A DNA stretch of 64,000 nt from Ruditapes philippinarum (GCF_026571515.1 NW_026861243.1:310001-374000), one strand, 5' to 3'. Positions 1 through 64,000 are shown, counted from the stretch's first letter. Translations and numbers: made by a program. The notes: a model not told the origin generated them from the sequence alone.

Positions 1-167
1 CAAAAACACCAGAGGCATTTTCAACAAAGACGGTAATATTTCTTATATGCAGAGATTTATGAACTTTCAAAAGATATTCACAAAAACTTTTTTTAGAATT
101 TTCGCAATGTACTTTACCTTACATTTGCGTGATTTCGCTGGTATGCCAAATTGCCAATGCACATAAA

Positions 168-210
168 TGAATGAATGAAAGAATGGATGAATAAATGAAT
201 GAATGAATGA
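168..210. repeat. (GAAT)n microsatellite, imperfect
   Basis: Repeated tgaa/gaat units visible directly. Confidence 0.8.
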
Positions 211-304
211 TATAAAAGCCAACTACAAAGCTACATGATAACTACAGCATCTCTAGCTAAATATTTCCCATATTGCCAGGCAATCATTTCTGTAAGTAAA
301 TTAC

Positions 305-526
305 CCTGTTCGGCTGTCTGTGTGCAGATTCTCAGCATAGGATCGTACGTGTTCCCATTCGGACATGATTTAACATCCATTACTCTGTCCGATAAACACA
401 TTATGTATTTCGTAGCAATGCCGCCACCGGGGATCGGATTTGCGCCGTCAGGTAGGCCGACACATGTATAGTAGGTTGCCATGCAGTTCTGCATGGTGCT
501 TCCGCCGATTGTACTTGCATATTCAC
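305..526 (-). CDS. Chitin-binding protein exon 5 (type-B module); gene may continue beyond the window or read through to a stop at 231
   Basis: Acceptor ttttag| and candidate donor g|gtaatt at 304; 222 nt, phase 1-1. CEY..NC..CVGLPDGANPIP..YIMC..CPNGNTYDP..C; homologous to exon 3. Confidence 0.82.
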
Positions 527-995
527 CTAAAATGTGACAAACGCATCTTTTAAAATATTTCTAATAAAGCCAAGCTTTAATATGATGACACTTATATTAA
601 GATCAATGCTATTTGTCTAATAAAAATATTCTGTTTTCTTAAAGACAATGAAAAGTAATTATATATTTGCATGTTTTTTTTTCTAAAGTGTTACTGATGA
701 TATTTCAGTTATATATTAACATATATTTTACCATGTTACTGCTTAAAAATTGACATGATTGTTGCTTCTCTTTTAATGGTCCTTAAACTATTTTGGCAGA
801 CACTTCTCTACGGGATAATTGGCTTGAAAGTACTTTAATAAGATTTACTTCATAAAAATTAAACAAACTGAGAACGTATACTCCATGCCAAGAACTCAAA
901 CTCTCGGATTTTATTGGATGAATTTCAAATGTTGCATTTTCGGTCTCGACACTAAGTCTTGAAAATTTAATTTAACTGCAGAATTGAAAACTTAC

Positions 996-1214
996 AAGGT
1001 GCTACGGGTTCGTATCTTGTAAGGCACTGTACTTGTTCGAAATTCTCGCACTTTGAGGTCATTTTAGAGTATAACATAGGATACGGACACTCCCCCTGGT
1101 GGCGACCTAATTCTGGATGAATTACTGCTGGGCGGCAGTCGTAAAAACGTGCGCAGTTTGCGGGGTTCGCCGTCCGCTCATTCATATGTTGAGCACAGTA
1201 TATTTCAATGGATA
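996..1214 (-). CDS. Chitin-binding protein exon 4 (type-A module)
   Basis: Acceptor tttttcag| and donor |gtaagt; 219 nt, phase 1-1. LSIEIYCAQH..NCARFYDC..ECPYPMLYS..CENFEQVQCLTRYEPVAP; clearly homologous to exon 2. Confidence 0.88.
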
Positions 1215-2027
1215 CTGAAAAATAAAAAAAGCGAAATGTTTTAATACCGAAAATTGTTAATAACGAAAAGTGTTAATAGCGAAAGGTGTTATTTAGCATA
1301 TTGATAGGGGTTTGTAAAGTTTTTATGCCTATTTTAAGTACAATTAAACATCGGCTGTCACACACTCTAACGCTTTATTGTTTAAGTGTTCACGCCTACA
1401 AATTTATGTACATTTTATTGCTATTCCTGTGCGTTATTTATGGTAAATGAATAAATTAAAAAAGAAAATAATAAACTACAACTTTGAAGTAACTGGTATT
1501 TCATGCAAAAGCACATTACCATTTTCTATCATGTTTCCATTCGCTAATAGCGTTCGACTGGATAGTTAAGGGGTTGCATTACATAAATGCAGATTGATCG
1601 TTACTTTAATATTTTGTAAGAACAGTATTTACATTTCATTTACTGCAAAAAAGGTAATCTGAATGTGGTGTAAACGTTCTCCTGATGGTGAGAGAAAGTC
1701 ACTGATTTTTGAATATGGTGATTTTAAAATAAAGTCAATTGTAGATTTAGTAGAGGACATTTGTTTGAGTAAGTGGATATCAAAAATATTTTGCTAGGAA
1801 TGAATAAAAACATGTATTTTCAAATGAGATTTTTCAATATTTAGTCAACTAGTCGTTTATGGTATACATGATGAAAAATGCAGTTACTGATATGGAATTA
1901 CCTTGACGTTATGTATATGTCTAACTACTCGCATTGTGCGCTATATTTCAATGTACAGAATGGGAACACAAATTTCATATATCACTCATTTTCAAACTGT
2001 TTTACATGACATATATATCACCTACAT

Positions 2028-2054
2028 CAGGGTCTTTCTATTTGAAAGACCCTG
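2028..2054. mobile_element. 27-bp hairpin mini-element with 7-bp direct repeat (collapsed TIR element or footprint)
   Basis: cagggtctttc-tattt-gaaagaccctg is a perfect 11-bp inverted repeat, flanked by cctacat at 2021-2027 and 2055-2061. Confidence 0.6.
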
Positions 2055-2948
2055 CCTACATATATGTTTTTAGTATCTCATCGAAATAGCATGCGATAAA
2101 AGTTATATTATGTGACATAATGTTCATCTAGATCTAACATGATTTATTTTTCTACGTAACAAATACATTAATTAGGATTTTGAACTTCCTTATTGCAGGT
2201 GTATTTTAAAAGTTCAAATTTGACAGATTATAATTCTTCTATTTTATACTAACAAGCGAAAGGTTTAAGTTTTTCGTTCACACAAATGAGGTTTATAGAG
2301 TTGCCAAGTTCATTGATGCAAGAACATTATGACATTTGAAGGAATAAACCGTATATGATTGATTCTATATCTTTTCTCTTATTTATTTTGTCTTGGTTCA
2401 TGATGCCAAATTTTCGGCATTACAGCATTTGTATCATTGAATTACTACCACCGTATTTGTTTCGCCTTCATTTTGGTTCGATATATCGCTGTCTGTGGAA
2501 GTAAAACAAATGTTTGATTTTTGTAAGGAATAATTGTTTTGAAACAAATGAACTGGAAATAAAAGACTCAATTTTTAATGGGCAAGATTGTTTTGCCAGT
2601 TTTACCTGCTATATGGATAACGCCATGTTTGTTCTCGAAATCGTGAAATTACCTATACTCAATATTGGTTTTCCAGCGGTTAAGATTAGAAATGGCATCG
2701 CTTTCATAATTGTGAAAGTTCACCGATGATTGGCTGTTTGAAAGGTCACGAGAAGGTGACCCCCTATTGGTGCCCGTCAGATCCTTATGCGTAGTGTTAA
2801 TTAGGAACTGATTTTAATCAGATTAATCATTGAATTTGACAAAGGTTGTTGGTATTTATATCATGCTTAAAAGTTGCCTCTTTAACGAATTTTTAAAGCT
2901 TTATTATTAATACTTTAAATTATTCTTAATACTTAAAAGCATACATAC

Positions 2949-3167
2949 ACATATCAAGATCTTTAGTACACATCAATTTAATTGGGTCGAACAGATCTCC
3001 ATTTGTACATGTCTGTGTGCTAATCGTTCTATTCCCTTGGCACATAAGGTAGTATTCTGTCATCAGACGGTTCGGGTAGGGATTTGGTCCGTCTGGCATA
3101 CCACTGCATCCCGGCGTGCCAATGGCCTCGCAATTAACACCGGATCCAGCGTGCTGAACATAGTCGC
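2949..3167 (-). CDS. Chitin-binding protein exon 3 (ChtBD2-like, type-B module)
   Basis: Acceptor ttttccag| and donor |gtatgt; 219 nt, phase 1-1. CDY..NC..CSGMPDGPNPYP..YYLMC..RT..CTNGDLFDP..C. Confidence 0.88.
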
Positions 3168-6054
3168 CTGGAAAAAGAAAGATGAAAAAAAAAGATGAAG
3201 TTGGTTTAAACATTCTGCTAATTAAGTTACAAACACCACATGTTAAAAAGGAAGCTCTACAAGTTTTTATTAAATTATTTATTCGTATTCTTTAAAAAAA
3301 ACTCCCCGTTATCAGTGTTTAAATGGTAATGTTATAAATATATTTACTTTACTCATGAATTCCACTGTTTATAAAATATGTCTTGTTTTTGCTGCTTTAA
3401 TTGAATAAATTGTTCATTTGCGGAAATCATATAAATGAACAAGCTGTGGAGCAATAAATGTACGATTTAATTGGAAAAAAAAACGCGGATAAACGTATTT
3501 CCGGAAATTCCCCACGTGTTTTAAATATATTTAATTATATATAATTAATTCTATTTATGGGAACGGCGTATGCATCGGACAGACAGAAGTCTAATTATAT
3601 CGTTGATGTTATTGACATGATGCGGTTTTATATCAGATTAAATTAATCCCCTACTACTTATATGCACATATTTTCCTTAGTCTCAATGACGTTACAAACA
3701 CTTTTGAATATTTATGCTGAAATTGCAAGAAAACGAATTGAACATCATCAAACTCTTTTGAGATTGTTAACATAAGTTCACTTCTTTATTATGGACACTA
3801 AAAAATATTAAACATCGAGTGACTGAAGTTTATTTTTTTATTAAATTGTACGTAATTTTCTAGTCATATGTCAAAGTTTCTTCTCGTGTTCTCGTATTTT
3901 TCTACATTTTCTGGTCAAAATGAATCACAAAAATACAAAAAGAAAACAATTTTCCGTACTGTATTTTTTTTTATAATCACGAAAAATAGTTCAAAATAAT
4001 AATTTAATACATAATGACTTTTATATTCATTTAATACGTAAAAATGTAGCAATGATACCACAGTTTCTATACCAGGCGATCAATCATTCGACCTTTTTAC
4101 TAAATGGACTATTGTGTGTCGTGCATTGCACGGCGAGATTGATAGCTGATACACCTATATAACGTTATGTGGTGATTATTTATATGACAAAAACTGAGGG
4201 GGTCATTGATTTATTAAATGTGTAAAACCATCATTTGTTTTCAGTACAAATTAAAGCGTTCTCTCTTACGTTAATGTGTCGCCAGGAAAGTATTAGAAAT
4301 GATGAACATTTTCATCGTGTGTCATTTTTTTTTCTTGCGCACCAGTTACGCGTATGAAAAATATAATTATTTTACTCATTGTTCAAGCTGTCATGCGGTT
4401 TAGTGAGTATGAATATATTTGTTTGTTTCTAAACTGTTTGTAAACATAAATATATTTTATGATCGGAATGCAACACTAATTGGTACACAATTGGGCGGTT
4501 TGCTTAAGTTTGATGCGGTTGAACGCAAACCAAAATCGTCAGCATTATAAACAATGAAAGCTGGAAGCTGTCCCTGTATTGGTTCATTTTACAATGACTT
4601 ATTCTTTCAACAATTTGACTTTATCATGCGGTAAAATGAGCTTAAATTGCAACGACACATCTTCTGACATATTCATTTGGCATGCAGGTCTGATGTTTGC
4701 AAGTCATTTTCCCACTTGCTTCAAATAAGAAAATGTATTCTAGTTCGATTGTGTAAGAAGATAACAGCTTAAAGCCACACACTCTAATCCGTTCCTTAAA
4801 CATTGATCAATGAGTGTAAAGTTTCTTTACTAACATTGTTTTTCCTTTCGCATTTACTTCAAATATAAATTTGCTTTACATTTTAGTAACATTTATTGAC
4901 TTAATTGATGCATGTATACAGCTTTAGCTTTTTAATACTAAAACGTCACATATTCTACCATATCTTACTACAGACGTTTGAAGATAATGGCTGCATGTAT
5001 TGGCTTCAAATATTGGCTTTATAAACGCATAAAATTCAGATATATATTTGATTCATAAAATGTCTTAATTAAGTGCATATTATCCTCAAGAAATGTCTTA
5101 ATTTTCATTTCTCAAAAGCTTTTTATTCTCTTCAGTTTCCAAAATGTGCTTATTGGTCAATCACCTGGACCATCTTTTCCTTCTGCTACTTTTTGGCAAT
5201 AAGTACAGTGAAAAAGATTTAAGTATTCTATATGGAAGTCAAAATGCTATTTTGTTTAGATTTGGCTTCTTTTATGACAAATTATTTCACATTTTCGCTA
5301 CATTTTTCAAGTAACAAGCATCTAACATGTTTGAAAAATATAAAACTCATATTTGCCCATTCAAAAGAAGTAAAAAATTGATGCATTAATAGTTTTCATT
5401 TTGTAAAGCAAAAACGACATTAGACTAGTTTACGCCACTTTGATATTATAGTGTTTTTTCATAAATTTAAAAAAAAAACTTTATTGCGCATGTTATAAAG
5501 TCACGTGACGAAGATATGATAATCACCGCGTGTCAAGAAAATAATTTGTCATTTATTTTGGCAGCTTATGTTGCAAGTAGTTTATTTTGTTACCAAAAGG
5601 TCGTTGTCATGATTTTGTTTGTATGCTTAATTAAATAAACAACAAACATAAACTGACAAGGATGTGAGTAAATCATTAATTACTACCATGATTTTTTTTT
5701 ATAAGATTGATAACTTTTATAAGTTTATGAGATATGGTATCATGACAACATAGATAAATCTCAAATATACAAACGCTTGTTTTTATGACGAAATAAATCA
5801 TCAAAATCTATATACAAATAAGACGCTGATTAAAATTTGCTGGAAAAATAGACATTTTCTTTCGCTTGCAATATTTTAGAATGTTATTCAACACTGTTTT
5901 ATACTAGAGTAAAATGTGTAAGCATGCAATTTAATAAAACTTGAGGATATTTGTTTTTTTCTTATAAGTACATGTACATGATTTTAACACACAGACAGGG
6001 TAGGCTTAAATCTAGGAATAACATTATAAGCAATCATCCGCGGAAGGATATCAT

Positions 6055-6297
6055 ATTTGAGCCGTGTCACGACAAAACCAACATAATGGGTTTGCGACCA
6101 GCATGGATCCAGACCAGCCTGCCCATCCGCACAGTCTGATCAGGATCCATGCTGTTCGCTATCACTTTCTATACTTGCTATAGGGTCTATAAGCGAACAG
6201 CATGGATCCTGATCAGACTGCGCGGATGCGCAGGCTGGTCTGGATCCATGCTGGTCACAAATCAATTATGTTGGTTTTGTCATGACGCGGCTCATAT
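6055..6297. mobile_element. Palindromic MITE, copy 1
   Basis: Almost fully self-complementary ~240 bp (gagccgtgtcacgacaaaaccaacata... ...tatgttggttttgtcatgacgcggctc); near-identical copy at 7125-7369. Confidence 0.85.
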
Positions 6298-6375
6298 ATA
6301 AATTGTACAAGGAGAATAAGAGACTTAATGTCTTAATATTTGGGAACAATGTATCTAGACACCATAATAACTTAC

Positions 6376-6594
6376 ATTTATTCGTTGGTGTAAACCTGTC
6401 CAAACAATTCACTATTGATCTCTCTGCGCACATATTTGTAGATGGGTTGTAAAGTTTAGGAAAGGGACATTCTTTAAGGTAGGGGCCCAGCCCCGGGGTA
6501 AATGATGCGTCCCGGCAGTCGTAGTATTGTGCACAATGATCGGGACTCTGGAAACGTATATTAGGATGGTCCAAACAGTACTTCTCAATGATAT
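6376..6594 (-). CDS. Chitin-binding protein exon 2 (ChtBD2, type-A module)
   Basis: Acceptor cttcag| and donor |gtaagt; 219 nt, phase 1-1. DIIEKYCLDHP..HCAQYYDC..ECPFPKLYN..C..VNCLDRFTPTNK. Confidence 0.88.
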
Positions 6595-7124
6595 CTGAAG
6601 ACACAAATACAAACAAAAGCAATATAAAATCAATATGACTGGTTACAAATACAGTGCAGAAAATACGACTTTTGAACTTCACTTTGAGTAAATCGTACGT
6701 ATGTATATTCTCATGTTGCCTTATATTTTCGCCAGAGGTGCACAATGTATCTACATATCTAGTTACAAATTATCAAAACATCATTAAGCAATTTGTTTAT
6801 GTCTTTTAAATCTACAGTGCACATCAAACAATTAGAAATTGGAAAAAAAGTCAAAAGCTGTTGTATCAATTTACATTAAAAGTTGCAAAAGCTTCCAAAT
6901 TACAGCCTAATTCGAAACAACTACTTTCACATCAGCTCTTTCTCATGAATCATTTCTGTTATGTAATATGAATGATACTTTACAACAACATAATTGATCA
7001 TTTTAGATATATTAAAGAAATGAATGTTAAAGGTTATTATTTGAATATTGTATTTATAAGATTTGCATAAACATTAACACAAATATTCGCAAAATGTAGC
7101 TCAGTGGGTCGATTAACCTAAAAT

Positions 7125-7369
7125 ATATGAGCCGCGTCACGACAAAACCAACATAGTGCGTTTGCGACCAGCATGGATCCAGACCAGCCTGCGCATCCGC
7201 GCAGTCTGTTCAGGATCCATGCTGTTCGCTTACCAACCCTATTCCAATAGAGAAACTGATAGCAAACAGCATCATGGATCCTGATCAGACTGCGCGGATG
7301 CGCAGGCTGGTCTGTATCCATGCTGGTCGCAAATGCATTATGTTGGTTTTATCATGGCGCGGCTCATAT
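7125..7369. mobile_element. Palindromic MITE, copy 2
   Basis: atatgagccgcg...cgcggctcatat termini; internal ggatccagaccagcctgcgcatccgcgcagtctg and its inverse. Confidence 0.85.
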
Positions 7370-7489
7370 CAAATGTCGGTAAACAAATTGGTTATGCATA
7401 TTCAGGAGACACTAAAAAATACCTTTACGCTAAAATATTTAATTTGTGTTTTTGAATGGAGACATGCCGACAGGACTTATCTATCTGCT

Positions 7490-7815
7490 GTGTAAAGCGG
7501 CACATATGTGTCGCCAAGTCTCGACGGTCTGCAAGCGTAAAGCTTAGCTCGAAAGTCAGGTATCCACTGTCTGCGGCGTAATGCGGTGAGACAACATGTG
7601 CCGCCAAGTTTGTTTCGGCGTTCTCCAGCAAATATGTGTAGCGTAAAGCAGCACAATTGTGTCAAATGTGTCTTTCTGTCTGTACCATGAAAGAACAAGA
7701 AATGTGCTAAGTTTCGACTTTCTGCAGCATAATGCGGCGCGCAAAAATGTATCGCCAACTCTAGTCTGTCTGTGGAGTAGAGAGTCAAAATTTGCTAAAT
7801 GTGTCGCTAGGCCTT
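7490..7815. repeat. Degenerate GC-richer repeat cluster
   Basis: Motif (gc)gtaa(a/t)gcgg..N..atgtgtcgccaa recurs about 4-5 times at irregular spacing. Confidence 0.5.
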
Positions 7816-9533
7816 GTCTGTTGGCAGTTTGTGTCGGCTAAGGTTCATACCGAAAAGATAGAAACTGCACATTGCACATTAAAAGGATTTAACTTCATAA
7901 AAAACGCTGTTGCCTTTACCACATATCACGTAATTTAACAAATATATATTTGTTGTCTCCAGTAAAATTTGTACATTGTTTTCTTTTTTATGACAGTTGT
8001 ATTAAGGCCTGACTTTATAAAGTATAATTGTTTGCTAACCTCCTTCAACATTACCTGAAAAAAACTTTCGACACATTACATTAGCTAGCATTGTTTTTCG
8101 TAAGTAATTTTTTCATTTTTTTGGTCTAAGTTATATCATAATTAATATAACATACTGCGATGAATCTACGCGTTTTCGTCTAATTTATCTAGTGTTTTCT
8201 TTTAACAGTTTCTTAAAAGCGCATCTGCTTATTATCTATATTCATACATTTTTTATAGTATACTTTAAAGTCAAGACAAAACCATCAACCTGAATCCGAA
8301 GAACTTGAATTATTTTTTTTGTGCGGACTATCAGAGTTCTTATGGTTCTCAAATACTTCTGCTTTGACAATGTATTTTAATCTTTGCAAATTGTAAGCAT
8401 TTGTCTATACCGGATTACGGTAATGAGTGTGGTGCTCCAACACCTTTTTGTAGTCTCAGTCAAGAATTTTCTCAGCTCAAACACAGATCTCGGGCATTTG
8501 GTTGGTCAGAATCTGTCACATGATGTACAATAAGCAATAGAATGCAATTCATGAGATTTAAAAAAGAAAAAAAAGTATAATAATATCTCGAGTCTTGATT
8601 ATGTCTACAACATCTTCAAATGTATCAAAAGAAACTCCATCAAAAGTTATTTATTCGATTTTCCCCCAAATGCATTCAAAAGGCCGAAACCAGATGAATT
8701 GCAAAAAGTTAAAAAAACGCAACAATAAATAATTGTACAATGATATCTTTGTTACACATGGTTTCGATCTAGTACAAAAGCCTTTGTGTAAAAATCTAAT
8801 TGAAAAAAACCTAAAATATAACTCAACACTGCGTTTCATTAATTTGTTTTCCATTACCATGTTTACAAACATGTTTACATTTCTAAATGCGTTTGTCGGT
8901 TTTTTTAAACTGTAGAGAAATGGAAAAAAAATCAAATGTATGATTAGATTGAGATGTCTGATTTCTCGGAAGTGTCTGCTAATTAAAGCTGCATTCCCAC
9001 ACATAGAGGTTTTAAAGTTATTGAAATAAAAGTGTCATTAATAGATAAAATTAAACCACAGATTCATACATTTACATCAGATTAGATTATTAATAAACGT
9101 ATTACTCCAAGAATAACCAGCTTTTTTTTTTAGAGTTTTCACTTATGAAACCCTGTCATGTTTGATAAATTTAATAAAATTATAGCATTATATATATGTG
9201 CAGCGGTAGTTTCATTTGTCTGAACTGAACAGCTGTTAAGATCATGCTAAATGTTTTGCTCAGGTTGGTAAAGGTCACGTGGCGGCTTGTTTGTGGAAGA
9301 TAACCCCTTCTTTATTATTTCGTTCATATTATTTCAGCCACAAACAAATATGTAGAACCTGTGACCCCCACCCACAAGCTACGCTGTTAAGACACATGGC
9401 AAAATTGGATTCAATCCTGCAGATGTGAGGAGAAAGTTTTTTTCGAGGTCATAGACCTTAGTAACTCGACTACGTAACCATCTCAAAAAGAGACAGGCAA
9501 TAATAAAATAATTGAAACAGGGCAACCAGAAAC

Positions 9534-9735
9534 TACAAAAGACCGTTGGGGGACATTTTAACTTCATGAATTCTCGATTTCACATGATCGTGAATTCATG
9601 AAGTTGAAACCGTGAATTCATGAACTTAAATCTTGAATTTGAGTGTTACGTATGTTGAAAACATGAATTCATGAAGTTAAAATTGTGAATTCACGAAGAG
9701 GAAATCTGTTGAAATGTCCCCAGCGATCTTTCGTA
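9534..9735. mobile_element. MITE with TAC..GTA termini and internal gtgaattcatgaa repeats (IS3EU-like)
   Basis: Left TIR tacaaaagaccgttggggacattt matches the right-end reverse complement tacgaaagatcgctggggacattt. Flanks agaaac/ggaaat match at 4 of 6 positions. Confidence 0.65.
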
Positions 9736-10391
9736 GGAAATAGTCTCTGACTTTTGTTTTGTTTTTGTGTTGCTATGCAACAACAAACAAATATACACCT
9801 GCTTGTATATAGCCATGCTTATTGTAAGCATTCCTGTATACTTTTGTTGAAGTCCATAATTAACATAAAATACACGGCTGAAAGTTTTTAATTTTTGTAC
9901 TTTTACCAGCTCGCCAAGTTCGTGACAAAATTTAGACTGTATTTATAACCTATCTTGTCATGTTATGTCTCACAAGGTAGTGAATTATTTCAATTAACAT
10001 GTCTCACGACTTTACAAAATCTCTACATTCTTTGTTTATTGTCGAGCCACACACTTCCGTAATAATGCACAAGGCCACACCATCGTTGTCAAAGAATTTT
10101 TGTCAAATATTTGATTTTTAATATTCATAGAAAGTTTATGACGAATTAAACTACTTTTATTTATCATGTATTAGTTTGATCTTTTTTAAATAGTATTTGT
10201 GTTCAATAATCATAGAACAAATAAAATGATCAGTGGTTCTTTTTCTGGTTACATATTGCAAACATAAAAACCGAGGCATTTATTTGATAAGCTATTAATA
10301 GTCTCTGCCCAATATGAACTAATTATCTTGATTACCGAAATAAAGTCATTTCTTGAAAAATAAAGTGTCTGATTTCCAACCAATTGATACT

Positions 10392-10450
10392 TTGTTTGTT
10401 TGGTTTGGTTTTACGGCGCACCAACACAATTTAGATCATATGGCGATGAA
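10392..10450 (-). mobile_element. SINE 3' tail fragment
   Basis: tttgtttgtttggtttggttttacggcgcacc..gatcatatggcg resembles the 3' tail of the SINE at 37946. Confidence 0.4.
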
Positions 10451-11272
10451 ACAGGAACTATGATTTTGACTAACCTCGGGTGTTACTCACTTAAAGCAAC
10501 ACCAGGGGTCAAAACCACCTCACCGGCTGAAGCTTAAAGATGCATAGAATCCAGCAATACGAACCCATTTATTCAAATTAATTTTGACGATCACGCATGG
10601 ATAAACGGTGGCTGCAATCCTGATGCCTCAGTACATAAAGACAACCCCTCGGTCCTAATGATACGATTGCAATGTAGTTGGTATGTATGATAATAAAAGT
10701 AGTGGTTGACCGGTCTTGAGTAATGCTTTCATAAGGTGAAGTTTTCAGTGTTTACAGCAATCAAATCATATCATTAAATAATAGCATATCTTTAAATAAC
10801 CATATAATATTATTGCATTCAGCAACACATGTAACCATAATATTGTTCTTGCAAGTGCTCTAGAATTGGAGATTGGAGTTGAATTTATACATAAAAAGAG
10901 TTGAATTTATATATAAAATGTATTTGTAATTATTGGTACAGCATATCTCATATTGATGTTTTATTCTTTTACAATGACACTATTTGGGAATATACAATAT
11001 AAAGCGTTTGGATCGTATCGTCACACATCCATGAAAAATGCGATGTTGAACGCTGTGCTCAGAAGTCGATGCACAACATTGCCAAAGGTATTTTATGTTA
11101 TAACTAGTCATTACTAAATAACATTGTTCATATCTAAGGATACGTGTTACTTTAACAATACTTTCGACAACATAAAACAAGCTCGACATCATGTGGTAAC
11201 AACTTGTAAAACATGTACGGTGAAACATCACTTGCACACCAACAACTGTGTAATGAATAAAACATTCCAGTG

Positions 11273-11468
11273 ACCTACTGGATTTCTGAAATGTACTTGT
11301 CCAGCTTCAATTTTTAAACTGCCATTTATCAAGTTTTGTGATATTTAGTGAAGAAATAAATAGAAGTTGGTCGGCCAATAATATAGAGTCTTGTCGGACG
11401 GTTTGGGCGTGCAGGCTGGTCTGGCTTTAGGCTAACGACTTTAAAGATTCAGGCAGGTTAGTGGTTAA
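11273..11468. mobile_element. Degenerate non-autonomous element; related copies at ~34045-34302 and ~36767-36906
   Basis: ctggatttctgaaatgtacttgtccagcttc matches the reverse complement of ~36866-36895. Internal gcaggctggtctgg is shared with the palindromic MITE. Ends in ggttaa. Confidence 0.45.
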
Positions 11469-12350
11469 TTGTTATGCCACTGACGTTGTAAACCAAATTT
11501 GATTATATTATACTCAGAATTCATTAATGTAGTTTATATGTACCCAATGATGAAATTCTTTATTTAATTAATGATGCACATATTATACCTTAAATCACCA
11601 AAGGTTAAAATAGTCTTCAGTTTTTCTTAAGGTTTATTATCAAATATGTCGACGATAAAATACATAATCAACAAAGGAAACCCTCGATACTCTATTCTAC
11701 CGGTCTGCTTTCTTTATGTAAATTAGTCAAGAGGACGATTCATTTCCCGGTCTTCTATTTTTAGAAACAAACGTCACTGACGAGTTATATATAGCTCTCG
11801 GGACGCTGTTTTGAAGAAGGCTTAACAGTGATATGATGCACTTTTCCGAGATAAAAAATATTGAAATACTTAGTTTGAAGCAACACAAAATTGTTTTTCC
11901 AGCAAATAATAAAAGCTGAATGCCGCTTTAAGCTTGTCAAGACTATTGACCTTATAAATAAATATGATGCATCACGATATTAAGAAACAAAACAAAGAAC
12001 TGTATGTTTATCTGTTAATATCGTCTGCAGAATTAATTTATCTATGTTTTTGACACGTGATGGCAACAGGGGTAGGATATGCATATGACCCTGAGATAAA
12101 TTAAGCTCTGATTCTTTAACGTGTCATTATAATTAATACTATATGTATATCACATTCTTTTACATATGATAAGGACATAATCGATTACTGTTTGAATTAG
12201 TGATAATGAATAATCATATCATATAATCAAAAACATACATAACGTTAGGGAAGAATAAATTATTCCATTGTGAAGAAAGAGCACGCGGCAACAATTAAGA
12301 CAACATGGACAAACAACCAAATTACATACATCAAATATAAGAATATTTAC

Positions 12351-12648
12351 CTTTGAGAGGAGGGCATGGCCTTGAATTATCCTTTGGCCACATACATGTT
12401 TGTGCCTCCATACTATAGTATAAGTTAGGGGGACATTCTATCCAATAAGCATCTCTCTGAGAACCTAAATTTGAACAGTGAACATATCCCGAACAATCCC
12501 AAGGTATCGCTACATAAATTTCTGGTCCAGTACAAAACGATTCTAAGAATTCATATTTTCCACGTTTCAATCTGGCTTCTATTGTCACTGATAAAACTAA
12601 GACACAAAGCACGAAAATCCGTGCAAGAAAACACTGGAACCCCGCCAT
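12351..12648 (-). CDS. Chitin-binding type-2 (peritrophin-A/CBM14) multi-domain secreted protein, coding exon 1 (signal peptide + first ChtBD2)
   Basis: ATG at 12648 follows the acceptor tttccag|g, implying an upstream UTR exon. Hydrophobic signal MAGFQCFLARIFVLCVLVLSVTIEA, then RLKR. Six-Cys domain CTGP..DCSGYVHC..ECPPNLYYS..TCMWP..C. Donor aag|gtaaat at 12350, phase 1. Confidence 0.88.
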
Positions 12649-14130
12649 CCTGGAAATGGAAAGAAAAGAAGTGTAAATATAAAGGTTTTAGTTTTGTAAT
12701 TAAAATATAGTTACAATTTTTAGAGACTATTAATATATGGGATCAAAAATAACCAAAGCATATTAAGCTTGAGAATATATGTATAAAGCTTTTCACTTTA
12801 TTTTGAGGATGAAACTTTATTGGTGCACAAAGCATTTGAATAATGCACACAACAATATGCTTTGCATTCTATCCTTTTTTGTTCTATTGAAAAGGACATT
12901 TTGATGTTAAATCATCTGCGTCTATTTGCCAAACAACTTATACGAAACATATGCATGCAACCAATTGTAAGGTGATATGCACGTCATCTTTTTAATTTTA
13001 TCGTAACTAATATTAAAAAACGCACGCAAAGTATAATCAATTTTTCATTTCTATCGCACCCCTACTATTTGCTAATAACAAAGAAGATATAACAAAAGAA
13101 CGCATGTAATAAAGGTAATTTGTATTTCATCTTTGTTCGTTTTCGCCAAATGTTTGCTAAAATACATTTTATACTATAAGGTGCACATTTCCATTTCAGT
13201 TGAAAACATTGAATCTTCTAGTGTATGGAAATTGTGATGAGTTATCATATAAATCATGTAATCATTTCTAGCTGACGTTAATATTAGACAAATTTTTATT
13301 TGAATTTTCAAAATCTTCTCGGTGAACATTTCATTTCACCCAAACTAAGGAAACATTGGCCTACACATGCACATCAATGAAACACTTTATTAGTTTTTGC
13401 TTTGCACAAAACAACATCGAGAGTCAGTCGGAACAGAAAGACAGAATCAAATCAGAAGAGTTCCTTTGAGACACATTAATGGTCAACATTGCAGACTTGG
13501 TCGGTTGAGTTTGGCCATGGGATTGGGTTAAGGGTAAAACATCTCTAAAAACCCCACACAACAACCAAATAACTTTTGAATTTTTAACACTAAAAGTTTT
13601 TTTCTCAAAAGAACTAGAAAAATTCGACATTATGTAAAATTTGGATAATTTCAAAATATGTTTTTTTTTCGTATTCGACACTGTAAAGGTAACCAAGCAA
13701 CACTAGTAAATCAAACTAATCCAATGAACAATGATACAAATGAACAATGATACGACCATCGAAGTCAAATAAAGCGTGTCTCATGAATATAAACACACGT
13801 TCAATGATCTATTTATAGCTATATCAGGTCAATAACGATAAAGACCGAAGGAGAACTTAAATCTTACGATATTTTTTGTAATTGACAGGCGATCTATAAA
13901 AATCATATAAAAGTCAGTACAATATCATTAATAACTGTTAGACTGTCGCAGACGGCCTACTGAAATATGCGCATGATTTAAAGTCAGAAAGTATTGACCT
14001 ACATATTTCTAGCTTGTTCACCAAAATATTACTTTTGCAATTGAGTACCATAGATCAGAGACTGAAACTTCAAAGTCAATGGTCAAAATTAGACGATGAA
14101 GATATTTTATTTATTTATTTAAGCTTAAGA

Positions 14131-14184
14131 GCAGCAGCAGCAGCAACAACAACAACAACAACAATAACAACAACAACAACAACA
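14131..14184. repeat. (GCA)n(ACA)n microsatellite
   Basis: Seen directly; explains the spurious poly-Cys and poly-Thr ORFs. Confidence 0.9.
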
Positions 14185-17100
14185 AAACACTCGATGTCCA
14201 CTTGTTAATATTGCAGTAAACACACTACATTTTATTGAAAATAGCAATGATACTGTCAGTTTGAAATTGTCCATTGACCTTCTGTTTTTATGTAAAATGT
14301 TTAAATCATATTGAAAAATATACGTATATGAAAATGAATACATTGCACTTGGTGGCTTAGCAATAATGATAATAACGATACACGTAATGACGACATTAAT
14401 AATAATAATGTTGAGTTTTTTGTGTATGCCGTGAAACCTTCAAAGTGTATTTTTATGTTTCTGACCTATACATATAAATTTCAAAAAGAGTAATTTCAAA
14501 TTATTTTCATACAATATGCCCATTTTTCAAGATATTCAAGTTATTTCTCTGTAACCTTGCAAGATATGTCATTTCTATTTAGTAAGTTTAAACAATATTT
14601 CATTTCAGACAAACATATATACGCAATATAGTTACATTGCAAATGCAAAAAGGATTGTGTAGAAAGCTTCAAGCTGTTTCGAGAATCTCTTTCTTTCCTT
14701 CTCAGCAATGATGTAAGCTCATTTCAGGGAAATTTACAAACGTAAGCCGCTAGTTTGTTACATTTAAAGAAGGATGTTTTACAAGTAACATCCTTTAAAA
14801 GATTATGGTTTGTGCAAGTGTAATATAATGTTAAAACATTTTATTGTTACGCTCTATTTGGTCACATTCGTTCAACTTTACCAAATTTATCTAAATGTCA
14901 GATTCATATTCTGTCGAACATATTTAAGCAACACAAATTTGATCTTAATGTAATAGCTGCATGTAAGTCATTCATCTTTATAATTCATAATAAATTATTA
15001 CTGAAATTAGTACATTTATCACAAGGTAGGAGCGTATCTAACTATTTCCTTGTTTTAAATCTCATTCGTTTCTTGTATAAGTTATGAATTAAATCATATA
15101 GTATAATGCAATGTAACTTTCGTCAAATGAACGGTCTAAACACATCATTTGAATAGAATTCGTTTTGCCATGAAATGCCAAAAAGATTACGCACATGCAC
15201 AGTGATTTGAATTATTTGAATATTGACACTTGCTTTCACCACAGATGATATACTGTACATGTATAGTTTCGTTAAATTAACCAATTTGTTGCATTCTTAA
15301 TTCTCAACGTATTTTCGTTTTCAAAACCCATATAATGTCATTTCATTGTAAGCAACTACATGCTTTTCTTAATAAAGATATGTATTGCCTTCTTCTTTTT
15401 AAATTAAATTGTGTTAAAATTCTTAACATCTTCATCATCGCTGTTCCCAACTCGTCATACTGTTTCTTTCTTAAATGTTTTTTATAATCATCTAATCTCA
15501 TATGTACCCCTTTGCCAAGTATCACAATTTTGGAAACGAAACGTATCACAGTTTCATCGATTTGTTACCATTAACATACATCTTTAATCGATGTTTCCAT
15601 TTATCATACGTCAATTTTACACAACATTCCACATTTTTAACACTATTTCCCCAGTTGAACCATGAGCTAGCCAATTATCATTGATATGAAAACAAATAAT
15701 ACTTAAGCCGGTGCCAGCGGGTGTGAGAGATATTGCCCTTTCCATTGTTTCGTGAAGGGACTCACTAAAACTTAGTCTAACTATTTTTCACTTTGCTTTC
15801 AAGACATCTCACTTTTTTCATATTTTTTTAATGTCAAAAAAATCAACGATACATTTTTTTCACTCTAATTTTAAACAGTGTTTATTTCGTAGGGCTATTT
15901 TTGCATCATGATGGAGTGCAAAACCTATAGACTTTATGATGTATGCCCGTCAAGTTATTTACATAACTCGTTGTCATATTAATAGGTCTGATTGTAAAGT
16001 TGGAGTGAAACTGTCAGTCCCGGAGAACTTGTGACAATGGATGGTGTTGAATATAGGTTGAAGAAAGAAGCTTACTAAAGTCACGATTCTTGTCAAACAT
16101 TTTCATTATGATAGGGTCACAAAATATCACCTTAGCTAACCCCAGTATTATCTTCTAAAGTAAAATTTGAGTTAAAAAGTGTATAGATTAGTTATATAAA
16201 GACATAGATGTATATATTTAGGTTCATGTTAATCAGGAGAATATCATAATCAAGTGCATTTAATAAATTTGTTAATTCATTGGATGACAAAGTTATTCAT
16301 TGCAGGGAACAAAAATATATAAATCATTCTAAATATAGTATATCTGATAATGAATCGGAATATATATGATTGGATAATGATTAATCATACCATTTTGAGT
16401 GACATGATTGATTTAGTTTATGTTTGAACATAATCAAGCTTCAAGCGAACCCAAGTTTCCGTAGAATAATACTAAGATTATTTTTATTTTTACTAAGATT
16501 ATTTTCATTAGAAACATGATTCTGCTTACTGTTTGATATGCATAAACTAGCGGTAAATATCGAGGCCGGTGAGTGAAAGATGTTGCATTTTAACATTATC
16601 TCTTATGAACAGAATCGTTCAAACCGAGCCTGCAATTTTCGTATAATGTAATTGTTTTCATTCCTTCCGAGCGTTCACACCTTTTCTCAAATTTCATTTT
16701 ATTGCGAAGGAAGATTAAGATACGAATTCTTGTCATCAAAAACGCCAATCACCTGTACTTACATGATGCCATCGTTATCGTATTGTATCAATAGTAAAAA
16801 AAATCTAAAGAATGCTAAGAATAAAATTGTAAAATGAAATAGACAATATGTCCGAATAAATATAGCAAAGTTGAAGGTTTCAACCATGTCATTTTCGAAC
16901 TATAATTCGACTTTTTAACAAATGTCACTCTCTTGATTAAGTATGGATTTTACTCTTCTCTTCGGACATTTCCTTGATTTTTTTTTATAGATTTGTAGAA
17001 TTTGCATGTATAGAAAGAGTACTGGTACAATAATAAATGATAGGCTACATTCATTGATAAAGAGAAGTACATAAGAAAACACAATGTACATTGAAAATGT

Positions 17101-19839
17101 TTTACTCTAAATATTCGTGGTGACAATTGTACATGATTTCCCCCCTTGTACATGATTTTCCCCCCTTTTCTACATGCATGAAATAAAAACTTGTCAAAAT
17201 GCATTAATAACTATTTAAATGGTTGCAAGTTTCTGTCATATTTACCGTCAAAGAAAGTATCAGCATATGGACTCAACATTTACTTAGATTAATACATATT
17301 TTTTGACTTTGTTAGCCATAACTGGTGTATGGTTCAGATTCCCCATTTATTAAGATAAGACAATAGATATTCCATTTTTATTTTGTATCATACAAAATCG
17401 CTTCTTCCTACATTTTGTTAACTTGATACCTGCCATATTTCAAGCAATGATTACATAAAATTTGTGTTGGTAGATGACTAGACTAATTAAGCTATATATG
17501 CAAAAAATTTGCCCCGTACCCTAACATAATTAGTATGTACCTGTTCAATTTGCTCTGTACTTGATAAAATGACAACTGAATGACATTGTTATGAAGGAAT
17601 ATGTCTAAATTATGATACGTATACTATACAAACACAAACAACACATTTTTGTGTGGCTATAATATCGAATAAGAGCAAAACCGTATTTAGCCTTTTGTAA
17701 GAAGAGTTTTGTATTTTCGTAATAATTTAAACCTTTCATGGTTTAAGAAATATCTAATCGTAAATCTTGGAAAATTTAATGAAAAAAAAATGTTTAAAAA
17801 GTATTTTTTACCAATCGTTTTCTTTTTAATATATTCTATAAATTTGTAATTATTATGTGACACTTTTCTATTATAATAAGCTACAGTTGCTATTTTATTT
17901 TAATTATTATACATTCATTTCATTAGGTTCTTCATTCTTACTCAGATTCACATCTACTATATGGTTCATATGTCACAAAAATTTTTATTCTGAAAGCGGC
18001 AATACTAAGTCCATTATACGCATCTAATAAACAATTAATTGAAATATAATTAAAAACTAAAAGATATATTTATATTTTGTTTGAATAAAGAAAGAAATAA
18101 AAAGAAAGAAAAAAAAGAAGACAAAAACAACTTTTATTGGAAATTCTATTTTTAGAATCAATATCCGTGTTCTCTCGTATTATATAATTTCTATGGATAT
18201 AATATTCAAACATCAAAAATAGACTTAAATTTACCCAAAATAATGATATCAATATATTTTTTTCTTTTAATTGTTGTTGTTTTCTTGCTAATCAAATTAT
18301 TTAATAACTTCTTGAACGTGATTTTCTTTATTTTTAATCGTTTTATATCCATTTCATTTAAAATTCACCATAAAATGGTAAAGGAATATGATTTCAAAAG
18401 TTGCATGAATGAATTTATTTTCTTTACAAACCTTTGGCTTGGAATTATTCCAAATTAAAAAAAAATCCCCAAACACTTATACTTTTTTCCCTGTCAGCGA
18501 ATCCAGTGCTTTCACGGTATCAACTGACTTATAGTTTCATATTCTATTGCCCGAGGCGTCATTTCAACATGTCGTAAGCTGTATTATATTCTTCTTACGT
18601 TTTCTCAGCTGTCAGAACTTGATGGATGTACGTGTTAACGTTCGTGTATTGATGTGACTACCAAACGTTACGTCAACGTCGTGTAGGACATATACACATT
18701 ATTGTATCAAAATACACATGGTAAAAGTATTGTTTCCTAAATTTAATTTTATTTTCACTGAAAGATTATATTTTTCTCAGCGTGACGGTAAAAAATAATG
18801 AGTGTATTACAATTTTTGTTGCATTTCATTACGTACACAGATTCATAAACACTAATGTACCCTTTTGTGCTATAACATCATCAGAAGTCAAATGTTGTTG
18901 TTTAACGATATTTTTTAACTTAAAATAAATAATTTTCTGTTAAAACCTACATAAAATAAAAAGTACACATGTTTATAAATATTTTATGACACAATAGACA
19001 AAGTTTTCATGCATGCTTTATTTTTCAGTATAAAATTTTTTTATATACAGTATATACATAAATTTTTTAACTTATTTTTGCATTGCATTGCAAGAATATA
19101 GAATGCTTGATAGTTCAGACGGGTACCGCTTTTCCGGGTCGTATTTAAGGGTAAGTACAGTGTATGCTAAATATTTCGCATATATACAGTTATAAATTGA
19201 ACATATATTTCCCTATGCAAAAAGTATATGATAGTTTCACCTTTGACTTTTTCCACACATGTTGGCTGAATGAATGAAACGCGATAAAAACATGATAAAA
19301 TATATGAATTAAATAAAGAAGTTCTATTTGATAAATAAAACATAATATCAAAATTTGGCTGCTCATGTAATCATTTCCCATTAGATATGTATTTTGATTT
19401 GGAAGCAAATTTATCAAATTAACAATATATGTATGTTAACCTAACAAGTGGTCTATAATGTATTGGATGTCTACTAAATTTAAATAGAAATGGCCACCAA
19501 TTTATCACAACTATTAGTCAATGTTCAAAACCTCAGAACTTCAATCGATCTAAATTAGTCAGACTATGGTCCTTGTATGATATTTGTCCGATAGATATAG
19601 GCAACATTATAAAGGATTGTCGTTTCAATAGGTATTTATTAGTATAATTCACCGTTGAAAACTCATTGCAAACATTGAAAACTTCCGAATCATCCCTCTT
19701 GTAAAATATTTTATAGCATTGTATTGTAACTGTTATCGTTTGAATGCATTAATTTTTTCAAATGTATTAATTTTAATAAGTACAATTCTTTCCTTTTAAG
19801 CCATAACTTTGATATCAAATGCAGCATTTAGATAATGTT

Positions 19840-19988
19840 NNNNNNNNNNNNNNNNNNNNNNNNNNNNNNNNNNNNNNNNNNNNNNNNNNNNNNNNNNNNN
19901 NNNNNNNNNNNNNNNNNNNNNNNNNNNNNNNNNNNNNNNNNNNNNNNNNNNNNNNNNNNNNNNNNNNNNNNNNNNNNNNNNNNNNNNN
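19840..19988. other. Assembly gap (149 N)
   Basis: Run of N. Confidence 0.99.
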
Positions 19989-21878
19989 GAAAACGGGACT
20001 GTGGGTGGATAAAATTAAAAAAAAAATGTTACAGTTAATAAACTGTTAATTTGTTCAATGATGTAGTGTACTTTTGTAATATTTCAGCGACGCAACTCCT
20101 CTGTTAAGTAAGGCACTTTGATCATTGACGAAACAATTAAAACATCATGCATCCTGTTTAGTTTAACAACATACATAGTATACATAGGTTATGTATAGTA
20201 AAACAATTCATTCGCTTCGAAGTGATATCTTACAACATTGTCGTTGTAAGGAACAAGTACAAAAGTCTCAATCAATGCAACATTCAATACATCAATACAT
20301 CTGCAATACATCAATACATTTAGTGTGTTTTTTTTCAACTTTCGTGACTGTTTTTAAAAAATAGTGCATTTGTAACCATATGTTACTTTCCTTTTTTTTT
20401 GCACAATCCTTTACTGTAATGTGTGATTGTGTATTATATTGTCATAGTTCATGGGACAAATACTAATGACTTGTTTGTTGAATCATTCGAAACCATCATT
20501 TATGTAAGAAAAAAGTACAAAAAGGTTAGGAATCTACCGCTGTGCTAAACACTACTTAAATATGCTGGGAGAACCATATGTTTATATTTTGCTTTTTTGT
20601 TTAATCTGTGAGATATTATGCATATATAGATGAGAAGTTATATCACCATTGCTGATTCAAGTGAGTCCATGTGTGGAGACATAAAAAATCTAGAAAAGAG
20701 ACCATCTCTCGAGAGCAAGTAAAAGAACATTTATAAAGTGAATATTGCAGTCTTGGTTTAATTGGGGTTGTGCATGAGAGGTAATGGAAAGTACAATGTC
20801 TCATGCACCCTAACACCGGCTGAAGCAGTATTCAACCTTCATCATAATGAAAGATTGGTATAAATGAATTAATGATGAAGAAGGACTAGAAATATAACCA
20901 CACTGGCGTGATATACGAGGCAACCTTTTACAAAATTTAATATCAGTCTATTCTAGAGTGTATAGACAGCTTAAGAACACAGAAGATAATGTTAACTGAC
21001 CCACCGTTTCTGATCGAGTACGTGTACATAATTCTGCTTTGTTCAAGTGCTATTACAAACTCTACTTTTTGTAAAGGGTATAAATTATTACATTGTATGT
21101 TAGTTGAAATGGAAACTATTTTTTTATTCAATCTGAAAAAGTTGTTATTAAAAATTTGTTTTTATTTACAAAATGTATAGAAAGATATAAATATATGTAA
21201 GGAAAACAACTCCTCCGCAAAGAAGTATTGAAAGTAGTGTTAGAGTTATTAAATGCTTGCTTTGCGAGCTGAAAAGAATGCTATGTTTAACATTGAAAAC
21301 AATTTATCGACAAACTTATTTGCTAAAATAGTTAAATTTTGTTTTAAAGTTACAACATAGATCATTAGCAAAAGAGCGATGCATTTCTGTTAAAATGTAT
21401 GTAATGGTGAATAAGGAGATTTAATCATTACATTCAATGTCAACCGGTGCTAGAGGGCGTGACTGGTAAACATGCATTACAACTTTACGGTCCATATTTT
21501 TTTTATCTGAACCTGAAAATAAAAACAACAACAACACATAACACACAAAAACTATTCATGTAGTGTAGGTTAAGCATTATATGTTTCCTTTTAATATTTC
21601 TATGATTTTCTTTCAATTATATAGGCGTCTCTGTAATTCAGTGGCTTTCTCAAAGATATTTTAGTTACTGTTAGACAAAGACACTTTTACATGTGGTCCC
21701 TCCTATACACAATATGCAGTTGTTATTTTTTGTAAATAATTCATTTAAAACAATTAGAGCTTGTCTGATCAGATCTTTTGTATTGCATATTTTATGACAC
21801 TAAATTGACTTGTATCAGGAAAGCACTACTTATTGATTGATCTATAGAGGAAGTTACTTTCAAATGAATGTCTTTGAG

Positions 21879-22072
21879 GGGAGCGATGGCCTAATGATTA
21901 AGGTGTCTGCCTCTCAACCCAGGGATCATGGCTTCGAGCCATAATCGGGTCACGACCATGTTTCTTCATATGACACCAGTACTGGTTGGTTCCAGGTAGC
22001 GGACTCGAAAGTGATTAATATAAGTTGCAAGAACTTGTTTCGCAATCAAGCTAAAATAAATATGTTTAAACC
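21879..22072 (+). mobile_element. tRNA-derived SINE with 12-bp TSD
   Basis: A-box-like tggcctaatg and B-box-like gcttcgagcc; body atgacaccagtactggttggttccagg..cggactcga. TSD aatgtctttgag at 21867-21878 and 22073-22084. Confidence 0.85.
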
Positions 22073-24060
22073 AATGTCTTTGAGCATTATTCATCTTTCT
22101 ACAAATTTAAATATGCACCACGGGCTTACAGAGGTATATTTTACTAGTATAGCGATATATATTACTACATACTCGTATAATATATATAAATGATACAACA
22201 TATGGCAACTTCATTAGTGACAGATTTTATTAGCTTGGTCTAGAGTGTTGTCCACGTTTGTCTATTAACCATGATATTGTTTAAAGTTTTAATCGCAAGC
22301 GGATTTTTTTCTGATGCATCTATCTGCGCATGAATACGGAAGTTGTCAGAAGTGACCGGGACAATATTTTTCTATATCTGGCACTACGAGATAACTGGAA
22401 AGCTTGGTTACTTTTATATATTTACTGTATTTTCATTCCATAGTAAAGGCATGATATCATATCCAAACTATTACTTTGAATAATTTATATTTCGCCTTTT
22501 TGCATGATTGAACTTATCAATTATTAATCCACGCTAACAAGTGATATATGCATGCTATGCTCTCGTAAACCTGTGCGATCTTTAAACTATAAAAAATAGT
22601 TTAATGGCAAATAAAAATATTGACTGTTCTTTCAATAACAATGCATTCTTTTGAAAAACAAATGCCATACATTGCATATTTCATGTATCGATCCTTTTTG
22701 GATACACTCTGTAACTTCCTATTGCAGGCAGTCACGTGACAGAAGAATCAAATTTCCGAGTCTCTTTTTATGTATACCCGTTTTAAAAGTTTGAGGTTGA
22801 CACTATTGTTATATCGGACATTTTTTACTACCTTACGTTAAGTGTGTCTATTGGAAGAACTATTGTTACGGTTGTGGTAGTGTTAAAAACAGTAAAATCT
22901 TGTAATGGAATGTAGGTTTATGACAGACCAAGCGCTTTAGAGATAGGAATTTATTGCCTTTTTAATGGAAATCTGAAATTGTAAATGGAATTACCTGAAA
23001 TAAAGTAAAAACACGATTAAACAGTTTATACGTTTTATTTAAATAGCACCATCACAATCTCTGTATAATGAATAAAAGATATTAAACAGTGCTTTTTATC
23101 GCATGTTCTTACAAGTATAATATTTTACAAAGGACAAAAAGTGATACATTGTTTCGGATAAACAGGTGTTTTAAGACGCTGAAAAGGATTGTATTACTTT
23201 AAATTGTAAATTTTTAACTCTTTTGTAACATAAAACTCGAATCACTTTTATGAATCACCTTGTAGTAGGAAGTTAACATATCACACAAAAATTAGCGACA
23301 TTTTAGGAAAAGTACAGGGTGTGGCATTCTGTTTATTTAGAGAGTGATTTTCTTATAGTCTTAAAGTTTAAAGTGTTGTATACAAAAATCGAAAAATTGA
23401 GTTTTGTCAGTAGACACTTCAGATGATATAATGGTGTAATCAATAATAATTTCTGTGAAAAATTGTACACGTTATAAACAACAATTGTTGAATTATCTGT
23501 TGAAAAGCAGGATCGATTATAGTAGAAATGTTAACCTTTACATTATTGACGGTATTTGCTGTACTCTTAGGTACGTATAAATATATATTTTACATTATAG
23601 TTTTTTTTTCATTGAAAGGTTCTGAAAAAAATATCGCCTTACTGTTTGGTTCATGAAGTCAAAGTACTCGTATATACATTGTATTTGTCACATCAGAGGA
23701 ATTCATGCATACTACATTAGTTATTACATTTGTAATGCAATTTACAATGTAATATTTATGTACAAATTAAAAGAGATATAATTTACATGACGTTTGAATG
23801 AAGTTAACACTTTAAGTCATCGTATATGACAGCAATTAAAACTTTGTAGCATTGTAACATTGGCGAATATGTTAAAACATGTAAAATGCTGATAGAGTTC
23901 AATATACATATGTTCGTAATTCAATGGATATAAATAAACTGTAGAAGAGTGAATAGGTTCTTTAATTTCGTTTACAGTATAAAATGCTATACTACACAAT
24001 TAGTAAGACGTGGTGATAAATGGAAAGATAATAATGTGTGATGTGTATAGATAAATGATA

Positions 24061-24333
24061 ATAAAATCTTACTTTACTATATATTCGAATATGATGTAAT
24101 TAAATCTTACTGTACTGTAAATTCGAATACGATGTAATAAAATCATACAGTACTGTAAATCCGAATATGATGTAATAAAATCTTACAGTACTATAAATTC
24201 GAATATGATGTAATAAAATCTTACTGTACTATAAATTCGAATATGGTGCAATAAAAACTTATACATGTAGTACTATAAATTCGAATACGAAGTAGTTAAT
24301 ATTATTGTACAATGAATTCAAAAACGGTGTAAT
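24061..24333. repeat. 38-bp minisatellite, about 7 units
   Basis: Consensus ataaaatcttactgtactataaattcgaatatgatgta; 5 good units plus 2 decayed. Confidence 0.9.
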
Positions 24334-27300
24334 ATAAAATGGAAAATGCATAAATGCAAATGGAAATGTCACTGTTGTATACATGTAGTAGATCATGCAT
24401 TGTCTGGGCCTGAAGCCTTTTTCATACCTGTATTATTTTATAGCTTATTTATTGCTATTTAATGCTATTTATATCTCATGGAATATCAAGGCCTACATTA
24501 TTCATAAATTTGTTAACACTATAGATTTTATCAGTATCTTATATTTTTAGCATTCTAAAAACCTAGTTTTTTTTCTCTGTTATGAATGTATCGAAAATAA
24601 ATGTATATTTTGTATAAAACTGTTACACGTACATGTGTATAATATCAAGCCAAACAACAAATTATCTCGGCATCAGAATTTCTATATTGAAATCATTGCA
24701 ATGTTTATTTATTATGATTACTCATCATTATGTAATGAGATGCTCTTTTTTAAGTAACAATATTAGAGAAGCTGCACTGAGGTTCAAAGGCCTTAAAACA
24801 TAAAATTTGATTAGATCAACGGGGATACTTATGACAGAAAGAAAGCATAAGATAATTAATAAATCTACTAAAAACAATATAGAAAATCTTATTTTCAGCT
24901 GTTTATGGTATGATTTGAGTGAAAAATGTTGCAACGCTTTTCTATTCTGTCACAACTGAAATTATTATTCTGGAAAAAACCGAGTGAGCGAATAATCTAA
25001 AATTTCAAAAACACATTACTTTTTTTACCTTCATCGAATAGAACATCAATCTCGAAAAATTGTTTCCAGTTCCGTCATGTCAAAAAAACCTCAGTGGCGT
25101 CCCTTTAAAGTGTCGATCAGTTATGTTCTGTTCTGTACTAGTCTGATATTACTATTAAGCAATTAATTAACTGTTGCATCGGTCCATGTTAGATGATAGT
25201 TAACCACATCGGTCCATGTTAGATGATAGTTATCTATGTCAAGATGTACAACGAGTGATTGTTTGCATCAAAATCAATGAGTTGACAAGTTCCAATAATG
25301 GCGTTACCCTTATTACCTTTGTTCAATAATCATTACAATAAAAGAACTGTAAAGAAAGATCAATTCCCACTTTCAATGTAAGATTTAGCTTGACCAAGTA
25401 CATCTTTTCCATATATACATAGCTTTTTTTTTATAGAGACAGTTACGTAGCAACGCAGATACCTATCTTAATCTGTATTTTTTTTTAAATTATATACTTA
25501 TCGATTAAATATTGCAAAAATATTGATGAAATAAAATACATGTACATATTTTCATTTTCCATATTTTACTGTATTAAAATTATTTTTCATTGCAAGCATA
25601 TTTTCCGTATTTTCACTAGTGTCTTGCCATAAATTCAGCCAATGAACAAAATTAAAAAGAAATCTGCTAAACGTATGGTGAAATAAATAGGAAAAATATA
25701 TGATTAACAAAAAATCAAGTTCTGTTCTATAAGTACAGTTTTAACTTTCATCTTATGGTATTAAAATTATCATATTTCACTTGTGGCTTTGCCGCTTGTG
25801 AAAATATTTATTTTCTTACCACTCGATCAAAATAAAACAAACTTGAATGTCCACTATTTTTATAGCTTACATAGTATCGTAACTTTAATTTCTGGTTTTC
25901 TTGTCTGAATAAAAAGTTCATTATGCATTTTAACATCTTCGCTAATGTTACAATGCTACACAGTTTTAGTTGTTGTCATATATGTTGACTTATATTATAT
26001 TATGTTGACTTCATTCAAGCGTACTGTTGAAATTTTACTCAAATTACGATAAATATCTAAACAACAATATCAAATTTCATGACCATGGTGGTAATCCATT
26101 AGATGTTTATATGCTTTTACAGAGATTTTTTAAAAAAAAAGGAAATAATTTATATGAGAGATACTACATACAGAGGAATTTATGTTTTATCTTTGTTGAA
26201 CAAACGGTAAACGACCAAATGGTATACATTTATATTAATGTTGTTAATTTACTCTAATCTATTTTGCCCAATTTTTGTCTCTTTATTAGAATGACATTAT
26301 ACTTATTTTTGCATTGTCAAGCGGAACTGAATTGACTTTATATTTCAAAAGATTGACTGTTATAATGGTAACTTGCCCACTGTTGACAATGGAACATAAT
26401 TAGGATAAATAAAAAATCCCCTTAAATATAAAAAGACTGACCCACTCTTTTTGATAAATTGAACGTTACAGGTGAATTCCAATGTATATTTACAGAAATT
26501 TCATTGGGCCATGTGAGTTATTAATCTTTAATGCAAAATGAATTATTAAATTGAAAGGAGGTATATTAAAATGTAAACCTATTTTTGACTTTCATCTGTA
26601 CTCTTTGATGGGTATAATGTCACTTGAACAATTCAATGATATGTTATATATTTTTATAAAATAGAATCTTTTTTGTTAGACACCTGTCAGGGGACATTTA
26701 GATCTTGACATAAAAGGAAGCCTCCAGATGATCCTAATATAAAAAACATATTTAAAACATCTTAAGACTCGATTGAATGATTTATAAACCCCACATCTAT
26801 AGGCTAACATTGTTACACACTACCAGTATGATTTAAGCGTTAATATACGATCTTTTTGTTAACAGTTCGTTACTGCCTAATAACATACCTGACGGATTTT
26901 GCAGTATCGTATGGCAACTTTAATCAATTTAAAGCACTCGCTCACAGGAGTGAATTTTTCATGATTTGATTTTTTGTTTGGTTCGAGCTTTACACAACGT
27001 ATCTTAATGTAGATTTATTTTGACATGCGCAAAGTTACGATACACAAGTAGGTGTATTATAACGTTTTGTGTATAATACTAATATTCAATATCATGCAAT
27101 AACTCAGCAGTAAGCATGTTGATGTATATCATATTATATAGTCCATTTATTATAATTAATTACAAATGATCAGTTCAACCCTTAAAAATTACTGAATAAA
27201 AGGTGATGATCCACTTACGTGTTTAAAACTTAGGAATAGAAAAGGAAATAATACTTAATATATGCTATTTTTAAACAACGTTCGGTCTTTTTTGCACAAA

Positions 27301-30300
27301 GCTCGTATTTTATTTTAAACTAAACCTCATTAAGCATACATACTTACAGAGAGCGTAAAAGCGTACAGGAATTATGCCGGAAGTATTGCTATGCCCAGTA
27401 GGTAGAGTAAGTTTTATATATCCAAATATATTAACGGAAATAAATATCTTAAATTGAGTTTTCATTTGTAAAAAATAATATGCATTATTTATGCCGGTGT
27501 CTCGTACTGCTCGCCATACATTTACAAATGTTACTATAATATTTATGCCTATAATCTGAAGATGGCAACAGTTATTATACATATCACAGTAGCAAACCGA
27601 TCAAATATTTTCAAATACATATGCAAATAAGGCCAATGAGAGGTCAAAATGTTTACCTACGGTCAAAATATTTGTTTAAAATAAGATCACCGTTTTATCA
27701 ATTTATCAATTTATCCGATACAAACTTTGGAGAGGATAAGCTATGTCACTGAATAGAAGAATTCACGCATTGCCATCATTGATTTCTTTTTGCTAGGGTC
27801 TGTGTTTAACAAATGGTGACTATGAAAGACCCGAACCGTTTGAAGCTTTTGCATTGCCATTAATTAGTTGCAAAAAAGACGTGCATTATTAAAGAAATTT
27901 AATGAATCGATGTATTAGTGCAGCTTCTTTGAAAAGTTGCGAATAATTAAATCAATCATTAAATCATAAACAACATCAACGGAAAAAGCAGAGACGCGAC
28001 TAGAACAAGAAATAACCATTAAATTTCTAATAAGGACATGCAACTCGTTCCACTACTGCAGTATATTCCGAATTTCAATGAAAACGAAAGAGGCTTGATT
28101 TATGAAAGAATTTGTACTCTTTCTATATATTTGAAAATCACCAATTAATTGCTATTTTATTATTGCGTCAATCAGTTATTTTACTTGAAATTACATGTAA
28201 AGAAGTGGAAGAGAAGTTCAAACTCTTATTATGAATAAGCCTGTTATTTTCTTCACAATTTTTCGTGCAATAGTTTTATATGTATTATATTTTGCAGTTT
28301 ATAAGATTTTATTGCATATTTTAAAAACCACAATAAATCTACAAAATCTTTCCAATTTTCCATTAACTAACAACAATTTGAAATATTTCTTACGCCAAAA
28401 TCCATTCAAATAGGCGGTACAAAAAGCTGTTTACGCATTGAGTCTGTTCAATTTACTCCTATGATAAATACTTCCTGGTCTTTTTGCAATAATTGTAATA
28501 TGACCTTGAAATAAAATTTCAAATTAGGTCTTGTCTGGGCATGTTGTAATTGTAAATTGCGCCAAGCGTCTTATAAAGTGAAATATTTGTTGGTTTTGTA
28601 ATTTGGGACGTTATTGGCAGTTGCTCTTCGCATCAGTCTTGAAAAGAAAGAAAGATAAAACAAGCATCAAAAGTTGTGTTTACGCTACATACAAGACACG
28701 TCATTTAGATATGTTCACAGAACAGTAGAATTGTTAAGAACATAGAACTGTGAACAGTATGTTCACAGAAATTTAATGTGATAGTTGATTGTTACGTTTG
28801 TTTATCTAATCGTATTTTACCCTTTGGAATTCATGTCTGTATTTGCTGCACCAATCGATACATAAATAGTGGTCACGTCAAATATTTCTGCAGTTTTCAT
28901 CCCAATTTAAAACTTTATTGTTAAAATTGTATAATACAGGATAAAGTGTTTTATGATTTAACCAATGTTAAACTAAATGACTGTAATAACCTTTGAAGAA
29001 CGGCACTTTGACTAAGTAAAAAATGCATGTAGGGTAATAGTAATAATAACAATTGAAACGTTAAACAGGTGGATGACCCATTTGTGACGGTTAGGTTTGG
29101 TACTATTGACCATTTCACCTTTATCGAATTTATTTAATTTCATGTTTATCAAATACTACATTGGAACATACTTTAAATAACAGTTTGACACTAGCAAGAA
29201 ATTCTCAAATGGTCAACACTTAATTCAACTGTAAACATGGTAAATTTGAAGCGTACGAGTTCTGAAAATCGATCGTTATATTGATATTTGTTTATTGAAA
29301 ATTACATAAAAGGATATAAACTATATAATCGATGACAAACAGACGCTACTGTGCGAAAAATGATCAGGATAAACGTTCACTCTCTAGTAGTTATATGTTT
29401 TTAATAATTGGTTCAATTAATTGGAAACGCAGTGATGTTATTGAAAATATTTGTGATGATTTCAACGCTAACAGCAAGTATGCCACTTATTATTTATGAA
29501 TAATCTATTAATACATAATCTATGATATTTTAAAATATTGCGTTCCGAAGAATTATTGATGATTTAAAAAACAACAACAAATATATCGCGTCAGCGTCAA
29601 ATAAGATTACACTTTATGTTTATGTTAAAAAGCCTAGTAACAAGTACGCATCTGTAAAGTATTTCATTGCCTTTGATCTTCTTTTAACTTGTTTATTGCC
29701 TTTTCCTGATCAGCGTTCATTGTAACGGCATGACTTAATTCCAGTTTAACATGCAAGATATTTTATTATGTTGATTTATGTCAGTCAGACAAACCTTATA
29801 CACTGGTATGTTAGAAGTTCATATTTTCTATGTAAGTTTCCAAATATATATTGATAAATCGTGGGCAAAAATCTTTTAAAAAACAATTTTAATTGCAAAT
29901 GATGTTTAAGTCAGAGACTTTTTATCCATATGCATTTGCTAAGACAGATCCATATCTGATTGGGATCTTGTCTAGAATAAATGATGAAAAGAGACGGCTT
30001 TGCAAATAAAATCGAAGTAGGATTTGCCAATATAATGTTTTGATATATTTACGAATTTGTTAATCAACAGATTAAAAGTTATAACTTTGAAATTGGATTA
30101 TGCACTAATGCACTATTATGACGTGAAAGGTCATTCTCCTAAATAAATGTTGTATTTTCTCCGACTAATCCGTTTAACACATATTATGATTGTTTAAGGC
30201 TCGTCTAGTATTTTAAAGTATATAAGTATTGTTTATTTTACTTTATAATCAGTCATGTTATGATAAATTTAGATACAGTATGCATTCAAACTATACGCAC

Positions 30301-33300
30301 AAATCAACTGAGTACATGGAAGGAATTGATTCCCATTTTGAAAGCCTACAATTGAATTTAATTTGGTAGATCGCATTAACTGTATGTGATGAATGCTAAA
30401 CATATTACATCTTTTATCAATTAACATAAATTATGTTAATGTTATTAAATTTGTAAATAAAATGATTAAAGTTCAAGACCAATCTATATTTAGCTTTGTC
30501 AACACATACAATAATTTGCACCCATACTAGGATTATTATTATACATCTATCTAAAGTAAAGATTTCTTTTTCTGTATTAAGGATAAAATATTTAATAATC
30601 CCACGGTCGTCAAATGTATTAAAATGTTTGAGACAAAACAAGATTTTCAGTTTCATTTTTATCTATCCAACTTTTTATTTCATTTATTAACACATCCTAA
30701 ATTAAACAATATATCTATCCAGTCCGTCTTTAGAAAACAGGGACCAAGAGATAAAACATTCTTTGTCAACAGTTTAAAGTCAGATCAGATTGCATTTACT
30801 TGCATTCTTAACAAACAATATTCTGTGGATAATGTTCTTGAAATATATTTGTTTTGAAATTCTATACTTTTTTTCGTTCAAACTATGGTACCCTCATTAC
30901 GCAAATTCAGTAAAAGGAAGGTTTAACACATACTAGGAAAATGATCCATGTGAACATAAATATCTATGGAAGTGCATTGTTAAACAAATGCATTACTTCT
31001 GAATCAAACCGAACCTGTAACATTTTCAATTTTCCCGTTTTTGGGCGTTCTTTAATTTTCCCGTTTTGGGGCGTTCTTTAGGCGTTCCATTTTTCTCTAT
31101 ATTATTTTGAAATTTTTGAATGGCAAAATCATTATTATAAATGTTAGCATTTTTCAAAACGTCAGAATGCAGTCAAATGATCGGTTTCAACTTTAACAAT
31201 AGATAAACATTCATAATATTGCAATGACAATGTCTGTTTAAATATGCATATTTATGAACTACCAAACCCAATTCTTACTTGAGAGAAGTTTTATGTTATA
31301 ACAGGAAAAATCTTATCGGAAATGGTCATCTATCGGATAATATACAAAAGACATGTTTATACTACTTTAACCGTTCAACTTTTCAATGTCTACTACTGTA
31401 CACCGGCTTAAACGGACAGTAGTAAACAAATTGTTAACTTTTAGAATTTTAATCAAAAACATGCCCATCCATAGATCCAAGTTTTAACTACGGACAAATA
31501 TTTGATAAGTCTGTTATAATCGTTTAATAAGTATATTATTGCTGACTAATGATTGCACATGCATGTATTTAAATGCAAATAAAAGATACGGTGTGCATGC
31601 GAGTGTGCGTGATTTTACGGTCGCCACTTATTGGAGACGAGTTAAAAATCATTTAAGCATTTCTTATGTACCATTTTAAGTTAAGTTTCACATATTATTA
31701 TATTTAGTACAATTTTGTAGCTCATCTTTTAGGCTAAATATTTAACACATGCATCAATGTTTATATCTTTATACTTTACGTAAGTCATAAAAAGAGTACT
31801 TTTAGTAACTTAACATTTTACATAAATTTTTACAAGGTAAAATAACCAAATCTGATGCTTTTGCGCTTCCTTATGTTAAAATAACGTGAAAAAAGGAGAG
31901 TCAAATTACACTTAACTTAACCATACCCGTTTTACATGCTTAAAACTTTTTTTGTAGACTCTATATAGTTAATGTTTACTACGAATGAGTTCGTCATGCG
32001 AAATAAACCTTTTGTTCGGGTTTGTTTAAATGTTGAAACCTTACAAATATTGTAATAGAATGTTATTTGAGAGATGTCCACGGTGAAATCGATTGTGCTT
32101 GAATAAGATTTTAAAATGTATGAATGAAATCACTTTATTTAAGTTGAATGGCCGTCTAAGTTTGGACATGATTTTGATTTTAGTTATACTGAAATAGATT
32201 GAAAAATAGATATATTGAGAGAAAAAAATGTGGACTCTTTATTTATCTTCTTGTACTTTACAACTTGTGAAGAATAGAAGCTTTCTTTCATATATATATG
32301 TAAAATAAAATGTTTGGGAATATAAACATAAGCGGACATAACAGTGTTAAAAGAAGGGCGTGGCATCAAGCGACAATATAACCCTCTCTAATGGAATATC
32401 ATTCATTAATTTCAAAGCTTTACTTATGAAAAATTGGATTATCATTATATTCATGGAAAAAATGTAAACGTGAAAGAGTGATTTAAATCTTTGTGAAATA
32501 TTCTTGAAACTTTCGTAACTTTTTAAGTTTTTGTTTCTATTCGTTTAGAACATTGGACTACATTCCAATTTTCGTGACACTGACATACAAAAATGGCTGT
32601 AAATATTTTTAATAAATTGATATATGTTGCTTTATTAACAGGTAGGTTGCAACCGATTCTTAATACAGTTTGGAAATTATCATAATCATTAAACAGTAGT
32701 TTAGTATCAGATTTTTAATGCATTTGTATTTTATCAGTTTGAAAATGATAATTATCATTAAACTGTAGTTTAGTTTAAACAACATTTTACTTATAAATGT
32801 TTGATTTACATGATATAAATGTTCTATTTACATGGAAAACTATGAATAATTTTACGGATTTAGTAGGAAACGTTGGAAATGTTTTTAAAAAAACTCCCAA
32901 TGAAATACTTGTTTGTTAAATTTCTATGATTTAAAACATTCTAAACTGGATAAAACACGATTTTTAAAATAAGCCCAAGTTTATGGATGGTTTTTGATTT
33001 TACGGTCTGACAATTTTGTCTTCACTTATATCCACCCATACATGTGATTTTATCTTCAGTTACAATCAGCATAGTTTACAATGAAAAGAATAGAGAGGTA
33101 AAAAAGATTTGGTCTTAATAGTGGCAATCGATGGACAAGTATTTCAGGGACGAAACAAATTACAATAATTGCTATTGCACGATATACAAATATTTGAATG
33201 TACAACTTAATCAAATACTTTAAACAAGGAAATTTCACGTGTAATGTTTAAACTAATATCATTTATATACATTTATTAATGTTAAGCATAAAAGTTTATA

Positions 33301-34968
33301 CATATTTAGTTAAGGTAAAATCGATAAAGTAATTTTTAAGAAAAAGTACACTTATTTTGACACGTATCATTATTTTATAAAGATGTTTTGGCGGGAAAAT
33401 TATTTTAAACATTCCTTCCGAAATAAGACATTAAAATGCTATGTTATTGTCATATTTAAAACTTTATTAGATTGGGCAAAAGATATACATGAACCACTTA
33501 CAAGTGTTTCTTGTAAATGTATATACGTGTAAATGTAAGTGTTTAACAAATTTGTTAACCGATATTAAATAGTTATGTAATGAATAACCGTGCTTTGATC
33601 TCTATTTATGTAAAAAGCGATTATTCATACCTGTTAAAATATAATATAAAATAATATTTACAAGGATGACTGAATGTAAGATTTTATTACACCTGTGATG
33701 TAAGTATTATATTAGAATTATAGCTGTATACTGCACTTATAACTAGACCTTAAATAATAACAGTATTTTACATCCGTCTAGCAACTATGTTAAAAAGGCA
33801 TCATTATAACAAGCATTTTAAAGCTTCAAAAGCTTATTTAATGCTATATTTCCTTAATTATTAAAATATTATCAAGATTACTAAACCAATTTCTTTAAAT
33901 CGTATATAAAACTAAATTAAAATGAAGATATATAAATATTGTGTGATAATTTAATAACTTGCTAAGTATTCAAGAAACATGTTTGAGCTCCAAAAATTAT
34001 GTACATCTTTTTAGTTGTTGGTATAATAATAACCAACACTATATCTTAACCTATCTACTAGGTGGTGGGCTGCCGTTTTTCTTCAAGATATCATTAAAAT
34101 GTAGCCCAACTACCCTTTCAATGTGACAAGTGCAGATCAAGATCAAACGATACATCAGTGTTTTCTAATCATGATCTGCACTGTTCGCTTATACTGTTAG
34201 TATAAATAAGTATACTGTAATTTTCTCTTAAAAAGATAATTGTTTTTGTTCAAGTTAAAAAAATGATAAATTCAATTGAGATATTTAACCTTGTAATAGT
34301 TAATATAAGTTAACAGATAGACATTTTTTGCAATGATAACTGCCATGTAAATTTACTTTGCTATGAAATTCAGAACATTATAATGTTGGAATTTATTGTA
34401 AAAACCAAATTGCCTCTGGAGAACCTCAGCTATTTATTAAGAATTCTTATACAACCTTTAATATATAGTACTTCTTTTTAAAGGTCGTCAGACTTTGTAA
34501 GTTATTAGAATAAACGGAAATTTCAATGTGTTTTTAATGGAGACTGTGATTTTGTAAATGTTAAGAGGGATAAACTCCGCTCAGATCAAAGATTTAGCTT
34601 ACTTTCCGATAAATAATGAGGATGAAATTGTATAGATTAAAAAAATATATATTATGCTGTTTTCATTATGTCCTTACTGTGAATTACGAAATATAAATGT
34701 CATTATTATTACATTGTTCTTACTATTTTCTTACCGTCTCGGAATAATTTTATATAAATATTTCCATGTTTACATATATTTCGAAATAGACTTTAGTATA
34801 ATATTATACCATTTTGACACAGGTTCTTACCATTTTGTCATTGATTTTATTCATTTTGAGATGGTTTCTCTTAACACAACAATTTGTCACGGTATCAAGA
34901 TAACTCTATTAATACATATGCAGGATATTTTACGAGAAGGAAATTATATTTTTATAATTTCATTTCAG

Positions 34969-35114
34969 TTTCTGTGGATGTTGTACATGGAATAAGTTCG
35001 AGCGCATGTTATGGTACTCATCCATGTGACTTCTTCTCCATGCAATGTCCGTCAAATCAGGTCATCAAATTGAACAATTTATATGCTGGATATAAAAATA
35101 CAACCATAAACCCG
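34969..35114 (+). CDS. Receptor paralog A, exon 2 (end of signal peptide + N-half of SUEL/RBL-like domain)
   Basis: Acceptor catttcag| and donor ccg|gtaagt; 146 nt, same length and phase as B exon 2. SSSACYGTHPCDFFSMQCPSNQVIKLNNLYAGYKNTTINP. Confidence 0.85.
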
Positions 35115-36149
35115 GTAAGTAAATACTAGATAGATTAGCAATAACGGTATTTAAGAATTTGAAAAAAAAAATTGATGATTATGAATTCTACACTTATCGT
35201 TTATACACTTTTAGATTTATTTAATTGATAGCCTTGCAGCCGTCTACTGTATACAAAATCTTTATCGCGATAACTTATGCCATTAGCAAGGTGTCTTTGA
35301 CATATGGATGTATGTGACATTATAGATTTTTCTAGTGAAGCTCATGAACAGATTCCCAAGATTTTAAATATTGCCTTGTTTCCATTGGCAAAACGTGATT
35401 TTCTTTCAGATAAATAATAAAAATATTTCAAAGTATAGATTACTCCCAGACCTTCGGTGCTACTTTGATTTCACAGTAACGCAACATCTTACGCCCCAAA
35501 GATTTGAGCAATGTTCAATCTTCAACAATAAATGGAATTAATGATCAAACAGAAACCAAAATTAAAGTAAAGATGTTATTGATGAAATATGGGAAAACTG
35601 CTTACAGCCTCCACACACAACTTGACCCCTGCTGTTGAGAGTTTAAAAATTATGGAAAGGGGAAATTCTGTTAATAACCAAATGTTAAAACCAAACATAC
35701 ACGCAAACTTAATTAAACAGAGAATGCACATTCTCCTTTTTATCCATCAATCACGAACGATTTCTATGGAGCAAGGGCGAATCAAATTGAATGGACGCTT
35801 TAATCTTCAGAGAAAGGATTCTCAGTAAAAGAACTTCTATAAAAATGAAAAATTCTTGCACATTATTTCACTACTTAAATCATAATTGGCAATATAAATT
35901 GATCTGGCTTACTTATAATTAAATAATCGTGCACGTTACAGAGATGATTGACTTAATAAACTGATTGATTGATTGCGTGATGTGCATCGTGCGTCATTTC
36001 AAACACAGCGTGATAATACGAGTAGAACTGAATTATTTTCTGCTTCTAAGTATGACACGCAGCCTCTCCCTTGCTTATGTATTGAAAGACTTGATAAGAA
36101 AAGAAATTAAAACTTAGACTGATTAGGTAGTTGAAAAAGCAACACAATT

Positions 36150-36420
36150 AGTGATAACGGTGATGATGATTACCATCGTGATGATAATGATTCTGATGAA
36201 GAGGATGATGATAAGTGTTATAATTATGGTAATGGTGACGATGGTGATGATGACAATGATGATGATGATGGTAAAGAAATGATGAATATCATGGTCATCA
36301 ATAATAATGATAATTGAAAATATCAAATACAAATACAATTATAATGATGATGATGATAATGATAATGATAATATTAAATAATGATGATGTTGAAGAAGAA
36401 AAAGAAGATGATGATGTTGG
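36150..36420. repeat. (GAT/AAT)-rich low-complexity trinucleotide tract (intron of A)
   Basis: Seen directly. Confidence 0.8.
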
Positions 36421-37503
36421 TTACGTTAAAAATAATATGAAACTGAACAGAAAAGCCTGATTTGTCTTATATTATCAAATACTAGTATTATCTTGAGTCA
36501 GCGTTTCTTTCAAGGCTGATCTACAAACACGATCGATGCATTGAAATAAATCAACAATAAAACTATTTATTACCTTTGTAACAACATAGCTGTTGTTAAT
36601 CTACTCATAAAACTAGAATAGTTTATTGTACGCGTTTGGAGAAACAACATAATATTAATTTACACACAGCTACCGTTTGAAAAAAATATCTACTGTATAG
36701 AATAGACTATCATAGTTATCTTAAATGAACAAAATTAGATACTATGATGGCATCTGCGAATGTTTTTTAACCGTACCAAAAGTGATCACCTGAACATTCA
36801 CAATAGGCTCTTTTGAATGTTGCTGAATTTTCATCCTAAATTATAATGGAAAGTTCCAAAAAAGGAAGCTGGGCAAGTTCATTTAAAAATCAGGAGCTGG
36901 AGGGTTATTTTCTATTATTTTAATGTTTTGTATTATTTTTTTAACGTTGTAACCTGCTTATGAGATTCTGCTTACAGGCGTGAACGGTGACTTGAATTAG
37001 TCGTACAGTCCATGATCAGGATCAATCAAACCTAGTTTTGCAACATTTGGAATTTTCGGTGGCGTTTGACCTTCCTTTTTTAAGTTTTTAACACAATTTA
37101 ATATGTCGTTATAATTTATAACTTTGGAAGAAATAAGAATTTCAATTTCAAAGACAGAATTTGAGAAAAGTAGAGGTGTGAAATAGAGGCATGTATTGCT
37201 TTTATCCTGATTACGTCACTAACTTCCGGTACATATTGTGCATGTATACATCATTGGTATCTAAGATACTTTAAAATATCTATTTTGCAGAAAATAAAAA
37301 AAAAACATATCATTTTGTACGTCATAACTATAACAGTGATATTTTTAAGGTCCAGCGAATATAATTACCAGTTATGATATCATTAAAACTAGATATTATA
37401 GTATCATTTCATCAATATGTTGAGTTGGATAATTACATAATGTCTAAATATTAATATGTACTTTGTCAATGCAGATAATTTATTTGATTTATTTTTGTTT
37501 CAG

Positions 37504-37744
37504 ATCTGTGGAAACGCTGATCGACATTGTGAACTTGAAGCAACATGTTGTTCGTATGCTTCAGGAGGAAATGACATTTTAGAACTTTTAACTTTAGAAA
37601 ATATTTACCATACGTATACAAACTGTTCTGGTCGACAGAGTTGTACAGACATTCAAGCTAACTGGCAACTGCTCGAAGCAACAGATAACAATGGGGATCT
37701 TATTTATTCATCTTTTGTTCAGCTAGAATACGACTGTGAGGACG
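37504..37744 (+). CDS. Receptor paralog A, exon 3 (C-half of SUEL/RBL-like domain)
   Basis: Acceptor tttcag| and donor g|gttggt; 241 nt. [36 protein letters not shown]; the CSGRxSC and VQLEYDC motifs resemble the SUEL-type lectin C-terminus. Confidence 0.87.
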
Positions 37745-37945
37745 GTTGGTTTGTTTATATATTTATATATTTGTTTATTTCTTTTTATCTTATTTAGTGT
37801 GCATAAAATGCAAAATCTGCGCAGAAGTCAAGGCTTTTTAAATATTTTCAAGAGTAGAAAAAACACCCCAAAGCAAGACTTCGTTTAAACGTCTGCGTTG
37901 TGTGTCGAGCAAACCACATATATGATATTTATACAAACTTCATAT

Positions 37946-38222
37946 TTTGTTTGTTTGATTGGATTTTAACATCACACCGACACGGTATATGTCATTTTGG
38001 CGACGTTCCAGCTTTACTGGTGGAGGAAGACCTCAGCTACTCTTCCTTGCATTATTTCAGGCATGAACGGGGACCTGAGTAGAACCACCGACGTTCCGAA
38101 AGCTAGCTGGATAGCTTCATCACATGTAAGAATCCAAAGTCCCTGTCGGGATTCGAACCCACAGCGGTGAGGGGCAAGTGGTTTGAAGTCAACAACCTGA
38201 ACCACTCGGCCGCGGACGCCCC
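37946..38222 (-). mobile_element. Full-length tRNA-derived SINE (V-SINE/RUDI-like, tentative) with 11-12-bp TSD
   Basis: Minus strand reads ggggcgtccgcggccgagtggtt..gggttcgaatcc (A/B boxes), gtcggtggttct..gtcttcctccacca and an (aaac)n tail. TSD aaacttcatat at 37935-37945 and 38223-38233. Confidence 0.88.
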
Positions 38223-38542
38223 AAACTTCATATATTTAGTCTTTAGTCTTAGTATTGTTGGCCTAGTCTTTTGTAATAATTTGTGCCAATGATGCTAGTC
38301 TGTGAGAATAAATAATTCACATAATAATGCTAGGACGTAATGAGATATTTTTGCAAACAATGTGCTTTCCTAAAATATACTCAGTAAGTTTGATTCCGTG
38401 TGATTTTCTAGTAGAAGAAAACAGTAATAATTTTCAAGTAAATTAATTTATATAATATAGAAGTAAAAATACGTTTTTTGGCTCTTCTTTATTTCTTTCA
38501 ATATAACAGCATGAGCACTATTCTATTACTTTTACTTTACAG

Positions 38543-38953
38543 CATCTTCTAAAATTCCTTTTTGTGGTGGCCCAACTGGTACAAACGGATTTACAGCTTT
38601 GTGAAATCAGTTTGACGGATTTTTGGGAAAAATTTTGACCAGAAAACCACAAAGACGTTTTTGAAAAGTAACTAATCGGGACAAAACAAAATTTTCATTT
38701 TTCAAAAAATAATGTTCGTTTGGGGAAAGTCAAAAAAGGGTTTTTAAAATCAAATGTTGCCAACTTTCGCAGCATTCTTCAGCTCGTTTTTTTTGCGGGG
38801 CCCAAATTTCAACCTACTGATCAATTGTACAGCTTTATAAAAAAAAAGAAACTTTTTGTTATCCAGCGGGAACGTGTGGGAAAATATCTTTAACTGGTCT
38901 ACACGAAAAAGGTGCACTAGATTCTCCAGCGATGGTTTGGATCTCGCTTAAAG
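38543..38953 (+). CDS. Receptor paralog A, exon 4 (CUB-like domain); frame disrupted, probably by sequence errors
   Basis: Intact splice sites and intact ends (ASSKIPFCGGPTGTN... ...LTGLHEKGALDSPAMVWISLK). The middle is colinear with B exon 4 but has many homopolymer-type indels; 411 nt vs 429 nt. Confidence 0.65.
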
Positions 38954-39292
38954 GTGAACGGTGTTTAAAATCTTTTAGTTATCTTTAGATTATGTCGAAA
39001 TTGTTTAAACTTAAGCACATACGTTTTTGAGCAAATATTGCTCTTTTTTGCTAAGCAATTCTATATACAGTAAAAGTACATAAATTTGGATTTTTGTTCT
39101 CTTCTCCTTAGCGTCAAGCTCCGCGGGACAAGTGGATTTTGTTGCTGTCCTCTTTTCTTAGCGACAATACGAAACAAAATGAATTCAATTTGTCACGAAT
39201 TTTAGCTAAAATGAAAACAAAAAAATGATATACGTAAATCAGCAATCATTTTTATTAAAAAAATCATACGTAACTGATTTACATTTAAACAG

Positions 39293-39907
39293 CTGATGTT
39301 AACAACGGTATTGAGGTTACTTGTAAGGAAACGGAACCTGCAGACTTAACAACGACCCCAACCACCACCACTACTACGACCACCACAGAACCGACAACGA
39401 CTACACCTACAACGACGACGACAAAAGCAACAACAACATTAAAACCAACCACAACAACACCAAAACCGACCACAACAACAACTCCACAACCGACCACAAC
39501 AACACCCAAACCGACCACAACAACGGCAAAACCGACCACAACAACTCCAAAACCGACCACAACAACTACAAAACTGACCACAACAACTACAAAACCGACC
39601 ACAACAACTCCTAAACCCACCACAACAACTCCAAAACCGACCACAACAACTACCACTCTTAAACCAACAACTACAACATCAAAACCAGCCACTACAACAA
39701 TACCACCACCACCACCAACAACAACACAAAAACCTACCACCACCACTATCACCCAAAAAACAACAACACCTACGTCAACAACTTTGTCAACAATCATAAC
39801 AACATTTATACCACCTAGGACTACAACTGTCTATATCCCACCAACAACGACTGACTATGAAGAAGAAACCACGATTCCTATACCAATTGAAGGCGGTGGT
39901 GACGGAG
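39293..39907 (+). CDS. Receptor paralog A, exon 5 (Thr/Pro mucin stalk with KPTTTTP repeats)
   Basis: Acceptor aaacag| and donor g|gtaac; 615 nt, open frame, phase 1-1. ADVNNGIEVTCKETEPADLTTTP...EGGGDG. Confidence 0.85.
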
Positions 39908-40281
39908 GTAACACTTCATTTATTAATTAAAAATAAGTTCTTTTTGTTTTGTAATCATTATGATAACACTTCAACCAAAGTCAAGGGAACTTTTGATATC
40001 CTATATCAAACCTCAATTTTTGCTTTTACTAAATTTTCATGAATTTTGCTTTTACGATTTTTGTTGGCAATAGGGCCCATTTTAACCAAGGATCTTAATT
40101 TAAGTAATGATATCAACTGATAAGTTTCTGACTGCTAAAATCAAATTTCTGTGTTTCTACTTAAAAGACGTCATCAGGTAAAAATGTTTACAGGAAATCA
40201 AAAGCCCATGTAGTCTTAAGGTGTTTATACGAACGTAGAGATCAATGGCTCCAGTCAATAAAAATTCAATTTATTTTACAG

Positions 40282-40387
40282 AGAAAGACAATGAACAACG
40301 TTTAGCTGTGTACCTGGCAATAATTGTCCCAATCATCGTGTGTCTATTACTGATAACGGCACTCTTACTGTGGATATACTGGAAGAG
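40282..40387 (+). CDS. Receptor paralog A, exon 6 (transmembrane)
   Basis: Acceptor ttttacag| and donor ag|gtaaat; 106 nt. EKDNEQRLAVYLAIIVPIIVCLLLITALLLWIYWKR. Confidence 0.85.
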
Positions 40388-40945
40388 GTAAATTACGCTG
40401 TATTGTTTTGTCAACTGAAATGTTGTACAGTTTTATTTATTATAAAAGTTCCATAGTTTTTAATGTAGTGGAATAAAATATACACTGTGTAAGACTTAAA
40501 AGGCAAATGATAAAAAACATGAATCATTTCTAATGAAATTATCTTTACTATAGCTTTAAAATTATAAAAGGCAACACCACCCATTACTTATTAAGTTTTA
40601 AATATTTTTCTGCATACATTATAATTCATTTGCAGAGCCAATTCTTATTATTGACTTTAAATTTTCCTTTGGTTGTTTTCTCTTTTTGGTCAAATTGACA
40701 CAATGTTGTAATTAAAATCATTACAATGGGTTACAAATTGGTATCACTGGAGATTCTTTATTGGGTTACTACGTACAAGAAAGTTCCAGATAATTTTGGC
40801 TGTCTGTTAAAGCAGCTACATGGGAATAATACCAAATGTGTAAACTTCTTTAAAATGATTTATATAATCAAAGATAATATTTCCTATAGAAAGTTATGGG
40901 AAAAGTAATCTGAACAACTTCTTTATTGTAATATAATCATTTTAG

Positions 40946-41678
40946 GACAACCCCCAGAAGGAGAAAATTCCATTTCATGAAAGATACCCCAAGATCCCAG
41001 GTTTACAACACCTTTAACAACACAAAGATTCTCGACGATTTTATAAAAGTTAATGGAGGAAATCCAAGCACACCAATTAGCCTCGAAAAATCCCCAATAT
41101 CATACTTTATTTCTGTTCCTGAGCCGCAAAAACGACCTAAGTCTATTTTGTCAAATGGTTCAACATATAGACACCAACATCCTCCCTCTGAACCTTATGT
41201 TATACCAATTAATGTAACTAAAACTGATTCAATGTATACTTCACCGAGAAAGGAACCTGTGCAAAACATAGAATATGTTCGAGTTAATCAAGAAAATAAC
41301 GTGATAGACGATACTGTAATTATTACTGACACGATTGAACCAGAATCTAAAACAAAACCCGTTGTTAAAAATGAGCCTGCACAACGAAAAAGTGTGTTGA
41401 AAAAGAAACCTGATGCCTCAGACGGCAGCGTTCTTATTCATATTGACAATCTAAGCCTTCCACCATTGTCCTCGAGGACATCAGATATTAATAGTTCGAT
41501 CGATACAGCATCAAATCGCAGTGTTATCGGTTCCACCCCTGGTAACCTGACACCAGAGAGACGGGATAGCGGAGCTGCAATTATTTCTACGGAGCCTATT
41601 GTTGATAGACATTCAGCAAACGCATATGTCCTACCAGGTAGCTCACCAGAAGACAGTTCTGTACTCTTTGTGCCCTGA
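40946..41678 (+). CDS. Receptor paralog A, exon 7 (~243-aa cytoplasmic tail, stop at 41678)
   Basis: Phase-2 acceptor ttttag|g joins in frame to the 233-aa ORF. Basic juxtamembrane RTTPRRRK; Ser/Pro-rich tail with several Tyr motifs. Confidence 0.82.
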
Positions 41679-44600
41679 TAAACAATTATAAAATATATAA
41701 TGTTAAGGCACGACATAATAGGTCTTTTATCGGTCCATCTGGATAACAAGTTTATGAATTTGTATTATATCAATGATATTATTGATACTGTTGATAAAAC
41801 CGATTTCAGGCATTGCGGAATTATTTAGCTCATCGGCCAGTGCGCTGGATTTGTCCAAAATGAACAAAATCATTAGTCGATGAAATATGTAATAATTATC
41901 TTTGCTATTATTCAGAAATGAACATTTATACAAGAATACAATATAATTAAATTATGTTTTAACCAAAAGCATTGAATTTGCTTTTCTTATAAGCAGAGAA
42001 TACATGAAACAAATAAGATTAAATTAACAATTAAATTTTCAGTACTCCGTCAACAAAGAAAATTTTGCTGATGGATCGCTTATGTATGTAATTTGTTGTT
42101 TTTGTTTATATATTTGCTGTTTGTTTGCCATTATCAAAAGGACATTTACAAATCATAATGTATTATCTGGTGAAATTAAAATATGTTTATATTTTTATAA
42201 AATAAATATAATTGATATTACTTGTTCTTTTTTGCAATGATGTTTGAACAATTTCACCAAAATAAAAGGTTCAATGCTCCTACAAACTAAACACAATTTT
42301 TATTGAGCTTCAATTAAGTACACAGATAAATGATACTGAACCGTACAATGAAAATCAGTAAGTGAGTGACTGCATTGGTGGGTTTTGGGTGGATAAAAAC
42401 ATCAGTTTATAATATTGCATTTGCTCACATACCATGTTTCAGAAACGATCTCTCATATTGTTCAAGTTACGTAAAGAATGGAGCAACTGACTTTAAGATA
42501 ACTAAAATATTTCCTTATAGATTAGTTCGGAATGAAGCAGAATGGGACTTAATTATTTGTATAAGCACTTGTACCGTACCTTAATTACCAATTCAAGGCT
42601 GGCCATACATCCCTATTCCTGTTTGTAAAAACAGTTATAACCTATGCAAATTCGTTGACAACACGTTCCATAAAATGTGCATTAAGCATTGTTCTTTTTG
42701 CAGTAGAAAAATATAGTATATAGTTCTATTGTCAGCGCTCTCACCGCTGGAAGATTTTTTTTAATTCGCAAGAATTTCCCGATTATCTGTTGTTTTTTTG
42801 CAGCAAGAAAAAGTACTTAAAACATTGATAATTTTCTTAGAAATTCAAAATAAAGTTTTCGAAGTTAAAGTTCTATTGTCCTGTTAAATGAGAACCATTA
42901 ATGTCTTTCAGAAAATCTCGTTTATTAACCCGGTGTGATTGAGTCATACGTATAGGAGTAAGTGAAAGCAATGTTCTTATTTAAGCAATGGAACAATAGA
43001 ATACATTGCATGTTATGTATTTCAATAAATGCCATCGAACGAAATGCTATATTCACAATAAGGATCACATTCAAACATCACCCCATATATCGATACATAA
43101 CAATCAATTGATTGATTGATTGATCTTTGTCTGGGCTGTGTGGAACAAAATTATCCAAAATGGGCTCATATATTGTCCAAACATTTTCTTTTTGTAAATC
43201 AATTCATCAAAATACGTAATAACACAAAGATGAAAATATTATATCGACTAAATCAAAGATTGAAAGAAAAAAATGAAATAAATGAAAAATGTGTTACAAC
43301 AAAACAAAAAATATAAGAATGTTGAAAGAAGCAGTTGGACAAACAGTTGATAAGGATCATAGCACAAATACGGCCTTTATTATCTTATATTGCAGATAAG
43401 TATTCGAAATTAGAAATTTTACTTACCGAAGTTTGACAAAAGATGTAATATGAACGAAGTTTATTTTACAAAATATGAACCGCGATATCTTGTCAGTTTT
43501 TAAGACGCATGAATCATTATTGTAGAATAAGGTTTCATATAGGAACATTGATTTTCTGAAGAACTGAAGAAGCAGTTTATTCTTTAAAATGAAATCAGTA
43601 TTTTTATTTATTTTCCAGTGGTCGGATGGTTTTACTCATTAGACACCTGTTTTCCGGAGAATTATTTTTTTCACAAAGTATAAAGCTTTTTTACCTTTTG
43701 GTTTACACTTTTTGGGGTTGGGCAAAAAAAAATTTTTTTTTCCCGAAAGTAAACTTTATAAAAAAAATGCTTAAAGAAAAAAGTTCTCGTGGGAAAAATT
43801 TTATCATTTAAAGTCGCAAGCTCAGAAATAGACAATATAAGGATAAACAAATATAAGATACTCAAATTTGAGTTTTGAAAATATTGATAATTGCTACACA
43901 GTCTCTTTGTATGTTAAAAATAAACATGTTTCAACTTCATTTAAGGTAGATGTGTTATGTTTTAAACCCTACACACTATAGGTGATCACAATATGAATAT
44001 ATAGTGTCATTGAAAAAAACTGGCAGTTTTTTTTTTAAAAAAGACCAGCTTTACTTGACCCATAAAAGGGAATGCAGCTCTGCATACTTAGTTTATTCAT
44101 TTTTTTATATTCAGTAAGAATTTTATGGATTTCAATACATTTCTAAGATAAAAATATTTTACCGGAAGATGAGCATAGTATATCTTTGAGTTCCATTTAC
44201 GGGTTGTGGCTTAATTTTACTTCAAACGAGAACAATTAGAATCACATTGAAAATCATAAAGTTGAAAGTGTAATATTCGATATAAGTGTAAATATAACAT
44301 CATAAGATATTTTTACTATCCTAACATTATTTACAATTAACAATGATTATCAATACAGCTTACATTTAATGTTAGCAAAACAAAATAAAAACATTGTTCA
44401 CTTCTTTTTGATATAAAGTTGATCATTTACTTGTATGTAGAAAGCGTTAAAGATTGACAGCTATCTATTCGTTTAAATTTTTTTGTAAAGTATATTTTTT
44501 CAATAATTTTGGGGAATAAAATACAAATTTGATAAATTTAAAATTTTTAGTTTACTAAGTTTTCTTATTACCCGGGCCCCCTTTGGGGTTTTTTCAAACT

Positions 44601-44903
44601 TTTATAAACAAAAAAATTCCAGGAAAATTATATTACCCTCCTTTTAAGGGTTATGCAAAAATTTTCAAAATTTTTAACCGATTTTTTGAAGTAAACCAAA
44701 TTTTTTTTTGTACAATAACAGAAACGTAAGGTCCCCTCCCTACTCGTTTAAAAATATTATAGTTCAAAGGGCACCTGGTCGTGGTCCCGGGGTTTAGCTG
44801 TTGCTGTAATACACCAAGGTATTTTTCCAACAGTACCCTCATTTCAATATAAAACATATGGATTTGGTCTTAGTTTGAATAACGGAATGAGAATTCAATT
44901 GAT

Positions 44904-44922
44904 TTACGTAGAAGCACATTTT
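44904..44922 (-). CDS. Receptor paralog B, putative last exon (RKCAST*)
   Basis: Strong polypyrimidine acceptor ttttttgcgttctcttcag|; phase 2 gives R-K-C-A-S-T-stop. An alternative acceptor near 45302 also gives a short tail (RDRKI*). Confidence 0.5.
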
Positions 44923-45505
44923 CTGAAGAGAACGCAAAAAAGAAATAAAGTAAATAAAAACATGATAATGTATTCTTTAGAATAAAAGTTTAACAAAACA
45001 GTTTTTAATGTTGTTCGTGAAATAAAGATGATACTGTAAAAGGCTGTAAAAAAGAAGTAGTTAATGGTAACAATGGTCATATTTAGTCAAATTATGCTTA
45101 TTTATAAAAATATGTTTGAAAATGGCACTTAAAAATCTTAAAAATAGAACTGTTTTCGACACTTAATGCTTATCAGATGTATAACTTTTAGTTCATAATC
45201 AATTAATATTAAAAATCCTTAAAAAGCAATTTTGGCAAAACTGAAGTTTCCCTTCACAATCTTAACATAAAAGATAAAGAACCTTTTAGATTTTCCTGTC
45301 TCTGAATATTACGATATTTTGGTATTTATAATCGTTTCTAATGTAAACCTTCTAAAGTACAATGCTTTTCATTCTGCTTTTGCTGTTCTGGGTTTACTAA
45401 GGCATTAAACCTATTATGCAACTAAAGAATACGATACTGTTTTTGACTGTGGATATTTTAGCGTACCGCATTTGCAAAGGCTATTGGATGATATTATACC
45501 ATTAC

Positions 45506-45611
45506 CTTCTCCAGTTTAACCAAAGACAGAAAGACGTGATGGCAACAAGACATAATATTAGCGGTAAATTAATTGCTAATATCAGGGTAACATATGTTGT
45601 TTTTTCATCAT
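45506..45611 (-). CDS. Receptor paralog B, exon 6 (transmembrane)
   Basis: Acceptor ttacag| and donor ag|gtaatg; 106 nt, as in A. DDEKTTYVTLILAINLPLILCLVAITSFCLWLNWRR. Not in the ORF track. Confidence 0.83.
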
Positions 45612-46399
45612 CTGTAATACAAAATTAGTTATTGCATAAATATGGTAAATATGTAAGTATTTATAAAAAAATTACATAAAACTGTGTACCTCAATATATT
45701 GTGGTAACGATGAACAGACACATTTGTCATGTTTCTAAAGAAATCATGAAATAATAATAAATGATAATAGTGTATTGACATCTTCTGAGACATTTTTATA
45801 TATGCAGTATATGCAATTCTTTTGTGGGAACGATTTTTAATTTCAATGTTATTTTTTGTTTTGTTTTGTGTAACATATGTCATTGTATTTTCTGATACTT
45901 CAGTTACAGTGTAGGGCATCAACAATATCAACAATCATCGAATGTTTGGAGAAGATCCATTTCGATAGATAAAGAAATACCAGCAAAATTTTTCATAAGA
46001 AGTTACATAATAGATATTTTCATATCATAATTAATCTAAAAGCAACTAACTTAAAGGTCTCTTTACTATGTATCAAAACTTTAACTTTACACGCAACACT
46101 ATGTCTCTTGAGACCAAAACTCTTAAGTATCACAATTTAAACCGATATAAATTACACAATGCTTAAGGATGTTTGCTTTTAAATTAGTAATACTTACAAA
46201 ATAACATTTACATATTCACACATATTCTGTATCGGTTATCATAAATTAAAGTGTTTTTCATAAACCAACTTGTTTCTATGAGTAACTAAACTAACTTGGT
46301 TTTGATTTTCAAAGCTATATATACAGAAAAAACACTATATTTAGTCCACCATCGGGACTGGACCAAAGTGGTTTTCAATGCGAGGTTGTGGATATTCTT

Positions 46400-46613
46400 A
46401 TCAATGATCTACAATTTATTTTCTCATTTTATTTCATACAGCAACCCAATAATAACTGTTTTGACACCTTGCTTATCCCTGGGACGTTGAGACAAGTGAC
46501 CATTAGACGCAAAGTTCAAAATGAATTGTCACGGAGAAATTGCGTCACTTTCGAGGATCGAACATGCGACCCCGGATTTCTAACCGTTGCTCTCCCTAAT
46601 GAGTAAAGCGGGA
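46400..46613 (-). mobile_element. Degenerate tRNA-derived SINE
   Basis: Minus-strand head tcccgctttactcattagggagagc..gtcgcatgttcgatcc resembles A/B boxes. Confidence 0.45.
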
Positions 46614-46834
46614 TGACGAAAGAAAATTAATATGTAATCGAGTATAATTATTTAATAAGTAATATGTTTCAAAAGTAAAAAAATGTCTCTAATCATTTGC
46701 TAGCATAATATAAGCAAATGATATATACATTTTGATTTTTAGTAATATGTGAAAATTTTGTTTAAAAAAGAATGACCATCATAATGGTAATGAAACAAAA
46801 CAAAATAAAATATATGGTATTGATGTATAGTTAC

Positions 46835-47266
46835 CTCCATCAAGACCTCCTTCACTTGGTATGCGATTTGTAGTGGTCGTTTTGGATAATGTTGTTGTTC
46901 TTTTTGTTGATGTTGACGGTAAAAGTGGTGACAGTTTTAGTGTTGTTTTCGTTGGTTTTTGTGTTTTTTCTGTTGTAAGTTTGGTGGTTGTGGTTTGTTT
47001 TAGTGTTGTCGTCGTTGTTGGTGGTTGTAATGAAGATGTAGTTGAAGAAGGGGTTGTTGTGATTGGCATTTGTGTTCTTGTTGCTGGTGTTGTTGAGGTT
47101 TGATTTGTCATCGTTGTTGTATGTGAGGTCGTTTTTGGTTCTGTTGTAGTAGTTGTTGTTGTTGTTGTGGTGGTGGTGGTGGAAGTAGTGGTGGTGGTTG
47201 GCGTTGTTGTTAAGTCCGCAGATTCCATTTCCTTACAAGTCACCTGGATACCGTTGTTAACATCAG
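46835..47266 (-). CDS. Receptor paralog B, exon 5 (mucin stalk)
   Basis: Acceptor tacatag| and donor g|gtaact; 432 nt, phase 1-1. ADVNNGIQVTCKEMESADLTTTP...SEGGLDG. Confidence 0.87.
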
Positions 47267-47823
47267 CTATGTAAATGTAGAATTTTGTTACGTTTGATTG
47301 ATTATTCTAACATGACCCGCATTTTTCCCTATTGAACATAGAAGGACTGAAAGTGTGTGTTATTATGCAATAAAATCACTGTTGAAGTTCTATATTAAAT
47401 TAGACCACTAAAAAAGCGACGCGCTGGAAATTAGTACGGAAACAAATCAGGCGCAATTTAGTTTAATATCAGGTACGGCAGTATTTATCTGTTGCTGTGG
47501 TAAAATCGAAATCATATATCCAAATCGGTGATTTTGTCGCTTGATAAAATCACTGTTTGTCGTCCGGATGCGTATCATTATATTACTCGGGCTACGCCCT
47601 CGTAATATAATTCCCTGCACAGTGATTGAGCAATAAAATGACAAAATTGATAAAATAATCGTTAGCATTATAAAAACATCATCTTTATATATTGTTAACT
47701 TTTTTCATAAAAAATATCCAAAGTTAATAAAGATCCGTTTTGTGAATTAAGGTTTGCAATCTCCTTTATACTTTATCATCAAAAATTACTTTATTATCGA
47801 AAATGCGGAAATTCAAATTAAAC

Positions 47824-47966
47824 NNNNNNNNNNNNNNNNNNNNNNNNNNNNNNNNNNNNNNNNNNNNNNNNNNNNNNNNNNNNNNNNNNNNNNNNNNNNN
47901 NNNNNNNNNNNNNNNNNNNNNNNNNNNNNNNNNNNNNNNNNNNNNNNNNNNNNNNNNNNNNNNNNN
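47824..47966. other. Assembly gap (143 N), within intron 4 of B
   Basis: Run of N. Confidence 0.99.
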
Positions 47967-48076
47967 CACCACTCAAGGATTCAAGCAAAAAGCAATATTT
48001 GCTCAATACTTATGTGTAAATATCAACAATTCAGACTTAATCTAAAAATAATTAAAAGATTTTAAACATCGTTCAC

Positions 48077-48505
48077 CTTTCAGCGAGATCCAGACCATCG
48101 CTGGAGAATCTAGTGCACCTTTTTCATGTAGACCGGTTAATGATATTTCCGAAACTGTTCCAGCTGGCATAACAATGGTTTCTTGTTTATCATTATAAAA
48201 GGTGTATCTATAGTGTTGATCAGTAGGTTGACATTGGGCAGCAAGAACATACGACCTGAAGAACGCTGACGAACAGTTGGCAACACTTTGATTTAAACCT
48301 TTCTGATGACTTTCCAATCGAACATCTATTGTTTTGAATATCACATTTTGTTGTGATCCACGATTCGTTACTGTGCATAAACAGTCTTTGCTGGCTTTTG
48401 CTGGGTCAAATTTCTCCAAAGATCCGTCAAACATGATTTCAGCATAGCTGTAAATACCGGTGTTCGTACCAGTTGGGCCACCGCAAAAAGGAATTTTTGA
48501 TGATG
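48077..48505 (-). CDS. Receptor paralog B, exon 4 (CUB-like beta domain)
   Basis: Acceptor ttaacag| and donor g|gtgaac; 429 nt, open frame. ASSKIPFCGG..DCLCTV..FKTIDVRLE..CSSA..MVWISLK. The CUB assignment is tentative. Confidence 0.85.
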
Positions 48506-48635
48506 CTGTTAAACAATAACATTTTTAGAGTGTAGTTTATCCTATGATTTGCTAGGTCAATCAAACCAGATATGTTTTGAAAGATTTTTCTAGAATATCT
48601 GGATTAAGATTAATGAAAGGGAGGGGTTGGAATAG

Positions 48636-49134
48636 TACGGTGTTCCGTTTGGACAATCTTGATTTTCCATTTCGTTCCTACGCGCGATGCACGATGGAAC
48701 GATAGTAAAAACGCGATGGCACGATGACACGATAATGAAAACACGATGGTACGATGGTGAAATCGCGATGGTACGATGGTGAAAACGCGATTGTATATCG
48801 TGTTTTCAACATCGTACCATGGCGCTGTCACCATCGTACCATCGCGCTATCGTGTTTTCACCATCGCGCTTTCACCATCGTGTTTTCACCATTGTACCAT
48901 CACGCTTTCACCATCGTGCAATCGCGTTTTCACCATCGTACCATCGCGTTTTCACCATCGTACCATCGCGCTTTCACCACCGTGCCATCGCGTTTTCACC
49001 ATCGTACCATCGCGCTTTCACCATCGTTCCATCGCGTTTTCATCATTGTACCATCGCGTTTTCACCATCGTGCCACCGTGCATCGCGGGTACAGACTAAA
49101 TAAATAATCACGATTGACAAAATGGAACACCGTA
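48636..49134. mobile_element. MITE with TACGG..CCGTA termini, 6-bp TSD and internal inverted ccatcg arrays (IS3EU-like)
   Basis: TIR tacggtgttcc(g/a)ttt; TSD gaatag at 48630-48635 and 49135-49140. Internal ~20-bp units caccatcgtaccatcgcgttt. Confidence 0.85.
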
Positions 49135-49222
49135 GAATAGTGACTAAAAAACTGGGATAAAGAAGCTGATAGCAGTAGACAAAAATGGTAGAGTGCATTA
49201 CTTTCTTTGTTATCCTAGTTTA

Positions 49223-51130
49223 CACGGTGCATATCCATATCGGTACCCTCTTTGCAAAATCTACTCAAACGGTACCCTCTTTGCCAAGCACAGGTCATTC
49301 TTTGCTTAAAACAAACCAACGATGAATAACAATCCAGTAAAATTTCATTGTAATAAGGAAAGGAGGTATGACACGTGGAAAAGATGTATACCATATATAT
49401 ATGTGGGCTTAAATGAACCAGTGGCTTGATTATATATGCATCATACATGTTTCATATGTTCATTTGTATATCATCTTCGGACAAATGGCAGTCAAAAATA
49501 AATGTAAAATTGATAAAAACACCATACTTTCGGTTTCTACCTCTTTGCTATTGAATTTTTATATCACAGGTACCCTCTCATTTTTAACACACGGGTACCC
49601 TCAAAGCACGACGCTATTATTTGTGTTAATCGTTAGTATGCAATATTTCTTACTTTTATGTACGTATATATTCTATAGTGTAATGATACGGAGTTCTGTT
49701 TTTCACAAATGTGAAGAAATAAGAGAAGATAGAAGAGCACAATTGTAAACTTATGATGCTTAAAATTAGATCTGGTCAGTGGTAGGAATCGCCTGTCTTA
49801 AATAAGAACTGCCTATTCAAGCATTAATGAAATTGTACTGCATGTAAAGGTCAAGGTAAACGAGTCAGATTAAACTGATATATCATTTATTGTCTAGCAG
49901 ATTTTTGGGTGAGTGGAAGAAGATCTGATATGCCCCTCTTTCAGTATTTCAGAAAAATCATAGACAATTGCTAGGTTGTTGTGTAGCTTACTAACATAAA
50001 ATAATTTGATTCATTCAGGATTCGAACCAATATGAGTTTCTAACAATCAAAATGCAACAATATAAAATTTATAACACTAATAACTATATCGCACAACAGG
50101 TAATGCTGTTATCGTATCATCGAATCGACATCGTTGTTAAACTATGCAAGCTTTTCCCTAGGTTATGGCATTGTAATACTGTGCTTTTACCAAGACAGGA
50201 CAATACCACGATGACCCACTTGAAGCACCGTAGTTATAGGAAATATTTTATACTTTTCAGATATACGTGAGAATGTCATTTATATATTATAGAACGGTGA
50301 TTTTGGTGTCCTGTTCTACATGTAGTTTCAAAAAATATACTCACTGGCATTTTACCTAATCAATATTTTGCTTCAGTCAGTCAGTATAATAATAGTAATT
50401 TAGTATTTTGTATGGAAGTAAAATCATTACATTATTACATATTGCTCCAATTATGACAAATAACTTCACATTTAGCATTATTTCCCTCACCTCGGACATA
50501 AGAAAAAAAAGAAAAGATTCGTACTGTGCTGCTTTTTAAATTTCATCAATTTAGGCTTTCGCTCATGATAAATTTTATTGAATGTATTTGCACTTGTTTA
50601 TTTTAATTTGTTTGTTTATTTATTTATTTATTCATTCATTGAATAAATGTTAAGCCGAATAATTGCGTATAATTACCTATATTAAAAAGTCTTATTCCAT
50701 TGCGCTTTTATGTACTGTGCTATGACGGGTACCCATTGAATAACAGGCTACATGTGATAATAAAAAATCAATAGCAAAAAGGTGGCCCGTTTCGCTGCAA
50801 AACCGAAAGCAGGATGATTTTATAAATTTTACATTTATTTTTGACTAATAACTGCTATTTTCCCGAAGATTATGTATAAATGACATGTCGATTTTATTTA
50901 GCTTATTATAGGGTTGCAATAATTGAAAATGGACACACTAAAATAAGCACTCAAAGAAAGTGTTACTTGGTATACATATTTTCCACATGACATAACTTCT
51001 TTCGTCAGTTGAAGAACATTAGCTGGATTGTTATTCATCGCTGTTTCTTTTATCAAAAATAGCCTGTGCATGTGCAAAAGGGTACCGAGTATATTTTGCA
51101 AAGAGGGTACCGGTTTTGAGATGCACCGTG
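49223..51130. mobile_element. Non-autonomous CAC-terminal DNA transposon with 5-bp TSD (Transib/RAG-like; Chapaev/CMC not excluded)
   Basis: TIR cacggtgcat..cggtaccctctttgcaaaat at both ends (~70 bp, imperfect). TSD gttta at 49218-49222 and 51131-51135. Confidence 0.75.
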
Positions 51131-51166
51131 GTTTATGTCTATTTCTTTTTTATCATGTTTAAGAAC

Positions 51167-51266
51167 CACACACACACACGCACGCACGCAAGCATGCACA
51201 CACACACGGACGGACGCACGCACGCACGCACACACACACACACACACACACACGCACGCAAACACG

Positions 51267-51301
<35 letters not shown>
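51167..51301. repeat. (CA)n/(CACG)n compound microsatellite
   Basis: Seen directly. Confidence 0.92.
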
Positions 51302-51340
51302 CGAGAGCAGTTTAATGTTAAAGTCAATGAATAAACCAAC

Positions 51341-51581
51341 CTTCCTCACAGTCGTATTCAAGCTGAACAAAAGATGAATAAATAAGATCACCATTGTTAT
51401 CTGTTGCTTGGAGCAGTTGCCAATTAGCTTGGATGTCTGTACATCTCTGTCGACCAGAACAGTTTGTATACGTATTGTAATTATTTTCTAAAGTTAAAAA
51501 TTCTAAAATATCATTTCCTCCTGAAGCATAAGAACAACATGTTGCTTTAAGTTCACAATGTCGATCAGCGTTTCCACAGAT
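51341..51581 (-). CDS. Receptor paralog B, exon 3
   Basis: Acceptor tttcag| and donor g|gttggt; 241 nt; 73/80 aa identical to A exon 3. Confidence 0.88.
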
Positions 51582-51826
51582 CTGAAACAAAATTTCCATG
51601 AAAAATAATATGAATCTGGAGGCATGCTGCTAAAGGTTATGATATAAATTTATTCATATACGCGCACGCACATTTTATTCATGAATGATGTACCACCTTA
51701 CAATTTCGTTTTAATGAAATGTTTCAGTACTAAAATATGAAGTTAAGGCGAAAGATACTATGTCCGACTTGTATGTGAAATTTACTTAAGATATCTGAAA
51801 AGAAATGCAAATATATAATTACATAC

Positions 51827-51972
51827 CGGATTAATTGTAGTATTTTTATATCCAGCGTACAAATTATTCAATTTGATGACCTGATTTGACGGACATTGCA
51901 TAGAGAAAAAGTCACATGGCTGGGTTCCATAACATGCGCTCGAACTTTCTCCATAAACTGCTTGCATGACCA
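51827..51972 (-). CDS. Receptor paralog B, exon 2
   Basis: Acceptor tttcag| and donor ccg|gtatgt; 146 nt. VVMQAVYG-ESSSACYGTQPC...NTTINP. Confidence 0.88.
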
Positions 51973-52227
51973 CTGAAATAGTAGGTTTGCATTTTCAGCA
52001 TATATTGAGGTGTTATGATTAAAAGCGTACACGTCGGTCTTACTTATTTATGATTTGGAAAAAATGTACACATCATGAAAAATTCTTTCACAATTACACG
52101 AACAGCTTCAAAGGTCAATTATTCACAATAAAGAATAAAAATCTTCTTATATATAAAAAAGAATTATGTAACATAAACTTATTAAATAAGTAATGTTCAT
52201 ATTTTAAAATAAAACATGGAATCTTAC

Positions 52228-52270
52228 CTTCAAATAAAGAAGCAAGAACCAAAATGATCGACGAATCCAT
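52228..52270 (-). CDS. Receptor paralog B, exon 1 (signal peptide)
   Basis: aagATGg start; MDSSIILVLASLFE, then donor g|gtaaga, phase 1. Joins exon 2 to give a plausible signal peptide. Full model is 471 aa. Confidence 0.75.
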
Positions 52271-52906
52271 CTTTTGTATATATATAGAATTCATCTCCTT
52301 TTCATTTAGTCAACAGGATATGCATGTTTAAAAATGTATAAAATACGTTTCAATTAATGTCTGAAATGTATTCAGCACTCCTTAACAATACGGAAGAATA
52401 ATATCAACGCTTTACACATGATTGCTCGTATACAAAGACCAAGGTGTTACTAGTAAGTTATGTTTGAAAGATATCAACTTACTAAAACGACATAGCTCGT
52501 TCAAATATACACTTTATATTGTGCAATTTACTTGAATGTAATCTTTTTTTTTTGCTTTTTGCATGAATACATAAAAAAGAAAGTATGACCACATTTATTG
52601 CAATACTTATTTTTCAATATTTTCAACCTAATAATAGAATAATGTAAAGTTAATAATTTTAACATGCCGAGACCGTATAAAATACTTGTCCCATGGATAT
52701 TTTTCTGAATATGTTGTTTATAAGTTCGAAGTTAAAAAAAAATATATATCCTTTTTTTAAACTGAAATGTAAGAAGGATGAGAATTTTCTTAACTTGTGA
52801 AGGATTAATTGTTTGCATGCAAAAATATTTACATCCATGATTCAAGAGACGAATGATTGTTTTTACTTTTTAGTCAAAATTTATTGCATTATCATAAATG
52901 TATATA

Positions 52907-53860
52907 CGAGGGATGTTCCAAAATTATTGTTACTTTTGTGTTTGATATAAGTCGTTAAGATCATTTTAACTTGTCCTGTCCCACAAAATACTCCCTCTCT
53001 ACTCCAATGCACGTTATCAGCCGATCAATCCATACTCTGCAATGAGAATATTTATACGATACTGGTAAATGGCAGAGCCTAGAGCATTTCTTGATTTGTA
53101 TTTTTCCAGACAGGTGAAAATTTAGTTTGGAGAACAAGAAATAGTCACAGGGGGCTAGGTCTGGTGAAAAAACTCCGTTACAATTCGTGCCTTGTGGGCT
53201 GGAGCATTGTCATGCAAGAGTCTGAGGTACTTCAAACCTGTTTGTGGGCGGCGGCGTTTATAGTGTTTCTTAAGTTTGCGAAGTACAACGTCTCTATAGT
53301 ACCAGCCTGTGAAAGTTCTACCTTTCGGCACAGGAATTTGCACGACTGGGCCGTTGTTATCAAAGAATATTACATACAAAAACTTTCTCACGGTTGATAT
53401 TCCTTAAGCAATGCTAGGGCGCCTTGCGTTTTTGGTGGCCCAGATTTGATTAGAGCATTTCCGTTTGGGTTAAAAAATACACACATGTTTCGTCACCTGT
53501 GACCAAATTGCCGAAAGCCTTTTGCTGTATTTCAAAATTTTTTAAACACAAGTTTAGCCTTTTCAACTCAGGACCTCTTTTGGTCGCCAGTTAGTAAATG
53601 TGGTTTCCTACAAGCATTAATCTTACTTAGCCCGCATTCTAGCTAACTGCCTGACAGTGTACCTTGCGTTTTTATTCAGGATTTGTCGAATTCTTTCAAT
53701 GTTATGTTTTGTCGTTGTTGTTGCAGGGCGTGAGGGTGTGAGCAGCATCTTTCAGCTGCTGGTGTCCCGACTTAAATCGACCATCCCACCTACAAACAGT
53801 CATATACGACATTTGACCCTCCCAATAAATAACCAAAGGGGTCACACTATTATGACTTGT
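52907..53860 (-). mobile_element. Decayed mariner (Tc1/mariner) transposon with transposase pseudogene
   Basis: TA + cgaggg terminus at 52905. Motifs across frameshifts: WKPHLLT (cf. WVPHxL), LVTGDETCVY, LLHDNAPAHKA, PCDYFLF. Confidence 0.85.
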
Positions 53861-53874
53861 TTCAAATTATTAAC

Positions 53875-53875
<1 letters not shown>

Positions 53876-53913
<38 letters not shown>

Positions 53914-53935
53914 AAAAAAGAAAGAAAGAAAGAAA
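53876..53935. repeat. (AAAG)n microsatellite
   Basis: Seen directly. Confidence 0.92.
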
Positions 53936-54489
53936 AGACAGGACATTACGTGTAAGGGGAAGATACTCTAACTATACTGCGTGGTTTAATGTTGAAAAAG
54001 TTTAGTTTCATGGAAAGTACGAAATCTTTCTTAAGACCAACCTGAGAAATTTTGCGCTTCAAACAAAATGTCCTAGCTTATGACTCCTGTACTTAGACTC
54101 CTTTAATTACTGAATGATTTGCTATTCAAAAGTTTCATTACAAGATGTGCCTTGTTAACTTTCAGTTCGATTAACCCATTGTGGATTAAATACCGTGCCA
54201 TTGGCTTTTCTTAACTATTTTAGGAGAATGAATCTTAATTTAAGTCTAAAGTCCATGAATGAGAATTGAAAAATCCTAAAATTTGTCTATCGTCCCAGGA
54301 CTTGGGATACATTTAGGACTCTTATATGATTGATATCAATATAGAAACTTTCATATTTTTGAAATAAAACCCGTGAATTTTAATTTTGCAGACTACCAAA
54401 TGTCTCGTTTGTTATAAGTAAATGTCTTAATTTTGCCTCCGAAAAAAAGTATCTCTTCATTTAAAGAAATTAATACGATAAAAATAAAT

Positions 54490-55107
54490 CAAAGCCAGAA
54501 AAGGCCGGTGACATTTGTATACCAAATATCAATCATGAGGCTGTTATGTTACTAAATTTTTCTACAATTAACCATTACTGTCCAAAATTTAACTAAGTCT
54601 GTAAACAGGAAGTGGATGAGCAACAAACCTGAAATATGGGATCATGTATTTATGCTGTATACCAAATATCAAGACGCTTTGAAAAGTAGTTGCTGAGAAA
54701 ACTGTTACGAAAAGCTCAACCATTGACAATTGATGTCGTATAACCGAATGAGCGACAGACCTGAAATCGAATCCTACGGTATGGGACCACATTTTAATGC
54801 GGTACATTAAATATCAAGGGGCTGTGATAAGTAGTTGGTAAGATAACTGTTTCGAAAATTCCCTACCATTGACCATTAATGGCGAAAATTTAACTAAGTC
54901 GGTAAACAGGACGTGGATAAGCGACAGACCTGAAATCGAATCCAACGATATGGGACTACATGGTTATGCTGTATACCAAATATCAAAAGGCTATGATAAG
55001 TTGTTGCTGAGAAAACTATTACGAAAATTGCCCGCCCGCAAAACTGCCCAACATTCACTATAATACTATAACCTGGGTTTGCACCTGTGTAACCCGGCCA
55101 AACAACT
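54490..55107 (+). mobile_element. Helentron/HINE-type element with ~140-170-bp internal tandem repeats
   Basis: Four units sharing tgtataccaaatatcaa..agtagttgctgagaaaa..acgaaaa; 3' hairpin cctgggtt..aacccgg. Confidence 0.6.
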
Positions 55108-56102
55108 GATTTTATCATTAAACACGATATCTTTACTTTTTATTACCTCAAAATATTGTAATTTTATTGCTTTATTCCTTTTTAAAGAATAAAAAACATT
55201 TTGTTCAAGACAGTAGCCTGTCTAAACTACTCTTTTTATTGTTTTAATTCTTTACAAAGATTTCTATGTAAAAGTGAGTTTATCTACATAAGACACATTT
55301 ACCATAGAAATTTCAAGCATTGATGAAAAAATTAAATAATTTTATCATTTGGAATTCTTATAAAACATGTTTATTTAATGGAAAAAAAATATTGATAAAG
55401 TTCGAAGTAATTTAGTATAAGCACTTATATGATGAATATTGATATTTTGTTCTAGAACTATTTATTGTCCGCTATAAATATATCATATCGAATCATATGA
55501 ATCTTTCATTTAACAACAACATCTTTATGTAATAGTTCATTGTCACATGATTCAAAACTATCAACAAAATAATTAATGACATTCAACACCTAGCATTATA
55601 TACCAATCAATTTTGAATTCAGTTTATCTATCTCGATCTATTTTTTGTATTTCAAATGTGCATGTTATAAAAAAGTAATGTACGAGTAAAAGCTATTATT
55701 GAAAAGGGAATTGTATACCAGCAAACATCATATAATAACAATACTAATATCAATTCAGAAGATCGAAACTTAATAATTATTTAGTTTTTATTGTGCTTTC
55801 TCAAGTATTAGTATGGTCAATTACGTGCTGACAAGACTAATGATTTGAGGCATGCAGCAAGAAAGTAACTGCATAAAGTAATTCAACTTTCAAGGTTGGG
55901 GGAATAAAATATTCACAGCACTAAACGTTGCAGTTTTATATCATCTACTAGTATTTACTAGACGAAAGAAGTCAGTGAAACATACAATACTGTTTTATGT
56001 GATCAAACACCGTCACCCAACGATACAGGGGTAACAACAAAGATAACTTCGAATCATCAGACACACCTTGCAATAAAATTTAATGCATATAGTACTGTGG
56101 TG

Positions 56103-57221
56103 TACGGTGGCACAAAGGTGACATGTGTGTATTTTTATTTATCTCGTGGCCACGAGATACTATGTCGTGGCAACGAGTTACTAAGTCGTGGCCATGAGAT
56201 AGCTAAGTCGTGGCAACGAGATACTATATCGTGGCAACGAGTTACTAAGTCGTGGCCACGGGTTACTAAGTCGTGGCCACGAGATAGCTAAGTCGCGGCC
56301 ACGAGATACTATGTCGTGGTCACGAGTTACTAAGTCGTGGCCACGAGATAGCTAAGATAATTAACCAATCAGAATACACTATATATATTATGAATTTTTA
56401 AACTTAACAACTTACTTTTACATGCAACATTAATCTTTGAAAATCTTGAAGATATTCACTTTGAAATTGTCTGTAGAATCATATTAGAAAGTCACCTTCC
56501 AAGGCCCATTAGAGGTTAATTTTCACTATAGCTCTTTGTTGGGACAATTTTGAGATCGAATTGGTCAGTTTGTATGTACCACGGCCTGTTAACCTTGTTT
56601 TTACGATAACATGAGAAAGAATAAGTCCTGGTTTATTTTATTTGGAAGGGACATTGCCCATGGACAGTAGATAGCCTATAAGGTAAAATCATTGTCTGAT
56701 GAATAATTTAGAAGGGATAAGCCATGGTTAATATAACACAGAAAGATCATTGCACCTGATCAGTAGATGACATCTAATAATTTCGAGGTCATTGGGTCAA
56801 AAATCAGGGTCACAGTGACGCTAAATGTAAAATTATTGACCAGTCAATCAGTTGTATAGATGGCACTGGTGAAGTAGGGGCATCCTTGTACTATAGCACA
56901 CGTCTTGTTAATTCGGGAAATTCATATAAATGGTGTAATGTGATTGGTTATTTATCTCATGGCCACGACTTAGCTATCTCGTGGCCAAGACTTAGTAACT
57001 CGTGGCCACGACATAGTGTCTCGTGGCCACGACTTAGCTATCTCGTGGCCACGACTGAGAAACTCGTGGCCACGACAAAGTAACTCATGGCCACGACATA
57101 GTATCTCGTGGCCACGACTTAGTAACTCGTGGCCACGACATAGTAACTCGTCGCCACGACATAGTATCTCGTAGCCACGAGATAAATAAAAACACACACA
57201 TGTCACCTTTGTGCCACCGTA
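56103..57221. mobile_element. Non-autonomous element with TACGG..CCGTA termini, 6-bp TSD and inverted arrays of tcgtggccacga (IS3EU-like)
   Basis: TIR tacggtggcacaaaggtgacatgtgtgt; TSD gtggtg at 56097-56102 and 57222-57227. Arrays of ~21-22-bp units in both arms. Confidence 0.87.
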
Positions 57222-57556
57222 GTGGTGGCACAGCTTTGAGTTGTCAAAAACCCTACTATACTTTCCTATAATGTTGCAAAAATGTACTTTCTTCCATATC
57301 CAATTATCGCATGACATCGCTTCTTTTCCTTTTGTGAATTAATTTAATGTTAAATTCACATCGAATACACCTTTAACGTTTGCACAACCAGGCGTTTCAA
57401 TTTAAATCATCACTGGGTCTAATTTTATCAAGAAAACTTCGTTGTCATTTACTTAGTCCAAAATGTCTGTGATAAATCCATAATATTTTCCACCTAGTCT
57501 CGTTTTCGTTTTATCGAGTTCAAAAATTCATATCAAATCTATATTGTACTCAAAGT

Positions 57557-59532
57557 GAGTGTATGACATCTCGACCCCTTGACACGTCGAACCATTGACA
57601 CCTCGACCCCTAAGACATCTCGACCCATGATGCTTAGACCCCTAAGACACTTAGAGCCCTTAAATTTACTGGACATTTCGACCCCTTATTCTATAATGTA
57701 CTTGAAGACGTTAACTTAGAATAAGTAATGTGCATAACGACGTTAATATAGTAAACAAAGTAATTTTAATTACAACTTTGAATATTATATATATATAATC
57801 TAATAGATATACTGAATAATAAGTGGAATCATATTAAACCGTTATTTGTTATACACAATTATTCATCAAGTCAAGTATTTTATGTAAAGAATAGAAACAC
57901 ATGCACTGAATTTAAACAGAAAGTATATATACATGTATTATGTATGTATGTATGTATACATAATATCATAATTACAGTAATTGCAATAGAAATAGTAAAT
58001 GTTATTTGTTATGATATAAATATATATCAGTCGTATGGTAATTCCTCTTTTTCTTAGCAAACATTTTCATTATTTCCATGTGCATTTGTTTGTTAATTTC
58101 TGTAAATCGAACCACTAATATCAGAAAATATAAGGCTTTTGGTTCTTTAAATACTATATGTTAATGAAAAACATGTACGTGTGTTGTTATACATGAAATA
58201 AAAATATTTTTCGAGGACGTTAGTATGGAATTACTTAAATATCAAGAACTTTTTAATCATTAAAGCGTAATAAATTTCGAAAAGTAATAAAAAACTTCGT
58301 AAGTTGACTCAAGTCAATAATGCCAAAAAATAAGTTATGTTAGCATTAAAAAAATCCTTATCTGACACTGAAGTCACAAGCAAAATCAAAATATCACTAA
58401 TACCAGTACAGTATTAATGTACCAACATTTAATTTTTCATATGACATTTGTGTTAGATACATTTTAATATAATGGTATTACATACATGTTATCGATGTAT
58501 CAATGCTCACGCTCTTATCATGTCTGTCCGCCGCCATTGAATGTATGCCTATGAATATGTAATATGTTTATATATTTTAATAAAATAATTAATCTGAATG
58601 TTACATATAATAATTTCTTTCCCAATCAGAAAATCTCGTTTACATGAAATGCAGCTTCTTTTCTTTTTCGCACAACAACAACAATTTGGTAATTGGCAGA
58701 ATGTTTATCACAGGTGTTAATTACCGATAATTAAATAACCAATGACACCTGGCTGATGTTTATTGGGCACGCGTTTCACACCATTTAGATTATGTGTTTA
58801 AGAGTTATTGACTTTAAGATTTTAAATAATTTTCTTAACTTGTTATTGTCGAAAATATTGCTTTTGAAGCTTATTTTGGAAATATTTCACTCAATTTATG
58901 AGATAAGAAAATGTTTAATGAAAAATGAGATGTAATAAAACATTTTGAAATTAACATCATTTTTTATGTTACAAATTATATAAGAAATAGATGAGACTAT
59001 TTCTTTTTCGTCAATATAACCACAATTCTACATATCATAATTTACACTATAGTTGTAAATTATAGTACACGTAATTCTCGAAATACGTTTAAATGATAAT
59101 TAATTGAATTTTCAAATTACAACCATTAATTGATTGATTGATATTTTGTTTTTGAATTCATAATGTAAATATCATAGAAAAAATGAGACCATCGCTACTT
59201 TGACAAGTCAATTCAATATATAACATAAATTAATTAGGCATGTAAAATAATTCATTGCCAATATAACACGCCTGTGTTTGTCACAGAAAAATAAACTAAA
59301 TCTTAACAAACTTATAGAAATTGTAAATATGAATTAACACGCAATGCACAAATCGCGCATTTTCATTATTATCATTATCATAATTCCTTCAGTTTTAGTC
59401 TGGGGGTCGAAATGTCTTACCCACTAGGGGTCGAAAAGTCATGTTAAAAGGGGTCTAAGTGTCAAAGGGTCAAGAAGTTATCTTAATATCGTAAGTGGTC
59501 GAGAAGTCAAGGGGTCTAAATGTCTTACTTGC
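57557..59532. mobile_element. Non-autonomous DNA transposon, 8-bp TSD, subterminal gacatctcgacccc repeats (hAT/Mutator/Merlin unresolved)
   Basis: TSD ctcaaagt at 57549-57556 and 59533-59540; inverted repeat arrays at 57565-57686 and 59402-59525. Confidence 0.75.
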
Positions 59533-59674
59533 CTCAAAGTACCATTGTTTTTTTCAAAATGGTTAAGCTTAATGGTGTAAAATTAATTAGTGAAATCTAC
59601 GTTGAATACACTACTGATTCTGCTGGACTCATAATAGCGCCTAGTCCAATATAAATTGACCTTGATATGATCTC

Positions 59675-60061
59675 CATATATTTAGTCTTTAGTGTTAGTA
59701 TTGCTGGCCTATTCTTTCAAAATAATTTTTGCAATGATGCTTGTTCTAAATTATAAATAATTCACATAATAATTCTAGGAAGTTATGAAATATTTTTACA
59801 AACAAGGTGCTTTCCTAAAATAGACTCAGTCAGTTAGCTTCCGTGTGATTTTCTAGCAGAAGAAAACAGGTACATTTTCAAGTATATTTATATTATATAT
59901 CAAAATATTACAGATTTTGGCTCTTTTTTATTTCTTTCAATATAACAACATAAGTAATTTTCTAAAACTTTTACTTTACAGCATCTTCTAAAATTTATTT
60001 TTGTGGAGGTCCAACTTGTACGAACACCGGTATTTACAGCTATGCTGAAATCATGTTTGAC
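59675..60061 (+). pseudogene. Third, truncated fragment of the receptor family (A-type intron 3 + first ~27 codons of exon 4)
   Basis: Aligns by eye with 38229-38615. Acceptor at 59981, then ASSKIYFCGGPTCTNTGIYSYAEIMFD; homology stops abruptly. Confidence 0.8.
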
Positions 60062-61138
60062 AGAATTAATAGTTTATCTTACATGCGGAATATATTTGAA
60101 CCCGTGCACAGGTTGAGAACGCATAGTAAACTCGCTTGATGGCTCGTCAAATATAGTGTCTCCAGTTTTAAAATGTCTTTCTGTTCTCATATCGTATAGT
60201 TTAATAATGAATACATTAGCTTGTAATTATTGCGTTGGTTTACATCGGAAAATACTATAACAACAATATGATAACATTTTTATACGAATTTGTTTTAGTT
60301 TGCTTGTGTTGGAATCTACATACTTAAACCAGACAACAGCTTGCACATGACAGGTTTTGAACCCACGCATCCAGCAATCCTAACTAGGCCCAAACGTTAA
60401 CAACTCGGCTTCATCGCCACTGTAGGTCACCAGGATGATAATTGCAGTATCGTTGAATGTCGTCAGGACTAGAAAAATGGGAAGAAATCATACCGACTTT
60501 AAATTATTCAACGACAGAATTGTCTTTCGGTTGTTTTTGTTAAACAGTGGTCAACGTATCCACGACTCCATCAATCTTTTTGCATTTATGTGACTTCTAT
60601 CAATAATCATAAAGCGTTTTACACCTAAGAAGACAAGATATATCTTTCATATCATTTTTGAGAATAATTTTGGTTGGTTATGTAATAGAAAGAACATCTC
60701 TGATGTGTACGAGGGGCGTAGCCTTGGAGATTCAATCAATTTGACGAGTATTTTGATTGTATAAAAGGCAAAAATAAATATTGTCACCATCGTCTCAGAA
60801 AAAAGTTAATATACAAGCATCATTATATGACTTTTCTATCGTTATCCTTTTCTTTTTCGTCACATTAAAGCCGCAGAAAACAGGAAATCAACGGGCAATC
60901 CCTACAGGCAGTGCGGTAACTGGAGTGCGTACAATTGATACCTGTTATCCAGTTAACGCATTGTGCATGTTTGGGTATACGATTTAACTCTGATATATTT
61001 TCAATAGAAAGGTCTCCAAACTATGATGCAAATAGTAAAATACAAAATTCGATAATTTCTCTAGTATATTAACACTGTAAAGGACACAGGTAATACCAAA
61101 CACACATGTTTGAACTTATAAATAAACGATTGAAATGC

Positions 61139-61548
61139 CTACATTGCCTTAATTAGAAATCCAGTAAAACTTGGAAGTCCAAATGCAACATTGGCATAAA
61201 GCCATTCCCCAGTAGTTGAATGTGTGACAAACACATCGTCCCCCTTCATAATGTGGATGATAAATACTTTGGAATTGCATTCTGCTGCCCAACCATTGCC
61301 AGCAATAACTTTACCGATGATCAAGTCTTTAACGTTTATTTCTAAAACAATATAATGCTGGGCTTCAGAGCAAGCAGTAATAGTGAATTGGTACAGACCA
61401 TTTACAGGTGCAACAAATATACCATGTCGAGGGTTATATGCATTACCGATATTCGTTTTTACATCATCAAAATAAATGTGGTGGTTTGTGCCACGCTCAT
61501 GTGTCGTTAGATATGCCATAAACGCAACAACTGTTGTTGACTGGTTCA
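61139..61548 (-). CDS. C1qDC protein, exon 2 (globular C1q domain)
   Basis: Acceptor ttttcag|. VAFMAYL..IYFDDVKTNIGNAYNPRHGIFVAPVNGLYQFT..KGDDVFV..SFTGFLI are canonical gC1q motifs. About 238 aa in total. Confidence 0.93.
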
Positions 61549-61911
61549 CTGAAAAATATACCAACAGTAATTGTTTAAAAATTTTATGTACAAGTAGCCA
61601 ATAACTTTTCTTTCATCAAAATCAGTATTAAAATATATTTATCATTTTTACATTTGATTTTTAGTAATATCATAGATTTAAAATTAGGTCAACTTCAATC
61701 CAACTTATGAAATGCAAGTTTATTATCCATCACATTATGTCAACATTGGAGGTTGGAGTTCAATAAGTTGAGTATATAAGTCTGTTTAAGTTTGCAAAAA
61801 AAAAAGAGGAAAAAAGTGATAACTATGGCAAATTTATAAAGGCTTAAGGCAGTCTATCATTTTGATAGTATTTTTTTATTTTCTTTGCAATAAATTGCTA
61901 TGTAGTATTAC

Positions 61912-62218
61912 CTATATGAGCTTTAAGCATTTCAACGTCCTTTTGAAGGCTATGAATGGCGGCCGATGTCGCATTCTCATACTTTAACGTAGCAAGATAT
62001 TGCCCTTTCAACCACGCAACGTCTTGGACTATATATTGCAAGGATGTGTTTCCCGTCACATTTCCACTTAATCCAGCGACCGTATTTTCCAGTTTTGTCA
62101 GCCGATTCACAATTGTGTAAAAATTATTATCTAATAAAATTCGCTTTGTTGAAGAGATAAAACAACTTTGAAATAGAACTAGTACTAATAAGTGCAGGAT
62201 TTGTAACATCTTAAACAT
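61912..62218 (-). CDS. C1q-domain-containing (C1qDC) protein, exon 1 (signal peptide + coiled coil)
   Basis: MFKMLQILHLLVLVLFQSCFIS signal; heptads RLTKLENTV and IHSLQKDVEMLKAH; donor g|gtaata, phase 1. Confidence 0.82.
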
Positions 62219-64000
62219 CTTGGCTTTCTCATTAAGTACGTAAGAATAATATGACAACTTTAAATGCTGATAAAAGATAATTGTGTCAATGTAAATGAAG
62301 GTCTATGACGATAAGGCAACTTTTATATGTATGTGCTACTCTTTTAGAGAGGTCAATGATAATGTAAACACTAAGCTGTTGTAAGGATTAAAGGGACGCC
62401 ACTGAGGTATTTTTGACATAATGGGACTGGATATAATTTCTCGAGATTTTACGATTCGATGTAAGTCCTGACCAACAACTTGTATATATTTAAAAAATGT
62501 ACGCTTGATATTTGTAAGAATCACAACTTTTATGTTTTTAGAATTCTTTACCGCAGTTGAGCTTCTTTAAGTGTTGAAAGATACAAGTATAGCAGTTTTC
62601 TAAATTGGATTTATTTTCATGGCTGTAAAGTATTCTAAATTGGCTAGATAAAAAAGAAAACAATTAAAATGCAAAAAGTAACATAACAGCAACAAATTGA
62701 CACGATGAAAAATGGAACCTTAAGGCCACATGATTTTGACTGTACTGAAGCCTAAAAATAACAAAGAGTGATGTTTGGAGAGTAGTCATACCGACATTGC
62801 AACGAAAAAAGGTTAGTTATAATCCGAGGAATGCCAGGGCATGAAAAATTAAACAAGAACCATTCGATAAAATTTGATTGCTTTGTCTTTTATTTTTTAC
62901 ACTTTGATGAATCCCGAGACAATTGCAACTTTTTAGATTGCACCGGTGTAGACCCTTTGACCCACCGTACTTATGATATTAGTAAATATGACTACTTTCC
63001 TTTTCTGATAGAGTGTGTTGTTCTCTATGAGTAAAATTCATAGTTCTTATGCTGAAAATTTTTGTCTTTTTTTTTTGAAACGATAACATGAGAGTCACAA
63101 GAGTACATGACATTTTATAATTACTATCCCATCTTTCATGGAACAAATCTTATCCTAAGGTAAAAAGGGTCTAGTATGGTTTGACAAATTGCATTTTACA
63201 AAGCTAACTTTCGGCATCAATCGTGCAAAGGTTTTCATTGGTTTACAAGTAAGGAAAATAAAAAAATAAACAAATTGACAAATTTAAGATGTGTTTTATC
63301 TGCTAAAAAATTACAAGTAAATGTGTATACGATAATAATCAGGATCTAAAACTATCTATTCTAACTTCTCAGATTTAAAAGAAATCTGATGCATCAAGTA
63401 ATAGTTACATTACAGTTCAGAGTTAATAAATCTCTTCGTAGGTCTGTACAATAGTTGTGAGTATTTTCATCTGTATCATTTGGCAGTAATGTTTACGATA
63501 ATTCATCTTTTTTATTATTCTTATGTAATTATGTTGCCACAGTTTCATTCTAAATGCCAGTCTAGCCAGATCGATTGTTCAAGATAACCATTCTTTATAC
63601 TAGCGTTTTAAATTCTTTTAAGTTATTTGATATTTAGATAAACAGATCCAAATTATATGTTCTTCATTGGTCATCAGAGAACATTTCCAGAATTAAACAT
63701 ATACACATAAATTGTATCTTTCTTTACATCTTTCAAGGAACAGCTTTTGTTGATTATGTTATTTATTAATTTTTGTACATCAATCATGTCAATGGTGTTT
63801 TTTCCAGTTATTTTCCACAAACTTAAATATTTATCCCATTGTTATTCAAAATGTATGTACACAGAAAGTTAATTAATTTAACAGCAACATATTTAAAAAG
63901 CAGATAATATCACACAAAAAAGATAATATAAACAGTACACTCAAACATAGTATATTACCAAGAAATTCAGCCCATCTTAAGAATTCATAAAATATCCAAA

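Follow-up and report, generated by a model that had tools for sequence, protein, structure and literature searches.

Paired receptors of vertebrates are encoded by closely linked paralogs with similar ligand-side domains and different transmembrane (TM) and cytoplasmic parts, the tail being long and rich in Tyr in one partner and short in the other. In Siglec pairs, degeneration of one partner is common. The heads of vertebrate paired receptors are homogenised, so that they cluster by species and the tails by type, a pattern that has been attributed to ongoing gene conversion (PMC13358205). Two other sets of proteins serve for comparison with the locus described here, namely the SUEL/rhamnose-binding lectins (latrophilin, sea-urchin SUL-I, fish CSL3) and single-pass receptors in which a CUB domain adjoins another binding module (Kremen, neuropilin). 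EVA-1/EVA1C are SUEL-domain membrane proteins.

We analyzed a window of 64,000 nucleotides from the Manila clam Ruditapes philippinarum (GCF_026571515.1 NW_026861243.1:310001-374000), in which two linked convergent paralogs are located, gene A on the plus strand (exon 1 starting at 34969) and gene B on the minus strand (ATG at 52270). Like vertebrate paired receptors, A and B are closely linked, resemble each other on the ligand side (closely in exons 1-2), differ in their TM and cytoplasmic parts (the tail long and Tyr-rich in A, probably short in B), and group by species in their heads and by type in their tails. As in Siglec pairs, one partner is degenerating. Unlike paired receptors, they have a head that is predicted to be SUEL-like and CUB-like rather than Ig or C-type lectin; an ITIM is not conserved throughout the relatives compared, the TM of the short partner carries no charged residue, and the B-type tail is a shortened A-type tail rather than an opposite module; moreover, the lineage is invertebrate, and an immune role and opposing outputs are only hypothetical. 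We know of no ITAM adaptor for the short partner. The best explanation overall, which we consider probable, is an undescribed bivalve receptor pair whose heads have been homogenised and which has decayed complementarily in R. philippinarum.

Gene pair and exon plan

A and B have the same exon phases, and exons 1 and 2 and the TM exon have the same lengths in both, whereas exon 3 and the stalk exon differ in length (Table 1). The last coding exons are separated by ~3.2-3.8 kb. BLASTN and the exon boundaries thus confirm the tail-to-tail arrangement with matching exon lengths and phases that was proposed in the preliminary description. Nucleotide identity between A and B in BLASTN is 88.5% in exon 1, 94.4% in exon 2, 80% in exon 3 and 70% in the stalk, and the TM exons are ~38% identical at the protein level. 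The similarity ends ~15-70 nt from the exon boundaries. Intron sequences do not align and differ in length; intron 1, for instance, measures 2.4 kb in A but 0.25 kb in B. The 1.4-Gb genome of R. philippinarum has no loci of the family other than these two.

The B TM exon was found with the A TM exon as the query (tblastn, E 4e-6). A scan for ATG...GT phase-1 exons gave a candidate for exon 0 of A, which has the length of B exon 0 and a core closely similar to Mercenaria signal peptides (MVFKLLVILTTMMT), and this stretch is probably the first exon of the gene. An assembly gap lies inside intron 3 of B (48076 down to 47267), between the exon 3 donor, 110 nt away, and the stalk acceptor, 558 nt away. 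The exons on either side are complete, and in the Mercenaria orthologs their counterparts join with no residue lost between them.

Both genes, not just one of them, are represented by distinct spliced transcripts in RNA contigs. A is spliced from the stalk to the TM exon and on to the tail in run X3 (depth ~159). B is spliced from the stalk to the TM exon in runs X1 and X2, and from the TM exon to 44875 in X1 only.

Table 1. Features of genes A and B and of neighboring sequence, in window coordinates.
Feature	Position	Strand	Remarks
Candidate A exon 0	29435..29477	+	43 nt; start codon and signal-peptide core MLLKIFVMISTLTA; phase 1; donor GTATGC
A exon 1	34969..35114	+	146 nt; end of signal peptide and start of SUEL-like domain; AG/GT boundaries
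A exon 2	37504..37744	+	241 nt; remainder of SUEL-like domain
A exon 3, degenerate	38543..38953	+	411 nt; encodes CUB-like domain; frameshifts and stops
A mucin-like stalk exon	39293..39907	+	615 nt; Thr/Pro-rich repeats; donor in RNA contig X3 record 17
A transmembrane exon	40282..40387	+	106 nt; RNA contig X3 record 17 spliced on both sides, GT..AG
A cytoplasmic tail exon, coding	40946..41678	+	Stop 41676-41678; acceptor in RNA contig
A 3' UTR	to ~42200	+	After the tail exon stop
B exon 0	52228..52270	-	43 nt; ATG, MDSSIILVLASLFE; read from sequence
B exon 1	51827..51972	-	146 nt
B exon 2	51341..51581	-	241 nt
B exon 3	48077..48505	-	429 nt; intact CUB-like domain, open frame, no stops; 100% self-hit
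Assembly gap (N)	47824..47966	.	In B intron 3
B mucin-like stalk exon	46835..47266	-	432 nt; stalk-TM junction in RNA X2 records 15/16 and X1 record 7
B transmembrane exon	45506..45611	-	106 nt; ...YVTLILAINLPLILCLVAITSFCLWLNWRR; RNA contigs in X1, X2 and X3
B terminal exon, provisional coding part	44839..44875	-	TKTKSI... then stop; one RNA contig
Third-copy relic	59672..60067	+	End of A-type intron 2 and first ~45 nt of undamaged exon 3

Predicted protein architecture

Read from the sequence, the proteins consist of a signal peptide, a head, a Thr/Pro-rich stalk, a single TM helix and a cytoplasmic tail, and the family is accordingly classed as mucin-like type I membrane glycoproteins. In the structural model of the head (mean pLDDT 78), residues 140-282 score 84-96 and the SUEL-like domain is moderate. 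Residues 21-141 match latrophilin and the rhamnose-lectin domains of sea urchin and fish (VIA-align Z 7.2-7.8, 87-92 residues aligned), with a Foldseek probability of 1.0 to 5h4s, 2zx0, 2jx9 and 6vhh (target TM-score 0.6). Over 20 CUB domains match residues 148-282 (Z 6.5-8.2, rmsd 2.4-3.2, 94-104 residues), including those of Kremen (Z 8.2) and neuropilin (Z 7.7). The model thus predicts that the head begins with a SUEL/rhamnose-lectin-like fold and continues with a CUB-like one, with middling fold Z scores of 7-8.

Sequence comparison gives a more qualified picture of the lectin-like head that was claimed earlier, which stands only at the level of the fold. The Cys framework, a CxGxxSC motif and a C-terminal (Y/F)xxxEYxC motif align with SUEL lectins, and latrophilin lectin domains rank 1-4 in a profile search of PDB sequences, but with E ~0.3. 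Unlike in SUEL lectins, neither Gal_Lectin nor CUB was matched in Pfam at E up to 1, whether single exons or full-length relatives were searched; of the sugar-site motifs, YGR is altered to AG(Y/G/R)K (e.g., AGYKN, AGRKD) and DPC is absent. Carbohydrate binding is therefore only putative. The proteins resemble Kremen and neuropilin in being predicted single-pass receptors in which a CUB-like sandwich adjoins another binding module, and in the endocytic-type Tyr motifs of the tail. They differ from Kremen, neuropilin and EVA-1/EVA1C in the SUEL-CUB-mucin order, in having no sequence-level CUB match, and in their restriction to heterodont bivalves.

Family range and concerted evolution of the heads

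A search of 1.84 billion representatives returned 24 family hits, all of them bivalve or unlabelled. Every named member is annotated as 'uncharacterized', in agreement with the earlier statement that no description of the family was known, and judged by its sequence distribution this is an undescribed small family confined to heterodont bivalves (Ruditapes, Mercenaria, Mya and Dreissena).

Head exons are 88-95% alike when A and B of one species are compared, but only 40-64% alike across species. In trees of the four bivalve genera they cluster by species (Rp_A+Rp_B 97/97, Mya 100/99), and AU tests reject type clades both for exon 2 (p <1e-46) and for exon 3 (p 0.045 to 1e-56). In the TM exon tree, which has 40 columns and moderate support and whose groups were named after sequence inspection, Rp_B groups with the Mercenaria B-type Mm_B (88/95), and the species clade Rp_A+Rp_B is rejected (p-AU 0.014). 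The A and B types would predate the split between Ruditapes and Mercenaria. Heads that group by species combined with TM exons and tails that group by type support concerted evolution of the kind known from paired receptors.

Because the types are older than the split and the heads are nevertheless alike within species, exon-limited gene conversion is the likely homogenising mechanism. The tree incongruence and the low dS of exon 2 (0.13 between A and B, next to flanking introns at random identity) point to such conversion between the linked paralogs as likely. No conversion tract was seen in introns. For exons 1 and 2 together, dN/dS between A and B is 0.21. In terms of the ectodomain similarity that characterizes paired receptors, exons 1-2 fit, with 88-94% nucleotide identity and species-wise clustering that is probably due to conversion, and exon 3 of A is broken.

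Probable decay of the two genes in R. philippinarum

The near-identity of the N-terminal domains noted in the preliminary description applies to exons 1-2 and fails in exon 3, which in A has ~10 indels relative to B, three TGA codons and one TAA in the homologous frame. A relic third copy, 82% identical to 38226-38622, shows in a three-way alignment that the first three deletions of A exon 3 are derived, and because the relic is undamaged there, the decay of this exon is a derived state. A is annotated in RefSeq as LOC132715001 / XP_060553946.1 (P0008), with which it is identical from MVWISLK onward. That model begins with the Met of MVWISLK, which lies in the final undamaged part of exon 3 near its 3' end, and it has neither signal peptide nor head.

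If exon 3 is included as in RefSeq, A would be a transcribed pseudogene. It may then be decaying, with B as the single working gene, the exons 1-2 of A kept open by conversion from B, and the likeness to paired receptors in the window incidental. The indels and stops of exon 3 and the headless RefSeq model agree with this, as does exon 2, whose 94% identity to B and low dS are what recent conversion predicts; the 3' end of A exon 3 and ~60 nt of the next intron, which are 70-95% identical to B, look like a partial conversion tract. However, the tail exon (733 nt), TM exon, stalk exon and exons 0-2 of A all have open frames and intact splice sites, and the transcript is spliced at considerable depth in run X3. 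The tail has no repair partner in B, yet it shares 64% identity with its Mercenaria A-type counterpart (P0042) and keeps all motifs; homologs of it occur at 42-97% identity in other samples. In addition, exon 3 is symmetrical, and an isoform that skips it is annotated in Mercenaria (P0041). We therefore regard decay of A into a pseudogene as rather unlikely, and prefer the complementary decay of a receptor pair.

In B, exon 3 is 60% identical to its Mercenaria orthologs, and it is the tail that appears to have been cut. One spliced RNA contig (X1 record 7) joins the TM exon at 45506 to 44875; past this joint, 21 nt match before a divergent allele begins. The tail product reads RR-TKTKSI-stop in the RNA individual and RR-TKTKSICFILK-stop in the assembly, where the terminal-exon acceptor is CA, not AG. 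This single contig from one run gives thin support to a short tail of 8-13 aa after the membrane. The preliminary description had B apparently ending ~7 aa past the TM, which agrees with a short tail. The TM exons of A and B both end in the same donor, AG/GTAA, and read-through reaches a stop in both, so the short tail of B is not deducible from sequence alone.

Tail types and the signalling claim

The A tail has 249 aa and 8 Tyr, in agreement with the ~245-aa Tyr-rich, IEYVRV-containing tail first described. A-type tails, ~250 aa long, share VYxxF near the membrane, (N/D)PLY, PYVIP, [Y/H]V[R/K]V, DGSVLIHVDNLSLPP, GSTPxxLTPE and the C-terminus. B-type proteins differ in their TM sequence and have a shortened tail; in Mercenaria, the B tail has 94 aa and corresponds to an A-type tail of which only the first three Tyr motifs remain.

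The preliminary description suggested that A may be an ITIM-bearing inhibitory glycan sensor and B an activating, adaptor-coupled counterpart or a decoy, as in Siglec-5/14. The linked genes, common head, long and short tails and concerted evolution of the head agree with this, as do IEYVRV, the one exact ITIM-consensus match in the A tail, and VSYIRL at the aligned position in Dreissena. However, among ten relatives the Tyr of IEYVRV is present in six and replaced by His in three, namely Mercenaria A (the nearest ortholog) and two others, the tenth aligning poorly there; by our own estimate, one consensus match per 8 Tyr is about what chance would give. No B-type TM compared contains Lys, Arg, Asp or Glu, and the Asn reported in the B TM is present (AINLP) but is Gly in Mercenaria. 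The Mercenaria B tail shares the membrane-proximal Tyr motifs of the A type and is not opposite to it, and sugar sensing is only putative, as neither a Pfam Gal_Lectin match nor DPC was found. Because the head of A is broken in exon 3 and the tail of B is cut off, an inhibitory/activating pair is unsupported in this genome, and we consider it very improbable. That A and B represent a single gene whose haplotypes were collapsed or inverted in the assembly, as their inverted orientation, the high identity of two exons and the gap inside B could suggest, is refuted, in line with the earlier judgement, by introns that are unalignable and unequal in length, divergent TMs, tails of unrelated lengths, separate ortholog types in Mercenaria and two distinct transcripts.

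Proposed model and implications

In the receptor-pair explanation that we favor, the ancestral protein would have had, after its signal peptide, a SUEL-like domain encoded by exons 1-2 and a CUB-like beta-sandwich encoded by exon 3, carried on a Thr/Pro mucin stalk that leads to one TM helix and a disordered cytoplasmic tail, and the heads would be homogenised by short gene conversions that are limited to exons of the linked genes. The decay in R. philippinarum would be complementary. A would retain exons 0-2, the stalk, the TM and the tail but have a ruined CUB exon, giving either a SUEL-only head by skipping exon 3, as in the Mercenaria isoform, or a headless product, as the RefSeq model implies; B would retain the complete head and have lost the B-type tail, ending 8-13 residues past the membrane. 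Judged by sequence, members of the family probably act as recognition receptors at the cell surface. The A-type tail may couple ligand binding to endocytosis or to tyrosine-based signalling, and B may be a partner that shares the binding surface but has no tail and does not signal, perhaps acting as a decoy or as a form retained at the surface.

A broader proposal, possible though doubtful, is that a true paired-receptor system evolved in heterodont bivalves independently of vertebrates, on a SUEL-like plus CUB-like/mucin-stalk scaffold, with heads kept alike by conversion that is driven by an arms race over ligands or with pathogens, and with recurrent loss of single partners. If true, this would be a paired-receptor scaffold that is neither Ig nor C-type lectin, in which a long-tail signalling or endocytic partner is matched by a truncated-tail partner with an identical binding head, and Ruditapes would represent one instance of recurrent single-partner loss.

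The gene pair

Genes A (Rp_A, LOC132715001) and B (Rp_B) form the only pair that the Manila clam has of an undescribed family of SUEL-like/CUB-like mucin-stalk receptors, which is restricted to bivalves. They lie in AT-rich, eukaryotic DNA of a 1.4-Gb assembly, and their exon sets were defined by splice sites read in the sequence. As the preliminary description had stated, exon lengths and phases agree between the two genes (146, 241, 429 [411 in A] and 106 nt). When 33-44.5 kb was compared with 44.5-54 kb by BLASTN, four collinear inverted matches were obtained, with none between them, and nucleotide identity was 88.5% in exon 1, 94.4% in exon 2, 80% in exon 3 and 70% in the stalk; the transmembrane (TM) exons were matched in a sensitive protein search, at 37.8% identity over 37 aa (E 4e-6). 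Since identity drops to background within 15-70 nt of each exon edge and intron lengths differ, A and B are true paralogs, and their being haplotypes or an assembly artefact is ruled out.

Exons of genes A and B and the relic of a third family copy (window positions)
Feature	Position	Strand	Remarks
Gene A exon 0 (candidate)	29435-29477	+	43 nt, as in B; signal peptide core
Gene A exon 1	34969-35114	+	splice sites in sequence
Gene A exon 2	37504-37744	+	splice sites in sequence
Gene A exon 3	38543-38953	+	splice sites in sequence
Gene A stalk exon	39293-39907	+	splice sites in sequence
Gene A TM exon	40282-40387	+	splice sites in sequence
Gene A tail exon	40946-41678	+	splice sites in sequence
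Gene B exon 0	52270-52228	-	splice sites in sequence
Gene B exon 1	51972-51827	-	splice sites in sequence
Gene B exon 2	51581-51341	-	splice sites in sequence
Gene B exon 3	48505-48077	-	splice sites in sequence
Gene B stalk exon	47266-46835	-	splice sites in sequence
Gene B TM exon	45611-45506	-	splice sites in sequence
Relic of third family copy	59672-60067	+	A-type intron 2 and first ~45 nt of undamaged exon 3

Exon 0 of A, absent from the preliminary description, likely lies 5.5 kb upstream, where the signal peptide core of the candidate closely resembles the cores of Mercenaria relatives. A run of N at 47824-47966 falls within B intron 3, 110 nt below the exon 3 donor and 558 nt above the stalk acceptor; because both flanking exons are complete and the residues they encode abut directly in Mercenaria orthologs, no coding sequence is expected in the gap. 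Another gap, of 149 N, is located at 19840-19988, away from the pair. B intron 2 contains a 22/44-nt minisatellite of about nine copies (48683-49075) and a (CA)n-rich microsatellite of ~135 nt (51167-51301).

The search for further family members in the clam genome yielded A, B and the relic only, besides a weak match on another contig of the assembly. There, at C4264:75080-75430 (+; assembly G000), an intronless 215-aa open frame matches the SUEL-like head at 31-33% (E 0.003-0.007) and may encode a distant soluble relative of the family.

Two other elements occur near the pair. In each of the three transcriptome-like runs, contig depth rises to ~3000 over a dispersed high-copy repeat at 43864-44187; raw reads mostly continue from it into unlike sequence, 'opposite strands' joints occur at 43877/44170, and an inverted repeat was looked for inside the element and not found. 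At 53155-53391 (-), a 78-aa ORF with LLHDNAPAH resembles part of a mariner/Tc1-type transposase.

Family range and predicted folds

Searches were made with single exons, and whole-protein work was done on database orthologs (P numbers are database protein handles). B exon 3 has 24 relatives among 1.84 billion representatives, and the A tail has five in the database search. The named relatives come from heterodont bivalves only, and all are 'uncharacterized' or mis-named mucins: P0042 (791 aa), P0015/P0037 (496/499 aa), P0040, P0041 and P0014 of Mercenaria mercenaria; P0020 (600 aa), P0044 (584 aa) and P0018 (415 aa) of Mya arenaria; and P0021, P0043, P0045 and P0026 of Dreissena polymorpha. 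P0004 (A-type tail) and P0013 (exon 3) are encoded on a single 17-kb contig. No locus with an independent exon 3 copy was confirmed in a metagenome scan, and in the Atlas the A-type tail matched only other disordered tails, all below threshold (scores 0.75-0.76).

The heads had been described as lectin-like, a term that concerns the predicted fold and says nothing on sugar binding. No significant Pfam family was found for any exon or for six full-length relatives. An AlphaFold model of P0014, a natural head-only fragment, with the family alignment as input, has a mean pLDDT of 78 (84-96 in the second domain) and comprises two folds. The first, at residues 21-141, is like that of SUEL/rhamnose-binding lectin domains, with matches to the latrophilin lectin domain, SUL-I and CSL3 (Foldseek probability 1.0, VIA-align Z 7.2-7.8), and residues 148-282 resemble CUB domains, including those of Kremen (Z 8.2), neuropilin (7.7), C1s (7.6), TSG-6 (7.6) and more than 20 others. 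In an independent profile search of PDB sequences, the top four matches were latrophilin lectin domains (E ~0.3). In the alignment to these, the family has the same framework of Cys residues and the EYxC motif at the end, but lacks the DPC motif, so that 'lectin-like' is a statement on fold only.

The damaged head of gene A

The heads of A and B had also been called near identical, which is true of exons 1-2 but not of exon 3. Aligned to its counterpart in B, A exon 3 shows about ten small indels and ~20% substitutions; the homologous frame contains three TGA and one TAA, and none of the frames is open. The third-copy relic, 400 nt long before it breaks off into unrelated sequence, joins an A-type intron to an undamaged exon 3 start, which marks the first deletions of A as derived.

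The cluster look-up identified P0008 as XP_060553946.1, 'uncharacterized protein LOC132715001' of R. philippinarum (491 aa). Its sequence begins at the Met of MVWISLK, in the intact stretch near the end of exon 3, and agrees fully with A from there; it is thus a model with neither signal peptide nor head. No RefSeq model for B was found in the searches. These results correct how two Manila clam genes are annotated, LOC132715001 being a decapitated model.

Exons 1-2 of A are still open, with a dN/dS of 0.21 against B. Since exon 3 is symmetrical (phase 1-1) and the annotated Mercenaria isoform P0041 skips it, A could still make a putative SUEL-only receptor by exon 3 skipping.

Two tail types

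The A-type tail (~230-250 aa) is carried by Rp_A, Mercenaria P0042, Mya P0020, Dreissena P0021/P0043 and Logan-derived sequences, and has the motifs VYxxF, (N/D)PLY, PYVIP, [Y/H]V[R/K]V, DGSVLIHVDNLSLPP and GSTPxxLTPE; the Rp_A and Mercenaria tails are 64% identical. The B-type TM of Ruditapes and Mercenaria reads VTL.LAI.LP...N.RR, and the 94 aa of the Mercenaria B-type tail match the A-type tail in its first third, with the first three Tyr motifs retained. Dreissena models with tails of 11 and 23 aa are also present. The signal-peptide exon of B (exon 0, MDSSIILVLASL) is closer to those of the Mya B-type P0044/P0018 (MDSTLSLVVLSIL) than to Mercenaria B or any A type, a hint, from very short sequences, that the B type may be older than the Venerida-Myida split.

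In both genes the TM exon ends in ...AG|GTAA and read-through leads to an immediate stop, so tail length is not readable from sequence alone. Reads and contigs of several small transcriptome-like runs were mapped on 39700-45699. In run X3, a 607-nt contig links the A exons for stalk, TM and tail across GT..AG sites, and contigs of runs X1 and X2 contain the B stalk-to-TM joint. One X1 contig continues from B 45506 to 44875, where 21 nt match and the rest is a diverged allele of that stretch, giving a tail of RR-TKTKSI-stop in that animal and RR-TKTKSICFILK-stop in the assembly; this joint is provisional, as its acceptor reads CA in the assembly. With Mercenaria and Mya tails as queries (E up to 200), only noise was found downstream of the B TM exon, and no Mercenaria/Mya-like B-type tail exon was found elsewhere in the clam genome. 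The X1 joint and the missing tail exon make the short tail previously read from the sequence likely, though thinly documented, by one contig of one run. The pair has decayed in complementary fashion, with the CUB exon lost in A and the tail in B.

The A 3' UTR (41700-42200) has a depth of 57-190 in X1 and X2. These runs have no contig on the A coding exons at the 95% threshold, and their 3' UTR contigs are ~95-96% alike; divergent alleles likely explain the missing contigs.

Concerted evolution of the heads

The interesting part is the family-wide incongruence between heads and tails. A-type and B-type heads are 88-95% identical within species and 40-64% between species. The exon 2 and exon 3 segments yield trees in which sequences cluster by species (Rp_A+Rp_B 97/97; Mya 100/99), and neither A-type nor B-type clades withstand AU tests (p 1e-131 to 1e-47 for exon 2, 0.045 and 1e-56 for exon 3). 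The TM segment tree unites Rp_B with the Mercenaria B genes (88/95); for this segment, Rp_A+Rp_B is rejected (AU p 0.014) and a Mercenaria species clade marginally so (p 0.046). The trees agree with the simplest account, in which A and B would stem from an ancient duplication and conversion would since have acted repeatedly on the head exons of the two linked genes. That it would stop at the exon borders is plausible, as the exons alone have stayed similar enough for pairing.

Comparison with paired receptors

Paired receptors are encoded by linked genes whose near-identical binding domains are kept alike by gene conversion, one partner having a long tail with an ITIM and the other a short tail and, for the recruitment of DAP12-type adaptors, a positively charged TM residue (PMC13358205). 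Paired receptors with such conversion-homogenised heads count as an innovation of vertebrate immunity, with Ig and C-type lectin domains as their scaffold (PMC13358205). In linkage and likeness of heads the clam pair largely agrees with this, the heads being alike in exons 1-2, probably through conversion, and not in the broken exon 3 of A. The family lacks a charged TM residue, and its ITIM Tyr varies. IEYVRV, noted earlier in the A tail, does fit the ITIM consensus, and in Dreissena the aligned position is occupied by VSYIRL, but the Tyr is replaced by His in Mercenaria A, P0005 and P0006. The TM Asn of B, also noted earlier, is Gly in Mercenaria, and no family member carries a charged TM residue. 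The conserved membrane-proximal motifs YxxF/I and (N/D)PLY presumably point rather to endocytosis or adaptor docking. Hence the family evolves like paired receptors, and the claim of inhibitory/activating signalling is not supported; the preliminary description is borne out in part of what it observed and in part of how it read it.

With heads that group by species and tails that group by type in four invertebrate genera, on another scaffold, convergent evolution of the strategy would become testable, and bivalve immunology, with its bearing on aquaculture disease, would gain a new candidate class of surface receptors.
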